Assembly (NCBI RefSeq): GCF_030384885.1 | Contig: NZ_CP128613.1 | Reading direction: 5' to 3' (one strand) | DNA: 64,000 nt | Source of the DNA: Escherichia coli | GTDB lineage: Bacteria > Pseudomonadota > Gammaproteobacteria > Enterobacterales > Enterobacteriaceae | Shown: piece by piece, positions 1 to 64,000 of the stretch | How the letters are laid out: every line of letters starts with the position of its first letter | How positions within the stretch are numbered: the stretch's first letter is position 1 | Program-made: the position numbers and the translations under genes | Notes under the pieces: generated by a model | Seen by the model: the letters and a program-made list of their open reading frames with translations, nothing else | What the model was told of the DNA's origin: nothing | The model's database searches: none

Positions 1-13
1 GAAGGAATAAGCC

Positions 14-1418
<1,405 letters not shown>

Positions 1419-1468
1419 TTATTTAAGCACTTGATAAATTTGGAAATATTAATTTTCGGAGAACCCGT

Positions 1469-2932
1469 ATGTCTTTAGCAAAAGATAATATATGGAAACT
1501 ATTGGCCCCACTGGTGGTGATGGGCGTCATGTTTCTTATCCCTGTCCCCGACGGTATGCCACCGCAGGCATGGCATTACTTCGCTGTGTTTGTGGCAATG
1601 ATTGTCGGCATGATCCTCGAGCCAATTCCGGCAACAGCGATCAGTTTTATTGCGGTTACTATTTGCGTTATTGGCAGTAATTACCTTCTCTTTGATGCCA
1701 AAGAATTAGCTGACCCAGCGTTTAATGCGCAAAAACAGGCGCTGAAATGGGGTCTGGCTGGTTTTTCCAGCACCACGGTATGGCTGGTATTTGGCGCATT
1801 TATTTTTGCATTAGGGTATGAAGTTTCCGGGTTAGGTCGTCGCATTGCCCTTTTCCTGGTGAAATTCATGGGCAAACGCACGCTGACGTTAGGTTATGCG
1901 ATAGTCATTATCGACATTCTGCTGGCACCGTTTACACCGTCCAACACCGCGCGTACCGGGGGTACGGTTTTTCCGGTCATTAAAAACCTGCCGCCGCTGT
2001 TTAAATCATTCCCGAACGATCCGTCCGCGCGTCGTATTGGCGGCTATTTGATGTGGATGATGGTCATTAGTACCAGTCTGAGTTCGTCCATGTTTGTCAC
2101 CGGTGCGGCACCAAACGTGCTGGGTCTGGAGTTCGTCAGCAAAATTGCCGGCATCCAGATTAGCTGGTTGCAGTGGTTCCTCTGCTTCCTGCCGGTTGGC
2201 GTTATCTTACTTATCATTGCGCCGTGGCTTTCCTACGTGCTTTACAAACCGGAAATCACACACAGTGAAGAAGTAGCAACCTGGGCGGGTGATGAACTAA
2301 AAACCATGGGTGCGCTGACACGCAGAGAGTGGACGCTGATTGGCCTTGTATTGCTCAGCTTAGGTTTGTGGGTATTTGGCAGTGAAGTCATTAATGCTAC
2401 TGCGGTAGGTCTGCTGGCAGTTTCGCTAATGCTGGCCCTGCACGTTGTGCCGTGGAAAGACATTACCCGCTATAACAGCGCATGGAACACGCTGGTCAAC
2501 CTGGCAACTTTGGTTGTGATGGCTAATGGCCTGACTCGTTCTGGCTTTATTGACTGGTTCGCCGGTACCATGAGTACGCACCTGGAAGGATTCTCACCAA
2601 ACGCAACGGTGATTGTACTGGTTCTGGTGTTCTACTTTGCGCACTACCTGTTTGCCAGCCTGTCTGCGCACACCGCAACCATGCTGCCGGTTATTCTGGC
2701 CGTCGGTAAAGGTATTCCGGGCGTACCAATGGAACAACTGTGTATCCTGCTGGTGCTGTCTATCGGTATCATGGGCTGTCTGACGCCGTATGCAACCGGT
2801 CCTGGGGTGATTATTTACGGCTGCGGCTATGTGAAATCAAAAGATTACTGGCGACTTGGTGCAATCTTCGGGGTGATTTACATCTCTATGTTGCTGTTGG
2901 TTGGCTGGCCGATTCTCGCCATGTGGAACTAA
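1469..2932 (+). CDS. citT: citrate:succinate antiporter
   Basis: 487-aa polytopic membrane protein recognised as CitT (DASS family); RBS-like GGAGAA upstream. Confidence 0.9.
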   Translation: MSLAKDNIWKLLAPLVVMGVMFLIPVPDGMPPQAWHYFAVFVAMIVGMILEPIPATAISFIAVTICVIGSNYLLFDAKELADPAFNAQKQALKWGLAGFSSTTVWLVFGAFIFALGYEVSGLGRRIALFLVKFMGKRTLTLGYAIVIIDILLAPFTPSNTARTGGTVFPVIKNLPPLFKSFPNDPSARRIGGYLMWMMVISTSLSSSMFVTGAAPNVLGLEFVSKIAGIQISWLQWFLCFLPVGVILLIIAPWLSYVLYKPEITHSEEVATWAGDELKTMGALTRREWTLIGLVLLSLGLWVFGSEVINATAVGLLAVSLMLALHVVPWKDITRYNSAWNTLVNLATLVVMANGLTRSGFIDWFAGTMSTHLEGFSPNATVIVLVLVFYFAHYLFASLSAHTATMLPVILAVGKGIPGVPMEQLCILLVLSIGIMGCLTPYATGPGVIIYGCGYVKSKDYWRLGAIFGVIYISMLLLVGWPILAMWN

Positions 2933-2962
2933 TACGTTCGCCAAACGCTGAATAAATCATCA

Positions 2963-2997
2963 CGCCCGCCAGGTAAGCCCACCTGGCGGGCTTTTTT
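2963..2997 (+). terminator. rho-independent terminator downstream of citT
   Basis: GC-rich inverted repeat cgcccgccaggt/acctggcgggc followed by a T-run (ctttttt). Confidence 0.6.
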
Positions 2998-3045
2998 ATG
3001 ATTTAATAGATAGTATTCAGTGTATGTATGAGTTCCACACCCATT

Positions 3046-3852
3046 ATGAAAGCATTCTGGCGTAACGCCGCGTTGCTCGCGGTTTCTCTGCTTCCCTTCT
3101 CTTCTGCCAACGCCGTGGCGTTGCAGGCAAAACAGTATGGCGATTTTGATCGCTATGTCCTGGCCCTCTCCTGGCAAACCGGATTTTGCCAGAGTCAACA
3201 CGATCGAAATCGTAACGAACGAGATGAATGTCGCCTGCAAACCGAAACGACCAACAAAGCTGATTTTCTGACCGTACATGGTCTATGGCCGGGATTGCCT
3301 AAATCGGTTGCGGCCCGTGGTGTTGATGAACGACGCTGGATGCGCTTTGGTTGCGCTACTCGCCCAATCCCGAATCTACCAGAGGCGCGCGCCAGCCGGA
3401 TGTGTTCATCGCCGGAAACCGGGTTATCGCTGGAAACGGCAGCTAAACTAAATGAAGTCATGCCGGGAGCTGGCGGACGTTCCTGCCTGGAACGCTACGA
3501 ATATGCCAAACACGGTGCCTGCTTTGGTTTTGATCCAGACGCATACTTCGGCACGATGGTACGCCTGAATCAAGAAATTAAAGAGAGCGAAGCCGGAAAA
3601 TTCCTTGCGGATAACTACGGTAAGACAGTGAGCCGCCGTGACTTTGACGCCGCCTTTGCCAAAAGCTGGGGAAAAGAGAACGTGAAAGCCGTTAAGCTAA
3701 CGTGCCAGGGTAACCCTGCGTATTTGACTGAAATTCAGATTTCAATCAAAGCTGACGCCATCAACGCTCCGCTTTCTGCAAACTCATTCTTGCCGCAACC
3801 ACACCCAGGCAACTGTGGCAAAACCTTTGTGATTGATAAAGCGGGTTATTAA
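3046..3852 (+). CDS. rna: periplasmic ribonuclease I (RNase T2 family)
   Basis: ORF recognised as RNase I; start chosen at MKAFWRN (signal peptide, 268 aa) rather than the upstream ATG at 3028. Confidence 0.88.
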   Translation: MKAFWRNAALLAVSLLPFSSANAVALQAKQYGDFDRYVLALSWQTGFCQSQHDRNRNERDECRLQTETTNKADFLTVHGLWPGLPKSVAARGVDERRWMRFGCATRPIPNLPEARASRMCSSPETGLSLETAAKLNEVMPGAGGRSCLERYEYAKHGACFGFDPDAYFGTMVRLNQEIKESEAGKFLADNYGKTVSRRDFDAAFAKSWGKENVKAVKLTCQGNPAYLTEIQISIKADAINAPLSANSFLPQPHPGNCGKTFVIDKAGY

Positions 3853-4000
3853 TCATCTGATTTACAAAACACGCTAATTCGTCTTCCATAAACCATGACG
3901 ATTAAGATTTATACATAATGCGCTGCATTGAGGAATTCCCTGAATGTGATGCAAATCACTTCAAAGAGTGAGCAACAGTCAGTATCATCATGTGAGTTAA

Positions 4001-4034
4001 ACCCTCGCCGCCTGACGGTGAGGGTTTTCTTTTG
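4001..4034 (+). terminator. putative intrinsic terminator in rna–rnk intergenic region
   Basis: 10-bp stem with one mismatch (accctcgccg / cggtgagggt), 5-nt loop, then a T-rich run. Confidence 0.4.
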
Positions 4035-4081
4035 GGTATGTTTATCTGCGACACTCGCAGTACCGACGACATGGAGTAAAA

Positions 4082-4492
4082 ATGTCCAGACCAACTATCA
4101 TCATTAACGACCTGGATGCCGAACGCATCGATATTCTGCTGGAGCAACCTGCCTATGCTGGTTTGCCAATCGCCGACGCGTTAAACGCAGAGTTGGATCG
4201 CGCCCAAATGTGTTCGCCAGAAGAGATGCCACACGACGTGGTGACAATGAACAGCCGGGTTAAATTCCGCAATCTTAGCGATGGCGAAGTGCGTGTGCGC
4301 ACGCTGGTGTATCCGGCTAAAATGACTGACAGCAATACTCAGCTTTCTGTTATGGCTCCGGTAGGTGCCGCACTGCTGGGGCTGCGCGTTGGCGATTCCA
4401 TTCACTGGGAACTTCCGGGCGGCGTTGCAACCCACCTTGAAGTGCTGGAACTCGAATACCAGCCAGAAGCTGCTGGCGACTACCTGCTTTAA
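4082..4492 (+). CDS. rnk: regulator of nucleoside diphosphate kinase (GreA/GreB-like)
   Basis: 136-aa ORF recognised as Rnk. Confidence 0.88.
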
Positions 4493-4847
4493 TCCCATCT
4501 GCACAAGCGACAACTCGCTTTGCCCAGAGGATGCACTCGCATCCTCTTTCCGCTCAAATATCAACCAGATTTATCATTTTGCTCTTAAGCACAGCATTCT
4601 AATCTGAACTGGTTATTCATCTGCGGAACCCCATATGAGCGAAGCTCTCAGTATCACTGCGTTTTATATATTTATAGCAGCTATTATTGTTGCTGCAGTG
4701 CTATACCTTGAACAACGCTGGTAGTACCTGGTTTTATTTATTTTCCAGATCAATCGCAAATTCAGATCGAATCAGCCTCGCAAATCATAGATTCATAATC
4801 AATAATGTGCTGTTATGTATACATGCAAAAACAAGGAGAGAATGCTT

Positions 4848-5276
4848 ATGTACAAAACAATCATTATGCCAGTGGATGTATTTGAAATGGAATTGAGCGA
4901 CAAAGCTGTTCGCCACGCTGAATTCCTCGCCCAGGATGATGGAGTTATTCATCTACTTCACGTGCTACCAGGCTCAGCCAGCCTGAGCCTGCACCGTTTT
5001 GCCGCTGATGTGCGCCGTTTTGAAGAGCATCTGCAACATGAAGCAGAAGAACGTTTGCAAACGATGGTCAGCCACTTCACCATCGATCCTTCCCGCATTA
5101 AACAACATGTCCGTTTTGGTAGTGTGCGGGATGAAGTCAATGAGTTGGCAGAAGAACTGGGGGCTGATGTTGTCGTTATCGGTTCGCGCAACCCATCGAT
5201 TTCGACCCATCTGTTAGGTTCTAACGCCTCAAGCGTTATCCGCCACGCCAATCTGCCGGTGCTGGTCGTTCGCTAA
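4848..5276 (+). CDS. uspG: universal stress protein G
   Basis: 142-aa ORF recognised as UspG; start at [10 protein letters not shown] with AAGGAGAG RBS 8 nt upstream; the longer ORF from 4815 is rejected. Confidence 0.85.
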
Positions 5277-5289
5277 TAGATAAAAGTAT

Positions 5290-5375
5290 TTATGTCGCCC
5301 TGCCCGGAGCCATCCCGGCGGGGCTTTTTATTGCAATAAAAAAGCCGCCAGGTTTGACCCCGGCGGCTAAGCAAT
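5290..5375. terminator. probable bidirectional terminator region between convergent uspG and ahpF
   Basis: two GC-rich imperfect inverted repeats (ccggcgggg-type) flanked by T-run on one side and A-run on the other. Confidence 0.4.
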
Positions 5376-5397
5376 TGCAGGTGAATCTTACTTCTTC

Positions 5398-6963
5398 TTA
5401 TGCTGTTTTGGTGCGAATCAGGTAGTCAAAAGCACTCAGAGAAGCTTTGGCACCTTCGCCAGTGGCGATGATGATCTGCTTGTACGGAACCGTCGTACAG
5501 TCACCCGCAGCGAACACGCCTTTGACGTTGGTTTCGCATTTCGCATCAATGATAATCTCGCCCATGCGGTTACGTTCGACTGCGCCTTCGAGCCAGTTGG
5601 TGTTCGGCAGCAGACCAATCTGGACGAAAATACCGGCCAGTTCGATGTTGTGAATATCGCCGCTGACACGATCTCGATATTCCAGACCTACGACTTTGCT
5701 ACCGTCGCCTTTCACTTCCGTGGTTTGCGCATTCAGAATAATGTCGACGTTTTTCAGGCTGCGCAGTTTGTCCTGCAGAACCTGGTCGGCTTTCATTTCT
5801 GGCGCAAATTCCAGCAGCGTTACGTGCTCAACGATACCCGCCAGGTCGATTGCCGCTTCCACGCCGGAGTTACCGCCGCCGATAACCGCTACGCGTTTAC
5901 CTTTAAACAGCGGGCCGTCGCAGTGCGGGCAGTAGGTCACGCCTTTGGTGCGATACTGATCTTCGCCCGGAACGTTCATGTTGCGCCATTTTGCACCGGT
6001 CGCCACGATAATGCTGCGTGCTTTCAGTACCGCGCCAGAAGCTGTTTCAATCTGATGCAGGCCACCTTCAACCGCTGCCGGGATCAGTTTGCTGGCGCTC
6101 TGGCTGTCGATCACATCAACGTCGTATTCATCAACGTGAACTTTCAGCGCACCTGCCAGTTTCTGGCCTTCGGTCTTCGGTACAGAAATGTAGTTTTCGA
6201 TATCAACGGTATCGAGGATCTGACCACCAAAACGTTCGCCCATCAAACCAGTACGGATACCTTTACGTGCGGAGTAAATTGCTGCCGCTGCACCCGCCGG
6301 GCCGGAACCGACGATTAATACGTCATAAGCATCACGCTTGTTCAGCTCTTCTGCCGCACGTTTTTCCGCGCCAGTATCAATTTTGGCGACGATTTCAGTC
6401 AACGTCATGCGACCCTGACCAAACTCTTTCCCGTTTACGAACACTGCCGGAACGCCCATCACGTTGCGATCGGTGATTTCGTTCTGGAAGGTGCCGCCGT
6501 CAATTGCAGTGTGCTTGATGCGCGGGTTCAGTACGCTCATCAGGTTCAGCGCCTGCACCACATCCGGGCAGTTGTGGCAAGAGAGCGAGTAATAGGTTTC
6601 GAATTCAAAATCACCGTCAATATGGCGAATCTGCTCCAGCAGAGACTGCGCTTCTTTCGACGGATGACCACCGGTCCACAACAACGCCAGTACCAGCGAG
6701 GTAAACTCGTGGCCCAGCGGGGAACCTGCAAAACGTGGCCCCTGGTTGGAACCTGGGTTAGTGATCAGGAAAGACGGCTTACGCACCGGCAAGCTGTTAT
6801 CTTCTTTAAAGGTGACTTTGTCTGACAGTTCTGCGATTTCAGCCAACAGTTCCTTGATTTCTGCCGATTTAGCGCTGTCATCCAGCGTGGCAATTAACTC
6901 AACAGGCTTGGTCAATTTCTCAAGGTAAGCCTTGAGTTGAGTTTTCATATTTGTGTCGAGCAT
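5398..6963 (-). CDS. ahpF: alkyl hydroperoxide reductase subunit F (flavoprotein)
   Basis: ORF recognised as AhpF; start at MLDTNMKTQ (521 aa) supported by AGGAGA RBS; upstream in-frame ATGs at 6993 lack an RBS. Confidence 0.92.
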
Positions 6964-7133
6964 GTTTATCTCCTGGGCTTTAAACATCATCATGCAAGCG
7001 GCCTCTGCGGCTACCTGGATGCAGCTTGCATCATGGTGCGGGGAAGAAAATCGGGTGCCGCAGCACCCGATTAATTAGGTGAATTTCCGAAGTATTTCGC
7101 GCCGGAGTTGGTAGCGCGAAAGACAAAGGAAAT

Positions 7134-7697
7134 TTAGATTTTACCAACCAGGTCCAGAGACGGAGCCAGAGTTGCTTCACCTTCTTTCCATTTAGCCGGG
7201 CAAACTTCACCTGGGTGAGAAGCTACGTACTGTGCTGCTTTGATTTTACGCAGCAGGTCAGACGCGTCACGGCCAATGCCTTCAGCGGTAACTTCGATTG
7301 CCTGGATGATACCCTGCGGGTCAACAACGAAGGTTGCACGGTCAGCCAGACCTTCATCTTCACGCATGTTGTCGAAGTTACGGGTCAGGGCGCCAGTCGG
7401 GTCGCCGATCATCGCATATTTGATTTTAGCGATAGTTTCAGAGCTGCTGTGCCATGCTTTGTGGGTGAAGTGAGTATCGGTAGATACTGCGTATACATCT
7501 ACGCCCAGTTTCTGCAGTTCTTCGTAGTGGTCAGCAACGTCACCCAGTTCGGTCGGGCATACGAAAGTAAAGTCAGCCGGGTAGAAGAAGAAGACACTCC
7601 AGCGGCCTTCGGTATCTTTTTCGGTGATTTCGATGAATTCGCCGTTTTTGAATGCCTGGTTTTTAAAAGGTTTAATTTTGGTGTTAATCAAGGACAT
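7134..7697 (-). CDS. ahpC: alkyl hydroperoxide reductase subunit C (peroxiredoxin)
   Basis: 187-aa ORF recognised as AhpC (2-Cys peroxiredoxin). Confidence 0.95.
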
Positions 7698-8069
7698 CTA
7701 TACTTCCTCCGTGTTTTCGATGAGATGTAAGGTAACCAATTTTTGCCGATTCGGCTAATGCGTTTCCATTATCAAATCGATAAGTTTTACCTTACAACCG
7801 TCGTAAGACAACTTTGTGAACTTTGCACCGCCAGTGGCGATAAAAAGTAAAATGGGCCCCCTTTCCAGGTGACCGTGTAATCTGAACTACCCTTTGGTAT
7901 CTTCAGCGCCTGCCTGCAGGCTGTGGTGTTGCCCTTACAAATGCAACAACGACATGGATTACAACACCCTCATAAACAAAGGGCAATCACCTGATCTAAG
8001 CTCTTACCTATGACAGTGATAGGTTATGCCTTTTACTCCATTTTTGCACTGACTGAAAAGGACAAATTA

Positions 8070-8816
8070 ATGTTAAAAAAGATACTTTTACTGGCTCTGC
8101 TTCCTACAATCGCCTTTGCAGAGGAACTTCCTGCTCCGGTAAAAGCGATTGAAAAACAGGGTATTAAGATCATCAAAACGTTCGATGCCCCCGGCGGAAT
8201 GAAAGGTTATCTCGGCAAGTATCAGGATATGGGCGTCACCATCTACCTGACTCCAGATGGTAAGCACGCTATCTCTGGTTACATGTACAACGAGAAAGGT
8301 GAAAACCTGAGTAACATGCTTATCGAAAAAGAAATTTATGCGCCAGCCGGACGCGAAATGTGGCAACGGATGGAACAATCGCACTGGCTCCTCGACGGTA
8401 AAAAAGACGCGCCAGTCATAGTCTACGTTTTCGCCGATCCGTTCTGCCCATATTGTAAACAGTTCTGGCAGCAGGCGCGCCCGTGGGTTGATTCTGGCAA
8501 AGTACAGTTGAGAACATTGTTGGTTGGGGTTATCAAACCAGAAAGTCCGGCGACAGCCGCGGCAATTCTGGCCTCTAAAGATCCCTCAAAAACCTGGCAA
8601 GAATATGAAGCCTCTGGCGGCAAACTTAAGCTAAATGTGCCTACAAACGTAAGTACAGAGCAAATGAAAGTGTTAAGCGACAACGAGAAACTCATGGACG
8701 ATCTGGGGGCAAATGTCACACCGGCTATCTATTACATGAGTAAGGAAAATACGCTGCAACAGGCCGTGGGGTTGCCCGATCAGAAAACGCTTAATATCAT
8801 TATGGGAAATAAATAG
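8070..8816 (+). CDS. dsbG: periplasmic thiol:disulfide interchange protein DsbG
   Basis: ORF recognised as DsbG with CPYC active site; start at [11 protein letters not shown] (signal peptide) with AAGGA RBS; diverges from ahpC. Confidence 0.88.
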
Positions 8817-9023
8817 AAGATAATTCATGGGTGGTTGAAATACATCCTTGCTTTTCAACCATTCTAAAAACGCATGAATTGCTTCTTCCCCTCCTGACAA
8901 CTGTGTTACTTTAGAAAAACTTAATCCAGAGTTAAGTAATAAAACATAACAAATATAAATAAAACAGTAGAATCATTGATTACAAGAATGATTTATGGAC
9001 AAGATAATATAACGGAGTATGTT

Positions 9024-9926
9024 ATGGCTAATCTTTATGATTTAAAAAAATTCGACCTCAATTTACTGGTCATATTTGAGTGCATTTATCAACACCTCAG
9101 CATTAGCAAAGCAGCAGAATCATTATATATAACGCCATCTGCCGTGAGTCAGTCGTTACAACGTTTACGCGCGCAATTTAATGACCCGTTATTCATCCGC
9201 TCAGGGAAAGGTATCGCGCCGACTACAACAGGGTTAAATCTGCATCACCATCTTGAGAAAAATCTCCGAGGCCTTGAACAAACGATCAATATCGTTAATA
9301 AGTCTGAGCTGAAGAAAAATTTTATTATCTACGGTCCTCAGCTTATTTCTTGTAGTAATAACAACATGCTAATCCGCTGTCTAAGACAAGATACTTCAAT
9401 CGATATAGAATGCCATGACATACTGCTTTCAGCTGAAAACGCCGAAGAATTGTTAGTTCAACGCAAAGCTGACCTGGCAATCACGCTACAGCCGGTGATT
9501 AGCCGCTCCGTCATCTGTATGCCATTACACACCATTCGCAATTCTCTTATTTGTAGCAATAAACATCCTCGTATTACTGATACCAGTACCCATGAACAAA
9601 TTATGGCCGAAGAATTCACCCTGCTAATATCTAAATCAGCAGGAATTGATGAAATTCAAGTAGACATAGACGAACGATTTATGAACCGTAAAATTTCGTT
9701 TCGCAGTTCCTCTTTACTCACCATAATAAATAGCATTTCTGTTACTGACTTATTGGGAATTGTCCCTACCGAGCTGTACGATTTACATCGCAATTTCCTG
9801 AAACTAAAAGAAATAAAGTTGAAGCATCCTCTTCCTGCGGTCAAGCTTTATATTTCCTATAACAAATACTCGTTAAATAATCTGGTCTTCTCCCGTTTCA
9901 TAGACCGCTTAAATGATAGCTTCTGA
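9024..9926 (+). CDS. ybdO: LysR-family transcriptional regulator
   Basis: AT-rich ORF with N-terminal LysR-type HTH region; position matches ybdO; start at MANLYDLKKF with GGAG RBS. Confidence 0.78.
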   Translation: MANLYDLKKFDLNLLVIFECIYQHLSISKAAESLYITPSAVSQSLQRLRAQFNDPLFIRSGKGIAPTTTGLNLHHHLEKNLRGLEQTINIVNKSELKKNFIIYGPQLISCSNNNMLIRCLRQDTSIDIECHDILLSAENAEELLVQRKADLAITLQPVISRSVICMPLHTIRNSLICSNKHPRITDTSTHEQIMAEEFTLLISKSAGIDEIQVDIDERFMNRKISFRSSSLLTIINSISVTDLLGIVPTELYDLHRNFLKLKEIKLKHPLPAVKLYISYNKYSLNNLVFSRFIDRLNDSF

Positions 9927-10070
9927 TTAATCATCAATGGATAATATTATATTTATACAATGAATTCATTGTATAAATATAAAATAATGTGCTCTATCTT
10001 GCTTCGTTTACCCTATAATTAGCGGATTCATCTCACGAGTCACCCAGTAACGTTCAGAGAGCGTTTTCAG

Positions 10071-11291
10071 ATGTCTATTTATAAAATCCCTCTTCCGCTG
10101 AATATTTTAGAAGCTGCACAGGAACGTATTACCTGGACACTTAACACCTTGCCCCGTGTTTGCGTTTCTTTTTCGGGGGGTAAAGATTCCGGATTAATGC
10201 TGCATCTTACCGCCGAACTTGCCAGAAAATTGGGAAAAAAAATCTGCGTTTTGTTTATCGACTGGGAAGCACAGTTCTCTTGTACCATCGACTATGTACA
10301 GTCGTTACGCGAGTTGTATACCGACGTTATTGAAGAGTTTTACTGGGTAGCACTCCCACTCAAGACGCAAAATTCCCTTTCACAATACCAACCAGAATGG
10401 CAGTGCTGGGAATCTGATGTCGAATGGGTGCGTCAGCCCCCGCAAGAAGCGATAACCGATCCTGACTTTTTCTCCTTTTACCAGCCAGGCATGACCTTCG
10501 AACAATTTGTACGTGAGTTTGCCGAATGGTTTTCACAAAAACGTCCGGCGGCGATGATGATCGGCATCCGTGCGGATGAGTCCTACAACCGTTTTGTCGC
10601 CATCGCCAGTTTAAGTAAACAACGTTTTGCCGATGATAAGCCCTGGACCACAGCCGCACCAGGCGGTCACAGCTGGTACATTTACCCCATCTACGACTGG
10701 AAAGTAGCTGATATCTGGACCTGGTATGCTAATCATAAAGCCCTATGTAACCCATTGTATAATATCATGTATCAGGCAGGCGTCCCCCTGCGTCATATGC
10801 GAATTTGCGAACCTTTTGGCCCGGAGCAACGGCAAGGATTATGGCTCTATCACGTTATCGAACCGGATCGCTGGGCTGCTATGTGCGCACGAGTTAGCGG
10901 GGTAAAAAGTGGCGGCATTTACGCCGGACATGACAATCATTTTTATGGTCATCGGAAAATCCTCAAACCAGAGCATTTAGACTGGCAAGAGTATGCATTA
11001 TTGCTGCTTGATAGCATGCCGGAGAAAACGGCTGAGCATTACCGCAACAAAATTGCCATTTACTTGCATTGGTATCAGAAAAAAGGTGTCGAGGTGCCAC
11101 AGACCCAGCACGGGGACATTGGCGCGAAAGATATCCCCTCCTGGCGGCGAATTTGCAAGGTGTTACTGAATAACGATTACTGGTGTCGGGCATTATCATT
11201 TAGCCCAACCAAAGCGAAGAATTATCAGCGTTATAACGAACGGATAAAAGTAAAACGTCAGGAGTGGGGAATACTATGCAACAACAATTAA
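10071..11291 (+). CDS. ybdN: PAPS-reductase-like (PP-loop) protein of unknown function
   Basis: 406-aa ORF; SFSGGKDS PP-loop motif near N-terminus; recognised as YbdN. Confidence 0.85.
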   Translation: MSIYKIPLPLNILEAAQERITWTLNTLPRVCVSFSGGKDSGLMLHLTAELARKLGKKICVLFIDWEAQFSCTIDYVQSLRELYTDVIEEFYWVALPLKTQNSLSQYQPEWQCWESDVEWVRQPPQEAITDPDFFSFYQPGMTFEQFVREFAEWFSQKRPAAMMIGIRADESYNRFVAIASLSKQRFADDKPWTTAAPGGHSWYIYPIYDWKVADIWTWYANHKALCNPLYNIMYQAGVPLRHMRICEPFGPEQRQGLWLYHVIEPDRWAAMCARVSGVKSGGIYAGHDNHFYGHRKILKPEHLDWQEYALLLLDSMPEKTAEHYRNKIAIYLHWYQKKGVEVPQTQHGDIGAKDIPSWRRICKVLLNNDYWCRALSFSPTKAKNYQRYNERIKVKRQEWGILCNNN

Positions 11292-11893
11292 CGCAGGATT
11301 TAACCCAATTTCTCGCCAGCTTGCCGGAAGACGATCGCATCAAAGCGATTAACGAAATCCGCCTGGCGATCCATCAGGTTAGCCCCTTTCGTGAAGAGCC
11401 AGTAGATTGTGTTCTGTGGGTTAAAAACAGCCAACTTATGCCAAATGATTACAACCCAAACAATGTGGCACCGCCCGAGAAAAAACTGTTACAAAAATCC
11501 ATTGAGATAGATGGTTTTACCCAACCTATTGTGGTCACGCACACAGATAAAAATGCTCTGGAAATCGTGGATGGCTTTCACCGTCATGAAATTGGTAAAG
11601 GCTCTAACACGTTAAAAATGCGATTAAAAGGATATTTACCGGTTACCTGTCTGGAAGGAACACGTAACGAACGCATCGCCGCGACTATTCGTCATAACCG
11701 CGCTCGTGGACGCCACCAAATCACAGCCATGTCAGAAATCGTTCGTGAACTCAGCCAGTTGGGATGGGACGACAATAAAATCGGCAAAGAGCTGGGTATG
11801 GACAGCGACGAAGTGTTGCGCCTGAAACAAATTAACGGCCTGCAAGAGTTATTTGCTGACCGTCAATATTCCCGCGCCTGGACAGTAAAATAA
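11264..11893 (+). CDS. ybdM: ParB/sulfiredoxin-like domain protein of unknown function
   Basis: 209-aa ORF overlapping ybdN 3' end by 28 nt; recognised as YbdM. Confidence 0.82.
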   Translation: MGNTMQQQLTQDLTQFLASLPEDDRIKAINEIRLAIHQVSPFREEPVDCVLWVKNSQLMPNDYNPNNVAPPEKKLLQKSIEIDGFTQPIVVTHTDKNALEIVDGFHRHEIGKGSNTLKMRLKGYLPVTCLEGTRNERIAATIRHNRARGRHQITAMSEIVRELSQLGWDDNKIGKELGMDSDEVLRLKQINGLQELFADRQYSRAWTVK

Positions 11894-13054
11894 TTACAGC
11901 TGGCGCAGGCGTTCAGCTGCCGCCAGCAACGTCGATTCCTTCTTGGCAAAACAGAGACGAATGAGCTTATGGGGGAAGGGATCGGCGCAAAATACCGACA
12001 GCGGGATCGCCGCCACGCCATGCTCCCGCGTCAGCCACTGGCAAAACTCAACGTCATCCAGCGAAGAAACCGCGCTGTAATTCACCAGCAAAAAGTAAGT
12101 GCCTTCGCAGGGTAAAATCTCCAGCCGACTCTCACTTAAGGCGTTCACCAGAATATCGCGCTTCTGGCGATAAAAGTCCGGTAACGCAAGATAGTGTTCA
12201 GGTTCTGCTCGCAGCATATCGGCAAGGGCCAGCTGCGCCGGGGTATTCACCGAAAAAGTCAGATACTGATGCACTTTGCGGATCTCGGCGCTGATGGGCG
12301 CAGGCGCAACACAATAACCCACTTTCCAGCCGGTCATATGATAAGTCTTGCCAAACGATGACACCACCACCGCCCGCTCACGCAGTTGCGGATGCGCCAG
12401 CACACTGGCATGGCCCTGCTGTGAAAAGTTGATATGCTCGTAAACTTCATCGCTAATAACAAAAATCTCGTGCCCGGCAATTGCCTGCCACAAAGCGGAA
12501 AAATCAGTCTGCTGCCAGACAGTAGCACTGGGGTTATGCGGGGTGTTAAGGATCACCAGTCGGGTGCGCTCGCTTAACAATGCGGCAAATTCCTGCCAGT
12601 CCACGCGAAAATGCGGTGGTTGCAGTGCAATACGTTTCACTATTCCACCCGCAAGCATGATGGCGGGGGCGTAACTGTCATAGCTGGGATCAAAGCAAAT
12701 CACTTCATCGCCATTGCGCACCAATGCAGTAATCGCTGCGTACAGCGCTTCCGTCGCCCCTGCTGTTACGGTGATATCGCTGTCGACATCTGGTTGATAG
12801 CCATACAGCCGTTCCGTTTTCTGAGCAATCGCCTCGCGTAATGCCGGCACGCCGGTCATGGGTGCGTATTGGTTTGCTCCCTGGGCAACGTGGTACGCCA
12901 GCCGTTCCTGCAAATAGCGCGGACCATCAAAATCAGGAAAGCCTTGCGACAGGTTAATCGCCTGGTGTTGCTGCGCCAGTGCGCTCATCTGGGTGAAAAT
13001 AGTGGTGCCAAGTTGTGGAAGTTTGCTTTGTGGAATCAGAGAGTTATTTGTCAT
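11894..13054 (-). CDS. ybdL: PLP-dependent methionine aminotransferase
   Basis: ORF recognised as YbdL (aminotransferase class I); start at MTNNSLIPQ (386 aa). Confidence 0.86.
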   Translation of the reverse strand: MTNNSLIPQSKLPQLGTTIFTQMSALAQQHQAINLSQGFPDFDGPRYLQERLAYHVAQGANQYAPMTGVPALREAIAQKTERLYGYQPDVDSDITVTAGATEALYAAITALVRNGDEVICFDPSYDSYAPAIMLAGGIVKRIALQPPHFRVDWQEFAALLSERTRLVILNTPHNPSATVWQQTDFSALWQAIAGHEIFVISDEVYEHINFSQQGHASVLAHPQLRERAVVVSSFGKTYHMTGWKVGYCVAPAPISAEIRKVHQYLTFSVNTPAQLALADMLRAEPEHYLALPDFYRQKRDILVNALSESRLEILPCEGTYFLLVNYSAVSSLDDVEFCQWLTREHGVAAIPLSVFCADPFPHKLIRLCFAKKESTLLAAAERLRQL

Positions 13055-13162
13055 TTTTATTGTGCCTGACAAAGTTGCGTGTTGAAGCCACTATAACACG
13101 ATGCTAGTATTTGGCAATCAAGACGTTTAGATGTCTAAATAAAACAATAAGGACAACACAAC

Positions 13163-14251
13163 ATGCCTCACAATCCTATCCGCGTCGTCGTTGGCCCTGC
13201 TAACTACTTTTCTCATCCCGGCAGTCTCAATCACCTGCATGATTTTTTCACTGATGAACAGCTTTCTTGCGCAGTGTGGATCTACGGTGAACGTGCACTT
13301 GCCGCGGCGCAAACCAAACTTCCAACGGCGTTTGAACTGCCAGGAGCAAAGCATATTTTGTTTCGCGGTCATTGCAGTGAAAGCAATGTGCAACAACTGG
13401 CGGCTGAGTCCGGTGACGATCGCAGCGTGGTGATTGGCGTCGGCGGCGGCGCACTGCTCGACACCGCGAAAGCCCTCGCCCGCCGTCTCGGTCTGCCGTT
13501 TGTTGCCGTTCCAACGATTGCCGCTACCTGCGCTGCCTGGACACCACTCTCTGTCTGGTACAACGATGCCGGACAGGCGCTACATTATGAGATTTTTGAC
13601 GACGCCAATTTTATGGTGCTGGTGGAACCGGAGATAATCCTCAATGCGCCGCAAGAATATCTGCTGGCAGGAATCGGTGACACGCTGGCGAAATGGTATG
13701 AAGCGGTGGTGCTGGCTCCTCAGCCAGAAACGTTGCCACTAACCGTGCGGCTGGGAATCAATAATGCGCAGGTCATTCGCGACGTCTTGTTAAACAGTAG
13801 CGAACAGGCGCTTGCCGATCAGCAAAATCAGCAGTTAACGCAATCATTTTGCGATGTGGTCGATGCGATTATCGCCGGAGGCGGAATGGTCGGTGGTCTG
13901 GGCGATCGTTTTACGCGTGTGGCGGCGGCCCATGCCGTGCATAACGGTCTGACTGTACTGCCACAAACCGAGAAATTTTTCCACGGCACCAAAGTCGCTT
14001 ACGGTATTCTGGTACAAAGCGCCTTGCTGGGTCAGGATGATGTGCTGGCGCAATTAACCGGGGCGTATCAGCGTTTTCATCTGCCGACCACGCTGGCGGA
14101 GCTGGAAGTGGATATCAATAATCAGGCAGAGATCGACAAAGTGATTGCGCACACCTTGCGTCCGGCGGAATCCATTCATTACCTGCCGGTCACGCTGACA
14201 CCAGATACGTTGCGTGCAGCGTTCGAAAAAGTGGAATCGTTTAAAGCCTGA
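13163..14251 (+). CDS. ybdH: iron-containing alcohol/hydroxycarboxylate dehydrogenase family protein
   Basis: 362-aa ORF with GGGxxxD glycerol-dehydrogenase-like motif; recognised as YbdH. Confidence 0.84.
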   Translation: MPHNPIRVVVGPANYFSHPGSLNHLHDFFTDEQLSCAVWIYGERALAAAQTKLPTAFELPGAKHILFRGHCSESNVQQLAAESGDDRSVVIGVGGGALLDTAKALARRLGLPFVAVPTIAATCAAWTPLSVWYNDAGQALHYEIFDDANFMVLVEPEIILNAPQEYLLAGIGDTLAKWYEAVVLAPQPETLPLTVRLGINNAQVIRDVLLNSSEQALADQQNQQLTQSFCDVVDAIIAGGGMVGGLGDRFTRVAAAHAVHNGLTVLPQTEKFFHGTKVAYGILVQSALLGQDDVLAQLTGAYQRFHLPTTLAELEVDINNQAEIDKVIAHTLRPAESIHYLPVTLTPDTLRAAFEKVESFKA

Positions 14252-14260
14252 CGTACAAAT

Positions 14261-14458
14261 TTAGCAGCAGCGCGCGCCGCCTTTTCCACCGTAGCGCGCG
14301 TCCTGCCGCTCACGGAAAAACTCCTCGTAGGTCATCGGCGTTTGATCGGGATGGTTAACCCGCATATGTTCGACATAGTTGTCGTAATCAGGCATACCAA
14401 TCATCAGCTTCGCCGCCTGACCTAAATATTTTCCGGCTTTTGCCAGTGAATCAAACAT
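14261..14458 (-). CDS. ybdD: small DUF466-family protein co-transcribed with cstA
   Basis: 65-aa ORF recognised as YbdD; immediately downstream of cstA on the same strand. Confidence 0.75.
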
Positions 14459-14599
14459 CAATACCTCCGGTAATCAGGTTGCTGAGAGAGTGCATTAATA
14501 GCTATCAACGCGCTCGGTCAGTCCCCTCGCCCCACCGGGGAGAGGGTTAGGGTGAGGGGGAACCCCAGGCACTACGCCAACATCCCCCTCACTCTGACT

Positions 14600-16705
14600 T
14601 TAGTGCGCGCCTTTCGCCTGCGCCTCGATCTCCTCGACATTTTCCGGCATTGGCTCATACGGCGTTTCTTTCGCCGTTGGCTTCGGATCTTTCAATGCTG
14701 CCAGTGCCGTCTTAATCGAGAACAGCGCCAGAACCACCACAACCACCATAAAGAAGATGGTTAATCCGGCATCCAGACGGTTGTTGAACACCAGTTGCGC
14801 CAGTTGTGACTCAGTATACTGCGACGGAATATTGCCGCTGTCGATCATTGCCTGGAACTTGTTAGCAATCGCCAGAAAACCGACTTTCGCATCCGGGCTA
14901 AACGCTTTCTGCCAGCCTGCGGTCAGGGTACAAATCAGCAGCCAGGCCGTTGGTACCAGCGCCACCCAGGCGTAACGTTGACGTTTCATCTTGAACAACA
15001 CCACGGCACAGAGCATCAGCGCCATCCCTGCCAGCATCTGGTTGGCAATACCAAACAGCGGCCACAGAGTGTTAATACCGCCCAGCGGATCGACCACGCC
15101 CTGATGCAGAAAGTAACCCCAAGCCAGCACGCACAGCGCCGTTGCCAGCAGGTTAGCAGGCAGTGAATCGGTCCGTTTCAGGCCCGGAGAAACCACGCCC
15201 AGCAGATCCTGCAACATAAAGCGCGCAGCACGCGTACCCGCATCCACCGCCGTCAGAATAAACAGTGCTTCAAACAGAATGGCGAAGTGATACCAGAACG
15301 CCACATCCATCATGCCACCCAGCGCGCCGTGCAGAATGTAGGCCATCCCCACCGCCAGGGTCGGCGCACCGCCCGCACGGGAAATGATCGACTGTTCACC
15401 CACTTCGCTGGCAATCTGATTTAACGTATCTGGCGTAATGCTAAAGCCCCAGCTACTCACTACCTGCGCAGCAGATGCCACTACATCCGCCGTCCCCGCC
15501 GGAGCCAGCACCGCCATCGGGCTGTTCATCGCGAAGTACACGCCCGGATCGATGATACAGGCAGAAACCAGTGCCATAATCGCCACGAAGGATTCCATCA
15601 ACATCCCGCCGTAGCCGATAAAGCACGCCTGACCTTCGTTCGCCAGCATCTTCGGTGTGGTGCCGGAAGAGATCAGCGCATGGAAGCCAGACACCGCGCC
15701 ACAGGCGATAGTAATAAACAGGAACGGGAACAGATTACCGGTCCATACCGGGCCAGTGCCATCTACAAACTTGGTCAGCGCAGGCATGGTCAGCGTCGGA
15801 CGCATAATCAAAATGCCTACCGCCAGACCGACGATAGTCCCGATTTTCAGGAAGGTAGAGAGGTAGTCACGCGGAGCCAGCAGCAACCACACCGGCAGAA
15901 CCGCCGCCACAAAACCGTAACCCACCAGCATCCAGGTCAGCTGCACGCCGGTAAAGTCAAAGTACGGTGCCCAGGTCGGGCTTTCTGCCACCCAGCCGCC
16001 AGAGATAATGGCGAAAATAAGGAATACCAGGCCAATCACCGACACTTCCCCAATGCGGCCTGGACGCAGATAGCGCAGGTAAATCCCCATGAACAGCGCC
16101 AGCGGAATGGTGAACGCAACGGTATACGTTCCCCACGGGCTATGAGTCAGGGCTTTCACCACGATCATCGCCAGTACTGCAAGAATAATGACCATGATCA
16201 TAAAGCAGGCCACCAGCGCAATCACCCCGGCGGTTGGCCCCATCTCTTCTTTAACAAGCTCGCCCAGCGAGCGACCGTCACGGCGCGTGGAAACAAACAG
16301 CACCATGAAATCCTGCACCGCACCGGCGAGAACCACCCCGGCAAGTAGCCAGATCATCCCCGGTAGGTAGCCCATTTGCGCTGCCAGTACCGGCCCCACC
16401 AACGGGCCTGCTCCGGCAATGGCCGCAAAATGGTGACCGAACAGCACTTTCTTGTCCGTCGGCACATAGTCCAGCCCGTCGTTATGGCGCACCGCTGGCG
16501 TCATACGCGTCGGGTCAACCGCCAATACATTTTTGGCGATATAAAGACCATAAAAACGGTAAGCGATCAGATAGATACAGACCGACGCCACCACAATCCA
16601 CAGCGCGTTGATCTGTTCCCCACGATTTAAAGCAATGTATCCCAGAGCAAATGCTCCCATTACAGAGAGCACTGTCCAGACGAGGTATTTCCCTGATTTG
16701 TTCAT
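14600..16705 (-). CDS. cstA: carbon starvation protein A (peptide/pyruvate transporter family)
   Basis: 701-aa polytopic membrane protein recognised as CstA. Confidence 0.92.
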   Translation of the reverse strand: MNKSGKYLVWTVLSVMGAFALGYIALNRGEQINALWIVVASVCIYLIAYRFYGLYIAKNVLAVDPTRMTPAVRHNDGLDYVPTDKKVLFGHHFAAIAGAGPLVGPVLAAQMGYLPGMIWLLAGVVLAGAVQDFMVLFVSTRRDGRSLGELVKEEMGPTAGVIALVACFMIMVIILAVLAMIVVKALTHSPWGTYTVAFTIPLALFMGIYLRYLRPGRIGEVSVIGLVFLIFAIISGGWVAESPTWAPYFDFTGVQLTWMLVGYGFVAAVLPVWLLLAPRDYLSTFLKIGTIVGLAVGILIMRPTLTMPALTKFVDGTGPVWTGNLFPFLFITIACGAVSGFHALISSGTTPKMLANEGQACFIGYGGMLMESFVAIMALVSACIIDPGVYFAMNSPMAVLAPAGTADVVASAAQVVSSWGFSITPDTLNQIASEVGEQSIISRAGGAPTLAVGMAYILHGALGGMMDVAFWYHFAILFEALFILTAVDAGTRAARFMLQDLLGVVSPGLKRTDSLPANLLATALCVLAWGYFLHQGVVDPLGGINTLWPLFGIANQMLAGMALMLCAVVLFKMKRQRYAWVALVPTAWLLICTLTAGWQKAFSPDAKVGFLAIANKFQAMIDSGNIPSQYTESQLAQLVFNNRLDAGLTIFFMVVVVVLALFSIKTALAALKDPKPTAKETPYEPMPENVEEIEAQAKGAH

Positions 16706-16885
16706 AGTTGTTATCCGTGTGCGTGTCCATAGAGATGTTACATTTTGTTTCTATAACATCTTTGTGCAATTTAACAACACAGCAACTATGTAAATCGGAG
16801 TTGAAACCAATATTTAACTTAACAATGTTAACTTGATCACTTCGTTAACTGAGTTTTCCTGCAATCTCATTTAATTCTGTCGGGT

Positions 16886-18047
<1,162 letters not shown>

Positions 18048-18048
<1 letters not shown>

Positions 18049-18905
18049 CATTTCACCTCGCGGGAGAGTAGCTTCCACCAGGCATCGATGGTCGGATTTT
18101 TCGCCAGCATGACAAAATCGATATCGCCATGCACTTTGCGCCAGCGCGCCGCCAGCGCCATCATGCGCACCGAATCCAGACCGTAATCGATCAGGTTGTC
18201 GTCATCGAACGGCTCATCGGACTCGTCCAGCAACGGCAGGATCACCTCTCGCAGCGCCGCTTTAGTTGAAGGGATCGGTGCAGGTAATAGTTCTTCGGTC
18301 ATCACCACCCGGCCAGAGCGCCCGGCTACATATTTCAGCGACATCAAATGCTCGTCACGACTGAAATCGGCCAGCGCATCTGCCACCATAAACGGTTTAA
18401 TATCGCGCATAAATGCGTCGGTTGCGGTGGTCATACAGCCAATGTGGGCGTACACCCCGGTTATAATCAGTTGGTTACGTCCACTCTCTTTGAGCATTTG
18501 TTCCAGCGGAGAACGATGAAACGCGCTGTAGCGCCACTTCACCAGCACCGTGTCGTCGGCATCTGGCGTCAGGCGATCCACCACCTTTTGCTGTTCCGGT
18601 GAACGGGTCAGGCCCGGCCCCCACATATCATTCAACAGCGCCCGATCTTCATCGCTCTGCTCTTTCGGCTGGGCGGTGTAATAAACCGGGATATTGTGCT
18701 GTTTGCAGTAGTCGCGTAGTGCCGCAATATTCGCGATCACCTGCTCCATCATCGGACAGTTCTCGCCCCAGAAGCTGACAAAATAGTCCTGCATATCATG
18801 GATTAACAACGCGGCACGTTGCGGCTCAAAGGCCCAGTTGACTTTATTCTGCGGAATATCGTGAGACTCCGGCAGTGCGTAAGCCTGTAATTTTGGAATA
18901 GCCAT
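18048..18905 (-). CDS. entB: isochorismatase / aryl carrier protein
   Basis: 285-aa ORF recognised as EntB. Confidence 0.92.
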
Positions 18906-18918
18906 CGTGTTCTCTCCT

Positions 18919-20529
18919 TCAGGCTGATGCGCGTGACGCCAGCCACTGACGTAATTGTTTTTTATCGACTTTCCCGACCGCCGTCAGCGGAAGTGAATCT
19001 ACGCACTCCACGCGATCCGGTAATTTAAATTCGGCAATACCCTGTTCACGCAGGAAACGACGCACCTGTACCGCACGCAGTGGTTCTTTTACCACCAGAT
19101 AAGCACAGCTTTTTTCGCCCATCAGCTCATCTTCCATACTCACCAGGGCGGCGTAGATCACCGCCGGATGGCGCAGTAACAGGTTTTCGATCTCTTCGGC
19201 AGCGATCTTCTCGCCGCCACGGTTGATCTGATCTTTCTCGCGCCCCTGCACGGTGATGTACCCCTCTGGATCAATAGAGATCAGATCGCCGGAACAGTAA
19301 AAACCGTTGGCATCAAAGGCGCTGGCATTGTGCTGTGGACTTTTGTAATAGCCGCGGAAGGTGTACGGCCCGCGCGTCATCAGGCGTCCAACCTCCCCTT
19401 GCGGCAGTGGATTTCCGTCAGCATCGGCAACCCACACTTCATCATCCGGACACATTGGATAGCCCTGGGTATGGATAATTTTCTCCGCGCTATCATCAAG
19501 ACGGGTGTAGTTCACCAGCCCTTCCGCCATGCCGAATACCTGCTGTAACTGGCAGCCAATCTCTGCGGGAATACGCGCCGCAAGCGTGGCAGAAAGACGT
19601 GCGCCACCGACCTGTAACAGTTTCAGCGAGGCAAGCTGCGCCCGGCTTTCACCTTCGGTCAGCGCCTGTAACCACAGGCTGACTGCTGGTGGCACCAGCG
19701 CGGTGACGTTCACCTGATGTTTTGCAATCAATGGGAAGCAGAGCGTGGCGCTAGGGTCGGCAGCCAGAACGACCGTGCCGCCAGCGAGAAAGACGCCCAG
19801 CGATCCTGGCGAACTCATGGCGTAGTTGTGAGCCGCAGGAATCGCGCACAGGTAGCGTGTCTGTTGCGTGAACTGACAAATCTCGACGCTACGACGTACG
19901 CTGTAGTAATAGTCATTGTGAGTGCGTGGGATCAGTTTCGGTGTACCGGTGGTTCCGCCGGAAAGCTGAAAATAGGCCACTTCATCGGCAGGTGACGGTG
20001 TGGCAATAAAATCCTCTGCCGGATGGTTAATCGCATCCTGCAAGTTATGTTCGCCGCTATCGTTCAGCAGTTGCACCACGCGAATGGAGGAGTGCTCTGC
20101 AACAAACGTATTAAGGAAGTCATCCCCGCTAAATAGCGCATGCTGGCGATCGGCAATCAGTAACACCGGTTTAATCTGGCTGGCATAGGCGTTCAGTTCA
20201 CTACGCTGATGGCTGAACAGCGCCAGCACCGGTGCAACGCCCAGTTTTAACAGCGCAAAAAAGGTAATATACAATTCAGCGACGTTACCCAGTTGTACCA
20301 GTGCGGTTTCACCGGGTTTAATGCCCTGACGACGCAAGCTACAGGCGAGATTATCCGCCGCCTGATTCAGTTCCCGGTAACTCAACTGACGCTCGCCGTC
20401 GATGACCGCGATGCTGTCGCTTGCGGCATGACGGGTCAGAATGTCGGTCAGCGGCAAATCCTGCCAGTAGCCTTTTTCCCGATAGCGACGGGCAAACTCT
20501 TCCGGCCAGCGGGTGAATGGAATGCTCAT
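18919..20529 (-). CDS. entE: 2,3-dihydroxybenzoate-AMP ligase
   Basis: 536-aa adenylate-forming enzyme recognised as EntE. Confidence 0.92.
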
Positions 20530-20538
20530 CCTCGCTCC

Positions 20539-21714
<1,176 letters not shown>

Positions 21715-21742
21715 ATCATCCTCCACAAAATGATAAAGGCTT

Positions 21743-21761
21743 TAATAATGATTATCATTTA
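21743..21761. promoter_or_regulatory. Fur box in divergent entC / fepB promoter region
   Basis: aataatgattatcatttat closely matches the Fur consensus GATAATGATAATCATTATC. Confidence 0.6.
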
Positions 21762-21902
21762 TATTTTCGGTCGCTAACCTAAAAGCAAACGAGCACTATG
21801 TCAACTCTTGAGGTAACGCAATCTGCAAGTCGGGGTTGCATCTGCTTGTGGTTACAATGAAAATGAGAAGCATTAACTTCATTAATAACAGGAAGCTGAT
21901 TT

Positions 21903-22859
21903 GTGAGACTCGCCCCGCTCTACCGCAACGCCCTTCTTTTAACCGGAATTTTGCTTTCAGGAATATCCGCAGTTCAGGCTGCCGACTGGCCGCGTCAGAT
22001 TACTGACAGTCGTGGTACTCATACCCTGGAAAGCCAGCCGCAACGTATTGTTTCCACCAGCGTCACCTTGACCGGCTCACTGCTGGCGATTGATGCACCA
22101 GTGATCGCCAGCGGCGCGACCACGCCGAATAACCGCGTAGCGGATGACCAGGGTTTTTTACGCCAGTGGAGCAAGGTAGCGAAAGAACGCAAACTGCAAC
22201 GTCTCTATATCGGCGAACCGAACGCCGAAGCAGTAGCCGCACAAATGCCAGATCTGATTTTAATTAGCGCGACCGGCGGCGATTCAGCGCTGGCGCTATA
22301 CGATCAGCTTTCCACTATCGCACCAACGTTAATCATCAATTACGACGATAAAAGCTGGCAGTCGCTGTTAACGCAACTTGGCGAAATTACCGGGCATGAG
22401 AAACAAGCGGCAGAGCGGATTGCACAGTTTGATAAGCAACTGACGGCGGCGAAAGAGCAAATCAAATTACCGCCGCAGCCGGTCACTGCCATTGTCTATA
22501 CCGCCGCCGCGCACAGTGCCAATCTCTGGACAGCTGAATCAGCACAAGGGCAGATGCTGGAACAACTCGGCTTTACGCTGGCCAGGTTGCCCGCAGGCTT
22601 AAACGCCAGCCAAAGCCAGGGCAAACGCCATGACATCATTCAGCTTGGTGGGGAAAATCTGGCGGCAGGGTTAAATGGCGAGTCGCTATTCCTGTTCGCC
22701 GGTGATCAGAAAGACGCCGATGCGATTTATGCCAATCCACTGCTCGCGCACCTGCCTGCAGTACAAAACAAGCAGGTTTATGCGCTGGGAACCGAGACGT
22801 TCCGACTGGATTACTACAGCGCCATGCAAGTGCTGGATCGGCTTAAGGCGCTGTTCTAA
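21903..22859 (+). CDS. fepB: ferric enterobactin periplasmic binding protein
   Basis: 318-aa ORF recognised as FepB; apparent GTG start. Confidence 0.9.
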
Positions 22860-22862
22860 GCA

Positions 22863-24113
22863 TTAACTGTCAGACGCTGTCACCTGCGGCGGCGTCTGGC
22901 GAAAACGACGCAACTCCACCAGTACCAGCAACAACAACACGCCGATAATCAACAAACCAAAACCACTCGCGCTTGCGGAGGCCACCGGCGTCATCATCGC
23001 TCCCAGACCGCCCAACAGCGCTGCGCCTATAGCATCGCCCGTCACGTTTTGTGCCGTCCACAAACCGTTAATCCGCCCTAACATCGCTTCCGGGGTTTGC
23101 GTTTGCAGCATTGTGTATTGCAGCAACGAACTAACCGCGCTCAGCCAGCCGAACAGCGCCAGGCAAACCACGCCTAAAATCCACATCGGCATCAGGCCAA
23201 ACAAACCAATGGCGAGGAACGATCCCAGCGTGGAGAGCAGCATCAATAACCCTGGTCGCGCGCTATGTGCCAGCTTCCCGCTGGTTAACGCGCCAATAGC
23301 TGCACCGAGCGGGATCGCCGCATAGAGAAAACCAATCTGTGCCGCCGACATCTGCCAGTTGCCAGCCAGCGCCGGATACAGTACCCGTACCGCGCTCGCC
23401 ATCGTCAATAAACCACCCAGCAACGCAATCCCTCCCACCAGCGGGCTGGCAAGCAGAAAACGAAATCCTGCCAGTAATGATTTCAACGGATGCTCACGCG
23501 GTTGCGGTGGCGGAGGTAGCGCCGGAAGGCTTAACAATGGCAGCAAGGTAATAAACGTGCCCGCCGCCGCCAGCCCGTAGTTCCAGGCTACGCCGCCAGT
23601 CGCCAGCAGTAAGCCGCCAATCATGGGCGAAATTACCGATCCCAGCCGCACAGTCAACATGGTGATTGCCCCGGCCTGCATTAAATTTTCACGCCCAACT
23701 AATGCCGGAGTCGCCGCCAGCAGCGCCGTAACGCCAAGTGACGCGAAAAAGCCATCCCATAATCCGAGTAAATAGATTGCCAGCAAAGACGGCTCCGGCA
23801 GCAACGCGTTCAGGCACAGACCAATGAAGCCAATGCCACAGGTGCCGCGCGCCAGCAAAATCACTTTTTTGCGCTCATAGCGATCCGCCAGCACACCGCC
23901 GACCATCAAGCCGACAAACATCGCCCCGCCGGTCAGCGTCACCGAAAGCCCCACCTGCCAGGTAGAATGCGTCATCATCTGGATCTGCACTGGCACCGCG
24001 ACGCCGAGCAAACCCAGAGAAACAATAGAGATAAAACGAGCGAGGAATACTGCGCGAAACGCCGGGTGCGTTTTCAACAGGCTGAGGTTAAGCAGCCAGG
24101 ATTGTTTATTCAT
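22863..24113 (-). CDS. entS: enterobactin exporter (MFS)
   Basis: 416-aa MFS transporter recognised as EntS. Confidence 0.9.
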
Positions 24114-24186
24114 TACAATGCCTTGCCATCAAATATTTTAAATACCTATTCTTAGGCTGCACATGCTAACATATCCAAATAAGATC

Positions 24187-24213
24187 GATAACGATAATTA
24201 ATTTCATTATCAT
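24187..24213. promoter_or_regulatory. Fur box(es) in divergent entS / fepD promoter region
   Basis: gataacgataattaatttcattatc resembles overlapping Fur hexamer repeats. Confidence 0.55.
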
Positions 24214-24223
24214 GGAAGTTCGT

Positions 24224-25228
24224 ATGTCTGGTTCTGTTGCCGTGACACGCGCCATTGCCGTGCCCGGATTGCTGTTATTACTGATTATCGCGACGGCATT
24301 AAGCCTGCTCATTGGAGCAAAATCACTCCCCGCTTCCGTAGTGCTGGAGGCCCTCTCCGGCACCTGCCAGAGCGCCGACTGCACCATCGTGCTCGACGCG
24401 CGACTGCCGCGTACCCTTGCCGGTTTACTGGCAGGCGGCGCGCTTGGCCTTGCCGGGGCGTTAATGCAAACCCTCACCCGAAACCCACTTGCCGACCCCG
24501 GCTTGCTTGGCGTGAACGCCGGAGCCAGCTTTGCCATTGTGCTGGGCGCGGCGCTGTTTGGTTACTCATCCGCGCAGGAACAACTGGCGATGGCCTTCGC
24601 CGGGGCGCTGGTGGCCTCGTTGATTGTTGCCTTTACCGGCAGCCAGGGCGGCGGGCAGTTAAGTCCGGTGCGTTTAACCCTGGCGGGCGTGGCACTGGCG
24701 GCGGTGCTGGAAGGGCTGACCAGCGGCATCGCCCTGCTTAATCCCGACGTCTACGATCAACTGCGTTTCTGGCAAGCCGGTTCGCTGGATATTCGTAATT
24801 TACACACCTTAAAAGTGGTGCTGATCCCGGTGCTGATCGCCGGAGCAACTGCGCTATTACTGAGCCGCGCACTGAACAGTTTAAGCCTCGGCAGTGACAC
24901 CGCGACGGCGCTGGGCAGTCGCGTAGCACGCACGCAGTTGATTGGCCTACTGGCGATTACCGTGCTTTGTGGTAGTGCGACGGCGGTAGTTGGCCCGATT
25001 GCCTTTATTGGCCTGATGATGCCGCATATGGCGCGCTGGCTGGTAGGTGCCGATCATCGCTGGTCGCTGCCCGTCACGCTGCTCGCCACACCTGCCCTGC
25101 TGCTGTTTGCCGATATTATCGGGCGGGTGATTGTTCCCGGCGAACTGCGCGTTTCTGTAGTCAGTGCCTTTATTGGCGCACCAGTGCTGATCTTCCTTGT
25201 ACGACGTAAAACGCGAGGTGGCGCATGA
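24224..25228 (+). CDS. fepD: ferric enterobactin ABC transporter permease
   Basis: ORF recognised as FepD; start at MSGSVAVTRA (334 aa). Confidence 0.9.
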   Translation: MSGSVAVTRAIAVPGLLLLLIIATALSLLIGAKSLPASVVLEALSGTCQSADCTIVLDARLPRTLAGLLAGGALGLAGALMQTLTRNPLADPGLLGVNAGASFAIVLGAALFGYSSAQEQLAMAFAGALVASLIVAFTGSQGGGQLSPVRLTLAGVALAAVLEGLTSGIALLNPDVYDQLRFWQAGSLDIRNLHTLKVVLIPVLIAGATALLLSRALNSLSLGSDTATALGSRVARTQLIGLLAITVLCGSATAVVGPIAFIGLMMPHMARWLVGADHRWSLPVTLLATPALLLFADIIGRVIVPGELRVSVVSAFIGAPVLIFLVRRKTRGGA

Positions 25229-26217
25229 TTTACGTCTCTCGTCGATTAATTATCACCTGTCTGCTGTTGCTAATAGCTTGTGTGATGGCAAGCGTGTGGG
25301 GATTACGCAGCGGTGCCGTCACGCTGGAAACCTCTCAGGTATTTGCCGCGCTGATGGGTGACGCGCCGCGCAGTATGACAATGGTGGTCACCGAATGGCG
25401 TTTACCGCGGGTACTAATGGCACTGTTGATTGGTGCGGCACTGGGCGTCAGCGGCGCGATTTTTCAGTCGTTGATGCGTAACCCACTCGGCAGCCCTGAC
25501 GTAATGGGCTTTAACACCGGAGCGTGGAGCGGCGTGCTGGTGGCGATGGTGCTGTTTGGTCAGGACCTGACGGCTATCGCGCTGGCAGCAATGGCGGGCG
25601 GCATTATCACTTCGCTGCTGGTCTGGTTGCTTGCCTGGCGTAACGGTATCGACACCTTTCGGTTGATTATTATCGGCATCGGCGTTCGCGCCATGCTGGT
25701 GGCCTTTAATACCTGGCTGTTGCTGAAAGCGTCTTTAGAAACGGCGTTAACAGCGGGTTTGTGGAATGCCGGATCGCTCAATGGCCTGACGTGGGCAAAA
25801 ACCTCGCCCTCCGCGCCCATCATTATATTGATGCTAATTGCCGCCGCCTTACTGGTAAGGCGGATGCGCTTGCTGGAGATGGGTGATGACACCGCGTGTG
25901 CGTTAGGCGTCAGCGTCGAACGTTCACGGCTGTTAATGATGCTGGTGGCGGTGGTGCTTACCGCTGCAGCAACGGCCCTTGCCGGACCGATTTCCTTTAT
26001 TGCTTTAGTCGCGCCACACATTGCCCGCCGCATCAGCGGCACCGCTCGCTGGGGGCTAACCCAGGCGGCGCTGTGCGGTGCGCTGTTACTGCTGGCAGCC
26101 GATCTCTGTGCTCAGCAACTGTTTATGCCGTATCAACTTCCGGTTGGCGTCGTTACCGTCAGCCTCGGCGGTATTTACCTTATCGTCTTGTTAATTCAGG
26201 AGTCTCGCAAAAAATGA
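25225..26217 (+). CDS. fepG: ferric enterobactin ABC transporter permease
   Basis: 330-aa ORF recognised as FepG; ATGA overlap with fepD. Confidence 0.9.
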   Translation: MIYVSRRLIITCLLLLIACVMASVWGLRSGAVTLETSQVFAALMGDAPRSMTMVVTEWRLPRVLMALLIGAALGVSGAIFQSLMRNPLGSPDVMGFNTGAWSGVLVAMVLFGQDLTAIALAAMAGGIITSLLVWLLAWRNGIDTFRLIIIGIGVRAMLVAFNTWLLLKASLETALTAGLWNAGSLNGLTWAKTSPSAPIIILMLIAAALLVRRMRLLEMGDDTACALGVSVERSRLLMMLVAVVLTAAATALAGPISFIALVAPHIARRISGTARWGLTQAALCGALLLLAADLCAQQLFMPYQLPVGVVTVSLGGIYLIVLLIQESRKK

Positions 26218-27029
26218 CCGAATCAGTAGCCCGTTTGCGCGGCGAACAGTTAACCCTCGGATATGGCAAATATATCGTTGCGGAAAATCTGACTGTAGAA
26301 ATTCCTGATGGTCACTTCACGGCAATTATCGGGCCAAATGGCTGCGGTAAATCCACGTTACTGCGTACCTTAAGCCGCCTGATGACGCCTGCTCACGGGC
26401 ATGTCTGGCTGGATGGCGAGCACATTCAACATTACGCCAGTAAAGAGGTCGCACGCCGGATTGGTTTACTGGCGCAAAACGCCACCACGCCGGGAGATAT
26501 CACCGTGCAGGAGTTAGTAGCGCGCGGGCGTTACCCGCATCAACCGCTGTTTACCCGCTGGCGTAAAGAAGATGAAGAAGCGGTAACGAAAGCGATGCAG
26601 GCCACAGGAATAACTCATCTGGCAAATCAAAGCGTTGATACCCTCTCCGGTGGGCAACGTCAGCGAGCGTGGATCGCGATGGTGCTGGCCCAGGAAACGG
26701 CAATTATGCTACTCGACGAACCCACCACCTGGCTGGATATCAGTCATCAGATTGATTTGCTGGAATTGTTAAGCGAACTGAACCGCGAGAAAGGCTATAC
26801 CCTGGCGGCGGTACTGCACGATCTTAATCAGGCCTGTCGGTACGCTAGTCATTTGATTGCATTACGTGAAGGGAAAATTGTCGCTCAGGGAGCACCGAAA
26901 GAGATTGTCACTGCTGAATTGATCGAGCGTATTTATGGTTTGCGTTGCATGATCATTGACGATCCGGTAGCCGGAACTCCGCTTGTGGTGCCGCTCGGAC
27001 GAACGGCACCTTCAACCGCGAAGATTTAA
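26214..27029 (+). CDS. fepC: ferric enterobactin ABC transporter ATP-binding protein
   Basis: ORF recognised as FepC with Walker A GPNGCGKST; start at MTESVARLRG (271 aa); the 377-aa ORF from 25896 is an N-terminal over-extension into fepG. Confidence 0.9.
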   Translation: MTESVARLRGEQLTLGYGKYIVAENLTVEIPDGHFTAIIGPNGCGKSTLLRTLSRLMTPAHGHVWLDGEHIQHYASKEVARRIGLLAQNATTPGDITVQELVARGRYPHQPLFTRWRKEDEEAVTKAMQATGITHLANQSVDTLSGGQRQRAWIAMVLAQETAIMLLDEPTTWLDISHQIDLLELLSELNREKGYTLAAVLHDLNQACRYASHLIALREGKIVAQGAPKEIVTAELIERIYGLRCMIIDDPVAGTPLVVPLGRTAPSTAKI

Positions 27030-28159
27030 ACTAAGTGGTCTGCCATCATGGCATCCTGTTTTCTGGATGCCATGGCATGGCGCAACAGCACGCTACCACA
27101 AGCCACCATACCGCCGATCAACGCAGAAAGGATCACGATAATCGCCTTACCCGGACCGTCTTTTTTTACCGGTAATGACGGACGCAACTGATATTTAAAC
27201 GGCGTAAAATTCACATCGTTGACATTTGTTTTTGTTAATTGCTCGACTAGATACTGACGATTACGTAATTCACCATTCAGCTCCGCAACGTCAGTGACCG
27301 CTTTTTCAATTTCCAGTTTACGTTCAATACCGTCTGCGCCGAGAGAAATAGAAAAGTCGGGGTCATCTTTAACTGCCTGACCATTGCTATAAACGGGCTT
27401 TTTAATTCCTGCCGCGTTGGCAATGTCGAGTGAATAATTGAGGCGCTGAATGTTTGCATCAAGTTGGTTTTTCGTTTTAATGCGATCCTGAGCCAGTTTT
27501 TCTTTTTCAAACTGGGTTTTGATTTCCAGTTTATTACGGACGTTTTCTAGCGACTCTTTCACCACCAACGCAGAGATATAATCGATATACCCGCTCAAAA
27601 CGGTCTGCGCCTCTTCACTGGTTGGCGCGGTAAAACTTAGCGTCCAGGAGGTATACAGTGACGGTTCATCTTTTTTCTTACTGGCATTGTCATCAACCGC
27701 TTTCATTTTTTCGCTCAATGCGACAATTGCGCGATGCAAATCCAGTTCGTCGATTTTCGCCTCTTTTAATTGGTCCATCACATAAGGTGATGAGCGCAGG
27801 TACTCTTCCAGTAAGCTAATAGACTGAAACTTCTTGATAAATAGATTAAATACTCCATTACGATCGAGATTAACATCAAGATCCAGAACGCGCAGTTTAG
27901 TAAAGTTTTTCTCGAGGTCCTGCCACTGAATAGCCTCAGCGGGAGTAATGACGGCAGAGCTGGTCCATTTTTGCGGCAGGATGAAAGAGATCAGCAATCC
28001 TGTGCAGGCAAACGCAAAAACGACCGCCATGACCGTTTTTTTTGCTCGCCATAAAACGCCGATTAGATTAAGTAAATCAATTTCATTATTACTGGGCGAC
28101 GCCAGAGGATACTCGGGGAAATGAGCGTCACTTCCCTGTTTAATATTCAGTGATGACAT
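27026..28159 (-). CDS. fepE: polysaccharide co-polymerase (Wzz-like) protein
   Basis: ORF recognised as FepE; start at MSSLNIKQGS (377 aa). Confidence 0.86.
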   Translation of the reverse strand: MSSLNIKQGSDAHFPEYPLASPSNNEIDLLNLIGVLWRAKKTVMAVVFAFACTGLLISFILPQKWTSSAVITPAEAIQWQDLEKNFTKLRVLDLDVNLDRNGVFNLFIKKFQSISLLEEYLRSSPYVMDQLKEAKIDELDLHRAIVALSEKMKAVDDNASKKKDEPSLYTSWTLSFTAPTSEEAQTVLSGYIDYISALVVKESLENVRNKLEIKTQFEKEKLAQDRIKTKNQLDANIQRLNYSLDIANAAGIKKPVYSNGQAVKDDPDFSISLGADGIERKLEIEKAVTDVAELNGELRNRQYLVEQLTKTNVNDVNFTPFKYQLRPSLPVKKDGPGKAIIVILSALIGGMVACGSVLLRHAMASRKQDAMMADHLV

Positions 28160-28325
28160 GCGGTATAACCTGAAATGGGTCCAATAAGAGTAAATCTCCA
28201 CGGCCCCCACTTTACCAGTTGGTGAGATTTATCCGAAGCTGAAGTTTGTAAATTCCTCCCACTGAATGCAACATTCACTCTATTTCAGAGAAATATCCGT
28301 TAAATTGATAAATTAAATAAATAAT

Positions 28326-28358
28326 AAACCCATAATCATTTATTGTAATTATGGGTTT
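28326..28358 (-). terminator. AT-rich hairpin between entF and fepE (possible terminator/attenuator)
   Basis: perfect 11-bp inverted repeat aaacccataat / attatgggttt with 11-nt loop, U-rich tract downstream on the minus strand. Confidence 0.35.
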
Positions 28359-28373
28359 ATAGATAATATAAAT

Positions 28374-31300
28374 TTACTTATTTAGCGCCGCACGAATAAT
28401 TGGCCCTATTTTTTCAAACGCCATCGGCGAGATAATATCCACATGCGCGCAATCATGACGATAGATATCCAGCTCCGCAATCCATGGTGCCCAGGCCCGT
28501 TCGGGAGTCATCCCCTCCTGAAGCGTGCGTTCGGCAACAAACAGCGTCGCTTTTCCATCAAACGGAACACTATGGGCAGTGGTCAACAAGCGCACTGCAT
28601 CAGCGTAGTTGCCTTCAATGGTGGTAAACAGCTCCGTTGAAGTATTTCCCTGCTGTGCCGCCAGGAAAGCTTCACGTTCGCGGTTAATCTCCGCCAACAC
28701 TTCCGGGTCCAGACCATTAGCTTCTTTTTCCTGCCAGTTCTGCGTTTCTGGCGGCCAGGTATCCAGCAAGCCAAGAAATGCCACCTGTTCGCCACGCGCA
28801 CGCAGCCGTGCCGCAATCCCCTGCGCCAGCGTACCGCCCAGCGAATACCCCAGCAGGTAATAAGGGCCGTGCGGTTGTTGTTCAAGTAACGTTGCCAGAT
28901 GCGCTTCGCAGACTTCATCCAGGTTTGCCGCCGTCTGCATGGGGCCATGAGGACGCGGAGACTGGATGCCAATAATCGACCATTGAGGATCGAGATAACG
29001 CGAGAGCACGCTAAACTGCCAGGCAAAACCAGATGCTGGATGGAAACAAAACAGCGTCGGGCCATTACCTTCACGCAACGGCAGGATGGTTTCAAATCCC
29101 ATGCGCTGGGTGCTGTCTTCTTCACCATCAATAACCGTTGCCAGTTTGGCGACGGTTGACGCGACCATCACCTGCCCCGGCGTCACCTGACGGGCAAACT
29201 GTCGACTAAGTTGTGCTGCCAGTTTCATTGCCAGTAGCGAATGACCGCCAAGCGCGAAGAAATCAGCGTCAGCATCCTGCACGTCACAACCCAGCAATGA
29301 CGAGAACGCCGCGGCGATCATCGTTTCACTGCCCATTTTCGGCGCACGCCCCGGCGCTTGTGCCTTCAGTTCCGGCAACGGTAAGGCTTTGCGATCCAGC
29401 TTACCGTTGGCGCTAAGTGGTAACTGTGGCAGTTGCAGCAGAACCACGGGCACCATATGCGGAGGCAATTTTTCGCGAAGCTGCGCCTGCAATGCGCTGG
29501 TATCCAGCGGCAGGCCCGATTGCGACACCAGATAGCCCACCAGTTGACGTGCATCCCCTCCGGTGGCTGCCGCCTGATTAATCACACAAGCGTGGGTAAC
29601 TGCTTGCTCGACATCCGGCAGCGCCTGCATCACACGATCGATTTCGCCCAGTTCAATCCGCTGACCACGAATTTTTAGCTGATCATCACTACGCCCGAGA
29701 TACTCCACCGCGCCGTTATCCAGCCAGCGGGCAACATCTCCGGTACGGTACATGCGTTCACCGGGCGCGAAAGGATCGGCAATAAAGCGGCTGGCTGTCA
29801 GATCGGGTCGTCCAAGATACCCCTGCGCCAGTTGAATACCGGTGAGATAGAGATCGCCTGCCACACCCGGCGGCACCGGATGCATCATCGCATCGAGAAT
29901 GCGCAGGCCCGTGTTCCACACCGGGTAGCCAATCGGCACACTGCTGCCGCGTACCGCTGCAAGTTCAGCACCAAAGGCTGGATACCAGCTCACATCCACC
30001 GCCGCTTCCGTCGGGCCATAAAGATTATGTAACGGCGCGCCGGTTAACTGTTGCCATTCGCGACATAAATCGGCTGGTAAGGCTTCTCCGCTACAGAAAA
30101 CCTGTTTCAACGTCGCGCAACTCTGGCGAGCGGTTTCCGGCGTCAACGAAGCAACAAACGCCGCCAGCATCGACGGTACAAAATGCGTGGTCGTTACGCC
30201 ATATTCGGCAAAGAATTGCTGCATAGCGAGCGGATCGCGGTGCGCTTCCGGTTCAGCCATCACCAGTTTCGCCCCGGCAATAAACGGCCAGAAAAACTCC
30301 CACACCGAGACATCAAAACTGCACGGCGTTTTTTGGGCAACGACATCTTCGCCTGTAAGCGGGTAGTGGTTTTGCATCCAAAGCAGGCGGTTAACGATAG
30401 CCGTCTGCCCGACCATTACCCCTTTCGGCCTGCCGGTGGAACCGGAGGTAAAGATGATATAAGCCGTGTGGTGCGGTTGTGAAAGTTGCAGCGGCGCACT
30501 GCCCTGCGGTGTAAGCGGGGCGTTATAGCAAAGACTGGTTAAATTGGGGATATCGCTAAAGCGCGGCAGTTGATCATCGGTGGTGATTAACAGTGACGGA
30601 CGCGCATCTTCCAGCATCATTTTCAGGCGATCGTCCGGATAGCCCGTATCCAGCGGTAGCCAGGCCGCACCTGCTTCAACTATCGCATGTAGCGCCATAG
30701 TCAAAAAGACCGAGCGCGGTAGTGCCACCGCTACGCTGTCGCCAGGTTTAACGCCGCGCTCACGCAGCAGATTCGCCAGCGCCACCACCTGCTCGCGCAT
30801 TTCCCGATAACTGAACTGGTAACGCACATCTGCCAGTGCCGGAGCATCCGGCGTTTTTGCCGCCTGTTCTGCCACCAGCGCGCTCAGTGTGGTTTCTGGA
30901 ATCTCAACCTGAGTGGCGTTGATCTGCGCCAGCTGTGCATACTCTTCTGGCAGCATAATATCGACATCGCCGCACAACCGCGCCGGATCCGCGGCAAACT
31001 GCACCGTCAGCATTTTCAGCCGTTCAGCATGCTGGATTAGCGTTGGCTCATCGTAACGCTGTTTATTGGCGAGGATCTCAATACTCAAATCACCGTTTTC
31101 ATCCGGGAAAAGGGCCAGTTCAAGGTCATTAACCGGACCGGTTGCCAGGGTATGGGTTTGCGCCTGTACCCCCGGAATATCTAACTGATAATCAAATACT
31201 TTAATATTGAGCACCGGACCGAACAGCGGTTCCTCTCCCGCCGCGCGCCCGCTGTCACGGACAATTTGTTCGGCATCGTAACGTTGATGACGACGCATTT

Positions 31301-32255
31301 TTTTCAGTTGTGCCGCTAGTCGGGCTGCCAGTTGCGGCAATGTTTCTTGTGCCTCAATGTGAATACCCAACGGCAACACGTTGAGCACGGGTCCGGTAGC
31401 CGTCAGCGCCGCTGAGCCCAGTCGACGCATAAAGATAAATCCGGCGGCGTAGTCCATGCGGTTGCACAATCGCCCCAGCCACAAAGCCGCCAGCGCAAGG
31501 GCTATATCGGTACGCTGCACACCTGAAAGTTGCGTAGCCAACTGGCGGAATTCCCCGCCGTTAAATTCCAGTTTCAGACGCAAAATATCTGCCGAGGCGC
31601 TGCGCCCCGGTAAAGGGGCTGGAGAAAGTGACGCGGGCGGTGGTAGTTGACGACGCTGTTCCGCCCAGAATGCCGCATCACGCTGCCAGGCTTCGCTTTC
31701 GCGGTACTGCTGGTACTCTTCCACTACCTCAGCGAAAGGCGTAAACGGCGAAGCCGGTGTTGGTTCGCCACACCCCCATGCACAGTAAATGTTGGCGATC
31801 TGGCGGGTAATGACCGGGAAACTGAAGCCATCGACCAGCAAATGGTGGTAACGCTGATACCAGTACCAGCGGTTATCTGCCACCTGTATCAGTTGATGAA
31901 AAACCAGAGGTTTACCGCTATCGACGCGCAGATCTTGTTGCAAATCCGCCTGCATTAATGCCTGCGCAGTACCGTGCGGATCAATGTTGGTTCGCAGGTC
32001 GATAATTTCTGGCAGTTCGAACGTCAGCGCATCATCGACCCATTGCCAGACTTCGCCGTTATCTTCCGTAAAACGCATCCGCAGCGTATCTGCTTGCGCT
32101 AATCCGGCAACCACCGCGCGAGCCAGTAATGGCGCATCAACATCTCCGGTTAACTCAACGTAATGCGCCACGCTCCAGGCGGAGGGTAAATCCGACAGTT
32201 TTTCTGCCATCCAGATGCCGGGCTGTGCGGCAACTAAAGGTAAATGCTGGCTCAT
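28374..32255 (-). CDS. entF: enterobactin non-ribosomal peptide synthetase (C-A-PCP-TE)
   Basis: ORF recognised as EntF; start at MSQHLPLVAAQPGIWMAEKL (1293 aa); the ORF-track start at 32393 is an over-extension. Confidence 0.94.
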   Translation of the reverse strand: MSQHLPLVAAQPGIWMAEKLSDLPSAWSVAHYVELTGDVDAPLLARAVVAGLAQADTLRMRFTEDNGEVWQWVDDALTFELPEIIDLRTNIDPHGTAQALMQADLQQDLRVDSGKPLVFHQLIQVADNRWYWYQRYHHLLVDGFSFPVITRQIANIYCAWGCGEPTPASPFTPFAEVVEEYQQYRESEAWQRDAAFWAEQRRQLPPPASLSPAPLPGRSASADILRLKLEFNGGEFRQLATQLSGVQRTDIALALAALWLGRLCNRMDYAAGFIFMRRLGSAALTATGPVLNVLPLGIHIEAQETLPQLAARLAAQLKKMRRHQRYDAEQIVRDSGRAAGEEPLFGPVLNIKVFDYQLDIPGVQAQTHTLATGPVNDLELALFPDENGDLSIEILANKQRYDEPTLIQHAERLKMLTVQFAADPARLCGDVDIMLPEEYAQLAQINATQVEIPETTLSALVAEQAAKTPDAPALADVRYQFSYREMREQVVALANLLRERGVKPGDSVAVALPRSVFLTMALHAIVEAGAAWLPLDTGYPDDRLKMMLEDARPSLLITTDDQLPRFSDIPNLTSLCYNAPLTPQGSAPLQLSQPHHTAYIIFTSGSTGRPKGVMVGQTAIVNRLLWMQNHYPLTGEDVVAQKTPCSFDVSVWEFFWPFIAGAKLVMAEPEAHRDPLAMQQFFAEYGVTTTHFVPSMLAAFVASLTPETARQSCATLKQVFCSGEALPADLCREWQQLTGAPLHNLYGPTEAAVDVSWYPAFGAELAAVRGSSVPIGYPVWNTGLRILDAMMHPVPPGVAGDLYLTGIQLAQGYLGRPDLTASRFIADPFAPGERMYRTGDVARWLDNGAVEYLGRSDDQLKIRGQRIELGEIDRVMQALPDVEQAVTHACVINQAAATGGDARQLVGYLVSQSGLPLDTSALQAQLREKLPPHMVPVVLLQLPQLPLSANGKLDRKALPLPELKAQAPGRAPKMGSETMIAAAFSSLLGCDVQDADADFFALGGHSLLAMKLAAQLSRQFARQVTPGQVMVASTVAKLATVIDGEEDSTQRMGFETILPLREGNGPTLFCFHPASGFAWQFSVLSRYLDPQWSIIGIQSPRPHGPMQTAANLDEVCEAHLATLLEQQPHGPYYLLGYSLGGTLAQGIAARLRARGEQVAFLGLLDTWPPETQNWQEKEANGLDPEVLAEINREREAFLAAQQGNTSTELFTTIEGNYADAVRLLTTAHSVPFDGKATLFVAERTLQEGMTPERAWAPWIAELDIYRHDCAHVDIISPMAFEKIGPIIRAALNK

Positions 32256-32470
32256 TGCGCCTCCTGCTGCTGGATGAAATTCGCCGGTGTCAGAGTACGC
32301 CAGTGGGCGTCCAGCCACTGCTGGCAGGACGCCTGTGACTGCGGCTGACACACAACATCCCAGCCTGCCGGTAAGGCGCACTGTTGCGGCCACAGACTGA
32401 ATTGCCCCTGCGCATTGCGTAAAATGTAAAACACGCCCTGCGGATCATCGAAGGGATTACTGAATGCCAT
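32252..32470 (-). CDS. ybdZ: MbtH-like protein
   Basis: 72-aa ORF recognised as YbdZ; stop overlaps entF start. Confidence 0.85.
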   Translation of the reverse strand: MAFSNPFDDPQGVFYILRNAQGQFSLWPQQCALPAGWDVVCQPQSQASCQQWLDAHWRTLTPANFIQQQEAQ

Positions 32471-32472
32471 AT

Positions 32473-33675
32473 TCAACTCCTGTCATGGAAAAGTGGTTGC
32501 CAGAGGTCGATTAGCCCCTGCATCAAGCCACCGCGCCAACAAAGCGCATCATGTCCGCCGTCAACCTGACGCCAGAAAATGGATTCTTTTAGGGGGGTTA
32601 ATTGCGCATACAGCGCCTGATTGGCCCGCATGATCATCGGCTCGCGAATACCTGCTTCCAGCACAATGCGCAGACCTTCGGCGCTAACTTCACCAGCTTT
32701 GAGCTGTTCAAGTAACACGCCCTCTTGCTGCCCGCCCCGATGCGGCCACCAGTACGATCCCGACTGGCTTAATACACAGCCAAAGCGTTCAGGCCAGCGC
32801 AGTCCGGCATACAGCGCGGAAAGTCCACCAAAACTCTGCCCTGCGACCACGGAGCGATCGGCGCGATCGCTAAAGGGGGCGATAGTTTTCACCTGGGGTA
32901 ATAACTCTTGCTGTACTGCCAGCCAGAAATCCGCATTACATGGCAGTTCGTGGGCACGTTGCGTGGTGTCGATAGCGTCGATCAACACGTACACGGCGGG
33001 AGGAAGTTGCTGACGATGGGTCAACGAAGTCAGCACAGGCCAGACGGGCATACTCTGCGCCCAAAATTCGCCATCAAGTAAAACTGCCAGCGGACGTTCT
33101 TCTGCTGTTGCATCGCCGGTGGTAAAAATCCATACACGGCGTGAATTTTTCAACCGTTCACTTTTCCAGATAATTTCTTTGGCAGGCGTTTCTGGCGCTT
33201 GCGGACAATCCCATCCTGGTTGCAGGGGCGCTTGCGGCATTTCGAGTGCAGAAACAGCGTGCCCTCGCCCGCCTTTCCAGCTTTGTGGATTTAGCGGATC
33301 GGCTATCGCCTGGGGTAATAGTTTTCGCCAGCCTTCGCGCAATTCGAGGCGATCAGGTGATGGTGCAGAAAAAATGTCATCACGTTCGGTAGGAATAAAA
33401 CAGTAGCTGCCGCGCCAGTTGGCATTGAGTTGTGTCGTCCACTGCCAGACATCGGTCCCTGCAATTCGCTGCATCGACTGGGGCTGGCTGTTCCGATGGT
33501 GATCGGTCACGCCAGTGATATAGACCCATACGCGCTTTATCGTCGAGTGGTCTTCAGAACCTTGTGGATCACGCCACCAGAAAGTGACCTGATACATTTC
33601 GTCATTCAGACGCTGACATTCCGGGCCATGTTTCGACTGCCACCAGCTCTCACTTCCTACTTTTAACGCCATCAC
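32473..33675 (-). CDS. fes: enterochelin (ferric enterobactin) esterase
   Basis: 400-aa ORF recognised as Fes; first gene of fes-ybdZ-entF-fepE. Confidence 0.9.
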   Translation of the reverse strand: MMALKVGSESWWQSKHGPECQRLNDEMYQVTFWWRDPQGSEDHSTIKRVWVYITGVTDHHRNSQPQSMQRIAGTDVWQWTTQLNANWRGSYCFIPTERDDIFSAPSPDRLELREGWRKLLPQAIADPLNPQSWKGGRGHAVSALEMPQAPLQPGWDCPQAPETPAKEIIWKSERLKNSRRVWIFTTGDATAEERPLAVLLDGEFWAQSMPVWPVLTSLTHRQQLPPAVYVLIDAIDTTQRAHELPCNADFWLAVQQELLPQVKTIAPFSDRADRSVVAGQSFGGLSALYAGLRWPERFGCVLSQSGSYWWPHRGGQQEGVLLEQLKAGEVSAEGLRIVLEAGIREPMIMRANQALYAQLTPLKESIFWRQVDGGHDALCWRGGLMQGLIDLWQPLFHDRS

Positions 33676-33726
33676 ACCATAACCCCATGTTTACTGTGCA
33701 ATTTTTCATTGATTGCAGAAATATAT

Positions 33727-33751
33727 TGATAATATTATTGATAACTATTTG
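33727..33751. promoter_or_regulatory. Fur box(es) in divergent fes / fepA promoter region
   Basis: gataatattattgataactatttgc contains tandem Fur-like hexamers. Confidence 0.55.
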
Positions 33752-33917
33752 CATTTGCAATAGCGTAATGGCGCGCCGTGGGAAGCGCGGACATTAATTA
33801 ACCAACTGCACTGCGTGTCTTTCAGGATCAAAGGTTTTCGCGGTAGCGGGATACGTCGTATTGATGACGACTACGCCCGACAGTTGCAATTCGTGGCAAA
33901 AATGCAGGAATAAAACA

Positions 33918-36158
33918 ATGAACAAGAAGATTCATTCCCTGGCCTTGTTGGTCAATCTGGGGATTTATGGGGTAGCGCAGGCACAAGAGCCAACCGATAC
34001 TCCTGTTTCACATGACGATACTATTGTCGTTACCGCCGCCGAGCAGAACTTGCAGGCGCCTGGCGTTTCGACCATCACCGCAGATGAAATCCGCAAAAAC
34101 CCGGTTGCCCGCGATGTATCGGAGATCATTCGTACCATGCCTGGCGTTAATCTGACAGGTAACTCCACCAGTGGTCAGCGTGGTAATAACCGCCAGATTG
34201 ATATTCGCGGCATGGGTCCGGAAAACACGCTGATTTTGATTGACGGTAAGCCTGTCAGCAGCCGTAACTCGGTGCGTCAGGGCTGGCGTGGCGAGCGTGA
34301 TACCCGTGGTGATACCTCCTGGGTGCCGCCTGAAATGATTGAACGTATTGAAGTTCTGCGTGGTCCGGCAGCTGCGCGTTATGGCAACGGCGCGGCGGGC
34401 GGCGTGGTTAACATCATTACCAAAAAAGGCAGCGGCGAGTGGCACGGCTCATGGGATGCTTATTTCAATGCGCCAGAGCATAAAGAGGAAGGTGCCACCA
34501 AACGCACCAACTTCAGCTTGACCGGTCCGCTGGGCGACGAATTCAGCTTCCGTTTATATGGCAACCTCGACAAAACTCAGGCTGATGCATGGGATATTAA
34601 CCAGGGCCATCAGTCAGCGCGTGCCGGAACGTATGCCACGACGTTACCAGCCGGGCGCGAAGGGGTGATCAACAAAGATATCAATGGCGTGGTGCGTTGG
34701 GACTTCGCCCCTATGCAATCACTCGAACTTGAAGCGGGCTACAGCCGCCAGGGTAACCTGTATGCAGGTGATACCCAAAACACCAACTCCGATTCCTATA
34801 CGCGCTCGAAATATGGCGATGAAACCAACCGCCTGTATCGCCAGAACTACTCGCTGACCTGGAACGGTGGCTGGGATAACGGCGTGACCACCAGCAATTG
34901 GGTGCAGTACGAACACACCCGTAACTCGCGTATACCGGAAGGTTTGGCGGGCGGCACCGAAGGGAAATTTAACGAAAAAGCGACACAAGATTTCGTCGAT
35001 ATCGATCTTGATGACGTGATGTTGCACAGCGAAGTTAACCTGCCGATTGATTTCCTCGTTAACCAGACGCTGACGCTGGGGACTGAGTGGAATCAGCAGC
35101 GGATGAAGGACTTAAGTTCCAACACCCAGGCGCTGACCGGAACGAATACCGGCGGTGCTATTGATGGTGTGAGTGCCACCGACCGTAGCCCATATTCAAA
35201 GGCAGAAATTTTCTCGCTATTTGCCGAAAACAACATGGAGCTGACTGACAGCACCATCGTAACGCCGGGGCTGCGTTTCGATCATCACAGCATTGTCGGC
35301 AATAACTGGAGTCCGGCGCTGAATATATCGCAAGGTTTAGGCGATGACTTCACGCTGAAAATGGGCATCGCCCGTGCTTATAAAGCGCCGAGCCTGTACC
35401 AGACTAACCCGAACTACATTCTCTACAGTAAAGGTCAGGGCTGCTATGCCAGCGCGGGCGGCTGCTATCTGCAAGGTAATGATGACCTGAAAGCGGAAAC
35501 CAGCATCAACAAAGAGATTGGTCTGGAGTTCAAACGCGACGGCTGGCTGGCGGGCGTCACCTGGTTCCGTAACGATTATCGCAATAAGATTGAAGCGGGC
35601 TATGTGGCTGTAGGGCAAAACGCAGTCGGCACCGATCTCTATCAGTGGGATAACGTGCCGAAAGCGGTGGTTGAAGGTCTGGAAGGATCGTTAAACGTAC
35701 CGGTTAGCGAAACGGTGATGTGGACCAATAACATCACTTATATGCTGAAGAGTGAAAACAAAACCACGGGCGACCGTTTGTCGATCATCCCGGAGTATAC
35801 GTTGAACTCAACGCTGAGCTGGCAGGCGCGGGAAGATTTGTCGATGCAAACGACCTTCACCTGGTACGGCAAGCAGCAGCCGAAGAAGTACAACTATAAA
35901 GGCCAGCCAGCGGTTGGACCGGAAACCAAAGAAATTAGCCCTTACAGCATTGTTGGCCTGAGCGCGACCTGGGATGTGACGAAGAATGTCAGTCTGACCG
36001 GCGGCGTGGACAACCTGTTCGACAAGCGTTTGTGGCGTGCGGGTAATGCCCAGACCACGGGCGATTTGGCAGGAGCCAACTATATCGCGGGTGCCGGCGC
36101 GTATACCTATAACGAGCCGGGACGTACGTGGTATATGAGCGTAAACACTCACTTCTGA
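33918..36158 (+). CDS. fepA: TonB-dependent ferric enterobactin outer membrane receptor
   Basis: ORF recognised as FepA; start at MNKKIHSLALLVNLGIYGVAQA signal peptide (746 aa); C-terminal aromatic residue. Confidence 0.92.
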   Translation: MNKKIHSLALLVNLGIYGVAQAQEPTDTPVSHDDTIVVTAAEQNLQAPGVSTITADEIRKNPVARDVSEIIRTMPGVNLTGNSTSGQRGNNRQIDIRGMGPENTLILIDGKPVSSRNSVRQGWRGERDTRGDTSWVPPEMIERIEVLRGPAAARYGNGAAGGVVNIITKKGSGEWHGSWDAYFNAPEHKEEGATKRTNFSLTGPLGDEFSFRLYGNLDKTQADAWDINQGHQSARAGTYATTLPAGREGVINKDINGVVRWDFAPMQSLELEAGYSRQGNLYAGDTQNTNSDSYTRSKYGDETNRLYRQNYSLTWNGGWDNGVTTSNWVQYEHTRNSRIPEGLAGGTEGKFNEKATQDFVDIDLDDVMLHSEVNLPIDFLVNQTLTLGTEWNQQRMKDLSSNTQALTGTNTGGAIDGVSATDRSPYSKAEIFSLFAENNMELTDSTIVTPGLRFDHHSIVGNNWSPALNISQGLGDDFTLKMGIARAYKAPSLYQTNPNYILYSKGQGCYASAGGCYLQGNDDLKAETSINKEIGLEFKRDGWLAGVTWFRNDYRNKIEAGYVAVGQNAVGTDLYQWDNVPKAVVEGLEGSLNVPVSETVMWTNNITYMLKSENKTTGDRLSIIPEYTLNSTLSWQAREDLSMQTTFTWYGKQQPKKYNYKGQPAVGPETKEISPYSIVGLSATWDVTKNVSLTGGVDNLFDKRLWRAGNAQTTGDLAGANYIAGAGAYTYNEPGRTWYMSVNTHF

Positions 36159-36197
36159 TGCTAACGTCAGATTGTTGACAAAGTGCGCGTCGTTCAT

Positions 36198-36296
36198 GCC
36201 GGATGCGGCGTGAACGCCTTATCCGGCCTACAAAAATCTTGCCAATTCAATATATTGCAGGATAGTGTAGGCCTGATAAGCGTAGCGCATCAGGCA
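36198..36296. repeat. REP/BIME element: two inverted REP units in fepA–entD intergenic region
   Basis: gccggatgcggcgtgaacgccttatccggcctac and inverted gtaggcctgataagcgtagcgcatcaggc match canonical E. coli REP sequences. Confidence 0.8.
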
Positions 36297-36323
36297 GTTT
36301 TGCGTTTGTCATCAGTCTCTAAT

Positions 36324-36953
36324 ATGGTCGATATGAAAACTACGCATACCTCCCTCCCCTTTGCCGGACATACGCTGCATTTTGTTGAGTTCGATCCAGC
36401 AAGTTTTCACGAACAGGATTTACTCTGGCTGCCGCACTACGCTCAACTGCAACACACTGGACAGAAACGCAAAACAGAGCATTTAGCCGGACGGATCGCT
36501 GCTGTTTATGCCTTGCGGGAATGTGGCCTTAAATGTGTGCCCGCAATCGGCGATCTACGCCAACCTATGTGGCCTGCGGGGGTATTTGGCAGTATCAGCC
36601 ACTGCGGGACTACGGCATTGGCAGTGGTATCCCGTCAACCCATTGGCATTGATATCGAAGAGATTTTCTCTGTACAAACCGCAAGAGAATTGACAGACAA
36701 CATTATTACACCAGCAGAACACGAGCGACTCGCAGAATGCGGTTTAACCTTTTCTCTGGCGCTGACACTGGCATTTTCCGCCAAAGAGAGCGCATTTAAG
36801 GCAAGCAAGATACAGGCCGCTCAAGGTTTTCTGGATTATCAGATAATTAGCTGGAATAAACAGCAGATCATCATTCGACTAGAGGATGAGCAGTTTGCTG
36901 TGCACTGGCAGATAAAAGAAAAAATAGTCATAACGCTGTGCCAACACGATTAA
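36324..36953 (+). CDS. entD: 4'-phosphopantetheinyl transferase (enterobactin synthetase component D)
   Basis: ORF recognised as EntD; start placed at MVDMKTTHTSLPFAG; the upstream part of the 256-aa ORF covers the REP element; start uncertain by a few codons. Confidence 0.82.
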   Translation: MVDMKTTHTSLPFAGHTLHFVEFDPASFHEQDLLWLPHYAQLQHTGQKRKTEHLAGRIAAVYALRECGLKCVPAIGDLRQPMWPAGVFGSISHCGTTALAVVSRQPIGIDIEEIFSVQTARELTDNIITPAEHERLAECGLTFSLALTLAFSAKESAFKASKIQAAQGFLDYQIISWNKQQIIIRLEDEQFAVHWQIKEKIVITLCQHD

Positions 36954-37074
36954 TTGACAACATCTGGTACGATTCGCCCGCAGCCATCACTGACCACGGG
37001 CGAAAGTGTAAAGCAGGTGCCTTACCATCCTGACCTGACAACCGGATATGCGGGGATTACTCCCCGCACAACGG

Positions 37075-37227
37075 CTACTTCTTCGGTTCGTAAGCGAGAA
37101 CAGCCCTGAACTCAATATTACGTTCCTTTACGGTGAACTCACACAGCGAGTCGCCGACCAGAAGCGTAAATCCCAGCACTGTCAAACACAGCACTATGAC
37201 CGCCACAAGGGCATATTTCGTCAGCAT
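37075..37227 (-). CDS. Hok-family membrane toxin (copy 1)
   Basis: 50-aa [50 protein letters not shown]; ATG verified at 37225-37227 (cat on plus strand). Confidence 0.78.
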
Positions 37228-37576
37228 GTTTATATTGCCTCCATGCGAAGAAGGGACTACCATCCAAATTGTCTGGTTTGGAGTGGCGGCCCCAGGGTTG
37301 ATAGAAATATCTCCTGGGGCTTCATCTTTCCAGACCTCAGAGTTAACCTGAAACCGGAAAGCTTCAGGCACCCGCCGTTATCTTACCCTTCCTTAGCAAA
37401 ATGGCTGTTTATTTATACAGTAAATCCTGTTCCGGACTTTTCATTAGTATTATCGCCCATGCCAGTTAAACGAAATCGCCCGCAGCCATTGCTGACCGCG
37501 GGCGAAAATGTAAAGCAGGTGCCTTACCATCCTGACCTGACAACCGGATATGCGGGGATTACTCCCCGCACAACGG

Positions 37577-37729
37577 CTACTTCTTCGGTTCGTAAGCGAG
37601 AACAGCCCTGAACTCAATATTACGTTCCTTTACGGTGAACTCACACAGCGAGTCGCCGACCAGAAGCGTAAATCCCAGCACTGTCAAACACAGCACTATG
37701 ACCGCCACAAGGGCATATTTCGTCAGCAT
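37577..37729 (-). CDS. Hok-family membrane toxin (copy 2)
   Basis: identical 50-aa Hok sequence, one repeat period downstream of copy 1. Confidence 0.78.
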
Positions 37730-37874
37730 GTTTATATTGCCTCCATGCGAAGAAGGGACTACCATCCGAGTTGTTGAGGTTCGGAGTGGCAGCCCCAGGG
37801 TTGATAGAAATATCTCCTGGGGCTTCATCTTTCCAGACCTCAGAGTAAACCTGAAACCGGAAAGCTTCAGGCAC
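37641..37874 (-). CDS. mok-like overlapping reading frame (copy 2)
   Basis: 77-codon ORF overlapping the hok start in a different frame, as for mok in hok/sok loci. Confidence 0.45.
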
Positions 37875-38079
37875 CCGCCGTTATCTTACCCTTCCTTAGC
37901 AAAATAGCTGTTTATTTATACAGTAAATCCTGTTTCGGACTTCTGTTGGCAAAACTGATCATTGCCCTTAAAACGACATCGCCCGCAGCCATCACTGACC
38001 GCGGGCGAAAGTGTAAAGCAGATGCCTTACCATCCTGACCTGACAACCGGATATGCGGGGATTGCTCCCCGCACAACGG

Positions 38080-38232
38080 CTACTTCTTCGGTTCGTAAGC
38101 GAGAACAGCCTTAAACTCAATATTACGTTCCTTCACCGTAAACTCACACAGCGAGTCTCCGACCAGAAGCGTAAATCCCAGCACCGTCAAACACAGCACT
38201 ATGACTGCCACAAGGGCATATTTCGTCAGCAT
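38080..38232 (-). CDS. hokE: Hok-family membrane toxin (copy 3, ybdK-proximal)
   Basis: 50-aa Hok with ...[14 protein letters not shown]; occupies the hokE position next to ybdK. Confidence 0.82.
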
Positions 38233-38377
38233 GTTTATATTGCCTCCATGCGAAGAAGGGACTACCATCCAAATTGTTCGGGTTTGGAGTGGCAGCCCCA
38301 GGGTTGATAGAAATATCTCCTGGGGCTTCATCTTTCCAGTCCTCAGAGTAAACCTGAAACCGGAAAGCTTCAGGCAC
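38144..38377 (-). CDS. mok-like overlapping reading frame (copy 3)
   Basis: 77-codon ORF overlapping the hok start, paralogous to copy 2. Confidence 0.45.
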
Positions 38378-38673
38378 CCGCCGTTATCTTACCCTTCCTT
38401 AGCAAAATGGCTGTTTATTTATACAGTTGGTCTTATTTCGGACTTCTCACTACGCATTAGATCAACCGAAACTAAGCCAGTTTTTCCTTCGCCCCTCAAT
38501 CGTCAAAATTCTCCGCCGCCAGCCAGCTCTGCCATAACTTGGCACATTGCAAAAGTAGCCAAACTTCTTCAGTCACAATCAGTTCACCATCTCCAAAAAA
38601 AGAAATATTCCAGAACTTCCGCATCTCCCCCGGCCGCTCCCACTTCTATACTGAAATGAAAACGCCAACATAA

Positions 38674-39801
<1,128 letters not shown>

Positions 39802-39866
39802 GTCGGGAATTGCCTTACAGAAGAATATCCCTGACAATGGTGTTTTAACTTACATTTAACAATGTT

Positions 39867-40115
39867 ATGAAACACCCTTTAGAAACCTTAACCACCGCAG
39901 CAGGCATTTTGCTGATGGCTTTCCTCTCTTGCCTGCTGCTGCCCGCCCCCGCACTGGGACTGACGCTGGCACAAAAACTGGTGAACACGTTCCATCTGAT
40001 GGATCTTAGCCAGCTTTACACTTTATTGTTTTGCCTGTGGTTTTTAGTGCTGGGCGCAATTGAGTATTTTGTTCTGCGCTTTATCTGGCGACGCTGGTTC
40101 TCTGCGGCGGACTAA
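39867..40115 (+). CDS. ybdJ: small inner-membrane protein (DUF1158)
   Basis: 82-aa hydrophobic ORF recognised as YbdJ. Confidence 0.78.
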
Positions 40116-40179
40116 ACGTCGATTATCACCGTACTTCACGGCATACTTTGCTTATTCTCCTTCGCCTAAAGGAACGTTT

Positions 40180-40548
40180 ATGGATAAGCAATCACTGCAC
40201 GAAACGGCGAAACGCCTGGCCCTTGAGTTACCCTTTGTCGAGCTTTGCTGGCCTTTTGGCCCGGAGTTCGATGTCTTTAAAGTTGGCGGCAAGATTTTTA
40301 TGCTGTCGTCGGAGCTGCGCGGCGTCCCCTTTATCAATTTGAAGTCCGATCCACAAAAATCCCTGTTAAATCAGCAGATATACCCGAGCATTAAGCCAGG
40401 GTATCACATGAATAAGAAGCACTGGATTTCAGTGTATCCCGGCGAGGAAATCTCCGAAGCGTTACTTAGCGATCTGATCAACGATTCGTGGAATCTGGTG
40501 GTTGATGGCTTATCTAAACGCGATCAAAAAAGAGTGCGCCCAGACTAA
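40180..40548 (+). CDS. ybdF: DUF419/MmcQ-YjbR family protein
   Basis: ORF recognised as YbdF; start at [14 protein letters not shown] (122 aa). Confidence 0.8.
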
Positions 40549-40642
40549 AAGCGAAAATCTATAGCGCATTTTTCTCGCTTACCATTTCTCGTTGAACCTT
40601 GTAATCTGCTGGCACGCAAAATTACTTACACATGGAGTCTTT

Positions 40643-41296
40643 ATGGATATCATTTCTGTCGCCTTAAAGCGTCATTCCACTAAGGCATTTGATGCCAGCA
40701 AAAAACTTACCCCGGAACAGGCCGAGCAGATCAAAACGCTGCTGCAGTACAGCCCATCCAGCACCAACTCCCAGCCGTGGCATTTTATTGTTGCCAGCAC
40801 GGAAGAAGGCAAAGCGCGTGTTGCCAAATCCGCTGCCGATAATTACGTGTTCAACGAGCGCAAAATGCTTGATGCCTCGCACGTCGTGGTGTTCTGCGCG
40901 AAAACCGCGATGGACGATGCCTGGCTGAAACAGGTTGTTGACCAGGAAGATGCCGATGGCCGCTTTGCCACGCAGGAAGCGAAAGCCGCGAACGATAAAG
41001 GTCGCAAATTCTTCGCCGATATGCACCGTAAAGATCTGCAAGATGATGCTGAGTGGATGGCAAAACAGGTTTACCTCAACGTCGGTAACTTCCTGCTGGG
41101 CGTTGCGGCGCTGGGTCTGGACGCGGTACCCATCGAAGGTTTTGACGCCGCAATCCTCGATGAAGAATTCGGTTTGAAAGAGAAAGGCTACACCAGCCTG
41201 GTGGTGGTTCCAGTGGGCCATCATAGCGTAGAGGATTTTAACGCGACTCTGCCGAAATCTCGTCTGCCGCAAAGTATCACCTTAACCGAAGTGTAA
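40643..41296 (+). CDS. nfsB: oxygen-insensitive NAD(P)H nitroreductase
   Basis: ORF recognised as NfsB; start at [17 protein letters not shown] (217 aa) with GGAG RBS. Confidence 0.92.
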
Positions 41297-41355
41297 TTCT
41301 CCTTTGCCGGGCATCCGCCCGGCTATTTCCCCTCAGATTATCCTGATTTGCATAA

Positions 41356-42651
<1,296 letters not shown>

Positions 42652-42653
42652 TT

Positions 42654-42690
42654 AAAAAACCGCTCTCATCGAATGGATGAGAGCGGTTTA
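42654..42690. terminator. bidirectional intrinsic terminator between convergent mscM and pheP
   Basis: A-run, 11-bp stem ccgctctcatc / gatgagagcgg with 5-nt loop, then T-rich. Confidence 0.6.
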
Positions 42691-42730
42691 GGATGGTTGA
42701 CATCGTTTTGTCGGATGTAGCGTGAACGCC

Positions 42731-44107
42731 TTATTTCCGACGCAGCGTTTTAAACGCCACAAACAGGAATACAATCCACACCGGCAGCAAAATTGCCGAC
42801 AAGCGCATATCATCCAACGTGCACATCAGCAGCAAAATCATGCCGAGGAAGGCAATGCAGAGATAGTTGCCGAACGGATAGAGCAGCGCTTTAAACTGTG
42901 TTTCTCGCCCCTGACGTCGCATCGCCGCGCGAAAACGCAGATGCGCCAGACAGATCATAATCCAGTTCAACAGCAGCGTTGCCACCACCAGCGCCATCAG
43001 CAGACCAAACGCTTTTTGCGGCAGCAGATAGTTGATCAGCACCACCAGCGAAGTGATAGCCCCAGAAAGCATCAGCGAGTTAATCGGCACGCCGCGACGG
43101 CTGACGCGAGTCAAAAACTTCGGCGCATTACCCTGCACAGAAAGGCCAAACAGCATGCGGCTGTTGGAATAAACCCCACTGTTATAGACCGACAACGATG
43201 CCACCAGAATGACGAAGTTCAGCGCAGAAGCCACCACATTGCTGTCAAGATTATGGAAAATCATCACAAACGGGCTACTGTTAGATTTCACTTCCACCCA
43301 CGGATAGAGCGCCAGTAAAACCACCAGTGAACCGATATAAAACAGCAGGATGCGATAAACCACCTGATTTACCGCTTTTGGAATACTTTTTTCCGGATCG
43401 CGCGCTTCAGCGGCAGTAATCCCAATCAGCTCCAGCCCGCCGAAGGAAAACATGATCACCGCCAGGGACAAAATCAGCCCATTCCAGCCCGTGGCGAAGA
43501 AACCACCGTAGCGCCAGAGGTTGTCGATACTGGCTTTCTCACCGCCGTGACCAGAAAACAGCAGCCACAGGCCAAAGCCGATCATACCGATGATCGCCAA
43601 CACTTTAATCAGCGCAAACCAGAACTCAGTTTCGCCATATAAGCGCACGTTCACCAGGTTAACAGCATTGATGATAATAAAGAAGGCGGCAGCCCAGATC
43701 CACGTTGGAACATCCGGGAACCAGTACTGCATATAGATGCCCGCAGCGGTCAGCTCAGCCATCCCCACCAGTACGAACATCACCCAGTAGTTCCAGCCTG
43801 AGAGGAAGCCCGCAAACGGTCCCCAGTATTTATAGGCAAAGTGGGCAAACGAACCGGATACCGGCTCCTCAACCACCATCTCGCCAAGCTGGCGCATAAT
43901 CAGGAAAGCAATGATCCCGGCGACGCCGTAGCCCAACAATACAGCCGGACCTGCCATCTGAATCGCCGGGCCAATGCCAAGAAACAGACCAGTACCAATA
44001 GCGCCACCCAGCGCAATCAGTTGAATATGACGGTTATGTAATCCGCGATGAAGCGTCGGCTCTTTATTCGACGCAGTATCTTCCGATACGGTTGACGCGT
44101 TTTTCAC
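42731..44107 (-). CDS. pheP: phenylalanine-specific permease (APC family)
   Basis: ORF recognised as PheP; start placed at (V/M)KNASTVSEDTAS (458 aa, GTG); an alternative upstream ATG lies at 44143. Confidence 0.9.
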   Translation of the reverse strand: MKNASTVSEDTASNKEPTLHRGLHNRHIQLIALGGAIGTGLFLGIGPAIQMAGPAVLLGYGVAGIIAFLIMRQLGEMVVEEPVSGSFAHFAYKYWGPFAGFLSGWNYWVMFVLVGMAELTAAGIYMQYWFPDVPTWIWAAAFFIIINAVNLVNVRLYGETEFWFALIKVLAIIGMIGFGLWLLFSGHGGEKASIDNLWRYGGFFATGWNGLILSLAVIMFSFGGLELIGITAAEARDPEKSIPKAVNQVVYRILLFYIGSLVVLLALYPWVEVKSNSSPFVMIFHNLDSNVVASALNFVILVASLSVYNSGVYSNSRMLFGLSVQGNAPKFLTRVSRRGVPINSLMLSGAITSLVVLINYLLPQKAFGLLMALVVATLLLNWIMICLAHLRFRAAMRRQGRETQFKALLYPFGNYLCIAFLGMILLLMCTLDDMRLSAILLPVWIVFLFVAFKTLRRK

Positions 44108-44208
44108 GCCTTTCCCCTGTGTGTCTTTTTTGTTGAGGGGCACCTTTTAACATTTAGTGCCCATCGTCGCAAGACACAATCCACGCGGTTAAACCGGGTA
44201 TCCTGCTT

Positions 44209-47200
44209 TTATTTCCGTACCCGATGTCGGTGCAGCCACATCAGCTTATACGCCGCCGGGATAATAAACAGCGACAGCAAAGGTGCGGTGATCATGCCGC
44301 CAATCATCGGCGCGGCAATCCGGCTCATCACCTCTGAACCTGCCCCCGTTCCCCACAAAATCGGCAGCAGACCCGCGATAATCACCGCCACCGTCATCGC
44401 TTTCGGGCGCACGCGCAGTACCGCGCCGTGATATAACGCTTCATCCAGCTTCTGCTCGCTGAATGTTTGCGGGTTATCCAGGGATGGCTCTGCCTCTATG
44501 GCGTGACGTAAATACATCAGCATCACCACGCCAAATTCGGCGGCGACTCCCGCGAGGGCGATAAAGCCAGTGCCCGTTGCCACGGAAAGATGAAAGCCCA
44601 TCCACCACAGCAACCAGATGCCGCCCACCAGCGCAAACGGTACGCTGCTGATAATCAGCAACGCTTCGCCCACGCGACGGAACGCCAGATACAACAGCAC
44701 GAAGATGATCATCAACGTCATCGGCACCATGAGTTTCAGCTTATGGTTGGCGCGCTCCAGTAGCTCGAACTGCCCGGAGAATGCCACGCTGGTGCCCGGT
44801 TTTAACTGCACTTTCTCGGCAATCGCTTTTTGCAAATCGTGAACCACCGACACCATGTCACGATCGCGGGCATCGATATAAATCCAGCTCGTCGGGCGCG
44901 CATTCTCGGTTTTCAGCATCGACGGTCCAGTGGAGACTTTAACGTCGGCCACATCCGCCAGGGTGATTTGCTGCTTCATCGGCGTCAGGATCGGTAGCTG
45001 GCGCAGCGCCTGTGGGCTATCGCGCCAGCTTTGCGGATAACGCAGATTAATTGGATAACGGGCAATCCCTTCCACCGTTTCACCAACCATCGCCCCGCCC
45101 ACCGCAGATGTCACAAACAACTGCACATCCGCCACCGTCATACCGTAACGGGCGGCTTTTTCACGGTTGATCTCAACGTTGATATAGCGCCCACCTTCCA
45201 GACGTTCAGCAAGGGCTGAAGCCACGCCTGGCACCGTTCGCGCCACTTCTTCAATTTGCTCCGCCATCGCGTCGATATCCGCCAGCACAGTGCCGGAAAC
45301 TTTAATGCCGATGGGGCTTTTAATGCCAGTCGAGAGCATATCGATACGGTTACGGATTGGCGGCACCCACAGATTCGCCAGCCCCGGCAGACGCACGGTG
45401 TTGTCCAGTTCCTCAATGATTTTGTCCATCGTCATGCCTGGCCGCCACTGATCCTGTGGCTTAAGCTGAATGGTCGTTTCTACCATCTCCAGCGGAGCAG
45501 AATCGGTGGCGGTTTCCGCTTTCCCGGTTTTGCCAAACACCCGCGCCACTTCCGGCACGCTCATAATCAGCTTGTCGGTTTTTTGCAGCATACTCGCCGC
45601 CTCTGCTGCGGAAATCCCCGGCAGCGTCGATGGCATATACAACAAGTCGCCTTCATTGATCTGCGGTAAAAATTCTCCGCCAACTTTATTGAGCGGCCAG
45701 AGAACCGTCAGTACCGAAAGCGCCGCCACCAACAGCGTGGTTTTAGGCCAGTGCAGTACTTTCAGCAACAGCGGATGATAAACACGAATCAAAAAGCGAT
45801 TGAGCGGATTACTGCTTTCTGGTGGAATTTTGCCACGGATCCAGTAGCCCATCAGGATGGGGATCACTACGATCGCCAGCAGCGCCGCGCCCGCCATCGC
45901 ATACGTTTTGGTGAACGCCAGCGGGCCAAACAGACGCCCTTCCTGCCCTTCCAGGGTGAAGATCGGGATAAACGACAGCGTGATAATCAGCAGACTGATA
46001 AACAGCGCTGGCCCCACTTCAACAGATGCATCGGTGATCACCTGCCAGCGCGTTTTATTATCCAGCGTGGCGTCAGGATGCTGGTGCTGCCACTCTTCCA
46101 GCCGTTTATGCGCATTCTCGATCATGACGATAGCGGCATCGACCATCGCCCCGACGGCAATCGCAATACCGCCCAGCGACATAATATTGGCATTCAGCCC
46201 CTGGAAGTGCATGATAATAAAAGCAATACACAACCCCAGCGGCAACGAAATAATCGCCACCAGTGCCGAGCGCACATGCCAGAGAAACAGCGCGCAGACA
46301 ACCGCCACCACAATAAACTCTTCCAGCAACTTGCTGCTGAGGTTGTCGATGGCGCGGTCAATGAGCTGGCTGCGATCGTATGTTGTAACTATCTCCACGC
46401 CTTCCGGCAGACTGCTTTTCAGCGTTTCCAGTTTGTCCTTCACGGCGGCGATCACTTCACGGGCGTTTTTGCCGGAGCGCAGGATCACCACCCCGCCCGC
46501 CACTTCGCCTTCACCATTGAGTTCGGCAATGCCCCGGCGCATCTCCGGGCCAATCTGGACCTTCGCAACATCACGCAGATAAACGGGCACGCCATTTTCG
46601 CTGGCTTTTAAAACGATGTGATTAAAGTCGTCGAGCGTTTGCAGATAGCCGCTGGCGCGCACCATATATTCCGCTTCCGCCAGTTCGATCGACGAACCGC
46701 CCGCTTCCTGGTTTGAAGCATCCAGCGCATTTTTCACTTCGGCGAGACTGATGCCATACTGCGCCAGGCGCTGAGGATCGATAACCACCTGATACTCTTT
46801 CACCACACCGCCCACCGACGCCACTTCCGCAACGTCAGGGATGGTTTTCAGCTCATATTTGAGAAACCAGTCCTGCAATGAACGTAAATCGGCCAGATCG
46901 TGCTTACCGCTGCGATCCACCAGCGCGTATTCATAGATCCAGCCAACACCCGTGGCATCTGGCCCCAACTCGGCGCTGACTCCCGCAGGCAGCTTACCCT
47001 GTACCTGGTTGAGGTACTCCAGCACCCGCGAGCGCGCCCAGTACGGATCGGTGCCATCTTCGAAAATGACATATACATAAGAGTCGCCAAACTGCGAGAA
47101 ACCGCGCACAGTCTTCGCGCCAGGTACTGACAACATGGTGGTGGTTAGTGGATAAGTCAACTGATTTTCAACGATTTGCGGTGCCTGACCGGGATAGCTG

Positions 47201-47352
47201 GTTTTAATAATCACCTGCACATCGGAGAGATCCGGCAGCGCATCCACTGGCGTGTTAATGATAGTCCAGGTGCCCCAGATACTCAGAAACAACGCGCCGA
47301 TCAGCACCAGAAAACGGTTCGCCACCGAGCGACGAATAATCCATTCAATCAT
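44209..47352 (-). CDS. cusA: Cu(I)/Ag(I) efflux RND transporter
   Basis: 1047-aa RND pump recognised as CusA. Confidence 0.95.
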
Positions 47353-47363
47353 TGGTTATTCCC

Positions 47364-48587
47364 TCAATGCGCATGGGTAGCACTTTCAGAGCGCATCCGC
47401 TCCAGTGCGCCAGAAATATTGGCTTCAGAATCAATCAGGAACAGGCCGCTGGAAACCACCTTTTCACCTTCCGCCAGACCAGAACGTAGCGCGGTGACGC
47501 CTTGCGACGCCTGGAAAACAGCAACGCGTTTCGGTACAAAGCGCCCGTCGGCATCAACGGTAATCACCCGCTGTTCGTTACCAGTATCAATCAGTGCCTG
47601 TGACGGAATGAGCAGCATCGGTTCGCTGGCGGTGTTGAGTTGCAACCAGGCGTTCATTCCCGGTTTTAGCGCCTCGTCGGCGTTGTCGACTTCCAGACGC
47701 AGTTGTAGCGTGCGGGTCGCGGCATCCACGCCAGGTAGCAGCGTCCATTTGCGGATGGTGAGTGTTTTATCCGGTCGTGCCGGAACGGTGAGCGTAAACT
47801 GCGAGGCATCTTTCACCAGCCAGGCGATGGACTCCGGGATCGCTGCAGTGACCCACACCGGGTCCATACCCTGAATTTTCGCGACCACGTTATCTTTGGC
47901 GATATTCATTCCCGCACGCAGATCAAACGCGGTGATCACGCCATCAATGGGCGCTTTGAGCGTAAAGCGAGTCTGGATTTTTTGCGTGGCGATCAGGCGG
48001 CGAATATCCGCCTCCGGCATTCCCGCCAGCCGCAGGCGTTCAAGAATGCCTTCAGTCTGGGTCGCCGTACCGCCGGTTTCGCGCAGCAGTAAATACTCAC
48101 TCTGCGCTTCCACCCAGTCGGGAATGGTCAGGTCGAGAAGCGGTGTGCCCTTTTGCACTTTATCGCCCACGGTGAGCGGATACACCTTGTCGATAAACCC
48201 GGCGGCGCGGGCCTGCACAATGGCAAACTGATACTCGTTGTAACTGACATTCGCTGGGAAACTCTGGGCAAAAGTCAGCGGCCCGCGCGTGACGGTCGCC
48301 GTTTTCACCCCCAGATTTTGCGTCTGGGTCGGGTCAATGCGCACACCAGACGCAGAACTCTCTTCATCGGCATATTTCGGCACCAGATCCATATCCATAA
48401 ACGGCGATTTACCTGGTTTATCGAACCGCGTATTGGGATACATCGGGTCGTACCAGAATAATATTTTACGTTCTGCGGTCGGCGTTTTTTCTGCGGGCGG
48501 TTCAGCCTTTGCAAACCAGGTAAAACCTGCCGCAGAAATAATACCGCCCGCGATCATGCTGCCGATAATAAGCGCGATTTTTTTCAT
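47364..48587 (-). CDS. cusB: Cu(I)/Ag(I) efflux membrane fusion protein
   Basis: 407-aa ORF recognised as CusB. Confidence 0.93.
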   Translation of the reverse strand: MKKIALIIGSMIAGGIISAAGFTWFAKAEPPAEKTPTAERKILFWYDPMYPNTRFDKPGKSPFMDMDLVPKYADEESSASGVRIDPTQTQNLGVKTATVTRGPLTFAQSFPANVSYNEYQFAIVQARAAGFIDKVYPLTVGDKVQKGTPLLDLTIPDWVEAQSEYLLLRETGGTATQTEGILERLRLAGMPEADIRRLIATQKIQTRFTLKAPIDGVITAFDLRAGMNIAKDNVVAKIQGMDPVWVTAAIPESIAWLVKDASQFTLTVPARPDKTLTIRKWTLLPGVDAATRTLQLRLEVDNADEALKPGMNAWLQLNTASEPMLLIPSQALIDTGNEQRVITVDADGRFVPKRVAVFQASQGVTALRSGLAEGEKVVSSGLFLIDSEANISGALERMRSESATHAH

Positions 48588-48602
48588 CTCATTAAACCTG
48601 GG

Positions 48603-48935
48603 TTACTGGCTGACTTTAATATCCTGTAATAAAGAAAGGTTGCCCTGCTGGACAAAATTAAACGCTACTTTGTCGCCAGTTTTAATTTCACTCATTTTCG
48701 TCTGCGGGGTGATGGTAAAGCGCATGGTCATCTCCGGCCAGTTCACGGCGGCAATCGGATCGTGGTGGATGGTGATTTTTTTGCTTTCCAGATCAATAGT
48801 TTTTACCACACCGGTGGCGCTAATGACCTGTGGTTGTGCCTCGCTCATGGTTTCATGATGATGTTCGTTAGCCTGGGCATTAAAGCCAATAACAGTAAAC
48901 AGACTGAACATTGCGACTTGCAGTGCTTTTTTCAT
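48603..48935 (-). CDS. cusF: periplasmic Cu(I)/Ag(I) metallochaperone
   Basis: 110-aa ORF with signal peptide and His/Met-rich segment; recognised as CusF. Confidence 0.92.
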   Translation of the reverse strand: MKKALQVAMFSLFTVIGFNAQANEHHHETMSEAQPQVISATGVVKTIDLESKKITIHHDPIAAVNWPEMTMRFTITPQTKMSEIKTGDKVAFNFVQQGNLSLLQDIKVSQ

Positions 48936-48958
48936 TTATTCTCTCCTGAAGTTAAAAA

Positions 48959-50341
48959 TTATTGCTGCCAACCGCCCCCTAAGGCGGTATATAAAGAAAT
49001 TTCGTTAACCTGACGGGCATAATTCAGGTCGAGTAAAGTTTGTCGGGTTGCAAATAAGGAACGCTCGGCATCCAGCACTTCCAGATAACTTACCGCGCCG
49101 TGCTGATATAATGCCCGCGCCCGTTGCAACGTAATTTGCAGCGACGCCAGATAACGCTGCTGGGCGCTGATTTGATCGTTCAGGCTTTGACGTAATGCCA
49201 GCGCATCTGCCACTTCTTTAAAGGCGTTCTGAATTTTCTGTTCATAATTCACCACCGACTGCTGCTGGCGAATTTCGGCGATATCCAGATTGGCCTGGTT
49301 GCGTCCGGCATTAAAAATGGGGATCTGAATTTTGGGAATAAAATTCCACATCCCGCTGCTGGCGTTAAATAATGATGACAGATCGCTGCTGGCGGTTGAT
49401 ATTCCACTGGTCAGGCTTATAGACGGGAAAAATGCCGCACGCGCAGCACCAATATTGGCATTGGCCGCCATTAACGCGTGTTCAGCTTCCATAATATCCG
49501 GGCGCTGCAATAAGATTTGCGACGACAAGCCCGCCGGTAATTTAACGCTTTGCAGGCTGTCGCTGTTTACTGTCTGCGCTTGCGGCAGCTTGCCGTAGTT
49601 TCCCAATAACAGTTGCAATGCATTATTCGCCTGCGCCAGTTCCCCCTGACGTTTAGCGATATCACTGCGGGTACTTTCTATCACCCCGCGAGCCTGTTCC
49701 AGCGCCAGAACATTGCTGCTACCGGTCAACAGTTGTTTTTCAACAAACGCATATGACTGCTGATAATTACGCAGCGTTTCTTCGGCTATTTGTAATTGCG
49801 CATAAGCCAGTTGCTGATTGAAATAGCTTTGCGCGACATTAGAAACTAGCAGAATATGCACCGCGCGCTGAGCTTCCTCAGTGGCTAAATAATTTTGTCG
49901 CTCGGCTTCGCTCATGTTCTTTAAGCGACCGAAAAAATCGAGATCAAAGCTGGCGTTAAGGCCAGTCGAGAACTCCCGCGTCGTGGCTGAATCGCCTTTA
50001 AGATTGCCGCTCCAGCTGCCGCTACCCTCGCCATTGAGCTGCGGGTAGCGGTCGGCATCGGTCAGACGATATTGCGCCCGTGCCTCCTGCACTTTCAGTG
50101 TCGCCATGCGCAAATCCCGGTTATTCACCAGCGCCTCGCTAATCAGCGTCTTCACCTGATTATCAACAAAAAAGGTGCGCCAGCCCGCGTTCTGGTAGTT
50201 ATCTACCGCGTTAACCAGGCCGTTCTGGCTGAGTGAGAACTGCTGCGGCACGGGCATTGCCGGACGCTGATAATCCGGTGCCAGTGAACAACCGGTTAGC
50301 GCAAGGGCCACACAAAATGGCAGAAGTTTACAAGGAGACAT
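48959..50341 (-). CDS. cusC: Cu(I)/Ag(I) efflux outer membrane factor (lipoprotein)
   Basis: ORF recognised as CusC; start at MSPCKLLPFCVALALTGC lipobox; the ORF-track start at 50347 is a GTG two codons upstream. Confidence 0.9.
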   Translation of the reverse strand: MSPCKLLPFCVALALTGCSLAPDYQRPAMPVPQQFSLSQNGLVNAVDNYQNAGWRTFFVDNQVKTLISEALVNNRDLRMATLKVQEARAQYRLTDADRYPQLNGEGSGSWSGNLKGDSATTREFSTGLNASFDLDFFGRLKNMSEAERQNYLATEEAQRAVHILLVSNVAQSYFNQQLAYAQLQIAEETLRNYQQSYAFVEKQLLTGSSNVLALEQARGVIESTRSDIAKRQGELAQANNALQLLLGNYGKLPQAQTVNSDSLQSVKLPAGLSSQILLQRPDIMEAEHALMAANANIGAARAAFFPSISLTSGISTASSDLSSLFNASSGMWNFIPKIQIPIFNAGRNQANLDIAEIRQQQSVVNYEQKIQNAFKEVADALALRQSLNDQISAQQRYLASLQITLQRARALYQHGAVSYLEVLDAERSLFATRQTLLDLNYARQVNEISLYTALGGGWQQ

Positions 50342-50410
50342 AGGCACATAATTTCTGGTGATTTTATGCCGCCAACTTTACACGCCAGGCTCTGATTTTC
50401 CGGTGACAGG

Positions 50411-50432
50411 AAAATGACAAAATTGTCATTTT
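50411..50432. promoter_or_regulatory. CusR-box-like palindrome in divergent cusC / cusR promoter region
   Basis: aaaatgacaaaattgtcatttt is a perfect palindrome of the AAAATGACAA..TTGTCATTTT type. Confidence 0.6.
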
Positions 50433-50497
50433 GCCAATAAGCGATTGCCATCTGATCCCGCTACTCTAGAATTGCCCGGGCAACATGCGGAGGAAAT

Positions 50498-51181
50498 ATG
50501 AAACTGTTGATTGTCGAAGATGAAAAGAAAACCGGCGAATACTTAACCAAAGGGTTAACCGAGGCCGGTTTTGTGGTTGATTTGGCCGATAACGGGCTGA
50601 ATGGATATCATCTGGCGATGACAGGTGATTATGACCTGATAATCCTCGATATTATGCTGCCGGACGTGAACGGCTGGGATATTGTGCGCATGTTGCGTTC
50701 CGCCAATAAAGGGATGCCGATTCTGTTGCTTACCGCGCTTGGCACCATTGAACATCGCGTCAAGGGGCTGGAGCTGGGAGCGGATGACTATCTGGTGAAG
50801 CCGTTCGCTTTTGCTGAACTGCTGGCACGGGTGCGCACTCTACTGCGGCGCGGGGCGGCGGTAATTATCGAAAGTCAGTTTCAGGTTGCCGATTTAATAG
50901 TTGATCTGGTCAGCCGCAAAGTCACCCGCAGCGGCACGCGCATCACTTTGACCAGTAAAGAATTTACTCTGCTGGAGTTTTTCCTCCGCCATCAGGGTGA
51001 AGTGCTGCCCCGCTCGCTTATCGCCTCGCAGGTGTGGGACATGAATTTCGACAGCGACACTAACGCTATTGATGTGGCGGTGAAGCGGCTACGCGGCAAA
51101 ATCGACAATGATTTCGAGCCAAAGTTAATTCAGACCGTACGCGGCGTAGGTTACATGCTTGAGGTGCCGGATGGCCAGTAA
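50498..51181 (+). CDS. cusR: copper-responsive two-component response regulator (OmpR family)
   Basis: 227-aa ORF recognised as CusR; GGAGGA RBS. Confidence 0.93.
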
Positions 51182-52619
51182 GCCGTTTCAGCGCCCGTTT
51201 TCGCTGGCAACCCGCCTGACCTTTTTTATCAGCCTTGCCACCATTGCAGCGTTTTTCGTCTTTGCCTGGATCATGATCCACTCGGTAAAAGTGCATTTTG
51301 CCGAGCAGGATATTAATGATTTAAAAGAGATTAGCGCCACATTCAGGCGTGTTCTTAATCATCCCGAAGAGACACAAGCCCGACGCTTAATGACGCTGGA
51401 AGATATCGTCAGTGGTTATTCCAACGTGTTGATTTCTCTGGCAGATAGCCACGGTAAAACGGTGTATCACTCCCCCGGTGCGCCGGATATCCGCGAGTTT
51501 GCACGTGATGCCATACCCGATAAAGACGCTCGGGGCGGCAAGGTGTATCTCCTTTCCGGCCCGACAATGATGATGCCAGGCCACGGTCACGGGCATATGG
51601 AACACAGCAACTGGCGGATGATTAACTTGCCGGTTGGCCCGTTGGTGGACGGCAAACCGATTTATACGCTCTACATCGCGCTGTCTATCGATTTTCATCT
51701 TCATTACATTAATGATTTGATGAATAAACTTATTATGACCGCATCGATCATCAGCATCCTGATCGTCTTTATCATGCTGTTGGCGGTACATAAAGGCCAC
51801 GCGCCAATTCGCAGCGTCAGCCGTCAAATCCAGAACATTACCTCGAAAGATCTCGACGTTCGCCTTGACCCGCAGACCGTGCCGATTGAGCTGGAACAGC
51901 TGGTACTGTCGTTCAACCATATGATCGAGCGTATTGAGGATGTCTTTACCCGCCAGTCCAATTTCTCAGCGGATATCGCTCACGAAATTCGTACGCCAAT
52001 TACGAATCTCATTACGCAAACGGAAATCGCCCTCAGCCAGTCGCGCAGCCAGAAGGAGCTGGAAGATGTGCTCTACTCTAATCTCGAAGAGCTGACGCGA
52101 ATGGCGAAAATGGTCAGCGATATGCTGTTTCTCGCTCAGGCCGATAACAACCAGTTAATCCCCGAAAAGAAAATGCTCAACCTGGCGGATGAAGTTGGCA
52201 AAGTGTTCGATTTTTTCGAGGCGTTAGCGGAAGATCGCGGCGTAGCACTACGGTTTGTTGGCGACAAATGTCAGGTTGCGGGCGATCCGCTGATGCTGCG
52301 TCGGGCGCTAAGCAACCTGCTTTCTAACGCTCTGCGTTATACGCCGCCCGGAGAGGCAATTGTAGTGCGCTGCCAGACGGTCGATCACCAGGTGCAAGTT
52401 ACCGTCGAAAACCCCGGTACGCCCATTGCGCCCGAGCATTTACCGCGTTTGTTTGACCGTTTCTACCGCGTTGATCCTTCCCGCCAGCGAAAAGGTGAAG
52501 GTAGCGGCATTGGGCTGGCGATAGTGAAATCGATTGTTGTCGCGCATAAAGGCACGGTTGCAGTAACGTCAGATGCGCGGGGAACAAGGTTTATGATCAA
52601 ACTACCGGAGAAAGGTTAA
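51171..52619 (+). CDS. cusS: copper-sensing two-component histidine kinase
   Basis: ORF recognised as CusS; start placed at ATG 51171 ([10 protein letters not shown]), overlapping cusR end; the ORF-track start at 51159 is TTG. Confidence 0.88.
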
Positions 52620-53283
52620 TTAGTTAGTTCAAACTCAAAGAGTGATGTATCGCCTTCTGTTATTATTTATCAATAAAACAGGGAAGACCTTATTGGTCGT
52701 CTGAAATCGACGGTTATTCATTTTCGGATATTTACGAGATATTTAGATATGCAATTTAATCAAATTCGTGTTTCTACCAATTGTAGAGCACAATGCTATT
52801 ACTAAATTTTCATCACTATAAAAGAATCGGCTATAATATAAAGCGCAGTCAGGCATCATTAATCTCTATATTATTCACACAATCTATTTATCAAGTGAAT
52901 TTGATAAATTCCTAATTTAAAATATTCACTATTAAGCCAGCGTCTAACGACGTTAAGATGGCAATGTGCAGATCATGTTATCAGGGTGGGGCGGTAGCGT
53001 ATATTCCTTATACAAACCATCATTCATTTCAATAATGTTTATTGAGTTATTTATTATTGTGAATAAAAAGACATTACAAATATTGGTTTGACTTTGCATA
53101 TCAGGTGTTTTTTTTGTTACTCGATGTAATATACGAGCCTGTCCTTAATAACATCGTGAACCCGTCAGTTGAGTTTGTGATTATTTTGTTGAGTCAACAG
53201 CCCCCTGTTTCTCTGAAGTAAAATCCCGGACAAAATCATCACATAACCATGACACTTTTCTGATATTCCCCGGTAACGCCTGA

Positions 53284-54534
53284 AGCCTGCCCGCTTACCT
53301 GAAGGCGCAGTCTGCGGGCAGGCACCGGATAAGTGAAGAGACTGACCAGTATGCCGGAGGCCACCGGCTGAAACAGGCCGGAAACACGCAGTATGACTAT
53401 GACGCCGCAGGCCGGATGGTCAGCCGCACCAGGCACCGTGACGGCTACCGCCCGGAAACAGAGCGGTTCCGGTGGGACAGCCGGGACCAGCTGACCGGGT
53501 ATTGCAGCGCACTGGGGGTGCAGTGGGAATACCGCCACGACGCCAGCGGCAGACGGACGGAAAAACGCTGCGACCGGAAGAAAATCCGTTTTACGTACCT
53601 GTGGGACGGCGACAGTATTGCGGAAATGCGGGAATACCGGGATGATAAACTGTACAGCGTACGGCACCTGGTGTTTAACGGCTTTGAGCTGCTGAGTCAG
53701 CAGTTCAGCCGGGAAAGGCAGCCGCATCCGTCCGTGGCCCCGCAGTGGGTGACGCGGACGAGCCATGCGGTAAGCGACCTGACAGGCCGCCCGGTGATGC
53801 TCTTTAACAGTGAAGGTAAAACCGTCTGGCGGCCGGGACAGACCAGCCTGTGGGGGCTGGCACTCAGCCTGCCCGCAGACACCGGCTACCCGGACCCGCG
53901 CGGGGAACTGGACCCGGAAGCCGACCCCGGCCTGCTGTATGCAGGACAGTGGCAGGATGCAGAATCCGGGCTGTGCTATAACCGGTTCCGGTACTACGAG
54001 CCGGAAACCGGGATGTACCTGGTGAGTGACCCCCTGGGGCTGGCCGGGGGGGAGCAGACTTACCGGTATGTGCCTAATCCATGTGGGTATGTTGATCCTT
54101 TGGGATTAGCAACGTGTCCCATAATCAGACAGCGGGTGCTTGCTAACCTCGAAGCCAGTCGGGCAGCAAGAGTTACATCAAATTTTGGTAAGCCTCTGGT
54201 TCAGGGAAATAAAACGATTGGCGATAAAGTAAGGGATATAATTGCCAAAGAGAGGGGAACCACTCTAATTGAACAAAATTATAGAGTGACAGGAGGATTA
54301 AGGCGTATTGACGTTGTTGATGGAGTAACGGGTATTGAATCTAAAGTCGGTCGAACAGGGATAACTGCCCGAGTACGGCAAGAGGTAGCCCGTGATATTA
54401 AGATTTTGAGAAGTGGGCAACTTGATCAAATTGAATGGGTGTTTACAAGAAGTCCAACTACAGGGAAGATTGGGCCAACTAAACCACTTGAAGATCTGTT
54501 AAATAAACATGGTATACCGATTATTTATCGATAA
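53284..54534 (+). pseudogene. 5'-truncated Rhs remnant: ~275 aa of Rhs core C-terminus plus a ~141-aa polymorphic C-terminal toxin domain (orphan rhs-CT)
   Basis: open frame from 53284 with YD-repeat-like residues and the terminal DPxGL(x)nDPLGL motif; C-terminal domain begins at 54109 where GC content drops; first ATG at 53416; the >1000-aa N-terminal part of a full Rhs is absent. Confidence 0.7.
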
Positions 54535-54545
54535 GGAGTGATAGT

Positions 54546-55103
54546 GTGAAACTCAAACCGATTGGTGATTTTTTAATTAATAGTGGGTTCGTGAAAAATA
54601 GTGACACTGACTTTTATAAAGTGCATGATAAGTTTGTATACTGTATAAATTTTCAAAAAAAGAGCACGGGTGATATTTTTTTTATAAACACAGGTGTTCA
54701 TCCTATATTCGAAGGTTTTTGCAATGAACTACCAACAAAAGAAATAGATTGCTACATTCGTAATCGTGTGTGTGATGGACTAAGTATATCTTTGCTGAAT
54801 TCTTTTGAAGGTGATGAATTTGTTATCAATGAGATAAAGGATAAAGCGTTTTGTTTTTTTGAATACTTTGATTCATTGAATAAAATATTCGATAGTATTC
54901 GTGTTGTCGATATTGAAGAGAGAAATATTTGCGATGAGCTAAGTAATGTAAGTAGCGTAAGATTAGCTTTGATGTGTATGAACTACCAATATGAGAAAAA
55001 AAATTTGGGACTTGCTTCAGATTTTGCGAACTATGGTCTTGCTATATCTAGAGGCCCGGTACCGAAAAAAGCATTTAAGGATATGATAAAAAAAATAGAG
55101 TGA
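54546..55103 (+). CDS. putative cognate immunity protein of the Rhs-CT toxin
   Basis: 185-aa AT-rich ORF starting with GTG 7 nt after an AGGAG RBS and 12 nt after the rhs-CT stop; typical position and composition of Rhs immunity genes; no recognisable domain. Confidence 0.5.
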   Translation: MKLKPIGDFLINSGFVKNSDTDFYKVHDKFVYCINFQKKSTGDIFFINTGVHPIFEGFCNELPTKEIDCYIRNRVCDGLSISLLNSFEGDEFVINEIKDKAFCFFEYFDSLNKIFDSIRVVDIEERNICDELSNVSSVRLALMCMNYQYEKKNLGLASDFANYGLAISRGPVPKKAFKDMIKKIE

Positions 55104-55109
55104 TATCTA

Positions 55110-55425
55110 ATCCGCTGTAATGCCAATTGTCTGTGTACAGAGAAGGTTAACGGCCTGGATGAGACAATCGTCTACACATGGGACGCTGCAGGCCGCCTGG
55201 CAGAAATCATCGCCCCGGAAGGGAAAACGCAGTACGCGTATGACAAATCCGGCAGGCTGACGGGTATCTTCAGCCCGGACGGCATATCACAGCGCACCGG
55301 CTACGACGAACGCGGGCGGGTGAATGTCGCCACGCAGGGCAGACGGGCCATTGAATACCACTACCCAGGGAAAGATCACGTAACGCTGCTTTTTTGTACT
55401 AAACAATTCGAATTTTATGTTTAAA
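55110..55425 (+). pseudogene. internal Rhs core fragment (YD-repeat segment) without start codon
   Basis: translates to ...VYTWDAAGRLAEIIAPEGKTQYAYDKSGRLTGIFSPDGISQRTGYDERGR..., i.e. Rhs YD repeats, ending in a short divergent tail; GC-rich. Confidence 0.5.
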
Positions 55426-55509
55426 AATTGAGATATTCCTCATTACCTGAAGCTGTTTTTTATTGCTTATACATGATCAAATACTCCTTACATAATTAAG
55501 GAGAACAAA

Positions 55510-56643
55510 ATGGAACTTAAAAAATTGATGGAACATATTTCTATTATCCCCGATTACAGACAAGCCTGGAAAGTGGAACATAAATTATCGGACATTCTAC
55601 TGTTGACTATTTGCGCCGTTATTTCGGGTGCAGAAGTTTGGGAAGATATAGAGGATTTTGGGGAAACACATCCCGATTTTTTGAAGCAATATGGTGATTT
55701 TGAAAATGGTATTCCTGTTCACGATACCATTGCCAGAGTTGTATCCTGTATCAGTCCTGCAAAATTTCACGAGTGCTTTATTAACTGGATGCGTGACTGC
55801 CATTCTTCAGATGATAAAGACGTCATCGCAATTGATGGAAAAACACTCCGGCATTCTTATGACAAGAGTCGCCGCAAGGGAGCGATTCATGTCATTAGTG
55901 CGTTCTCAACAATGCACAGTCTGGTCATCGGACAGATCAGGACGGATGAGAAATCCAATGAAATTACAGCTATCCCAGAACTTCTTAACATGCTGGATAT
56001 TAAAGGAAAAATCATCACAACTGATGCGATGGGTTGCCAGAAAGATATTGCAGAGAAGATACAAAAACAGGGAGGTGATTATTTATTCGCTGTAAAAGGA
56101 AACCAGGGGCAGCTAAATAAAGCCTTTGAGGAAAAATTTCCGCTGAAAGAATTAAATAATCCAGAGCATGACAGTTACGCAATGAGTGAAAAGAGTCACG
56201 GCAGAGAAGAAATCCGTCTTCATATTGTTTGCGATGTCCCTGATGAACTTATTGATTTCACGTTTGAATGGAAAGGTCTGAAGAAATTATGCGTGGCAGT
56301 CTCTTTTCGGTCAATAATAGCAGAACAAAAGAAAGAGCCAGAAATGACGGTCAGATATTATATCAGTTCTGCTGATTTAACCGCAGAGAAGTTCGCCACA
56401 GCAATCCGAAACCACTGGCACGTGGAGAATAAGCTGCACTGGCGTCTGGACGTGGTAATGAATGAAGACGACTGCAAAATAAGAAGAGGAAATGCAGCAG
56501 AATTATTTTCAGGGATACGGCACATCGCTATTAATATTTTGACGAATGATAAGGTATTCAAGGCAGGGTTAAGACGTAAGATGCGAAAAGCAGCCATGGA
56601 CAGAAACTATCTGGCGTCAGTCCTTGCTGGGAGCGGGCTTTAG
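55510..56643 (+). CDS. H-repeat-associated protein (ISAs1-family transposase)
   Basis: 377-aa ORF recognised as YhhI/YdcC/YbfD-type H-rpt protein; AAGGAGAA RBS; sits downstream of the Rhs fragments as in Rhs elements. Confidence 0.85.
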
Positions 56644-56681
56644 TGAGTAGGCCACCGGAACCTCCCCGACAGCCTCTCGCA

Positions 56682-56715
56682 GAACCGTACGTGAAACTCT
56701 CGCTTCATACGGCTC
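56682..56715 (-). ncRNA. group II intron catalytic domain V
   Basis: minus-strand sequence GAGCCGUAUGAAGCGAGAGUUUCACGUACGGUUC matches the domain V consensus (AGC triad, GUAU...ACGUAC helix) just 3' of the RT stop. Confidence 0.75.
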
Positions 56716-56718
56716 CCG

Positions 56719-58041
56719 TCAGGCAAACGCGCTTCCTGGTCCTGCTTTCCAGTGGGCAAACAACTCCGGCTTCTCTTTTGACAGCCTTTCCATTAGCTGA
56801 CACGCCTTCGTCTTTCTATACCGCAGGGTTTTATATTTCTTTCTCGCCCACGCAATCAGCGTCAGATTAATATATCTGCATACTTTCTTCATCGCTGATT
56901 TGTGGTATCTCGCGTAATAATTCAGCCACCCCGATATTATCGGATTCAGCCACTTCGCAATATCTTCGAGACTCATCTCCACCCTGCGTCTGATCCACAG
57001 TTTCCTGAGTTTTCCAATCATGCCTTTCTGCGCACGGTTACTCGCCGCCGGGCTGAAACTCGTAAAGAGGTTCCCCCGCCGGTGGTTACGTGCTCTTCGC
57101 GCTCTGAACGTATACCCCAGAAAATCAAACTGCACTGTTTCATGGTTCGCCTGTCGTTCGCTGTCTTTGCAGTAAACTATTTTCGTTTTCTCCGGATGTA
57201 ATTCCAGTCCACATTCCTGAAAACGTTTTGCCAGCTTATTCAGTAATTCCTCTGCCTGTTGTTTACTGCCACAATGAATTAATCCATCATCTGCATAACG
57301 GCACCAGGGAATTTCCGGATAATGTAACGTCAGCCATTTATCAAACACATAGTGCAGAAATAAATTCGCCAGTACCGGGCTGATGACTCCACCCTGTGGC
57401 GTACCTTTATTTCTTTCCTTCAGTGTTCCATCCGGCATCTGCACCGGCGCTGTCAGCCAGCGGCGAATAGACAGTCTTACCCATTTATCCGCACAATGTT
57501 TATCTACTGCCCTGAGTAATAAATCGTGGGGGATATTATCGAATAACCCTTTAATATCAAACTCAAGACACCAGTCGTATTGCCAGCAACGTTTTCTGGT
57601 GACTGCTATTGCATCCAGCGCTGATTTTCCATGCCGGTATCCGTATGAATCATTCAGGAAATAACGCTCCACTAATGGTTCAAACGTTACCAGCACCGTC
57701 ATCTGCGCTATTCGATCGCTTACTGTCGGTATTCCTAAAAGTCTTTTGCTGCCATCCTTCTTCGGAATTTCCACCGCACGCACTGGCGGCGGCATCCAGC
57801 TTCCCGACGATAACCTGTTCCAGATTTTGTACAGATTTCCTTTCAGATCCCGCTCAAAATCTTTCAGCGTCTGGTTATCCACTCCGGCAGCTCCGGCATT
57901 CGCCTTTATCCGCCGGTACGCTTCCACCACATGCAATTTACTGACCTGAAACGGTTTTGTCTGTTCACACACAGCCTCCTCCTGCCTACAGTTGGGCTGT
58001 GATGCAGACTGCCCGACGCTGTCCCTTCGCTCCACGTTCAT
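56719..58041 (-). CDS. group II intron-encoded reverse transcriptase/maturase
   Basis: RT motifs including GAAGVD, GTPQGGVISP and YADD; start placed at MNVERRDS (about 440 aa); the 505-aa ORF to 58236 probably over-extends into intron domains I–III. Confidence 0.82.
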   Translation of the reverse strand: MNVERRDSVGQSASQPNCRQEEAVCEQTKPFQVSKLHVVEAYRRIKANAGAAGVDNQTLKDFERDLKGNLYKIWNRLSSGSWMPPPVRAVEIPKKDGSKRLLGIPTVSDRIAQMTVLVTFEPLVERYFLNDSYGYRHGKSALDAIAVTRKRCWQYDWCLEFDIKGLFDNIPHDLLLRAVDKHCADKWVRLSIRRWLTAPVQMPDGTLKERNKGTPQGGVISPVLANLFLHYVFDKWLTLHYPEIPWCRYADDGLIHCGSKQQAEELLNKLAKRFQECGLELHPEKTKIVYCKDSERQANHETVQFDFLGYTFRARRARNHRRGNLFTSFSPAASNRAQKGMIGKLRKLWIRRRVEMSLEDIAKWLNPIISGWLNYYARYHKSAMKKVCRYINLTLIAWARKKYKTLRYRKTKACQLMERLSKEKPELFAHWKAGPGSAFA

Positions 58042-58543
58042 TACAAACGCTTCCTCACTACTACGAACAGCTCTGCCCCGGTTTCGCACATCGATACTCT
58101 CATACTCATAATTTCGGTTATTTGTATTTCTCTCTTGACATTGCGACGACCGGTTCCCGTAGTTCCTGCAAAGAGCCCGATACAGCGTCATGCCTGCTAT
58201 ACACCGGACATCATTCACGCAGCATTCGGAATTCACCCGTAAATTAATCCCGGCGGTATCACGAAACCTCCGGTTTTGATGTCACTTAGGACTAACGACG
58301 TTTCAACACAGGTTCGGGTTTACTCATCTCACTGTATCTCACATAGGATCAGATCTCGTCTGATCGTTCCCCCTGCGCTCACTACCATGGCTCTTTACCA
58401 CAGCAGCCGGGGTTGTTTGGGACCGACTTCCGACAGCAGATCCCGGTGGGCCTGCCACCATCTCTTCACAAGCTTATGCTTATTACATGCAAAACGTCCC
58501 GTTTTGCATCTTTGTGCCTACGGCACACCGTAATCTTTCCCTG

Positions 58544-59300
58544 TGTCATTAGTGCGTTCTCAACAATGCACAGTCTGGTTATCGGACAGATCAAGACGGA
58601 TGAGAAATCCAATGAAATTACAGCTATCCCTGAACTTCTTAACATGCTGGATATTAAAGGAAAAATCATCACAACTGATGCGATGGGTTGCCAGAAAGAT
58701 ATTGCAGAGAAGATACAAAAACAGGGCGGTGATTATTTATTCGCTGTAAAAGGAAATCAGGGGCGGCTTAATAAAGCCTTTGAGGAAAAATTTCCACTGA
58801 AAGAATTAAATAATCCAGAGCATGACAGTTACGCCATTAGTGAAAAGAGTCACGGCAGAGAAGAAATCCGTCTTCATATTGTTTGCGATGTCCCTGATGA
58901 ACTTATTGATTTCACGTTTGAATGGAAAGGTCTGAAGAAATTATGCGTGGCAGTCTCCTTTCGGTCAATAATAGCAGAACAAAAGAAAGAGCCAGAAATG
59001 ACGGTCAGATATTATATCAGTTCTGCTGATTTAACCGCAGAGAAGTTCGCCACAGCAATCCGAAACCACTGGCACGTGGAGAATAAGCTGCACTGGCGTC
59101 TGGACGTGGTAATGAATGAAGACGACTGCAAAATAAGAAGAGGAAATGCAGCAGAATTATTTTCAGGGATACGGCACATCGCTATTAATATTTTGACGAA
59201 TGATAAGGTATTCAAGGCAGGGTTAAGACGTAAGATGCGAAAAGCAGCCATGGACAGAAAGTATCTGGCGTCAGTCCTTGCGGGGAGCGGGCTTTCGTAA
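58544..59300 (+). pseudogene. 5'-truncated second copy of the H-repeat transposase gene
   Basis: near-identical to residues ~129-377 of the 55510-56643 ORF from [11 protein letters not shown] onward; lacks the N-terminal third. Confidence 0.8.
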
Positions 59301-59557
59301 TCTTTCCCTGCCCTGCTCACCTCCTCCAGGCACTTCCACAACATGATGACCTGATCGGTTGCCGCCTATCCTCCTCACTATGACCTTCACCTCCGCGCTT
59401 TTGCCTACATCCTGCACAATCGGCAACTTTTATAACCAGTGTAAAAATAACGTGCCGCAATAATCCTACCTATTAATGATAAAAAGCTGTCACAATTCAT
59501 AAAAAACTTTAATATACGCCACCCTAAACATAACCAGCGTTAATGTAAGGTTTTTGT

Positions 59558-61795
59558 GTGGACTGGCTTCTTGATGTTTTTGCAACCTGGCTATATGGCT
59601 TAAAAGTAATCGCGATAACGTTAGCGGTCATCATGTTCATCAGCGGGCTGGACGATTTTTTTATTGATGTCGTCTACTGGGTACGCCGCATTAAACGCAA
59701 GTTGAGTGTTTATCGCCGCTACCCGCGAATGAGTTACCGCGAACTGTATAAACCAGATGAAAAACCGTTAGCGATTATGGTTCCGGCGTGGAATGAAACG
59801 GGCGTCATCGGCAATATGGCCGAGCTGGCGGCGACCACGCTCGACTATGAAAACTATCATATCTTTGTTGGCACCTACCCCAACGACCCCGATACTCAGC
59901 GTGATGTTGACGAAGTGTGCGCTCGCTTCCCAAACGTGCATAAGGTAGTCTGCGCGCGTCCTGGCCCCACCAGCAAAGCCGACTGCCTGAACAACGTGCT
60001 GGACGCCATCACCCAGTTTGAGCGTAGCGCCAATTTCGCTTTTGCTGGTTTTATTCTGCATGACGCCGAAGACGTAATTTCACCGATGGAATTGCGTCTG
60101 TTCAACTATCTGGTCGAGCGTAAAGATCTGATTCAGATCCCGGTATACCCATTCGAACGCGAATGGACGCACTTCACCAGCATGACTTACATTGATGAGT
60201 TTTCAGAACTGCATGGCAAAGATGTTCCGGTGCGTGAAGCCCTCGCCGGACAAGTGCCCAGCGCAGGCGTCGGTACTTGTTTCAGCCGCCGCGCCGTGAC
60301 CGCACTGTTAGCTGACGGTGACGGTATTGCTTTCGACGTGCAGAGTCTTACTGAAGATTACGACATTGGTTTCCGCCTGAAAGAAAAAGGTATGACGGAA
60401 ATTTTTGTCCGTTTTCCGGTGGTGGACGAAGCCAAAGAACGCGAGCAGCGTAAATTTTTACAGCACGCGCGGACGTCAAACATGATCTGCGTGCGCGAAT
60501 ATTTCCCCGATACCTTTTCGACGGCGGTTCGACAAAAGTCTCGCTGGATCATCGGCATTGTTTTCCAGGGCTTTAAAACCCATAAATGGACCTCCAGCCT
60601 GACGCTGAACTACTTTCTCTGGCGCGACCGCAAAGGGGCAATCAGTAACTTTGTCAGCTTCCTCGCGATGCTGGTGATGATCCAGCTTTTGCTGTTACTG
60701 GCGTATGAAAGTTTGTGGCCCGATGCCTGGCATTTCCTTTCTATTTTCAGCGGCAGCACATGGTTAATGACCCTGCTGTGGCTAAACTTTGGTTTGATGG
60801 TTAACCGCATCGTGCAGCGGGTGATTTTTGTCACTGGCTACTACGGTCTGACGCAGGGGCTGCTATCTGTCCTGCGTCTTTTCTGGGGCAACCTGATTAA
60901 CTTCATGGCCAACTGGCGCGCGTTAAAACAGGTGCTTCAACACGGCGATCCACGTCGCGTCGCGTGGGATAAAACAACGCATGACTTCCCCAGCGTCACT
61001 GGCGATACCCGCTCGTTGCGCCCGTTAGGTCAAATTCTGCTGGAAAATCAGGTCATCACTGAAGAACAACTCGATACGGCACTGCGTAATCGTGTCGAAG
61101 GTCTACGCCTGGGCGGTTCAATGCTGATGCAGGGGCTGATTAGCGCCGAACAGCTGGCACAGGCACTGGCAGAGCAAAACGGCGTGGCGTGGGAGTCCAT
61201 CGATGCCTGGCAGATCCCTTCTTCGCTGATTGCCGCGATGCCGGCCTCCGTGGCGCTGCATTATGCGGTGCTACCGCTGCGTCTGGAAAATGATGAGTTA
61301 ATTGTCGGCAGTGAAGATGGTATTGACCCGGTTTCGCTGGCAGCCCTGACGCGTAAAGTTGGACGCAAAGTGCGTTACGTCATTGTTCTGCGAGGACAAA
61401 TTGTCACCGGATTACGTCACTGGTATGCACGCCGACGCGGTCACGATCCGCGGGCAATGTTGTACAATGCGGTTCAGCATCAGTGGCTCACGGAACAGCA
61501 GGCCGGTGAAATCTGGCGGCAATATGTGCCGCATCAGTTCCTGTTCGCCGAAATACTGACCACGCTCGGTCATATTAATCGTTCAGCAATTAACGTGTTG
61601 TTATTGCGCCATGAACGCAGTTCTCTGCCGCTCGGCAAGTTTTTGGTCACCGAAGGCGTTATCAGCCAGGAAACGTTGGATCGCGTCCTGACAATTCAAC
61701 GCGAATTACAAGTTTCGATGCAATCACTATTACTCAAAGTAGGTTTAAACACAGAACAGGTTGCGCAACTGGAGTCCGAAAATGAAGGAGAATAA
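59558..61795 (+). CDS. nfrB: bacteriophage N4 adsorption protein B (family-2 glycosyltransferase, c-di-GMP-binding)
   Basis: 745-aa ORF recognised as NfrB; apparent GTG start. Confidence 0.92.
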   Translation: MDWLLDVFATWLYGLKVIAITLAVIMFISGLDDFFIDVVYWVRRIKRKLSVYRRYPRMSYRELYKPDEKPLAIMVPAWNETGVIGNMAELAATTLDYENYHIFVGTYPNDPDTQRDVDEVCARFPNVHKVVCARPGPTSKADCLNNVLDAITQFERSANFAFAGFILHDAEDVISPMELRLFNYLVERKDLIQIPVYPFEREWTHFTSMTYIDEFSELHGKDVPVREALAGQVPSAGVGTCFSRRAVTALLADGDGIAFDVQSLTEDYDIGFRLKEKGMTEIFVRFPVVDEAKEREQRKFLQHARTSNMICVREYFPDTFSTAVRQKSRWIIGIVFQGFKTHKWTSSLTLNYFLWRDRKGAISNFVSFLAMLVMIQLLLLLAYESLWPDAWHFLSIFSGSTWLMTLLWLNFGLMVNRIVQRVIFVTGYYGLTQGLLSVLRLFWGNLINFMANWRALKQVLQHGDPRRVAWDKTTHDFPSVTGDTRSLRPLGQILLENQVITEEQLDTALRNRVEGLRLGGSMLMQGLISAEQLAQALAEQNGVAWESIDAWQIPSSLIAAMPASVALHYAVLPLRLENDELIVGSEDGIDPVSLAALTRKVGRKVRYVIVLRGQIVTGLRHWYARRRGHDPRAMLYNAVQHQWLTEQQAGEIWRQYVPHQFLFAEILTTLGHINRSAINVLLLRHERSSLPLGKFLVTEGVISQETLDRVLTIQRELQVSMQSLLLKVGLNTEQVAQLESENEGE

Positions 61796-64000
61796 CCTTA
61801 ATCGCGTCATCGGATGGTCTGGTTTACTGCTGACGTCTTTATTGAGTACCAGCGCACTCGCAGACAATATCGGCACCAGCGCAGAAGAGCTGGGGCTGAG
61901 CAATTATCGCCATTTTGTTATTTATCCCCGTCTCGATAAGGCGCTGAAGGCACAGAAAAATAACGACGAAGCAACCGCCATCCGCGAATTTGAATATATA
62001 CACCAGCAGGTGCCGGATAATATTCCGCTGACTTTATACCTTGCGGAAGCCTATCGCCATTTTGGTCATGATGACCGGGCGCGGCTGTTGCTTGAGGATC
62101 AACTGAAACGTCACCCAGGAGATGCCCGACTTGAGCGCAGTCTGGCGGCTATTCCAGTTGAAGTGAAAAGCGTTACGACTGTTGAAGAACTGCTTGCCCA
62201 GCAAAAAGCGTGCGACGCTGCGCCGACCCTGCGTTGTCGCAGTGAAGTCGGGCAGAATGCCCTGCGGCTGGCACAATTACCTGTCGCCAGAGCGCAACTG
62301 AACGATGCGACGTTTGCTGCATCGACGGAAGGAAAAACGCTGCGAACCGATCTGCTGCAACGCGCAATCTACCTGAAACAATGGTCCCAGGCAGATACGC
62401 TATACAATGAAGCACGCCAGCAGAACACATTAAGCGCGGCAGAACGCCGTCAGTGGTTTGACGTGCTTCTTGCCGGGCAGCTGGATGATCGGATCCTGGC
62501 GCTGCAATCACAGGGGATCTTCACCGATCCACAGTCATATATTACTTACGCGACCGCGCTGGCTTATCGTGGCGAGAAAGCACGCCTCCAGCATTATCTC
62601 ATTGAAAATAAGCCGCTGTTTACCACGGACGCACAAGAGAAAAGTTGGCTCTATCTGTTATCTAAATACAGCGCCAACCCCGTTCAGGCGTTGGCGAATT
62701 ATACGGTACAGTTTGCCGATAACCGCCAGTATGTTGTTGGCGCGACGCTACCGGTGCTGTTAAAAGAAGGTCAGTACGACGCAGCGCAAAAACTGCTCGC
62801 CACCCTCCCCGCCAATGAAATGCTTGAGGAGCGTTATACCGTTAGCGTAGCGACCCATAACAAGGCTGAAGCTCTGCGTCTGGCACGATTGCTATATCAG
62901 CAAGAACCGGCAAATCTTACCCGCCTGGATCAACTGACCTGGCAACTGATGCAGAACGAGCAGTCACGCGAAGCTGCCGATTTATTGCTGCAACGCTATC
63001 CTTTCCAGGGCGATGCGCGTGTCAGCCAGACTTTAATGGCGCGACTGGCGTCTCTGCTGGAAAGTCATCCTTACCTGGCAACTCCGGCGAAGGTGGCGAT
63101 TTTATCGAAACCCTTACCGCTGGCGGAGCAACGTCAGTGGCAAAGTCAGTTGCCGGGTATTGCAGATAATTGCCCGGCAATAGTTCGCTTGCTGGGCGAT
63201 ATGTCGCCTTCCTACGATGCTGCCGCCTGGAACCGTCTGGCAAAGTGTTATCGGGACACGCTACCCGGTGTGGCGTTGTATGCATGGCTTCAGGCCGAAC
63301 AACGGCAACCGAACGCCTGGCAACATCGTGCGGTAGCCTATCAGGCGTATCAGGTTGAGGATTACGCCACCGCACTGGCGGCCTGGCAGAAAATCAGTCT
63401 TCACGACATGAGCAATGAGGATCTGCTTGCTGCTGCCAATACCGCCCAGGCGGCAGGAAATGGTGCGGCTCGCGATCGCTGGCTTCAGCAGGCAGAACAA
63501 CGTGGGCTGGGAAACAATGCCCTCTACTGGTGGCTGCATGCGCAACGTTACATTCCTGGTCAGCCGGAACTCGCACTGAACGATCTCACGCGCTCAATCA
63601 ATATTGCGCCTTCTGCCAACGCTTACGTTGCGCGGGCGACAATTTATCGCCAACGTCATAATGTCCCGGCGGCGGTGAGTGATTTGCGCGCCGCTCTGGA
63701 ACTGGAACCGAATAATAGCAACACCCAGGCAGCGCTCGGTTACGCCTTGTGGGATAGCGGTGATATCGCACAGTCGCGGGAAATGCTCGAACAGGCGCAT
63801 AAAGGGCTACCGGACGATCCGGCACTTATCCGACAACTGGCCTACGTGAACCAGCGTCTGGATGATATGCCTGCGACGCAGCACTACGCCCGGCTGGTGA
63901 TTGATGACATTGATAATCAGGCGCTGATAACCCCACTGACCCCAGAGCAAAATCAGCAACGCTTCAATTTCCGCCGTCTGCATGAGGAGGTCGGTCGCCG
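61782..64000 (+). CDS. nfrA: bacteriophage N4 adsorption protein A (outer membrane, TPR-containing); 3'-partial, continues beyond the window
   Basis: ATG at 61782 overlapping nfrB end; signal peptide MKENNLNRVIGWSGLLLTSLLSTSALA; open frame to window end. Confidence 0.9.
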   Translation, partial: MKENNLNRVIGWSGLLLTSLLSTSALADNIGTSAEELGLSNYRHFVIYPRLDKALKAQKNNDEATAIREFEYIHQQVPDNIPLTLYLAEAYRHFGHDDRARLLLEDQLKRHPGDARLERSLAAIPVEVKSVTTVEELLAQQKACDAAPTLRCRSEVGQNALRLAQLPVARAQLNDATFAASTEGKTLRTDLLQRAIYLKQWSQADTLYNEARQQNTLSAAERRQWFDVLLAGQLDDRILALQSQGIFTDPQSYITYATALAYRGEKARLQHYLIENKPLFTTDAQEKSWLYLLSKYSANPVQALANYTVQFADNRQYVVGATLPVLLKEGQYDAAQKLLATLPANEMLEERYTVSVATHNKAEALRLARLLYQQEPANLTRLDQLTWQLMQNEQSREAADLLLQRYPFQGDARVSQTLMARLASLLESHPYLATPAKVAILSKPLPLAEQRQWQSQLPGIADNCPAIVRLLGDMSPSYDAAAWNRLAKCYRDTLPGVALYAWLQAEQRQPNAWQHRAVAYQAYQVEDYATALAAWQKISLHDMSNEDLLAAANTAQAAGNGAARDRWLQQAEQRGLGNNALYWWLHAQRYIPGQPELALNDLTRSINIAPSANAYVARATIYRQRHNVPAAVSDLRAALELEPNNSNTQAALGYALWDSGDIAQSREMLEQAHKGLPDDPALIRQLAYVNQRLDDMPATQHYARLVIDDIDNQALITPLTPEQNQQRFNFRRLHEEVGR

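What the first reader, a model, noticed from the sequence alone, without database searches (positions are those of the whole stretch)
52620..53283. About 650 bp AT-rich, ORF-less segment between cusS and the Rhs remnant
No ORF of 60 aa or more is present on either strand, in a strongly AT-rich stretch that abuts the GC-rich Rhs core fragment. It could be a decayed immunity or orphan gene, an H-NS-silenced island border, or carry a promoter or small RNA. Its composition contrasts sharply with both neighbours.
Basis: seen in the sequence. Interest (0 to 1): 0.35.

Follow-up and report, generated by a model that had tools for sequence, protein, structure and literature searches.

The report
Leftover upstream DNA of deleted vgrG–rhs operon
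The AT-rich gap after cusS is the non-coding upstream region of a known toxin-delivery (type VI secretion vgrG–eagR–rhs) gene island, left behind when a 6-kb deletion removed the genes it used to precede; it is ordinary, apart from a deletion breakpoint that recurs in other strains.

Summary
Window 52620-53283 is 33% GC, lies between cusS (51% GC) and an Rhs core (64% GC), and contains no ORF of 60 aa or more. That ORF-lessness is what chance gives at this composition.

The segment is not cusS–nfrB spacer. It is the left end of a 6.8-kb island (52607-59408) that K-12 lacks. It is 99.9% identical to the DNA upstream of vgrG in strains with an intact cusS-adjacent vgrG–eagR–rhs locus (the EHEC "vgrG-2 orphan locus"). 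In this window a 6.07-kb deletion fused the leader, 67 nt upstream of the vgrG ATG, to the last 1.2 kb of rhs (junction 53297/53298).

The proximal 413 bp are about 90% identical to the leader of the second orphan locus (vgrE/rhsE). In K-12 that paralogue is reported as H-NS-bound, with an RNA polymerase SELEX peak and a weak PhoB ChIP peak.

No ORF is conserved between alleles, there is no Rfam hit, and there is no significant RNA fold.

One oddity remains. Four independent truncated alleles (this window, NCCP12480, K-12 rhsE, strain 3036) all break the leader within the same 8 nt, at CGCTTA.

The parts
51171..52619 (+). cusS. The last ~13 nt (from ~52607) differ from the K-12 allele, giving a C-terminus ...[11 protein letters not shown] in place of ...TRFVITLPA.
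   Evidence: Annotation of the 99.9%-identical L001; blastn against MG1655 ends at 52606.
52620..52884 (+). Distal leader, specific to the cusS locus. It is AT-rich, absent from K-12, and unrelated to the equivalent spacer at the rhsE locus. It holds a weak terminator-like hairpin at 52694-52716.
   Evidence: A vs B alleles 42-88% identical; A vs rhsE-type about 30-50%.
52885..53297 (+). Shared leader module, found upstream of both orphan vgrG loci (cusS-adjacent vgrG-2 and yncH-adjacent vgrE/rhsE).
   Evidence: 100% identical to L001, about 90% to the rhsE-type leader and about 80% to the B-type leader. Present in 4613 of 5426 genomes, median 2 places per genome.
52855..53013 (+). Most conserved block, the candidate regulatory core. 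It holds an imperfect 17-nt inverted repeat (82% complementary) whose outer 7 nt, AGTGAAT/ATTCACT, match perfectly (52894-52930), an H-NS-nucleation-like TTGATAAATT (52901-52910), the palindrome TAACGaCGTTA, and a promoter-like TTATCA-16-TATATT (52978-53005).
   Evidence: Sliding identity of 85-98% A vs B. The functional assignment is inference.
53088..53120 (+). Counterpart of the K-12 yncH>rhsE SELEX promoter TTGACT-17-TATTAC. Here it reads TTGACT-21-TGTTAC, so the spacing is broken in this allele.
   Evidence: PMC3946193; sequence; alignment.
53248..53265 (-). Counterpart (1 mismatch) of the PhoB ChIP-seq motif TATCAGAAAAATGTCATG found upstream of K-12 rhsE. It is oriented antisense to vgrG.
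   Evidence: PMC10294691, Table 1, peak 1527862, ChIP score 1, flagged H-NS-bound; sequence.
53296..53298 (.). Deletion junction, with 2-nt TA microhomology. Leader position -67 relative to the lost vgrG ATG is fused to the rhs core. 6073 bp of the intact locus are missing: the 66-bp proximal leader, vgrG, eagR, and the first 3.6 kb of rhs.
   Evidence: Window 50000-53297 matches L001 5381-8678 at 99.9%; window 53296-54080 matches L001 14752-15536 at 95.7%.
53285..53323 (+). Perfect 10-bp inverted repeat GCCTGCCCGC-N19-GCGGGCAGGC created across the junction. It is extended by CCGGT/ACCGG.
   Evidence: (-31.6 kcal/mol, z = -3.5).
53298..54534 (+). Rhs remnant: the end of the core with the DPxGL motif, plus a C-terminal toxin domain. 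The first possible start codon is at 53416 (372 aa).
   Evidence: RHS_repeat, Rhs_assc_core.
54546..55103 (+). Candidate cognate immunity gene (DUF4304), intact.
   Evidence: called as a gene in Logan contigs.
55120..59408 (.). Rest of the island: an orphan rhs fragment (55120-55366), ISAs1 (55510-56643), a group II intron with RT/maturase (56642-58459, minus strand) inside a second ISAs1 copy (58413-59300), then the nfrB upstream DNA.

Best explanation
The segment is the non-coding 5' upstream (leader and promoter) region of the cusS-adjacent orphan type VI secretion locus vgrG-eagR-rhs. It was stranded by a 6.07-kb deletion of the illegitimate-recombination type, with a 2-nt TA microhomology at the junction. 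That deletion removed the proximal 66 bp, vgrG, eagR and the first 3.6 kb of rhs.

Shown:
- identity with the leader of intact loci and synteny with them;
- the exact junction;
- the absence of conserved ORFs and of RNA-family or RNA-structure signals;
- the modular make-up: 265 bp specific to the cusS locus, then 413 bp shared with the vgrE/rhsE locus.

Inferred:
- In intact strains the conserved core (52855-53013) carries the distal promoter and operator of vgrG, and the whole AT-rich tract is coated and silenced by H-NS, as reported for the 90%-identical K-12 paralogue.
- In this strain the leader is a relic. At most it supplies weak, H-NS-repressed transcription into the Rhs C-terminal fragment and its DUF4304 immunity gene, giving the same architecture as K-12 rhsE-ydcD.
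- The recurrent left breakpoint is most simply explained by the motif CGCTTA. It is the only copy in the B-type and rhsE-type leaders, and one of two in the A-type leader carried by this window, of the (C/G)GCT(T)A motif that the YD-repeat codons reiterate 16-20 times in the deleted DNA. That would favour slipped or short-homology joining at this spot.
For: - Identity and junction.
- Island boundaries against K-12.
- Population: the full leader sits next to cusS in about 2340 genomes, the empty site is in 2326, and the module is in 4613 of 5426.
- Intact loci are annotated vgrG / DcrB-related (EagR) / RHS. The locus is named the vgrG-2 orphan locus Z0700-Z0707 in EHEC (PMC12981562, PMC5363993, PMC7216683).
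- The K-12 paralogue is H-NS-bound, has an RpoD SELEX site and a weak PhoB peak.
- No conserved ORFs. No Rfam hit or RNA structure.
- Conserved core.
- Motif counts for the breakpoint: leader 1-2 copies, deleted body 16-20 copies.
- The same allele occurs in a few Logan assemblies.
Against: - No expression, TSS or H-NS data exist for this allele or for the cusS-locus leader. The H-NS evidence is borrowed from a 90%-identical paralogue.
- Promoter-like hexamers are no more frequent than in shuffles.
- The K-12 SELEX promoter has broken spacing here (21 nt) and a 12-nt deletion in the B allele.
- The microhomology account of the hot spot is weak. Exact k-mers at the site are not unusually common in the deleted DNA, the homologies used are only 2-4 nt, and the NCCP12480 junction lies 8 nt further on, at a site that lacks the motif.
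Confidence: 0.8

Rival explanations
1. The leader/vgrG boundary (CGCTTA|TCWCATTA) is a cryptic site-specific recombination or element-end site. The 16 nt to its right are a displaced copy of the K-12-type cusS 3' end, left by an integration into cusS. Recurrent deletions with one fixed end and variable far ends would then be enzyme-mediated (integrase pseudo-site use, or transposase-type adjacent deletion), not random slippage.
For: - Four independent alleles break within 8 nt in three leader backgrounds, at far sites X (twice), Y and Z.
- The K-12 cusS tail TTATCACATTACCCGC matches the B leader's TTATCACATTATCCGC at 15 of 16 positions, immediately right of the hot spot. The local-alignment score is 27, against a shuffle mean of 15.5, sd 2.1 and maximum 28 in 300 shuffles.
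- All island-bearing strains lose K-12 homology 16-19 nt before the cusS stop.
- The 8-nt offset between junctions resembles a recombinase overlap region (inference).
Against: - No integrase or transposase is associated with the site.
- There are no terminal inverted repeats and no matching repeat at the island's right end.
- The alignment significance is modest and was noticed post hoc.
- The same boundary occurs at the rhsE locus, which has nothing to do with cusS.
- No further hot-spot alleles turned up in two metagenome scans. The patterns excluded the K-12-type and NCCP12480-type junctions by design.
Confidence: 0.12
2. The segment is a decayed protein-coding gene, such as an old immunity or orphan gene.
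For: Small ORFs exist: a 48-aa ORF on the minus strand and a 25-aa ORF on the plus strand are intact in both the A and rhsE-type alleles.
Against: Both ORFs are frameshifted in the commonest (B) allele. The indels of 1, 4 and 12 nt in the conserved block include lengths that are not multiples of 3. The region is unannotated in thousands of PGAP-annotated genomes. The open-frame lengths equal the shuffle expectation.
Confidence: 0.03
3. The segment encodes a small RNA or a structured cis-regulatory 5' UTR.
For: A roughly 160-bp block is far better conserved than its surroundings. If the TTATCA-16-TATATT promoter is real, intact strains would have a 5' UTR of about 350 nt.
Against: There is no Rfam match even at E<=1. 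Fold z-scores run from -1.4 to +0.1 on either strand. No terminator follows the block. The element is confined to Escherichia, so covariation cannot be tested.
Confidence: 0.07
4. The segment is ordinary core-genome spacer DNA holding the cusS terminator and the nfrB promoter.
For: It lies directly after cusS, and a weak terminator-like hairpin sits at 52694-52716.
Against: The K-12-type cusS-nfrB spacer (149 bp) corresponds to window 59409-59557, not to this segment. The segment is absent from 2326 genomes that carry the empty site.
Confidence: 0.01

Closest known systems
E. coli K-12 rhsE pseudogene locus (yncH-rhsE'-ydcD-H-repeat)
   Same: The 396-bp leader module is 90.7% identical. The leader is fused directly to a 5'-truncated Rhs core at the same leader nucleotide (CGCTTA). 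It is followed by a C-terminal toxin tip, a small immunity-type ORF and ISAs1 (H-repeat) copies. The leader is reported as H-NS-bound, with RpoD SELEX and PhoB peaks.
   Different: The chromosomal site differs (yncH/pptA instead of cusS/nfrB). The far breakpoint in the core differs: about 2.0 kb of rhs is retained there, 1.2 kb here. The toxin/immunity pair differs. The 265-bp distal part is absent.
Intact cusS-adjacent orphan T6SS locus vgrG-eagR(DcrB-related)-rhs ('vgrG-2 orphan locus', Z0700-Z0707 in EHEC EDL933; strain 2013C-4282 here)
   Same: The cusS flank and leader are the same (99.9% to 2013C-4282; 76-85% to the common B allele found in BL21, O157 and others).
   Different: Those loci keep the 66-bp proximal leader, vgrG, eagR and full-length rhs. 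The window has lost them.
H-NS-silenced AT-rich promoter regions of horizontally acquired T6SS genes (e.g. the EHEC T6SS, which becomes active in an hns mutant)
   Same: An AT-rich tract (33% GC) at the edge of an acquired island, upstream of T6SS genes. The paralogue is listed as H-NS-bound.
   Different: H-NS binding or silencing has not been measured for this locus. Only one near-consensus nucleation motif is present.
Short-homology (illegitimate) deletions and IS-type adjacent deletions
   Same: 2-4 nt microhomologies at the junctions. One end is fixed and the far ends vary among alleles.
   Different: No IS end sits at the fixed breakpoint, and the microhomologies are too short to explain the nucleotide-level recurrence.

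Membership tests
Leader of the cusS-adjacent vgrG-eagR-rhs orphan T6SS locus | Lies immediately downstream of cusS, on the same strand | tested here: met
   window 50000-53297 is collinear with L001 5381-8678.
Leader of the cusS-adjacent vgrG-eagR-rhs orphan T6SS locus | Sequence identity with the DNA upstream of vgrG in intact loci | tested here: met
   99.8-100% to NZ_CP027579; 76-85% to the B allele.
Leader of the cusS-adjacent vgrG-eagR-rhs orphan T6SS locus | Followed by vgrG with its Shine-Dalgarno sequence and ATG | tested here: not met
   The proximal 66 bp, vgrG, eagR and 3.6 kb of rhs are deleted. The leader abuts the rhs core at 53297/53298.
H-NS-bound xenogeneic AT-rich DNA | AT content well above the genome average over several hundred bp | tested here: met
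   GC is 0.334, against 0.515 for the whole window.
H-NS-bound xenogeneic AT-rich DNA | Physical H-NS occupancy and derepression in an hns mutant | not testable with these tools
   Only the K-12 paralogue upstream of rhsE is listed as H-NS-bound (PMC3946193, PMC10294691).
H-NS-bound xenogeneic AT-rich DNA | High-affinity nucleation motif TCGATAAATT | tested here: inconclusive
   One 9/10 match at 52901-52910, inside the conserved block. There are 12 such matches in the whole window, against 4.6 expected.
Small RNA / structured RNA element | Match to a curated RNA family, or a fold more stable than shuffles, with a terminator | tested here: not met
   No Rfam hit in the segment. Fold z-scores run from -1.4 to +0.1.
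Pseudogene / decayed ORF | A reading frame recoverable across alleles | tested here: not met
   No ORF is intact in all of the A, B and rhsE-type alleles. A six-frame Pfam scan could not be run.
Pho regulon promoter (PhoB box) | Direct-repeat pho box placed upstream of a -10 hexamer on the transcribed strand, with PhoB-dependent expression | tested here: inconclusive
   A motif counterpart with 1 mismatch is present at 53248-53265, but it is antisense to vgrG. The K-12 peak has ChIP score 1 and expression was not determined.
5'-truncated Rhs element of the K-12 rhsE type | Leader fused to a partial core, followed by a C-terminal tip, a small downstream ORF and an H-repeat (ISAs1) | tested here: met

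The most novel reading that the evidence does not exclude
The boundary between the AT-rich leader and the vgrG-proximal 66 bp (CGCTTA|TCWCATTA) would be a cryptic recombination site. It carries a displaced copy of the ancestral cusS 3' end. Under this reading it still directs recurrent deletions that have one fixed end, strip vgrG-eagR-rhsN, and keep the toxin tip and immunity gene. That would be a semi-programmed route by which E. coli converts T6SS effector loci into immunity-only relics such as K-12 rhsE.
Probability: 0.12. Interest if true: 0.45.

Novelty: already known. Interest (0 to 1): 0.18.

Why it matters
It mainly matters for annotation. The gap should be labelled as the relic leader of a deleted vgrG-eagR-rhs operon, at the left border of a 6.8-kb island, and not as a candidate new gene or sRNA.

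Two minor points could be of use.
- The roughly 160-bp conserved core shared by both orphan vgrG loci is an obvious place to look for the uncharacterised regulation of these effector islands, including H-NS and possibly PhoB.
- Four independent truncations start at the same few nucleotides. This suggests a preferred route for decay of Rhs effector loci into immunity-retaining remnants, and it could be tested experimentally.

Tried and rejected
- Rfam at E<=1 and at gathering thresholds: nothing in the segment.
- RNA folding of six sub-regions: only the junction hairpin stands out.
- ORF conservation across alleles: none.
- Promoter and terminator scans: counts no higher than in shuffles.
- Species-representative genome scan with an invariant 20-mer: one hit, a MAG labelled Citrobacter. 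The flanks I compared (about 15% of the contig) match E. coli yncG/ansP DNA, and the hit carries yet another deletion. The element is therefore essentially Escherichia-only and covariation analysis is impossible.
- Two metagenome scans for further junctions at CGCTTA: none, and then one intact allele carrying a SNP. The patterns excluded the K-12-type and NCCP12480-type junctions by design.
- Explanations tested for the hot spot:
  - Chi sites: none nearby.
  - Terminal inverted repeats or a MITE-like structure: none.
  - Abundance of exact k-mer microhomology: not exceptional.
  - A direct repeat of the cusS tail at the island's right end: none.
  - Common descent of the window and NCCP12480 junctions: unlikely. 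The leaders are different alleles right up to the junction, and the cores are 95.8% identical, no closer than unrelated alleles.

Full report
**Observation.** Window 52620-53283 is 33.4% GC. It lies between cusS (51.4% GC, stop codon at 52617-52619) and a 63.5% GC Rhs core. The largest ORF wholly inside it is 48 aa. A 175-aa antisense ORF from the GC-rich Rhs core overlaps its last 45 bp. The compositional contrast is real. The lack of ORFs is not informative: 55% of shuffles of the segment contain a stop-free stretch of 60 aa or more, and the observed maximum (63 aa) is close to the shuffle median of 61 aa.

**What the DNA is.** A megablast search against 5,426 complete E. coli genomes found the segment, or part of it, in 3,833 genomes, with no feature annotated under the match in any of the 30 records listed.

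- The best hit is strain 2013C-4282 (99.8%). There the same DNA lies between cusS and a vgrG / DcrB-related (EagR chaperone) / RHS effector operon.
- Pairwise blastn shows window 50000-53297 matching that locus at 99.9%. Window 53296-54080 then matches a stretch 6,073 bp further on, inside rhs, at 95.7%.
- The window therefore carries a deletion of the proximal 66 bp of leader, vgrG, eagR and the first 3.6 kb of rhs.
- The junction is ...CCCGCTTA|CCTGAAGG... at 53297/53298, with a 2-nt TA microhomology. It lies 67 nt upstream of where the vgrG ATG would be.
- In the EHEC literature this locus is the "vgrG-2 orphan locus" (Z0700-Z0707; vgrG, eagR, rhsF). The paralogous yncH-side locus is the "vgrE orphan locus" (Z2253-Z2262) (PMC12981562, PMC5363993, PMC7216683).

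**Island or core genome.**

- Against MG1655, homology stops at 52606, inside the last codons of cusS, and resumes at 59409 with the 149-bp nfrB upstream spacer.
- The whole stretch 52607-59408 is therefore an island, and the segment is its left end.
- The rest of the island is:
  - the Rhs remnant (53298-54534);
  - an intact DUF4304 immunity candidate (54546-55103);
  - an orphan rhs fragment;
  - ISAs1;
  - a group II intron inserted in a second ISAs1 copy.
- In the complete-genome collection, about 2,340 genomes have the full leader next to cusS. Most carry a B allele about 76% identical to this one. Eighty-one records are at 99% or above and eight more at 95-99% for the allele seen here.
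- 2,326 genomes have the K-12-type empty site.
- This exact junction is in none of the 5,426 genomes and in none of the metagenome contigs scanned. It does occur in a handful of Logan read-set assemblies.

**Anatomy of the leader.** An alignment of the A (window), B and rhsE-type leaders shows two parts.

- The distal 265 bp (52620-52884) exist only at the cusS locus.
- The proximal 413 bp (52885-53297) form a module shared with the vgrE/rhsE locus. It is about 90% identical there, and present in 4,613 of 5,426 genomes, with a median of two places per genome.
- Conservation peaks at 52855-53013 (85-98% between alleles that are 42-88% identical in the distal part). This block contains:
  - an imperfect 17-nt inverted repeat (82% complementary) whose outer 7 nt, AGTGAAT/ATTCACT, match perfectly (52894-52930);
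  - a 9/10 match to the H-NS nucleation motif (52901-52910);
  - the palindrome TAACGaCGTTA;
  - a promoter-like TTATCA-16-TATATT (52978-53005).
- Promoter-like matches are no more frequent than in shuffles, so this assignment is inference.
- A second promoter-like site, TGTACA-16-TATTAT, lies in the 66 bp that the window has lost.

**Published evidence on the K-12 paralogue.**

- The yncH>rhsE spacer is listed as an RpoD-holoenzyme SELEX site with H-NS binding and a predicted promoter TTGACT-17-TATTAC (PMC3946193). The counterpart here is 53088-53120, but with a 21-nt spacer, and the B allele has a 12-nt deletion at that point. That promoter is therefore not conserved.
- A weak PhoB ChIP-seq peak (score 1) at 1527862, flagged as H-NS-bound, has the motif TATCAGAAAAATGTCATG (PMC10294691). 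Its counterpart is 53248-53265, with one mismatch, oriented antisense to vgrG.

**Alternatives tested.**

- No ORF of 20 aa or more is intact in all three alleles. Indels of 1, 4 and 12 nt interrupt the two best candidates.
- There is no Rfam match at E<=1 or at gathering thresholds.
- RNA folds of the leader are no better than shuffles, with z-scores from -1.4 to +0.1.
- The module is essentially confined to Escherichia. An invariant 20-mer hit one of about 100,000 species-representative genomes. That hit is a MAG contig labelled Citrobacter. The flanks I compared (about 15% of the contig) match E. coli yncG/ansP DNA at 92-95%. Covariation therefore cannot be assessed.

**An unexpected regularity.** Truncated versions of both orphan loci exist in other strains, and four of them break the leader within the same 8 nt.

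| Allele | Locus, leader type | Junction | Far site in rhs core |
|---|---|---|---|
| This window | cusS, A | CCCGCTTA\|CCTGAAGG | X |
| NCCP12480 | cusS, B | CCCGCTTATCACATTA\|CCTGAAGG | X |
| K-12 rhsE | yncH, rhsE-type | CTCGCTTA\|ACCACCC | Y |
| Strain 3036 | yncH, rhsE-type | CTCGCTTAT\|GCTTATGAT | Z |

- The window and NCCP12480 differ in leader allele right up to the junction. Their retained cores are 95.8% identical, no closer than unrelated alleles. Common descent is therefore unlikely.
- Three other truncations break elsewhere. BL21 breaks inside vgrG. Strain H2 has an IS1 directly after the retained part of the leader. The MAG contig breaks at about 52966.
- Chi sites, terminal inverted repeats and exact k-mer abundance do not explain the clustering.
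- The best mundane explanation concerns the motif (C/G)GCT(T)A. CGCTTA is its only occurrence in the B and rhsE-type leaders, and one of two in the A leader. The YD-repeat Arg/Gly-Tyr codons repeat the same motif 16-20 times in the deleted DNA.
- That explanation is incomplete: the homologies actually used are only 2-4 nt, and the NCCP12480 junction lies outside the motif.
- The 16 nt just right of the hot spot match the K-12-type cusS 3' end at 15 of 16 positions. The alignment score is 27, against a shuffle mean of 15.5 and a maximum of 28 in 300 shuffles. This hints that the hot spot coincides with an old insertion boundary in cusS. The support is modest and post hoc.
- In this window the junction also creates a perfect 10-bp hairpin, extended by 5 bp (z = -3.5).

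**Verdict.** The finding is real but ordinary. It is the relic upstream region of a known orphan T6SS effector locus, at the border of an island, most probably H-NS-bound, and with the same architecture as K-12 rhsE. "Decayed gene" and "small RNA" are not. The recurrent breakpoint is the only feature that might repay further work.

Noticed in passing
window 56642-58459 (minus strand): A complete group II intron is inserted into an ISAs1 copy whose 3' part is 58413-59300. Rfam hits are Intron_gpII at 56642-56717 and group-II-D1D4-2 at 58342-58459. The 505-aa RT/maturase ORF is 56719-58236 and matches TIGR04416 at E = 7e-128.
   Followed up: partly
window 53285-53323: The deletion junction creates a perfect 10-bp GC-rich inverted repeat (GCCTGCCCGC/GCGGGCAGGC), extended by CCGGT/ACCGG. 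In intact A-type loci the two arms lie 6 kb apart, one in the leader and one in rhs. Chance complementarity of this length next to both breakpoints is unlikely (roughly 1e-3), and its meaning is unknown.
   Followed up: partly
window 52597-52619 vs MG1655 593328-593350; L007 ~9394-9410: Island-bearing strains have a different CusS C-terminus (...MIKLPEKG) from K-12-type strains (...VITLPA). The K-12-type tail sequence TTATCACATTACCCGC reappears, matching at 15 of 16 positions, about 690 bp downstream, just right of the leader's recurrent breakpoint.
   Followed up: partly
L008 (NZ_CP068680, NCCP12480) 6060-6090; L016 (NZ_CP103544, strain 3036) 3900-3925; L004 (MG1655) 3900-3925: Three other strains carry independent leader-to-rhs fusions that start within 8 nt of the window's junction. 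NCCP12480 uses the identical rhs nucleotide as the window.
   Followed up: yes
L010 (DXKH01000108.1, MAG labelled Citrobacter sp.): The 7.9-kb contig carries yncG/ansP-side DNA 92-95% identical to E. coli over the parts compared (about 1.1 kb). It also has a remnant of the leader module joined directly to the DNA upstream of ISAs1. This is another deletion form of the rhsE locus, and the contig may be mis-binned.
   Followed up: partly
window 54081-54534: The C-terminal tip of the Rhs remnant has no Pfam hit at E<=1e-3. It contains a D...ESK motif (IDVVDGVTGIESK) reminiscent of PD-(D/E)xK restriction-endonuclease-fold toxins. The downstream ORF matches DUF4304.
   Followed up: no
window 55120-55366: A short orphan rhs core fragment (89% identical to L001 14018-14264) lies between the immunity candidate and ISAs1. 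This suggests an earlier displacement of a toxin tip.
   Followed up: no

Follow-up and report, generated by a model that had tools for sequence, protein, structure and literature searches.

Genes and features of the orphan Rhs locus

We analyzed a 64-kb stretch of chromosomal DNA from Escherichia coli (hereafter, the window). It holds an orphan Rhs C-terminal module in the gap from cusS to nfrB; cusCFBA and cusRS precede the module, and nfrBA follows it. The module is made up of the end of an Rhs core with the PxxxxDPxGL motif, a variable tip, and a small immunity gene, and it has no shell. The orphan ORF (53416..54534, plus strand) encodes 372 aa and runs from an ATG start codon to a TAA stop codon at 54532–54534. 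Its frame is open from 53284, and the ATG at 53416 is the earliest start codon. The N-terminal 231 residues of the product are the extreme C-terminus of the Rhs core, with one YD repeat. This core remnant, the C-terminus of the YD-repeat shell, occupies 53297..54072 (plus strand) and was matched by TIGR03696 (1.1e-18), NF041261, and the Pfam model RHS_repeat (4.6e-5). The NF041261 RHS_core match was limited to the last positions of the model (1148–1261 of 1261), in agreement with an earlier, sequence-only reading of this DNA, which had described the ORF as an orphan without the Rhs shell. Beyond these 231 core residues, the orphan carries no PAAR domain or shell N-terminus, and no Rhs ORF of >1400 aa was found within the 64-kb window.

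The demarcation motif PxxxxDPxGL (PNPCGYVDPLGL; 54073–54108, plus strand) was read from the sequence and lies at the end of the TIGR03696 match. Its DPLGL codons occupy 54094–54108, and the next codon, at 54109, opens the tip with ATCPIIRQ. The tip comprises 141 codons (54109–54531). The same reading had placed a domain of about 141 aa directly after DPLGL, and these coordinates proved exact; its description of a GC-rich core followed by an AT-richer tip was also confirmed by measurement (GC from ∼0.65 to 0.41). In 150-nt windows, the GC content was 0.64–0.68 in the core at 53775–54074, 0.41–0.47 in the tip, and 0.29–0.35 in the next gene. Tip residues 1–21 (54109..54171, plus strand) form a weakly conserved linker, and most homologues align only from about residue 28; the earliest modelled residues (22–24) had a pLDDT of <50. 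Residues 22–141 (54172..54531, plus strand) constitute a predicted PD-(D/E)xK nuclease toxin domain, the predicted catalytic residues of which are E55 (54271–54273), D68 (54310–54312), E77 (54337–54339), and K79 (54343–54345), all on the plus strand.

The probable cognate immunity gene (54546..55103, plus strand; 185 aa, GTG start, GC ∼0.30) starts 14 nt downstream and encodes a DUF4304 protein. A Shine-Dalgarno sequence, AAGGAG (54533..54538, plus strand), was read from the sequence 7 nt 5′ of the GTG. The match to Pfam PF14137 (4.9e-9) covers residues 7–75 on model positions 2–75 of 115, and homologues of the protein are annotated with PF14137. Further downstream lies a YD-repeat fragment of another Rhs core (∼85 codons; 55120..55380, plus strand), which is 89–92% identical to the internal rhs of E. 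coli 2013C-4282 and ends before an ISAs1 element. In the annotation of the matching strain, the fragment figures as a partial pseudogene, and it probably represents what is left of one more orphan module. An ISAs1-family (H-repeat) transposase gene (55510..56643, plus strand) closes the Rhs element, and the identical region in NZ_CP027579 is annotated as an ISAs1 family transposase. A complete group II intron (56642–58459, minus strand; Rfam RF01999 at 58342–58459 and RF00029 at 56642–56717) contains a reverse transcriptase/maturase ORF (56719–58236, minus strand) and sits between this full ISAs1 copy (55510–56643) and a second, partial ISAs1 copy (58413–59300).

Fold and family of the toxin tip

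The AlphaFold2 model of the tip, built on a 52-member alignment, had a pLDDT of 93.4 and a pTM of 0.84. Its elements occur in the order helix, three strands, helix, strand, helix, strand, and they contain the alpha-beta-beta-beta-alpha-beta core fold of the PD-(D/E)xK superfamily. D68 is located on strand 2, and E77 and K79 on strand 3; judging from the hairpin register and the strand positions, D68 would face E77 across the hairpin and so form the canonical PD-(D/E)xK metal site. The top Foldseek matches were BamHI, AF1548, and EndoMS, and the best structural matches act on DNA, including NucS, SfsA, N.BspD6I, type II restriction enzymes, and the EC869 CdiA-CT DNase. The sequence-only reading had proposed a candidate nuclease with the restriction-endonuclease fold, and the confident AlphaFold2 model (which returned the PD-(D/E)xK fold), the Foldseek neighbours, and the invariant D/E/K residues all support this proposal. 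Based on the model, the tip is a predicted PD-(D/E)xK nuclease, and its nuclease activity and substrate are likewise predictions.

The family and its conserved residues were established directly from alignments. The 52-member alignment spans 35–74% identity and contains twelve invariant columns: N34, G38, E55, R65, D68, E77, K79, G81, D96, F112, G122, and P123 (tip numbering). The D, E-x-K, and G residues are also invariant in 20 more divergent family members. The peptide GGLRRIDVVDGVTGIESKVG, in which the D...ExK signature had been pointed out, is present in the tip, and the signature is no chance match, because D68, E77, and K79 are invariant in all 52 + 20 sequences. A basic helix (NKxxGDxxRD) and a TGKxGPT loop are also strongly conserved in the 52-member alignment. 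An exhaustive phmmer search with the tip against 1.84 billion representative proteins yielded 752 clusters at E ≤ 1e-3, of which 205 remained at E ≤ 1e-10. In these homologues, the match was always C-terminal, in carriers ranging from about 80 to 3630 aa. The carriers of the family are Rhs/YD-shell proteins, haemagglutinin/CdiA-type proteins, and one Hint-domain protein. Close homologues occur in Proteus, Morganella, and Providencia. In a scan of one genome per species, the family was found among the Enterobacterales (Yersinia, Pectobacterium, Providencia), other Proteobacteria (Xanthomonas, Pseudomonas, Acidovorax, Sphingomonas), and other phyla (Acidobacteria, Planctomycetes, Actinobacteria, Bacteroidota); this list of taxa is a lower bound, because the scan was built on eight closer sequences and detects only members with IESKVGR or RVRQELARD. 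The C-terminal position, the varied carriers, and the wide range of taxa indicate that the tip behaves as a polymorphic-toxin domain. In E. coli, the tip and the immunity gene occur as a pair, once per genome, in 114 of 5426 complete genomes (∼2%). On plasmids, tblastn gave just five weak matches, three of them in genes annotated as haemagglutinin/CdiA-type.

We compared the tip with named toxin families. No significant family match was obtained with Pfam (the whole ORF, the 52 members, and the 20 divergent members), NCBIfam, PADLOC, or PHROGs; the sequence-only reading had likewise not placed the tip among the named Rhs-CT families. Marginal Pfam matches appeared in single members only (DpnII-MboI, 0.003; Tox-REase-3, 0.03). 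Among the 120 best profile hits in a collection of 5.8 billion proteins, none had a Pfam domain on the toxin. Searches of PDB sequences with the single tip sequence and with the profile gave no match. The cluster names of 10 distant family members are all “hypothetical protein.” No functional description of the toxin family or of its antidote family was found in the databases searched, and no biochemical or genetic test of the tip family in the literature searched.

Tox-REase-7 is the sole named family among the close structural neighbours of the tip in AFDB50, the remainder being unnamed Rhs proteins. Zhang et al. (2012; PMC3482391) distinguished ten REase clades (Tox-REase-1 to -10), of which Tox-REase-7 (PF15649) is a REase-fold polymorphic toxin domain found on Rhs, CdiA, and other carriers. 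Five proteins named Tox-REase-7 lay near the tip in the Foldseek search of AFDB50 (E 2e-12 to 2e-7, TM 0.79–0.88, 28–42% identity); the best was A0A7W4V161 (E 2.4e-12, 42% identity in the structural alignment). Both Tox-REase-7 and the tip are small C-terminal REase-fold toxins on Rhs, filamentous-haemagglutinin, and HINT carriers, and both have an ExK and a downstream Q. The signature tabulated for Tox-REase-7 (GxxxE, IxD, ExK, Q; Zhang et al., 2012, PMC3482391) is present in the window tip as regards ExK and Q91 (in RQE), with GxxxR-D in place of GxxxE and RRID (RRxD) in place of IxD; GxxxE occurs in some divergent members of the tip family. However, PF15649 did not match the window protein, or the first sequence of each alignment scanned, even at E ≤ 10, matched none of 72 family members searched singly at E ≤ 0.1, and was carried by none of the 120 best profile hits. 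The immunities listed for Tox-REase-7 are HEAT repeats, Imm23, and Imm54, whereas the partner of the tip is DUF4304. The most fitting description of the tip family is that of an unmodelled sister, or a divergent branch, of Tox-REase-7. Assignment to one of Tox-REase-1 to -10 by way of the immunity partners was also attempted, but DUF4304 and two other neighbour families (see below) match no Pfam Imm family.

The homologues in Proteus, Morganella, and Providencia raised the suspicion of identity with RdnE/IdrD-CT of Proteus mirabilis, a proven DNase that needs D, E, and K and has homologues across phyla (Knecht et al., 2025; PMC12483513). RdnE and the tip are both PD-(D/E)xK tips of about 140 aa on a PAAR-Rhs T6SS effector of Enterobacterales. 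We rebuilt the IdrD clade alignment from the source data of Hespanhol 2022 and compared it with the tip profile by hhalign; the probability was 0.8% and only ExK was aligned, so this identity was rejected. None of the 44 supplementary files of Hespanhol 2022 contains the string ESKVG. The motifs differ, RdnE having GxGxD-(13)-EVK with 83 residues after the K and the window tip RRxD-(8)-ESKVG with 62 after the K, as do the immunity proteins: RdnI is helical and has 305 aa, whereas the protein in the window, a DUF4304 of 185 aa, combines an N-terminal beta-sheet with a C-terminal helical bundle. PoNe/Tox-REase-1 was set apart by the neighbouring gene, which is DUF4304 rather than PoNi (DUF1911) or Imm49; for the two remaining neighbour families, Pfam gave no match. 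The pairs EC869 CdiA-CT(o11)/CdiI (PDB 4g6u) and TseT/TsiT (Tox-REase-5, PDB 7dym) differ from the tip in that they show 13–17% identity and no sequence-level match, and their delivery domains and immunity folds are unlike those of the tip. Overall, no significant sequence-profile link between the tip and any characterized nuclease was obtained from Pfam, from PDB sequences, or from hhalign against RdnE.

The DUF4304 gene and other partners of the toxin family

Gene pairing was read directly from 27 related loci. A DUF4304 gene (180–205 aa) lies 3′ of the toxin in 16 of them, spread over several phyla, and directly adjoins it in 15. The paired loci include four metagenomic Rhs proteins of 2076–3630 aa, the toxins of which are just 54–67% identical to the window tip. 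Because of this pairing in 16/27 loci, we consider the DUF4304 protein to be the probable cognate immunity protein of the tip. An AlphaFold2 run on a fused toxin–linker–DUF4304 sequence (11 paired rows) gave a pTM of 0.75; toxin and DUF4304 were each folded, joined by a disordered linker. Such a value would be hard to reach without a defined mutual arrangement, but the five fused models differ from one another (mean pLDDT 62–77), and the prediction lends weak support to the pairing. No mention of DUF4304 was found in the literature searched.

Distant toxins (≤50% identity) instead precede a member of one of two mutually unrelated families of small proteins, neither of which has a Pfam match. 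The family of about 108 aa (104–110 aa) pairs with a branch of “ARDWWL” toxins, and the loci with the family of about 175 aa (172–182 aa) were found in Actinobacteria, Bacteroidota, and Burkholderiales. As a side observation, the segment after the invariant ARD reads IKILRSG in the DUF4304-paired toxins and WWLRRQG in the branch paired with the ∼108-aa family, and it is variable in the toxins paired with the ∼175-aa family.

We regard it as reasonably likely that these sequences define a large, phylum-spanning clade of REase-fold toxins, comprising no fewer than 752 clusters at 50% identity, for which Pfam and NCBIfam have no model, that DUF4304 is its immunity family, and that two more unannotated immunity families (∼108 and ∼175 aa) serve its distant branches. 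If so, this would be the first function for DUF4304, and one toxin fold would be neutralized by three unrelated immunity proteins, offering material on how immunity specificity is re-invented within one toxin family. REase-fold tips on Rhs and CdiA are a well-known class, and the biology was in this respect to be expected. For the clade and its DUF4304 partner we found neither a model nor a publication, and the value lies mainly in annotation and in an experimental handle. A widespread toxin domain has so far been labelled only as an RHS repeat protein or as hypothetical, and the locus and its relatives give the toxin domain and DUF4304 a testable assignment.

Loss of the delivery genes and possible present roles of the cassette

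The window and the corresponding locus of E. coli 2013C-4282 are 99.9–100% identical, with 100% identity over 5.2 kb, apart from one deletion that could be established directly. In 2013C-4282, the cusS–nfrB gap holds vgrG, a gene for a DcrB-related (Eag/DUF1795-type) chaperone, a 1601-aa Rhs, its immunity gene, the orphan, the DUF4304 gene, the core fragment, and ISAs1, and the orphan has 516 aa there, vs. 372 aa in the window. The 8,947 bp missing from the window (3788–12734 of the compared 2013C-4282 locus) start 67 bp 5′ of vgrG and end inside the orphan; vgrG, the genes for the chaperone and the full-length Rhs, the immunity gene of that Rhs, and the 5′ portion of the orphan were thereby lost. 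The Rhs-derived sequence in the window starts at the junction (53296/53297), which has a 2-bp microhomology (TA). The deletion joined the former vgrG upstream region to the orphan, 120 nt ahead of its first ATG, and left 0.8 kb of core homology. This 8.9-kb loss of vgrG, the chaperone gene, and the main rhs stranded the cassette. The 100% identity to 2013C-4282 over the 5.2 kb shows that the deletion happened very recently, too recently for it to reveal any selection for a new role.

In the other two strains examined at this locus, the tip is likewise an orphan. In E. coli PapRG-06-3, by contrast, a tip with 134/141 identical residues ends a full-length, VgrG/Eag-linked Rhs of 1611 aa and is followed by a DUF4304 gene. 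This arrangement on a full-length main Rhs indicates that the tip is a genuine T6SS payload elsewhere. Relative to the full-length allele, dN/dS was 0.17 for the toxin and 0.27 for the immunity gene. The related strains resemble the vgrGO1-eagR-rhs-CT effector islands of E. coli (Ma et al., 2017, as summarized in PMC6730261): as far as that summary describes them, both have vgrG, a DUF1795/DcrB-related chaperone gene, a PAAR-Rhs with a variable tip, an immunity gene, and then orphan tips. The window differs from such islands in that the vgrG-eagR-rhs part is deleted. Ten tips are named in the summary, with domains given there for few of them (e.g., MPTase4, REase-3, and Toxin_55; PMC6730261).

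Many E. coli genomes resembling that of Nord122, and Nord122 itself, have a main rhs interrupted by an internal stop (Nord122 locus 974–5803) and, beside the orphan tip, a DUF4304 gene (9682–10221) with a frameshifted C-terminal stretch of 25 residues. These lesions suggest decay of the system in that lineage.

Taken together, we consider it highly probable that the locus is an orphan Rhs toxin–immunity cassette with a PD-(D/E)xK DNase tip and DUF4304 immunity, undeliverable from its own locus. Catalysis and substrate are what we infer from the fold and the conserved residues: the tip would be a small Mg2+/Mn2+-dependent PD-(D/E)xK endonuclease, most likely a non-specific DNase, with E55, D68, and E77 as the ligands of the divalent metal and K79 as the residue that activates water, and it would kill the recipient cell by cutting its chromosome. 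In the producer, the DUF4304 protein would bind and block the toxin. On a full-length PAAR-Rhs, as in PapRG-06-3, the tip would be enclosed in the Rhs shell; self-cleavage at DPLGL would free it, and the type VI secretion system would fire it on the VgrG spike with the Eag (DUF1795) chaperone. The window cassette can be neither loaded nor fired from its own locus. Plausible remaining uses are immunity, if the gene is expressed, against neighbours firing the same toxin, and service as a spare tip for recombination onto an rhs elsewhere via the 0.8-kb core remnant.

DNA is the most likely substrate because the structural neighbours act on DNA and because the relatives RdnE, PoNe, and the Acinetobacter Tox-REase-7 CdiA2-CT are DNases. 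Among PD-(D/E)xK toxins, some target tRNA or rRNA instead of DNA, and the tip could be an RNase of the same fold, e.g., a tRNase that arrests translation. The PD-(D/E)xK-fold CdiA-CT toxins of Burkholderia pseudomallei are tRNases and provide a precedent, as does TseTBg (Tox-REase-5). The fold alone does not set the substrate in the PD-(D/E)xK superfamily (bioRxiv 10.1101/2020.02.20.956912), and the basic helix NKxxGDxxRD and the TGKxGPT loop could be binding sites for RNA or for DNA. However, the best structural matches are DNA-acting, no tRNase CdiA-CT was among the top 60, and the nearest named family, Tox-REase-7, has a DNase precedent, so we consider an RNA substrate improbable.

Two other explanations concern the present use of the cassette and not the identity of the tip. 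The toxin part may be a silent, decaying relic, with only the immunity gene, or nothing, functional in the window strain. The loss of the delivery genes from the locus, the internal stop in the main rhs and the frameshifted DUF4304 gene of Nord122, and the IS and group II intron insertions flanking the locus all point in this direction, and such a state would be compatible with the orphan-cassette explanation preferred here; but the toxin frame is intact, every conserved residue is kept, and its dN/dS against the full-length allele is 0.17, which makes a decaying toxin rather unlikely. We give still less credence, also less than to an RNA substrate, to the idea that the stranded cassette modulates the growth of its own host as a toxin–antitoxin-like module, driven by an internal or fused promoter. 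Salmonella Rhs orphans with internal rhs promoters and toxin–antitoxin-like behaviour are a precedent (Starsta et al., 2020; PMC7043789), the deletion brought the former vgrG upstream region to within 120 nt of the first ATG of the orphan, and two promoter-like sites lie at 52978–53036. However, the scan for promoters and terminators was not above the expectation from shuffled sequence (10 promoter-like sites vs. 5.8 ± 2.3 expected), and no significant promoter for the orphan emerged from it. Moreover, there is no ribosome-binding site or start codon near the toxin domain, the 372-aa product would include the 231-aa core remnant, and the very recent deletion shows no visible selection for a new role.

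The occurrence of both full-length and orphan states within E. coli makes the pair a convenient natural setting in which to ask how orphan tips and their immunity genes are kept once the weapon is gone. In PapRG-06-3, the region 3′ of the full-length Rhs (locus 11917–15849) contains a gene of the SUKH-3 immunity family, followed by an N-terminally truncated Rhs of about 980 aa and two small ORFs, which make up a further orphan array whose tip is a different one.

Follow-up and report, generated by a model that had tools for sequence, protein, structure and literature searches.

The closest described systems are the orphan rhs-CT/rhsI modules of Enterobacteriaceae, which were reportedly treated by Poole et al. 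2011 and Koskiniemi et al. 2014. The locus analysed here lies in a window of 64,000 nucleotides of Escherichia coli DNA and resembles these modules in several respects: the rhs gene is truncated at its 5' end, the 3' part of the core is retained together with the DPxGL motif, the tip has a low G+C content, and a small gene follows on the same strand after a few nucleotides. The position is also alike, since the module is the distal part of a vgrG-rhs island and adjoins an H-repeat/ISAs1 element. In orphan modules of this kind the homology of the core would permit recombination onto a full-length rhs; the locus in the window differs in having no full-length rhs with which to recombine. The toxin and immunity families present in the window were not found, within the search made, among those tested by Poole or Koskiniemi.

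A second point of reference is EHEC Sakai, whose S-loop 44 occupies the same chromosomal site as the module in the window. From cusS to nfrB it contains vgrG (ECs0607), a chaperone gene (ECs0606), rhsF (ECs0605), rhsFI (ECs0604), the orphan rhsG (ECs0603), rhsGI (ecs5380) and ISEc1. [quoted passage not shown] The internal promoters, the toxicity and the RNA binding were demonstrated for the EHEC genes, and not for the genes in the window. The tip of EHEC RhsG has a zincin-like HExxH motif, and RhsFI is a beta-rich protein of 135 aa, both unlike the proteins of the window; sequence comparison revealed no homology to EHEC RhsFI or RhsGI, or to the RhsF and RhsG tips. By analogy, the EHEC findings may serve as a lead on the expression and use of the pair, rather than as evidence for either. 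Orphan Rhs elements of Salmonella are also reported to act as toxin-antitoxin (TA) modules (PMC7043789).

The order of the genes in the window is cusCFBA, cusRS, an AT-rich spacer of 680 bp, the rhs fragment, the ORF under study, an Rhs remnant, ISAs1, a group II intron, an ISAs1 fragment and nfrB. The coordinates of the features are given in Table 1. Up to position 53297 the spacer is 99.9% identical to positions 2051753-2052430 of E. coli 2013C-4282, and the sequence starting at 53296 matches this strain at 100% identity, so approximately 8.9 kb has been lost by comparison with 2013C-4282. The lost segment comprises the genes for VgrG, the chaperone, the main Rhs and its immunity protein, together with the 5' part of the orphan. 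The alignment of the spacer with its counterpart between cusS and vgrG in E. coli A15 stops 57 nt ahead of the vgrG ATG, which places the deletion junction about 57 nt short of the expected vgrG start, and homology to the rhs cores of 2013C-4282, A15 and Sakai begins at 53296. The main rhs/immunity pair is present at this locus in 2013C-4282, AR_0067 and Sakai. No delivery-competent rhs was found at the locus in the window, where there is no Rhs-like ORF of at least 450 aa, and the orphan is preceded by cusS and the spacer, not by a full-length rhs/immunity pair. Promoter-like sites, as consensus matches only, are located at 52978-53036; the promoter scan gave no sigma-70-like site in 53296-54545, including the toxin-coding part and the sequence just upstream of the ORF. 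On the nfrB side, the Rhs core remnant shares 90-92% identity with parts of Rhs cores in 2013C-4282, its RefSeq equivalent being an incomplete CDS, and an ISAs1 family transposase gene is found at the same position in 2013C-4282, AR_0067, 042, A15 and Sakai.

Table 1. Features of the orphan rhs module and its flanks (positions in the window).
Feature	Position	Strand	Basis or remark
AT-rich cusS-vgrG intergenic region	52620..53295	+	Ends at deletion junction
3' part of Rhs core, orphan 5'-truncated rhs fragment	53296..54108	+	Rhs_assc_core, RHS_repeat
Linker, ~30 aa, from DPLGL to toxin domain	54109..54198	+	ATCPIIRQRVLANLEASRAARVTSNFGKPL
Putative toxin domain, ~111 aa	54199..54534, including stop codon 54532-54534	+	Homologue alignment, AlphaFold, Foldseek
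Shine-Dalgarno sequence AAGGAG	54533-54538	+	Overlaps toxin stop; sequence reading
DUF4304-family gene, putative rhsI	54546..55103	+	PF14137, WP_000769434.1, dN/dS, synteny, AlphaFold model
Short Rhs core remnant (pseudogene fragment), closes module	55120..55366	+	Similarity to Rhs core
ISAs1/ISEc1 (H-repeat) transposase gene, 377 aa	55510..56643	+	Bounds rhs island on the nfrB side

The rhs fragment has an open frame from 53284, with the first ATG at 53416 (ORF 53416-54534), and matches NCBIfam Rhs_assc_core (E 1.1e-18) and Pfam RHS_repeat. It has no N-terminal delivery region, and it keeps the 3' core and the DPLGL cleavage motif that ends the core at 54094-54108. That the upstream Rhs-CT is such a 5'-truncated orphan fragment, without a delivery region in the window, had been missed in the first-pass annotation. 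The core shares 93.6% identity with the orphan rhsG of EHEC Sakai and 94.3% with the 3' end of rhsF, and both matches end at 54104-54110. Because the identity to rhsG extends up to the cleavage motif, the module in the window is an allele of the orphan rhsG with a displaced C-terminus. The first 28 aa of the linker recur at 93% identity in E. coli AR_0067 (L002, 5139-5222), as the linker of another Rhs toxin, and cross-genus homology of the toxin begins only at residue 31 after DPLGL.

The ORF downstream of the toxin is intact, encodes 185 aa and starts with GTG in the ORF listing. The junction between the toxin stop and the ORF start reads cgaTAAGGAGtgatagtGTG, with 11 nt separating the TAA of the toxin from the GTG and a spacer of 7 nt between the Shine-Dalgarno sequence and the start; the same stop/Shine-Dalgarno/start junction is found in E. 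coli AR_0067 and A15, the latter having an identical 11 nt between toxin and DUF4304 gene. The strong AGGAG ribosome binding site and the GTG start just past the toxin stop, both proposed from the first reading of the sequence, are therefore borne out, and so is the markedly low G+C content: 0.314 for the ORF (GC3 0.265) versus 0.515 for the whole window and 0.626 for the Rhs core part. The description of the protein as rich in Cys, Phe and Asn is roughly right, with 18 F, 14 N and 7 C among 185 residues. At the ORF's own composition the probability of a stop codon is 0.089, and 185 open codons have a probability of about 3e-8. When 54450-55150 was shuffled 2000 times, the longest open run had a mean of 65 codons and a maximum of 151, against 198 observed. 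In alignments the GTG coincides with the ATG start codons of homologues from Pectobacterium, Yersinia and further genera. An identical CDS is annotated by RefSeq in 2013C-4282 as WP_000769434.1, "DUF4304 domain-containing protein", the sole tblastn mismatch between the two alleles being the GTG start. Comparison with the AR_0067 allele (two E. coli alleles with 87% amino acid identity) gave a dN/dS of 0.29, which shows past purifying selection on the ORF. Given the improbable open frame, the dN/dS and the start conserved with homologues, the ORF is a real gene. Its product is presumably a cytoplasmic protein of 185 aa.

The protein had been described as having no recognisable domain, which is wrong: it matches Pfam DUF4304 (PF14137) with a hmmscan i-Evalue of 4.9e-9 and a score of 36.6, the family name already given to it in RefSeq. 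The match covers residues 7-75 of the protein and positions 2-75 of the 115 of the model, and is thus confined to the N-terminal domain; a C-terminal helical domain is also common to the homologues. DUF4304 is a Pfam family without an assigned function, and it is precomputed for nearly all retrieved homologues, both close and distant. Within Pfam the protein matched DUF4304 only, with no match to SUKH/SMI1_KNR4 or to Imm families, and searches of NCBIfam, PADLOC and PHROGs gave nothing significant. A tblastn search for phage relatives found none, its one distant match being to a Cupriavidus plasmid, and among the searchable literature no paper contained DUF4304, PF14137 or the RefSeq accessions. 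Among 1.84 billion representative proteins, searched exhaustively with HMMER, only 32 relatives were found at E <= 1e-3; the genome scan for DUF4304 relatives was built on eight closer sequences. In an alignment of 30 relatives, conservation spans the full length of the protein, with Q36, G49 and R73 invariant and G13, N47 and C68 nearly so. The homologues also have in common a C-terminal motif, A..FA.YGL......K..FK, outside the matched Pfam positions. Some distant DUF4304 genes have no recognisable toxin neighbour; these are found in Paenibacillus (L010), beside recR (L007), in L016, and after AlpA/HTH genes (L017).

An AlphaFold2 model of the protein, built from an alignment of 30 sequences, has a pLDDT of 95.9 and a pTM of 0.89. 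Its N-terminal part (residues ~1-75) is a helix with a four-stranded antiparallel sheet, and its C-terminal part (residues 88-183) is a TPR-like helical-hairpin bundle. The TPR-like matches of the model are generic and span 70-97 of 184 residues, and no solved homologue of the model was found. The DUF4304 protein is thus predicted to have a two-domain immunity fold without a solved relative. A complex with the toxin was also modelled, with AlphaFold2 monomer weights, as a fusion of toxin and immunity protein through a 32-aa linker, using eight paired and 24 unpaired rows. Both domains are well folded in the fusion model, which gives no sign of a fixed complex; its pTM of 0.57 is the value expected from two independently placed domains.

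Regarding the toxin domain, it has a pI of about 10, and the immunity proteins have pI values of 4.8-8.1. The putative catalytic residues are D68 (54310-12), E77 (54337-39), K79 (54343-45) and Q91 (54379-81), which form a D-x8-ExK..Q motif; all 22 aligned toxin homologues have E77-S-K79, and nearly all have D68 and Q91. The AlphaFold model of the core has an alpha-beta-beta-beta-alpha-beta topology, in which the D...(D/E)xK motif is carried by beta2-beta3, with predicted helices at residues 4-22 and 61-76 and strands at 30-34, 37-44, 48-54 and 81-87. The best Foldseek matches of the toxin, for which the fusion model served as query, are EndoMS/NucS, BamHI and SfsA, with probabilities of 0.94-0.99 and E values of 1.4e-2 or worse. 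These features are those of the Tox-REase toxins (Zhang et al. 2012, PMC3482391) and of PD-(D/E)xK effectors of the T6SS such as TseV (PMC9635880): a small basic C-terminal domain with a D...(D/E)xK signature on an alpha-beta-beta-beta-alpha-beta core, an Rhs/PAAR carrier and a dedicated immunity gene on the 3' side. Unlike the Tox-REase families, the toxin has no Pfam family, as neither the tip in the whole rhs fragment nor any of the 22 homologues gave a match, and its likeness to solved nucleases is weak. Sequence and profile searches of the PDB gave no match in the toxin part, the profile matching Rhs cores only. In a comparison with a Tox-REase-7 protein by hhalign, only the Rhs core part could be aligned. 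Since there is no Pfam match, the hhalign result concerns the core, and the structural similarity is weak, we do not place the toxin in a named Tox-REase family. Model and motif together support a prediction that the tip is a PD-(D/E)xK nuclease-fold toxin; it would act as a nuclease, and would represent an uncatalogued nuclease-like toxin family.

The association between this toxin and DUF4304 is conserved. In 10 of the 11 lineages examined, the next gene after the toxin tip encodes a DUF4304 protein; the distance between them is 2-45 nt in both E. coli alleles, P. quasiaquaticum, P. carotovorum, Morganella, Providencia, Y. nurmii and three metagenome contigs. One toxin homologue, L015, is followed by an unrelated ORF of 98 aa. 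Among 5,426 complete E. coli genomes, 114 contain the toxin and ORF segment, always as a single copy with both parts present and with alleles of equal length. Toxin and immunity protein co-diverge in their identities (Spearman 0.90, 21 non-independent pairs), but change is far faster in the immunity protein, which has 46% identity to Pectobacterium versus 84% for the toxin, so cross-protection among alleles is uncertain. The surroundings of the gene in other genera are also informative. In P. polonicum the DUF4304 gene is kept and the toxin is reduced to its last 14 codons; in Brenneria the gene is part of a same-strand array of small genes with "Immunity protein TriTu", YxiF, DUF4303 and DUF7660; and the copies in Y. 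nurmii and Morganella are found among orphan Tox-SHH/SMI1, Endonuclea_NS_2/SUKH and Tox-HNH/Imm50 pairs.

All 24 homologues of the toxin in the protein database have 232 aa or fewer. The idea that the tip occurs only on orphan fragments was nevertheless rejected, as A15 and PapRG-06-3 carry it on long or intact Rhs proteins. In A15 the order is cusS, vgrG, a gene for a DcrB-related (Eag-type) chaperone, an intact rhs encoding 1,611 aa and the DUF4304 gene, and PapRG-06-3 has the same contiguous arrangement. The A15 Rhs has an N-terminus of the AARxxDxxxH type and carries the toxin tip at 95% amino acid identity, and the A15 DUF4304 protein is 87% identical to that of the window. A few strains thus have the pair as a standard effector and immunity protein of a T6SS Rhs; in most strains it is an orphan.

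Taken with its position directly 3' of the toxin tip, on the same strand, after a gap of 11 nt and with a low G+C content, and with its association with one toxin type, including behind the full-length Rhs of A15 and PapRG-06-3, this points to an rhsI gene. We consider it likely, with a probability of about 0.8, that the ORF encodes the cognate immunity protein, which would bind and block the PD-(D/E)xK-type tip, and that its role in this strain is that of an orphan immunity gene, and of an antidote to any tip that is expressed internally. The distant DUF4304 genes that have no recognisable toxin beside them, and the unrelated ORF behind the toxin of L015, count against this reading. The first-pass annotation had already proposed cognate immunity, and this part gains from the conserved toxin adjacency, the effector position in A15 and the purifying selection; its premise of a protein with no recognisable domain is the part that fell. 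In strains with the full-length gene, such as A15, the prePAAR-Rhs would act with VgrG and the Eag-type chaperone in delivery of the toxin into neighbouring cells by the T6SS, and the DUF4304 protein would shield the producing cell and its kin. Neutralisation would most likely involve one-to-one binding, with the immunity protein blocking either the active site or the nucleic-acid-binding face of the toxin. Co-transcription of the DUF4304 gene with the toxin tip is probable, as is translational coupling of the two, and the pair in the window may be expressed. There it is an orphan module at the rhsF/rhsG island, and because vgrG, the chaperone gene, and the main rhs and immunity genes are deleted, the immunity gene would protect only against the same toxin arriving from other strains, or against a tip produced from an internal or upstream promoter.

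The last of these possibilities leads to an alternative that we regard as unlikely, in which the pair is a regulatory or type II TA-like module acting inside the producer (in growth control, stress response or RNA/DNA binding, for instance), with DUF4304 as the antitoxin and perhaps a nucleic-acid role. The same EHEC island has T6SS-independent internal promoters, a toxic RhsGint and an sRNA-binding RhsFI (PMC7618764), and with a core so close to rhsG such a promoter could be conserved in the window; the Salmonella orphans reported as TA modules (PMC7043789) point the same way. The deletion has placed the upstream region of vgrG directly before the orphan fragment, and the toxin retains D68, E77 and K79. 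Transcription could start in the vgrG upstream region now fused to the fragment, or at a promoter within rhs. However, the EHEC proteins are unrelated in sequence, and nothing transfers from them by homology; the promoter scan found no promoter-like site in 53296-54545; and in A15 the pair is a standard T6SS effector pair in the main position. Even a TA-like module would still need the ORF to neutralise the toxin, and differs from cognate immunity in setting more than in mechanism. By analogy, there is a small chance that the orphan tip and DUF4304 have been kept as an intracellular module in which DUF4304 has, besides neutralising the toxin, a further role such as nucleic-acid or regulator binding; if true, this could also explain the stand-alone DUF4304 genes of Paenibacillus and other bacteria.

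Two further explanations are much less probable. DUF4304 could be an accessory protein or an unrelated hitch-hiker, that is, a chaperone of the tip, an adaptor or a housekeeping protein; the TPR-like matches are partial and generic, the gene occupies the canonical immunity position right after the toxin stop, and the Rhs chaperones (Eag/DcrB-related) of A15 and Sakai are encoded upstream and separately. Survival of the gene after decay of the toxin in P. polonicum, and its place in the immunity array of Brenneria, is the behaviour of an orphan immunity gene and not of a chaperone, and we consider this reading very improbable. Least probable of all is a decaying remnant without function in the present strain. 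The rhs fragment is truncated, the delivery genes are deleted, the island is full of IS elements and a group II intron, the P. carotovorum copy of DUF4304 is frameshifted, and in NRZ14408 an IS3 element abuts the 3' end of the ORF's counterpart. Against decay, the ORF is of full length with its ribosome binding site and is identical to the 2013C-4282 allele, the catalytic motif of the toxin is intact, and the dN/dS between the E. coli alleles indicates past purifying selection.

The locus is an ordinary Rhs toxin/immunity cassette whose family name was already annotated, and the understanding of Rhs systems is unchanged. The new content is modest: DUF4304 would gain an assigned function, and a nuclease-like toxin family that is not yet catalogued and an immunity fold of two domains would be added. 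The proposed function, immunity partner of a specific Rhs toxin tip of this nuclease-like kind, is testable, and E. coli A15, as a natural strain with the pair behind an intact T6SS Rhs effector, is suited to such experiments. With the module, a further cassette is known from the rhsF/rhsG island that separates cusS from nfrB, a site at which EHEC immunity proteins have recently been shown to take regulatory roles (PMC7618764).

Relative to E. coli 2013C-4282, a strain with vgrG, chaperone gene, main rhs and immunity gene at the same island, sequence comparison shows that approximately 8.9 kb is absent from the window (in the region 52620-53300), with both flanks of the gap 99.9-100% identical between the two sequences. 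The absent segment comprises vgrG, the DcrB-related chaperone gene, the main rhs, its immunity gene and the 5' end of the orphan rhs. The vgrG start position lies about 57 nt downstream of the deletion junction, and thus the vgrG upstream region now adjoins the orphan rhs fragment. The Rhs core fragment also contains an imperfect inverted repeat of 38 nt (arms 53286-53323 and 53867-53904, 71% complementary), one arm of which coincides with the junction; this repeat may be a chance match.

Directly after the DPLGL motif, the 28-residue linker ATCPIIRQRVLANLEASRAARVTSNFGK (window 54109-54192) shares 93% identity with the residues found at this point in another main Rhs toxin, one from E. coli AR_0067 (L002 5139-5222). 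Judging from sequence, the stretch looks like a pre-toxin linker common to different Rhs toxins, which might act as a site for recombination or contribute to toxin release or translocation.

Regarding the toxin tip and its DUF4304 partner, a homologous pair was found in metagenome contig ERZ21862645 (L014 1-12237), inside a tandem array of proteins of about 400 aa. The C-terminal toxins of these proteins differ (LHH, Tox-REase-7 and unknowns), and a small gene comes after each protein. The cassette is therefore also carried by a polymorphic toxin system other than Rhs. The Firmicute Paenibacillus massiliensis (L010 5416-6561) has a DUF4304 gene (40% identity) without a toxin neighbour. A LOG-like gene and a 149-aa ORF lacking annotation precede it, and the gene may either confer immunity on its own or hint that the DUF4304 family has another role.

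Elsewhere, SymE_toxin-family genes or fragments lie between orphan rhs toxin/immunity modules, an association that recurs in Pectobacterium and Yersinia nurmii. In the window, a 300-nt direct repeat (55890-56189 versus 58544-58843) shows 97% identity.

Coordinates of the deletion junction, the intron and ISAs1 features, and SymE_toxin-family genes (window positions unless L003 or L013 is given)
Feature	Position	Strand	Remark
Deletion junction	53295/53296-53297		comparison with 2013C-4282
Intact ISAs1 transposase gene	55510-56643
Group II intron	56642-58459	(-)	between intact ISAs1 transposase gene and partial second ISAs1 copy
Intron, Rfam RF00029 match	56642-56717
Intron, ltrA ORF	56719-58236
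Intron, Rfam RF01999 match	58342-58459
Partial second ISAs1 copy	58413-59300
SymE_toxin-family gene/fragment, Pectobacterium	L003 6093-6763	opposite to rhs modules
SymE_toxin-family genes/fragments, Yersinia nurmii	L013 594-722, 3666-3968, 5021-5137, 6142-6276	opposite to rhs modules

Follow-up and report, generated by a model that had tools for sequence, protein, structure and literature searches.

A tip-less rhs core stub in the cusS-nfrB island of Escherichia coli ends flush with the left terminus of an H-repeat

Introduction

How does a short internal piece of an rhs core come to lie between the immunity gene of an orphan toxin module and an H-repeat (H-rpt), and does it still do anything there? 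The question is raised by a GC-rich segment in the window, a 64,000-nucleotide stretch of Escherichia coli DNA (NZ_CP128613.1) that was analyzed as a whole. The locus concerned, nfrB-cusS, is known as 'position 4' and represents the sole clade IV rhs locus of E. coli (Jackson et al. 2009, BMC Genomics 10:584; PMC2935791). Three tips are given for this locus (b0570-b0569) in the E. coli W genome paper (PMC3032704). According to the displacement model of Jackson et al., each immunity gene is followed by a partial core of arbitrary length that remains after cassettes have recombined, and tip-less core fragments at this locus are noted in the legend to Fig. 5 of that study (PMC2935791). The dissociated tips of Jackson et al. 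are the orphan rhs-CT/rhsI modules of Poole et al. 2011 (PMC3150448).

A preliminary description of the segment, based on the letters of the window, had recognized Rhs YD repeats outside their usual context. It proposed that the segment records an additional rearrangement or an H-rpt-associated deletion within an ancestral rhs gene, and called for an alignment to full-length rhs genes and a comparison of the junctions with the H-rpt ends.

Results and Discussion

A decayed Rhs island between cusS and nfrB

The window comprises the E. coli region from cusCFBA-cusRS to nfrBA, and an accessory island is located between cusS, which ends at 52619, and nfrB, which starts at 59558. From 53296 to 60500 the sequence is 100% identical to strain 2013C-4282 (NZ_CP027579.1), and identity amounts to 99.95% upstream of that. 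At the junction 53296/53297, 8,947 bp of 2013C-4282 are missing from the window. The missing DNA begins 67 bp before the vgrG start codon and ends inside an orphan rhs gene; its loss removed vgrG, a DcrB-related gene, the main rhs gene encoding 1601 residues together with its immunity gene, and the 5' part of the orphan rhs. Only ~2 bp of microhomology (TA) are present at this deletion junction, which was found in none of 5,426 complete genomes. As vgrG and the main rhs are deleted, the locus retains an orphan toxin/immunity pair and no delivery-competent Rhs.

The orphan rhs, whose 5' end is thus missing relative to 2013C-4282, consists of the 3' part of a core and a C-terminal toxin tip (53297-54534, plus strand; ORF 53416-54534). 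BLASTN aligns window positions 53296-54080 with nt 3598-4382 of the main rhs of locus L006 at 95.7% identity. This core part of ~785 bp corresponds to about residues 1200-1460 of the reference Rhs and includes the DPLGL motif, while the tip is unclassified. The DUF4304 immunity gene of the module follows on the same strand (54546-55103; Pfam PF14137, E=2.7e-9; RefSeq WP_000769434.1). The true orphan module of the window is 53297-55103.

Behind the immunity stop codon, a spacer of 8 nt (TATCTAAT, 55104-55111, plus strand) leads to the point where alignments detect renewed homology to the rhs core. This homology, subsequently designated the stub, covers 55112-55365 (254 bp) on the plus strand. 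It is followed by H-rpt copy 1, which is interrupted by a group II intron, and by a second, truncated H-rpt.

The stub is an internal piece of a clade IV core

The segment indeed encodes Rhs YD repeats, an observation that is confirmed and far above chance. Frame 1 from 55110 translates as IRCNANCLCTEKVNGLDETIVYTWDAAGRLAEIIAPEGKTQYAYDKSGRLTGIFSPDGISQRTGYDERGRVNVATQGRRAIEYHYPGKDHVTLLFCTKQFEFYV, ending at a stop codon, and the peptide matches the Pfam family RHS_repeat (PF05593) in two stretches with E=2.7e-13 and 50.4 bits (cut-off 22). The GC content is ~0.60 at 55150-55374, whereas the immunity gene has 0.28-0.37 and the left end of the H-rpt 0.27-0.31. BLASTN detected matches of the 254-bp stub, at 80-92% DNA identity, in the rhs cores of 2296 among 5426 complete E. 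coli genomes; over 254 bp, its identity to rhs cores is 88-92%. No second copy of this core segment is present in the 64-kb window.

Alignment to full-length rhs genes, as proposed in the preliminary description, located the stub to residues 952-1036 (nt 2856-3110) of the 1601-residue main Rhs of 2013C-4282, with 88.6% identity. In keeping with clade IV rhs, the stub lies between cusS and nfrB and is closest to the vgrG-linked rhs of that locus; it maps to the main rhs genes at the same locus of 2013C-4282, CP53, S3, Sakai and D7. Within the main Rhs of 2013C-4282 the core ends with DPLGL at residues 1444-1448, i.e. the stub stops ~410 residues before the core end and therefore represents an internal core piece rather than a 3'-core-plus-CT orphan. 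The preliminary description was thus right in separating it from the usual orphan arrangement: it has no DPxGL core end, no toxin tip and no immunity gene of its own.

Comparison with orphan rhs-CT/rhsI modules (PMC3150448) leads to the same distinction. Like such modules, the stub resides in the array, where it directly follows an immunity gene, and opens with a partial core whose length is arbitrary. Unlike them, it lacks the 3' end of the core with the PxxxxDPxGL motif as well as a tip, and what follows residue 1036 is the left end of an H-rpt and its transposase ORF instead of a toxin tip and an immunity gene. It accordingly fails every defining feature of an orphan module.

The right edge of the stub coincides with the H-rpt left terminus

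The homology to rhs ends at 55365, and the left inverted repeat of the H-rpt, CAGGGAAAGATCACG, starts at 55366 (IRL 55366-55380). At this junction the sequence ATACCACTACC is directly joined to CAGGGAAAGATCA, so that the truncated gene ends exactly at an IS terminus, as in IS-associated deletions. The right junction thus matches the H-rpt end to the base, which is what the preliminary description had asked about; the left junction corresponds to an old cassette boundary (see below). The same description had assigned a short unrelated tail to the reading frame. This tail (55366-55423, plus strand) turned out to be 58 nt of the H-rpt left end, identified through its inverted-repeat pairing, that are read in the rhs frame up to a TAA stop codon.

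The element itself begins 144 bp upstream of its transposase ORF (55510-56643). Its left part, positions 1-1276, occupies 55366-56641 on the plus strand and encodes the Pfam domains DDE_Tnp_1_assoc and DDE_Tnp_1. The right terminal inverted repeat of copy 1, CGTAATCTTTCCCTG (58529-58543, plus strand), was recognized as a member of a direct-repeat family and as the inverted partner of the left repeat; it ends at 58543 and, in the second copy, at 59310. When 55366-56641 and 58529-58543 are joined, a sequence of 1291 bp results, which aligns from position 1 to 1291 with H-rptB and H-rptE of K-12 at ~97% identity. By its length of 1291 bp without the intron, its CAGGGAAAGATCACG/CGTAATCTTTCCCTG inverted repeats and its DDE transposase matches, copy 1 is an H-rpt/ISEc1 element of the ISAs1 family. 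The same left-terminal sequence also opens the H-rpt copies of K-12 RhsB, RhsC and RhsE and of loci L002-L008. The stub could in principle have been the 5' end of an intact downstream gene; this case is excluded, as the downstream gene is the H-rpt transposase. No rhs core was detected on the far side of the H-rpts.

The flush junction at 55365/55366 is directly visible in the sequence, and stub and H-rpt occur together in database searches. Both facts would be expected if the rhs piece were a passenger or an integral part of the H-rpt that is carried along with it. However, it is non-core DNA that borders the left ends of the H-rpts at K-12 RhsB, RhsC and RhsE and in O157 Sakai, the defining inverted repeat begins only after the stub, and the stub shares homology with the clade IV core resident at the very same locus. 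The K-12 and Sakai flanks refute this explanation, to which we attach next to no credence.

Comparison with the H-rpts of K-12 RhsB, RhsC and RhsE reveals the same length of 1291 bp, the same inverted repeats, a DDE transposase of 378 residues and a position at the distal end of Rhs. The left ends of the K-12 elements abut AT-rich non-core DNA, and none of those at RhsB, RhsC and RhsE abuts a core fragment. In contrast, the H-rpt left end at cusS-nfrB abuts the rhs core, and does so at several positions. BLASTN also detected no homology to the rhs core in the K-12 pseudogene yrhC, which is located between yhhH and H-rptB.

The H-rpt left end is flush with different sequences in different strains

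Five junction types were found at the cusS-nfrB locus. In the window and in 2013C-4282, the only complete genome of this type, the H-rpt left end is flush with the stub at core residue 1036. In the strain 222 type (L004; 112 complete genomes) it is flush with the same stub, which is 26 bp shorter and ends at residue 1028. The CP53 type (L002; 39 complete genomes) shows the H-rpt flush with a truncated main rhs at about residue 1134, the S3 and D7 type (L003, L008; 379 complete genomes) with a core piece comprising residues 526-635, and the O157 Sakai type (L007; 317 complete genomes) with non-core DNA after an orphan. The flank on the right side of the H-rpts is the same in the window, L002, L003, L007 and L008 and differs in the strain 222 type.

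An IS end that is joined to many different truncated neighbors is the signature of IS-associated deletion. One H-rpt end flush with differing sequences across strains therefore supports H-rpt-associated truncation, and the deletion within an ancestral rhs gene that had been suggested in the preliminary description gains support from both the position of the right edge and the variable endpoints. As in IS-associated deletions in general, the IS end is flush with a truncated gene, and the endpoints vary while the IS and mostly also the other flank stay fixed; unlike in the general case, the link to the H-rpt is made by pattern only. Target-site duplications of H-rpts are found neither here nor in K-12, so that a missing duplication is not diagnostic of a deletion. 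According to the E. coli W genome paper, transposition of an H-rpt has never been observed (PMC3032704).

The 26-bp difference between the two stub alleles was also examined as a slippage deletion, but microhomology at this site is only 3 bp (CAG). In the 112-genome allele both H-rpt flanks and the left-end subtype of the H-rpt differ from those in the window, and its junction may consequently be an independent event instead of a derivative. As to these subtypes, the 12-15 nt that follow immediately inward of the H-rpt left inverted repeat (55380-55395 in the window) fall into two main groups among the window, L002-L008 and K-12, with minor variants within each: one is ACGTAACGCTGC-like, the other ATCAAAAGTTCA/ATCCAAAGTACA-like. 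The H-rpts of K-12 include members of both groups, and the two stub alleles adjoin different groups.

Strain D7 additionally carries a tip-less core fragment (L008 8870-9235) that comprises residues 943-1032, i.e. nearly the same segment, with other junctions. It is preceded by a core scrap of residues 1367-1398 and followed by unrelated DNA encoding a hypothetical protein of 160 residues. Since no H-rpt adjoins this fragment, such stubs are not in every case made by an H-rpt.

The left edge is an old cassette boundary

At the left junction (55111/55112) core homology resumes at residue 952, 8 nt past the immunity stop codon. The identical arrangement of immunity stop codon, 8 nt and core is found in 112 other complete genomes as a diverged allele with ~88% identity, and the order in these genomes is always toxin tip, DUF4304 gene, stub, H-rpt. 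P0003 (L012), considered as a third E. coli allele, was dismissed because its stub and junction are those of the 112-genome allele. Between the two alleles the immunity gene shows a dS of 0.23 and a dN/dS of 0.29, and dS is 0.15 for the core end plus tip, while nfrB and its neighbors differ by only ~3% between the two allele types. The occurrence of the left join in the diverged allele indicates that the left edge is old. Moreover, both stub alleles have decay changes in common, Y>C and D>N, which convert YRYD to IRCN, and so the stub was already a pseudogene attached to the cassette before the alleles diverged. The preliminary interpretation, which is supported overall, has to be qualified in that the left junction is not specific to this strain but is an old cassette boundary common to 112 further genomes.

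Among ~100,000 species-representative genomes, neither the left junction (AGAGTGATAYCTAATCCGSTGTAAT) nor the 3' end of the immunity gene was found, and hence no donor context emerged outside E. coli. The closest non-E. coli homologues of the DUF4304 protein, with 44-47% protein identity, are present in Pectobacterium within a poly-immunity region, which is uninformative as regards the stub.

In strain 222 (L004 8108-8493) and in L005 (6108-6493), a piece of rhs derived from the PAAR region (residues 240-339) directly adjoins what is left of an H-rpt left end (86 bp). This pair is located upstream of the tip/DUF4304/stub cassette in both loci, so that the cassette is bracketed by H-rpt sequences there.

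The two parts of the stub differ in divergence

The stub is a mosaic. Its decayed 5' third (55112-55200, plus strand) is 76-80% identical to every live core as well as to the other stub allele, a divergence close to the neutral expectation given the pS of 0.13-0.20 in adjacent genes. The 3' two-thirds (55201-55365, plus strand), which reach to core residue 1036, are well kept: 55201-55339 is 92-98% identical to live cores, including 97.8% to the orphan-1 core of 2013C-4282. The contrast between the 5' and the 3' part is significant both between the stub alleles (Fisher p=0.0015) and against the orphan-1 core (p=6e-6). The simplest reading, resting on ~250 bp, would be an exchange of sequence between the 3' part and live cores, be it through gene conversion or because the original crossover point was located here. 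Most likely, the 3' two-thirds would have been kept close to live cores through such recombination or gene conversion.

Could the stub then be a maintained recombination substrate, acting as the downstream homology arm of a mobile rhs-CT/immunity/stub cassette? Such an arm would allow whole tip arrays to swap by double crossover or to collapse by recombination between main core and stub, and the exchange would keep the 3' part similar to live cores, as the identity values of its two parts suggest. Furthermore, the stub comes after the toxin tip and DUF4304 module in 113 of the 113 complete genomes carrying the module, and the truncated main rhs fused to the H-rpt (L002; 39 genomes) resembles the expected products of recombination between main core and stub. 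However, linkage and common descent at a single locus explain this co-occurrence equally well, no exchange event is seen directly, and the window has no homologous partner left. The absence of junction and immunity 3' end from the ~100,000 species-representative genomes likewise gives no sign of movement between species. We therefore regard this role as unlikely. Its stronger form, in which the stub is not debris at all but a conserved homology arm of the rhs-CT/immunity cassette that is kept core-like by gene conversion, appears improbable to us. If true, tip-less stubs beside H-rpts would be sites where Rhs toxin arrays are exchanged or collapse, and the H-rpt transposase would possibly take part in making the joins.

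The stub shows no sign of being a gene

The frame of the stub is open from 55104 to 55423 (104 codons). It contains no ATG and a single in-frame GTG at 55320, in agreement with the earlier remark that the segment has no start codon. The first YD motif is destroyed, as YRYDADG has become IRCNANC, and RefSeq annotates the stub of 2013C-4282 as an incomplete pseudogene. Neither a start codon nor a conserved intact frame, the features by which an expressed gene is recognized, is present, and a scan for promoters and terminators around the stub yielded only weak consensus matches near background.

Translation would nevertheless be conceivable by read-through of the immunity TGA, which would append the stub to the immunity protein, or in the form of a small functional YD-repeat peptide. 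The immunity ORF (54546-55103) and the stub ORF share their frame and are separated only by the TGA and two codons (TAT CTA; 55101-55112), and 104 codons are open. Yet a shared frame is expected in one of three cases, and nothing else speaks for read-through. The lone GTG at 55320 is internal, the stop codon of the ORF lies within the IS, non-synonymous changes predominate among the substitutions of the 5' part, and the two alleles differ in length by 26 bp. Together with the destroyed YD motif and the pseudogene mark, these features make a translated stub highly improbable. Judged by its missing start codon and destroyed first YD motif, the stub is not expressed as a protein, and given its decayed 5' end, the length difference between the alleles and the RefSeq annotation, it most likely has no function.

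Two probable events at two edges

We consider it very probable that the stub is a non-coding relic, namely the tip-less stub of a clade IV rhs core at the distal end of a decayed toxin array, and that its two edges were created by two events. The left edge would be the downstream boundary of an old orphan cassette consisting of rhs-CT, DUF4304 immunity gene and core stub. It may be the leftover of C-terminal displacement, in which a core-plus-tip-plus-immunity cassette recombines into a resident rhs; a partial core directly after an immunity gene fits the displacement model of Jackson et al. in this respect. The right edge would result from a truncation at the H-rpt left inverted repeat, which removed the remaining core, its tip and its immunity gene. 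Two routes may be envisaged: an adjacent deletion mediated by the transposase, or insertion of an H-rpt followed by recombination between two H-rpt copies. The present sequences would fit either route and more than one order of events.

In the window, where main rhs and vgrG are deleted, the stub is left without a homologous partner and is thus inert. In strains possessing the main rhs, recombination between the main core and the stub could delete the tip array and leave the rhs fused to the H-rpt, as is the arrangement in CP53.

As a relic, the stub is ordinary: it belongs to a known kind and carries an annotation already, and the phenomenon has been described before (PMC2935791). By its description in the Fig. 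5 legend, the fragment of Jackson et al. agrees with the stub in locus, in clade and in being a core fragment without a tip downstream of tips. That paper (PMC2935791) does not mention an H-rpt or IS junction, which in the present case defines the right edge of the stub. The literature consulted contained no statement that the H-rpt terminus forms the exact end of tip-less fragments at this locus, at several positions. H-rpt-flush endpoints at several core positions add a minor descriptive detail and do not amount to a new kind of element. Although of little weight alone, the stub helps to reconstruct the decay of the Rhs/type VI effector island in this lineage. In >500 complete genomes, the rhs core of the cusS-nfrB locus ends directly at the H-rpt left end, and it does so at several positions. 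Such joins suggest that the H-rpt has recurrently truncated Rhs, a link that is undiscussed in the displacement literature.

The second H-rpt and the group II intron

In the second H-rpt the left 524 bp are gone, and its position 525 follows immediately upon the right inverted repeat of copy 1 (58529-59310). The remainder of this 5'-truncated copy (58544-59310, plus strand; positions 525-1291) is 98.3% identical to the reconstructed H-rpt in BLASTN, and its right flank is turned towards nfrB. In this combination of tandem and truncated copies joined end-to-internal, the island resembles K-12 RhsC, where C1, truncated at position 381, leads to the left end of C2, and the right end of C2 leads to position 21 of C3. 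Between the right end of the H-rpts and the K-12-like cusS-nfrB intergenic sequence lies a relatively GC-rich (~0.57), island-specific stretch of ~100 bp (59311-59415), part of which is missing from the strain 222 type.

Unlike the K-12 H-rpts, copy 1 carries a group II intron, located on the minus strand (56642-58528; Rfam RF00029 at 56642-56717 and RF01999 at 58342-58459). The intron measures 1,887 nt and contains an RT/maturase ORF (56719-58236), which is ltrA in the annotation of 2013C-4282. Only the last 15 bp of copy 1 lie beyond its insertion site, the H-rpt right inverted repeat serves as its 5' exon, and its insertion cuts the transposase ORF by one codon (377 vs 378 residues). At a coverage of at least 80%, this intron is present in 82 complete E. 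coli genomes.

Follow-up and report, generated by a model that had tools for sequence, protein, structure and literature searches.

An E.c.I9 group II intron at the right terminal repeat of an H-rpt element in Escherichia coli: a known mobile element at an exceptional site

What has inserted, antisense, into the end of an H-repeat (H-rpt) transposase gene of E. coli, and why at that end? The locus lies in a 64,000-nt stretch of the E. coli 2013C-4282 chromosome (NZ_CP128613.1; hereafter ‘the window’), for which an initial annotation had proposed a group II intron of about 1.9 kb on the minus strand. The element (Table 1) is not new: it is the already catalogued mobile E. coli intron E.c.I9, and the unusual part is its site. 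We consider it probable that this copy retrohomed into the right repeat of its host element, with replication polarity as the likely reason for the choice of that end. Introns of E. coli H-rpt elements are reportedly the subject of two papers from 1994, one by Knoop and Brennicke and one by Ferat and colleagues.

Table 1. The intron, its host elements and its targets in the window.
Feature	Position	Strand	Basis or remark
H-rpt / ISAs1-family (ISEc1-like) copy 1	55366..56641	+	NF033564 transpos_ISAs1; RefSeq WP_000420946.1
Left repeat tip of H-rpt copy 1, empty intron target	55366-55380	+	
H-rpt copy 1 transposase ORF	55510-56643	+	
Full-length group II intron, 1,887 nt, E.c.I9 lineage, bacterial class D	56642..58528	-	Rfam; occupied/empty-site alignment
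RF00029 match (domains V and VI)	56642..56717	-	62.8 bits, E 1.2e-10
Domain VI, bulged A at 56648 (7th nt from 3′ end)	56642..56678	-	RF00029 alignment, consensus fold
Domain V, 34-nt hairpin, AGC triad, 2-nt bulge	56682..56715	-	RF00029 alignment
ltrA, RT/maturase, 440 aa, RefSeq WP_001100277.1	56719..58041	-	Pfam, NCBIfam, RefSeq
EBS1 CGUGAU, intron nt 266-271, in a 10-nt hairpin loop	58258..58263	-	Pairing with IBS1
Part of domain I, RF01999 group-II-D1D4-2 match	58342..58459	-	93.1 bits, E 2.5e-18
5′ splice-site consensus GUGUG	58524..58528	-	Read from sequence
5′ exon, outer 15 nt of right terminal inverted repeat of copy 1 (minus strand CAGGGAAAGATTACG)	58529..58543	-	
Second H-rpt copy, first 524 nt missing, adjoining the right tip of copy 1	58544..59310	+	
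Right repeat tip of H-rpt copy 2, unoccupied target	59296-59310		

Two Rfam models match the element, RF01999 in domain I and RF00029 in domains V and VI, with scores far above the respective gathering scores of 36 and 40, which bears out its recognition as a group II intron. It begins with the GUGUG that had been noticed at the outset, a 5′ end also present in 17 other copies, and is 100% identical to its counterpart in NZ_CP027579.1. Compared with the E.c.I9 reference from ATCC 8739, which has the same length, it shows 96.3% identity, with 70 mismatches and no indels. An E.c.I9 copy at NC_010468 (2411599-2413485) has been described as 100% identical to its reference, and the intron as a class D member that targets Rhs-associated IS elements (Leclercq & Cordaux 2012, PMC3522654); the class D label, for E.c.I9 as for the related E.c.I2, stems from Table S2 of that study. 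The initial annotation had already noted reports of group II introns in E. coli mobile DNA, Rhs-associated H-repeats included. The 193-nt and 159-nt 5′ fragments that the same study found to be widespread were recovered here too.

The folding of the individual domains, suggested as a check, succeeded in part: domains I, V and VI match Rfam models, and domains II-IV are a prediction only. Domain V starts 4 nt past the stop codon of the intron ORF, where it had been placed, and shows two compensatory pairs relative to E.c.I2. Over the whole comparison with this ~71%-identical intron, compensatory changes affect 24 of the 143 predicted pairs of nt 1-500, with three more cases in domains V/VI. We relied on this comparative fold instead of the single-sequence minimum-free-energy fold of nt 1-500, which is uninformative alone (z = -2.1). 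At its 3′ terminus the intron reads ...CUCACU and hence ends in CU, which justifies the doubt that had been voiced about an AY end. AY is a common consensus and not a strict requirement, and a non-AY end is common to E.c.I9 and E.c.I2. Comparison with empty sites at both left and right repeats makes the 3′ boundary unambiguous, and the occupied versus empty sites leave the boundaries exactly where they were first drawn.

The intron-encoded protein (IEP) points to the same class of element. The program-called ORF spans 56719-58236, and RefSeq places the ltrA start at 58041, giving the 440-aa product. This protein, encoded within the predicted domain IV, matches the Pfam domains RVT_1 (6.9e-42) and GIIM (3.9e-13) as well as NCBIfam TIGR04416 (427 bits versus a cut-off of 300), carries the predicted YADD motif at residues 249-252 and has group II intron RTs as its best solved relatives. 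RVT_1 and GIIM alone were detected, with no DNA-binding or endonuclease domain, and the protein ends ~30 residues past domain X. For class D the C-terminal motif is given as LX3AX3PXLF[V/A]HW (PMC4615759); the PELFAHW of this protein fits its PXLF[V/A]HW exactly, and M and S stand in place of the upstream L and A. That the gene might instead come from a retron or from an RT-based defence system, as weak NCBIfam matches below cut-off could suggest (Drt3a at 78 bits versus 200, Drt2, retron RTs), deserves virtually no credence: TIGR04416 scores above its cut-off, the protein has a GIIM maturase domain, the ORF lies between ribozyme domains, and the insertion into a repeated target is precise. 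NCBIfam cut-offs, Rfam matches and junctions together refute that reading. With its ORF intact and its catalytic elements conserved, the window copy, which had been surmised to be intact, is a full-length and apparently functional class D E.c.I9 intron: a presumed self-splicing ribozyme with a gene for an RT/maturase that lacks an endonuclease domain.

The host is an H-rpt element whose transposase scores 414 bits against NF033564. The insertion sits at the end of the transposase ORF and antisense to it, as proposed, such that the final two bases of the TAG stop are intron bases. The 15-nt IS tip cgtaatctttccctg resumes past the intron (58529-58543), in keeping with the H-rpt 3′ flank expected there; beyond the tip, however, lies not ordinary flank but the truncated second H-rpt, which is 98.1% identical to copy 1 across 755 nt. 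That this truncated sister IS directly follows the right tip of copy 1, only 15 nt from the intron, may mean that the IS end is still usable with a 1.9-kb intron inside. The resumed tip has the same sequence as the right tip of copy 2, which is unoccupied, and shares 14/15 positions with the left tip. It constitutes the 5′ exon, holding IBS1 and, presumably, IBS2; the 3′ exon is the right-repeat interior of copy 1, read antisense.

Comparison with uninterrupted H-rpt ends, another of the suggested checks, yielded both the exact insertion site and the EBS1-IBS1 pairing. The empty sites lie between 55380 and 55381 and between 59295 and 59296, and in all copies read the order is GATYACG, intron, (T/A)A. 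The +1 base is A at the window site and T at most left-end sites, meaning that one exon contact differs. These junctions define the E.c.I9 target: it takes up the outermost 15 nt of the terminal inverted repeats of ISAs1/H-rpt elements and runs from the outside inwards. Read in this direction, the usual site is the left end, sense to the transposase, and since the two ends repeat each other in inverse orientation, every IS presents one target per DNA strand. The window insertion has the same E.c.I9 position within its repeat, 15 nt in from the tip, and differs in using the right-hand repeat.

EBS1 pairs with exon positions -6 to -1, which read AUCACG in the left repeat and AUUACG, with one G-U pair, in the right repeat. 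The homologous loop of E.c.I2, CGUCCAG, pairs with its own 5′ exon CUGGACG, and EBS1 and IBS1 thus covary between the two introns. For EBS2, no domain I segment of at least 5 nt is complementary to CAGGGAAAG; a 4-nt candidate, UCCU at about nt 240, occupies a position homologous to that of a 4-nt candidate in E.c.I2 and is tentatively taken as EBS2, its probable partner being the G-run around -14 to -11. EBS3 was not located in the intron.

How exceptional is the right end? The junction between the intron and a left repeat occurs in 86 of 5,426 complete genomes, and both right-repeat antisense junctions occur in just one, namely the window genome. All 18 other copies that were read sit at left ends, and wherever such a left-end copy has an adjoining annotated or called transposase (12 copies), the latter runs in the same direction as the intron. 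The right-end, antisense position is the exception among E.c.I9 copies and the sole unusual point of the window copy; its 3′ junction had no match in the JGI metagenomes. The window genome carries four intron copies, with 4 nt separating the window copy from its sister at the ydcC locus. Across strains, copies at least 99.3% identical occupy at least five different loci, which we count as recent mobility.

Three draft or metagenome contigs join the window-type 5′ junction to a left-repeat 3′ exon; these hybrid flanks are either true recombinants between intron copies or assembly chimeras. Since repeats of 1.3-1.9 kb can give chimeric joins, contigs L011, L012, L018 and L020 were not trusted for structure.

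The same repeats raise the question of whether the right-end, antisense position results from rearrangement between H-rpt or intron copies, be it inversion or gene conversion, or from misassembly. Such an origin would be helped by the four intron copies and several H-rpt copies of this genome, by a locus already rearranged to bring a truncated second H-rpt next to the IS tip and by the hybrid flanks at the same 5′ junction in other assemblies; that both junctions are unique in the complete genomes, and the 3′ junction missing from the metagenomes, would also agree with it. Yet the junction is base-exact and the mirror image of that at left ends, coming directly after a G and 15 nt in from the tip; the tip itself has the T variant of the right repeat, followed on the other side of the intron by right-repeat interior; and there is no homology through which homologous recombination could make that breakpoint. 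As to misassembly, the chromosome is recorded as complete and circular. We regard this origin as improbable and favour retrohoming into the right repeat. A search for the tandem H-rpt junction in intron-free form gave only two-piece matches inside single IS copies, and no empty allele brackets the insertion at this locus.

For retrohoming, the steps would be simple. The intron RNA would reverse-splice into the right repeat of copy 1, whose single C-to-T change relative to the left repeat should be tolerated by the G-U pair, and thereby leave a copy that lies 15 nt inside the IS tip and runs against the transposase. Replication polarity is the likely reason for the choice of the right end. At all loci examined (6/6, representing five distinct chromosomal sites), the sense strand of the intron is the G-rich strand by GC skew, a measure that, taken across 40 kb, partly reflects the coding strand, since the T6SS, Rhs and O-antigen genes nearby are co-directional with the intron. 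The skew of the intron sense strand is +0.038 to +0.100 in the five left-end loci (four chromosomal sites); the + strand of the window has a skew of -0.03 to -0.05 in three of its four 16-kb quarters and of about 0 in the last, which contains the intron. The G-rich strand is the lagging-strand template, and this orientation fits the retrohoming bias of the class D introns RmInt1 and RmInt2. Class D introns that lack an endonuclease would prefer that strand because nascent lagging-strand DNA primes cDNA synthesis. As the IS lies on the C-rich (lagging) strand, only its right-end target lies on the lagging-strand template.

The strand explanation has an n of 1, since ‘sense to the IS’ and ‘lagging-strand template’ part ways at the window locus alone, and a further point speaks against it: the second right-repeat target at 59296-59310 has the same favoured orientation and is empty. 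The broader proposal, that E.c.I9 picks the ISAs1 end by the direction of replication rather than by that of IS transcription and that IS and intron move as a composite, is possible but rather doubtful in our view. If true, the window locus would be the sole natural case among the 5,426 genomes in which the two directions are separated.

Whether the window copy is active today is a separate question. All annotated genes within 8 kb upstream are opposite in direction to the intron, and for want of a co-directional one the expression of this copy may be poor. Co-directional genes do lie upstream of every left-end copy whose neighbours are annotated. Scans for promoters (10 sites versus 7.5 +/- 3.1) and for terminators stayed at chance level and are uninformative on expression. 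The copy could thus be structurally intact but a functional dead end: a passenger without a splicing or donor role, rarely transcribed because of its antisense orientation to the IS and the lack of upstream genes in its own direction. The contrast with the gene order upstream of left-end copies favours this possibility, as does the chance-level number of promoter-like sites, whereas the intact ORF, the conserved catalytic elements and an EBS1 that fits its exon speak for a working intron, and low-level antisense transcription could supply its RNA. We put the dead end at slightly less than an even chance; it would bear on activity alone and not on the identity of the element.

Past bookkeeping, a catalogued intron in a sequenced and annotated genome has little significance. 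What is gained is the exact E.c.I9 homing site, made up of the outermost 15 nt of an ISAs1 terminal repeat, together with EBS1 as identified by covariation. In addition, both IS ends appear to be usable, which makes this E. coli intron resemble RmInt2, and its orientation fits lagging-strand priming. Because full EBS1-IBS1 pairing has been kept, the multi-copy lineage of the window strain should be a better choice than the ATCC 8739 copy for work on mobility or gene targeting.

The ATCC 8739 reference is otherwise the closest known system, sharing with the window copy its length of 1,887 nt, the termini GUGUG...CUCACU, the IEP architecture and the host IS family in Rhs regions. It differs in the EBS1 loop, which reads UUUCGUGAU in the window copy and CAUGAUGAU in the reference; these changes make up 4 of the 70 substitutions and leave the reference pairing at only 4/6 positions with its own 5′ exon. 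It also differs in its site, occupying a left repeat in sense to the transposase rather than a right repeat in antisense. E.c.I2 (E. coli UMN026 / 118UI, 1,891 nt) is a more distant class D relative with ~71% identity to the window intron. It has the same GUGUG 5′ end, a non-AY 3′ end (CACC), the same overall fold and an ISAs1/H-rpt host, but lies within the transposase ORF, in sense, between CTGGACG and TGG, with its EBS1 retargeted accordingly (CGUCCAG).

Finally, RmInt1 and RmInt2 of Sinorhizobium meliloti (class D / IIB3) provide the functional parallel. They live in another host and in other IS elements (ISRm17 and ISRm2011-2 versus ISAs1), and their retrohoming bias to the lagging-strand template is known (PMC4615759), whereas the strand bias of E.c.I9 is read from GC skew. 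Both nevertheless share with E.c.I9 an IEP made up of RT and X without an endonuclease domain, the C-terminal ...PxLF[V/A]HW and the targeting of IS elements. RmInt2 comes closest, as it, too, sits in IS terminal inverted repeats, those of ISRm17, and so has one site on each of the two replication strands in every IS (PMC4615759).

The element in this window is E.c.I9, a known group II intron of bacterial class D that has already been catalogued and whose ORF is routinely annotated as ltrA. In their list of Enterobacteriales group II introns, Leclercq & Cordaux (PLoS One 2012, PMC3522654) place E.c.I9 "in a Rhs region", with a Rhs-associated IS as its target, and report one full-length copy of 1,887 nt in ATCC 8739 (NC_010468 2411599-2413485) as well as fragments of 193 nt and 159 nt present in many strains. 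The window intron shares the length and termini of this reference copy, from which it differs by 70 substitutions and no indels (96.3% identity).

The first observation, an intron on the minus strand with an RT/maturase ORF and a domain V, is confirmed, and its interpretation as a group II intron is supported by both RNA and protein. Both Rfam matches score far over their gathering thresholds (see table), and the bulged A of domain VI (56648) is the seventh nucleotide counted from the intron 3′ end. In a consensus fold combining the window intron with reference E.c.I9 and the E. coli intron E.c.I2 (71% identical), compensatory double changes affect 24 of 143 predicted pairs within intron nt 1-500 and 3 of 31 pairs in domains V/VI. 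The ltrA protein matches Pfam RVT_1 and GIIM (group II maturase domain) as well as NCBIfam TIGR04416 (427 bits; cut-off 300), has YADD at residues 249-252 and finds its closest solved structures among group II intron RTs; no DNA-binding or endonuclease domain was detected in it. We agree that the window copy looks intact.

Features of the window intron and its flank
Feature	Position	Strand	Detail
Group II intron, 1,887 nt	58528 down to 56642	minus	5′ GUGUG read from sequence
Domain I match, RF01999 group-II-D1D4-2	58342-58459	minus	Rfam 93.1 bits, E 2.5e-18
EBS1 CGUGAU	intron nt 266-271, window 58263-58258	minus	within 10-nt hairpin loop
ltrA (RefSeq), 440 aa	58041-56719	minus	between both Rfam matches
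Domain V/VI match, RF00029	56642-56717	minus	Rfam 62.8 bits, E 1.2e-10
Domain V	56715-56682	minus	AGC triad and 2-nt bulge
H-rpt copy 2, first 524 nt missing	58544-59310	plus	98.1% identical to copy 1

Alignment of 18 occupied copies against empty IS ends left no ambiguous base at the intron-exon junctions: every occupied site reads ...GAT(C/T)ACG / GUGUG...CUCACU / (T or A)A.... This comparison with uninterrupted ends, suggested in the initial annotation, gives exact junctions and shows its boundaries, 56642 and 58528, to be correct. Its doubt over the 3′ end was well founded, as the intron ends in CU rather than in the AY usual for group II introns. By the same occupied/empty test E.c.I2 ends in CC; both of these class D introns of E. 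coli share the non-AY terminus.

The same alignment pins down exactly where E.c.I9 homes within the terminal repeat of the IS, a small new point. As its 5′ exon the intron has the outermost 15 nt of the inverted repeat that bounds the ISAs1-family H-repeat (left tip, CAGGGAAAGATCACG; right tip, CAGGGAAAGATTACG). CGUGAU in the intron pairs perfectly with AUCACG and, via one G-U pair, with AUUACG, while the homologous loop of E.c.I2, CGUCCAG, pairs with that intron's own 5′ exon, CUGGACG; because loop and 5′ exon covary between the two introns, we assign the loop as EBS1. EBS2 is tentatively placed at 4 nt, UCCU, facing AGGG at -14 to -11, and a search of the intron for EBS3 did not locate one. 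Since the 3′ exons of occupied sites are of three differing kinds (TAACGC, AGAAGT and, in the window copy, AAAGCC), recognition rests mainly on the repeat tip. E.c.I2 (1,891 nt), in contrast, lies inside the ISAs1 transposase ORF, in sense.

Our survey, covering 5,426 complete genomes of E. coli, reproduces the published pattern (PMC3522654), with a full-length copy in 83 genomes and the 5′ fragment only (first 193 or 159 nt) in about 2,400 further ones; E.c.I2, at about 71% identity, is present in about 170 records. The solo fragments, 99-100% identical and unannotated, correspond to E.c.I9-tr1 and E.c.I9-tr2 of PMC3522654. The window itself is 100% identical to the 2013C-4282 chromosome (NZ_CP027579.1; window base 1 is record base 2,008,083, same strand), and this genome holds four intron copies. 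The one at ydcC differs from the window copy by 4 bases, as does a copy in another isolate, where all four fall at third codon positions and leave the protein identical. Across strains, copies at least 99.3% identical sit at five or more loci, which shows that this lineage has been mobile recently. The ATCC 8739 reference lineage, about 96.4% identical to the window copy and at ydcC in the copies located, looks like a fossil and may be immobile: at intron nt 263-267 its EBS1 loop reads CAUGAUGAU, against UUUCGUGAU in the window lineage, and no more than 4 of the 6 bases in the 5′ exon next to it can pair with this loop. This degenerate EBS1 is a second small new point. A sister copy in 2013C-4282 (L021) has one of these loop changes, G267A.

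What sets the window copy apart is its position. Across the survey, the intron 3′ end is joined to a left repeat in 86 genomes, and all 18 other copies read at sequence level (at ydcC, ybfD, yafV/T6SS, metJ, gnd and other loci) lie at left ends, co-directional with the transposase in 12/12 cases with an annotated or called adjacent one, and with annotated upstream genes, where present, running the same way. The window copy sits in the right repeat, running opposite to the transposase gene as initially described, and replaces that gene's end codons TCG TAA by TAG at the loss of one serine. Each of its two junctions is found in this genome only, making it the first right-end, antisense occupancy among the 5,426; a search of JGI metagenomes for the 3′ junction found none.

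The claim that the H-rpt 3′ flank resumes on the far side holds for the 15-nt tip, beyond which lies not ordinary flank but the truncated H-rpt copy 2, with nfrB and nfrA after it. Two histories would account for a right tip set against sister-IS interior sequence: an IS-mediated adjacent deletion, or recombination after an insertion into the sister copy; no intron-free version of the tandem junction occurs in the genome collection. At least three draft or metagenome contigs, among L011 (GCA_018090145.2), L012, L018 and L020, fuse the window 5′ junction (truncated H-rpt, tip and intron) to a left-repeat 3′ exon in other chromosomal neighbourhoods (metJ, yafV); either copies of the intron have recombined there, or the assemblies are chimeric through the repeat. 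The annotated 'ISAs1 family transposase' WP_264123949.1 (274 aa; 58476-59300, plus strand) starts 53 nt within the antisense intron, takes its first ~22 codons from intron and IS-tip sequence, and is an annotation artefact of the 5′-truncated copy 2.

All annotated genes up to 8 kb upstream of the window intron run in the opposite direction, and a promoter scan found promoter-like sites at chance level only; the window copy, intact-looking though it is, may therefore be poorly transcribed. Elsewhere in the window, 44415-55103 holds a T6SS-linked Rhs element between cusS and nfrB with the H-rpt at its end, comprising vgrG, a DcrB-related gene and a full Rhs core gene, then orphan Rhs C-terminal fragments and small putative immunity genes (e.g. 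DUF4304 at 54546-55103). At ~28126-29283, three annotated hokE toxin genes at about 500 bp spacing, with frameshifted ORFs in between, suggest local tandem amplification downstream of entD.

Strand choice offers the best explanation for the right-end position. GC skew is positive (+0.038 to +0.100, partly a coding-strand effect) over about 40 kb at all five left-end loci analysed, which represent four chromosomal sites and were read with the intron set on the plus strand; in the window, whose intron is on the minus strand, the plus strand is C-rich, with skews of -0.03 to -0.05 across the initial 48 kb. In every locus examined, the intron sense strand is the G-rich, leading-polarity strand, which serves as the template for lagging-strand synthesis. 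Beside nfrB the H-rpt runs against replication, so that only its right-end target, the occupied one, lies on the favoured strand; class D retrohoming into the lagging-strand template with nascent DNA priming would then yield right-end insertion, although "sense to the IS" and "favoured strand" come apart at the window locus alone. Another favourable right-end target, at 59296-59310 in the right repeat of copy 2, is empty; it shares tip and strand with the occupied site but has a different outer flank. The left repeat of copy 1 (55366-55380), with a perfect IBS1 on the disfavoured strand, is also unoccupied, and both empty targets lie <4 kb from the occupied site. That the intron orientation fits lagging-strand priming is a further small new point. 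Class D introns lack an endonuclease, and for RmInt1 and RmInt2 of Sinorhizobium meliloti retrohoming prefers the lagging-strand template with nascent DNA as primer; RmInt2 sits in the inverted repeats of ISRm17, so that each IS offers it a pair of sites, one on either replication strand (PMC4615759).

Follow-up and report, generated by a model that had tools for sequence, protein, structure and literature searches.

The H-repeat (H-rpt, ISEc1) of Escherichia coli Rhs elements is an insertion sequence (IS) of the ISAs1 family that spans 1291 bp between 15-bp terminal repeats beginning CAGGG, encodes a 378-aa DDE transposase and resides at the distal end of an Rhs locus, upstream of nfrB. To our knowledge, there is no experimentally described pathway for transposition in the ISAs1 family. 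Adjacent deletions and nested insertions are established for IS1, for the inside-end events of IS10/Tn10, for IS903 and for IS26, and in events of this type an intact terminus becomes joined to new sequence, the adjoining DNA is lost and no target duplication spans the joint. A group II intron of E. coli ATCC 8739 is listed as E.c.I9, homing to 'Rhs IS', in PMC3522654, the only directly usable source in the literature on H-rpts with a group II intron, on ISAs1 target duplications and on the ISAs1 mechanism.

The locus analysed here lies within a 64-kb stretch of E. coli DNA (hereafter the window, meaning this stretch as a whole) and shares with H-rpt/ISEc1 its length, terminal repeats, transposase and location. 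It differs in that a full copy and a 5'-truncated copy are joined terminus to interior, and in that the full copy carries a group II intron in its right inverted repeat. The intron is similar to E.c.I9, with the same 15-bp IS terminal repeat as 5' exon, but distinct from it in lying at the right end of the IS, antisense, with a G-U wobble in the putative EBS1-IBS1 pairing and with a different 3' exon. The joint between the two copies has the features of IS1-, IS10-, IS903- and IS26-type events listed above, except that a second copy of the same IS serves as the target.

Organization of the H-rpt region upstream of nfrB

The region extends from a remnant of an Rhs gene to the start of nfrB at 59558 and comprises the following features, with IRL and IRR denoting the left and right terminal inverted repeats:

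55105..55365, + strand: orphan Rhs core fragment, annotated as a partial CDS, ending exactly at the left end of copy 1
55366..55380, + strand: IRL of H-rpt copy 1, CAGGGAAAGATCACG, agreeing with the reverse complement of the 15-mer in 14/15 positions
55366..56641, + strand: body of H-rpt copy 1, nt 1-1276 of the 1291-bp element, gapless against the H-rpts of S3 (L005) and O103:H2 12009 (L006)
55510-56643, + strand: transposase ORF of copy 1, 377 aa, matching NF033564, PF13808 and PF01609
56642..58528, - strand: E.c.I9-like group II intron, 1887 nt, matching Rfam RF00029 and RF01999
~56719-58041 (longest ORF to 58236), - strand: intron RT/maturase ORF, matching TIGR04416, RVT_1 and GIIM
58529..58543, + strand: IRR terminus of copy 1, CGTAATCTTTCCCTG, which is also the intron 5' exon with IBS1
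58543..58544: joint of the final IRR base of copy 1 against nt 525 of copy 2, with zero overlap
58544..59295, + strand: H-rpt copy 2, 5'-truncated, nt 525-1276, from the alignment and partial PF01609/NF033564 matches
59296..59310, + strand: IRR of copy 2 (the second 15-mer), uninterrupted, a vacant intron homing site
59311..59557, + strand: conserved flank from the resident H-rpt to nfrB

Immediately downstream of the intron, CGTAATCTTTCCCTG at 58529-58543 is followed at once by TGTCATTAGTGCG..., which is internal H-rpt sequence from 58544 onward, an order already reported in the preliminary description. The 15-mer has exactly two occurrences on the + strand of the window, against a chance expectation that we estimate at ~1e-4; its recurrence after the second copy was correctly noted, although at 59298-59312 instead of the actual 59296-59310. 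These 15 bp had been regarded as part of the H-rpt 3' flank. The 15-mer is not flank but the terminal inverted repeat at the right end of this 1291-bp H-rpt of the ISAs1 family. IRL (55366-55380) is complementary to it at 14/15 positions, and the inverted repeat reaches 25 nt at 80%. When the intron is subtracted, IRL to IRR measures 1291 bp and can be aligned end to end with the single H-rpts of S3 and O103:H2 12009, which are bounded by the same left terminus despite different left flanks. Where H-rpt copies with different flanks are compared, homology stops exactly at CAGGG/CCCTG, and for relatives without an H-rpt at this site, homology to the window starts at 59308-59311. Thus, the intron lies within the element, 15 bp inside its right tip, and the joint at 58543/58544 links an IS terminus to nt 524/525 of another copy.

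The relatives closest to the window in the nfrB flank (L008-L011) have neither an H-rpt nor an Rhs locus and, with the H-rpt missing, provide no outgroup arrangement; their interval from cusS to nfrB is occupied by small orphan genes (SMI1/KNR4, hypothetical proteins). The sequences of these relatives become similar to the window at position 9000/9001, which corresponds to window 59310/59311, exactly where the H-rpt ends. On the left side, the Rhs core fragment is 89-92% identical to internal Rhs core of L001 and L005, and this homology ends at 55366. A comparison of the left flank (...ATACCACTACC) with the right flank (TGTCATTAGTG...) for a target-site duplication reveals no shared sequence. 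A deletion during or after insertion would lead to such an absence, which has no bearing on the identity of the element.

The second copy aligns without gaps to the first (58544-59295 against 55890-56641), with 13 mismatches over 752 bp (98.3% identity), and corresponds to codons 128-378 of the 378-codon transposase. The earlier account of a partial second H-rpt in tandem, retaining the last two-thirds of the ORF, is therefore accurate. Copy 1 retains both terminal repeats and a 377-aa transposase ORF, which scores 414.3 bits against NF033564 (ISAs1 family transposase; cut-off 70) and also matches PF13808 and PF01609. In this copy the extended inverted repeat (~25 nt) is interrupted by the intron, and the final Ser codon of the transposase is replaced by a stop that the intron supplies; the 377-aa protein with this stop is indexed in 269 blocks of the assembly collection. 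Copy 2 scores 267.6 bits over positions 100-314 of NF033564 and matches PF01609 at positions 40-200 only. Since copy 2 has lost IRL, the PF13808 domain at the N terminus and the initial ~39 profile positions of the DDE domain, it is an immobile pseudogene, a relic.

Comparison with complete E. coli genomes distinguishes the two copies by their junctions. The junction leading from the copy 2 IRR through CCCTGCTCACC... to nfrB is ancestral: 2287 of 5426 complete genomes cover it, and in these a lone H-rpt separates a truncated Rhs gene from nfrB, with the annotation 'ISEc1 family transposase' beside 'nrfB'. This identifies copy 2 as the resident element. The left junction (55365/55366) and the middle joint (58543/58544) are each found in one complete genome only among the 5426, the same genome in both cases, and the left junction is found in addition in draft assemblies of the same lineage. 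This single-genome occurrence fits a recently arrived unit. The incoming unit is the segment 55366-58543, a 3178-bp complete IS unit running from IRL to IRR with the intron included.

The 13 differences between the copies amount to 1.7%, and each copy has private variants relative to the H-rpts of S3 and O103:H2 12009, whereas assemblies of the lineage are mutually 99.93-100% identical over about 7 kb. A divergence of 1.7% between copies, compared with at most 0.07% within the lineage, establishes that the copies have separate origins and did not arise by a recent duplication in situ. The SNP patterns relative to the same two reference H-rpts do not single out which window copy is orthologous, since both copies differ from them by about 1.4-1.8%.

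The group II intron and its homing site

The limits of the intron (56642-58528) are set by two Rfam matches to its RNA, a full-length one to RF00029 (56642-56717; 62.8 bits against a gathering score of 40) and one to RF01999 (58342-58459; 93.1 bits against a gathering score of 36), and the intron 5' end at 58528 reads GTGTG. The encoded RT/maturase scores 426.6 bits against TIGR04416 (cut-off 300) and matches RVT_1 and GIIM, while a profile search of this protein for an endonuclease domain found none. The ORF is intact, with splicing and retrohoming as predicted activities. ATCC 8739 has a single full-length intron, to which that of the window is 96.2% identical; its identity to the copies of N96, FDAARGOS_1284 and others is 99.4-99.8%. 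Of 5,426 complete E. coli genomes, 83 contain a near-full-length copy and about 2,560 contain short fragments; within the E. coli genome collection, the best match to the intron is at least 99% identical in 2,212 records.

The position and orientation of the window intron contrast with those of its relatives. In the three genomes read among those with a near-full-length copy, the intron resides at IRL in sense orientation, with the arrangement CAGGGAAAGATCACG-intron-TAACGC, and of the 82 other complete genomes that have a near-full-length intron, not one has an IRR-type junction as its best match. The window intron, by comparison, occupies IRR and is antisense to the transposase gene. A candidate EBS1 (CGTGAT, intron nt 266-271) can pair with IBS1 (ATTACG, positions -6 to -1) with a single G-U wobble, and pairs perfectly with ATCACG of IRL. 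A partner EBS2 for the 5' exon was also sought, and no clear candidate was found. Occupation of IRR in the opposite orientation is understandable, the 5' exon being the inverted repeat itself. Because of the antisense orientation, the intron would be expressed only by read-through from the nfrB side and would not be spliceable from the transposase mRNA.

At 59295/59296, a mere 767 bp away from the apparently intact intron, there is a vacant homing site whose 15-bp 5' exon is identical and whose 3' exon is the same. The vacancy of this neighbouring site suggests that homing to IRR is inefficient or that the intron is silent. A different combination of H-rpt and intron is seen in STN0717-11 (L022, reverse-complement coordinates 1862-6354), where two direct-tandem H-rpts lie 21 bp apart and the first is broken at nt ~1086, within the transposase ORF, by a group II intron in sense orientation. 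This intron, 69-71% identical to that of the window, is probably E.c.I2 of PMC3522654.

Origin of the joint between the two copies

At the joint, the ...CCCTG end of IRR abuts TGTCATT..., which gives TGTG with zero overlap. The bases before the internal TG in the intact copy are CA, and the base after the second IRR is C, such that the tg dinucleotide earlier described as shared by both partners belongs to no overlap. An IS terminus joined to the inside of another copy with zero overlap is a signature of the transposase type, which runs counter to the illegitimate, microhomology-guided event put forward in the preliminary description. Two of its other proposals are borne out, namely that the joint was not formed by homologous recombination and that a transposase was possibly involved, the latter in keeping with a joint that falls exactly at the IS terminus.

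We suggest that two distinct H-rpt copies were probably brought together by transposase-mediated end joining, whether through a nested insertion that later collapsed or through an IS-adjacent deletion. The H-rpt transposase would have joined the 3' end of the copy 1 IRR to an internal target at nt 524/525 of the resident, with loss of the first 524 bp of the resident and of the DNA between the elements, including the rest of the orphan core. On a first possible route, copy 1 would insert into the upstream orphan Rhs core and then undergo intramolecular transposition, that is, an IS-adjacent deletion in which the copy 1 IRR, either alone or together with the resident IRL as 'inside ends', attacks the resident copy. 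On a second, copy 1 would insert into the resident in the same orientation, and the duplicated left part would subsequently be lost by homologous recombination or by a further adjacent deletion. The flanks of copy 1 are not adjacent in any relative and no target duplication is present, which indicates that DNA was lost; a simple insertion of copy 1 was rejected on these same grounds. As no target duplication is visible, and none is expected on either route, the hallmark of simple transposition is not demonstrable at this locus.

The capacity for adjacent deletion is assumed for the ISAs1 family by analogy with IS1, IS10, IS903 and IS26. Full single H-rpts exist at the nfrB site in other genomes; among the assemblies searched, no precursor arrangement with the left junction of this lineage was found, and there is no record of a copy 1 transposase free of the intron (378 aa), from which the order of events could be read. 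Should the transposase require more than 15 terminal bp, the end that carries the intron would be inactive, in which case the joint must be older than the intron. The IRR-type intron insertion and the joint are each rare and yet only 15 bp apart, a closeness that transposase-mediated joining of two copies explains only insofar as both features belong to one lineage-specific unit.

Joints of the same type are observed at other loci. In L004 (5891-6016) an IS tip lies against an internal piece of the intron, producing a 111-bp partial tandem unit with 2 mismatches, and in L002 (5891-6063) the same type of joint, with another breakpoint, produces a 159-bp unit with 6 mismatches. Both units consist of the intron 5' end and the 15-bp IS tip, joined at the exact IS terminus. 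Together with the tandem H-rpts of STN0717-11, these joints indicate that H-rpts land in or beside one another.

The direct tandem arrangement, in which 58544-59310 repeats 55890-56641 plus IRR, could also be produced by a partial tandem duplication in situ of a 767-bp segment (segment B plus IRR), through microhomology or slippage, with the intron arriving later. The joint does not have the expected properties of such an event, as it contains zero overlapping bases and its breakpoint coincides with the IS terminus to the nucleotide, which a random breakpoint would hit roughly once in a thousand. The analogous joints in L002 and L004 are likewise at the IS terminus, and the 13 differences in 752 bp exceed by far what the lineage has accumulated. 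We consider the duplication in situ envisaged in the preliminary description to be improbable.

The short distance between an IRR-type insertion and a joint that are both rare would also be accounted for if the intron itself had driven the rearrangement. An unspliced or partly reverse-spliced RNA with 15 nt of 5' exon would be reverse-transcribed, and template switching or aberrant fork repair would then yield the order exon1-exon2(752)-exon1-intron-exon2. The intron protein has RT and maturase domains and no detected endonuclease domain, introns that lack this domain rely on replication forks, and the duplications in L002 and L004 include the intron 5' end. The breakpoint, however, lies at the outer end of the 15-bp repeat, i.e. 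at the IS terminus, and not at the intron-exon boundary, and an RNA end or template switch exactly 15 nt upstream would be unexpected at three independent loci (the window, L002 and L004). In addition, a spliced lariat contains no exon sequence, and the 1.7% divergence would still demand a second H-rpt copy. An intron-driven origin is thus very improbable, and transposase-mediated joining of two distinct copies remains the reading that we prefer.

The joint itself is real. A 22-mer across it is present in the complete genome CP027579.1 (L013/L018) and in L017, L019, L020 and L021, the last four being contigs that extend from within the intron across the joint to nfrB-nfrA; no match to the 22-mer was obtained in metagenome contigs. 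In the assembly collection, 35 index blocks contain a 274-aa ORF that crosses the joint. The window is itself a further assembly: it is 100% identical to the 2013C-4282 chromosome (NZ_CP027579.1) from 53296 to 64000, yet has 8,947 bp fewer than CP027579.1 and 5 SNPs in 16 kb. The occurrence of the joint in five assemblies excludes the mis-assembly that was an earlier concern. Elsewhere, the repeats did interrupt assembly: short-read drafts L014-L016 break in the intron or at the H-rpt end, and the older scaffold L012 has a gap of 957 N over the joint, between a match to copy 1 and a match to copy 2. Repeat collapse or a mis-join of two H-rpt copies, for which these breaks and the repeat-rich setting are the argument, has a negligible probability given that CP027579.1 and four other accessions carry the 22-mer within surroundings that are 99.93-100% identical, that the joint-spanning ORF recurs across index blocks and that the window was assembled separately from CP027579.1.

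Three further observations concern these assemblies. At window 53296/53297, the 8,947 bp that are absent relative to RefSeq 2013C-4282 (L007 16432-25378) hold vgrG, a DcrB-related gene, the main 4.8-kb rhs, its immunity gene and the start of the orphan rhs, and the joint left in the window has an overlap of only 2 nt (TA). The five SNPs fall in the 16 kb that precede this position, from which it follows that the window derives from a different assembly or isolate than RefSeq 2013C-4282. In L017 (GCA_018090145.2, ABADRU020000024.1; 2887-6070), the 5' side of the intron continues into the same IRR, joint, copy 2 and nfrB as in the window, while the 3' side adjoins an inverted H-rpt by metJ and a peptidase_C92 gene and is IRL-type; this reflects either a chromosomal rearrangement in which two intron copies recombined or an assembly error that bridged the 1.9-kb repeat. 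Window 36974-38459 contains three tandem hokE-containing units of ~503 bp that are about 94.5% alike, and three hokE genes are annotated in 2013C-4282.

Implications for H-rpt and intron traffic at Rhs loci

The region reflects the ordinary traffic of IS elements and introns through an Rhs locus. It is both real and lineage-specific, and its one minor new detail is an E.c.I9-type intron at the IRR site in the opposite orientation. The record is corrected in that the joint is an IS end, and neither a microhomology scar nor a mis-assembly. No effect on host genes is evident, as nfrB and its upstream flank are unchanged compared with relatives.

It is conceivable, although we regard it as unlikely, that the 3178-bp unit (55366-58543) is a mobile composite, namely an H-rpt that still transposes with an intron in its terminal repeat. 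Were this the case, the intron would home to both ends of the IS (IRL in sense, IRR in antisense orientation) and ride on the IS, and the lineage-specific flanks would be rare natural evidence of recent H-rpt transposase activity in E. coli. More remote is the idea that the intron machinery itself helped to create the terminus-to-interior joint.

With the joint understood as an IS end, the locus presents a lineage-specific trace of H-rpt (ISAs1) end activity. The presence of the intron target within the inverted repeat of the IS gives the E.c.I9-type intron a second homing site in the opposite orientation, and the region provides a further example of how H-rpts and introns pile up at Rhs loci and decay there to partial tandem copies.
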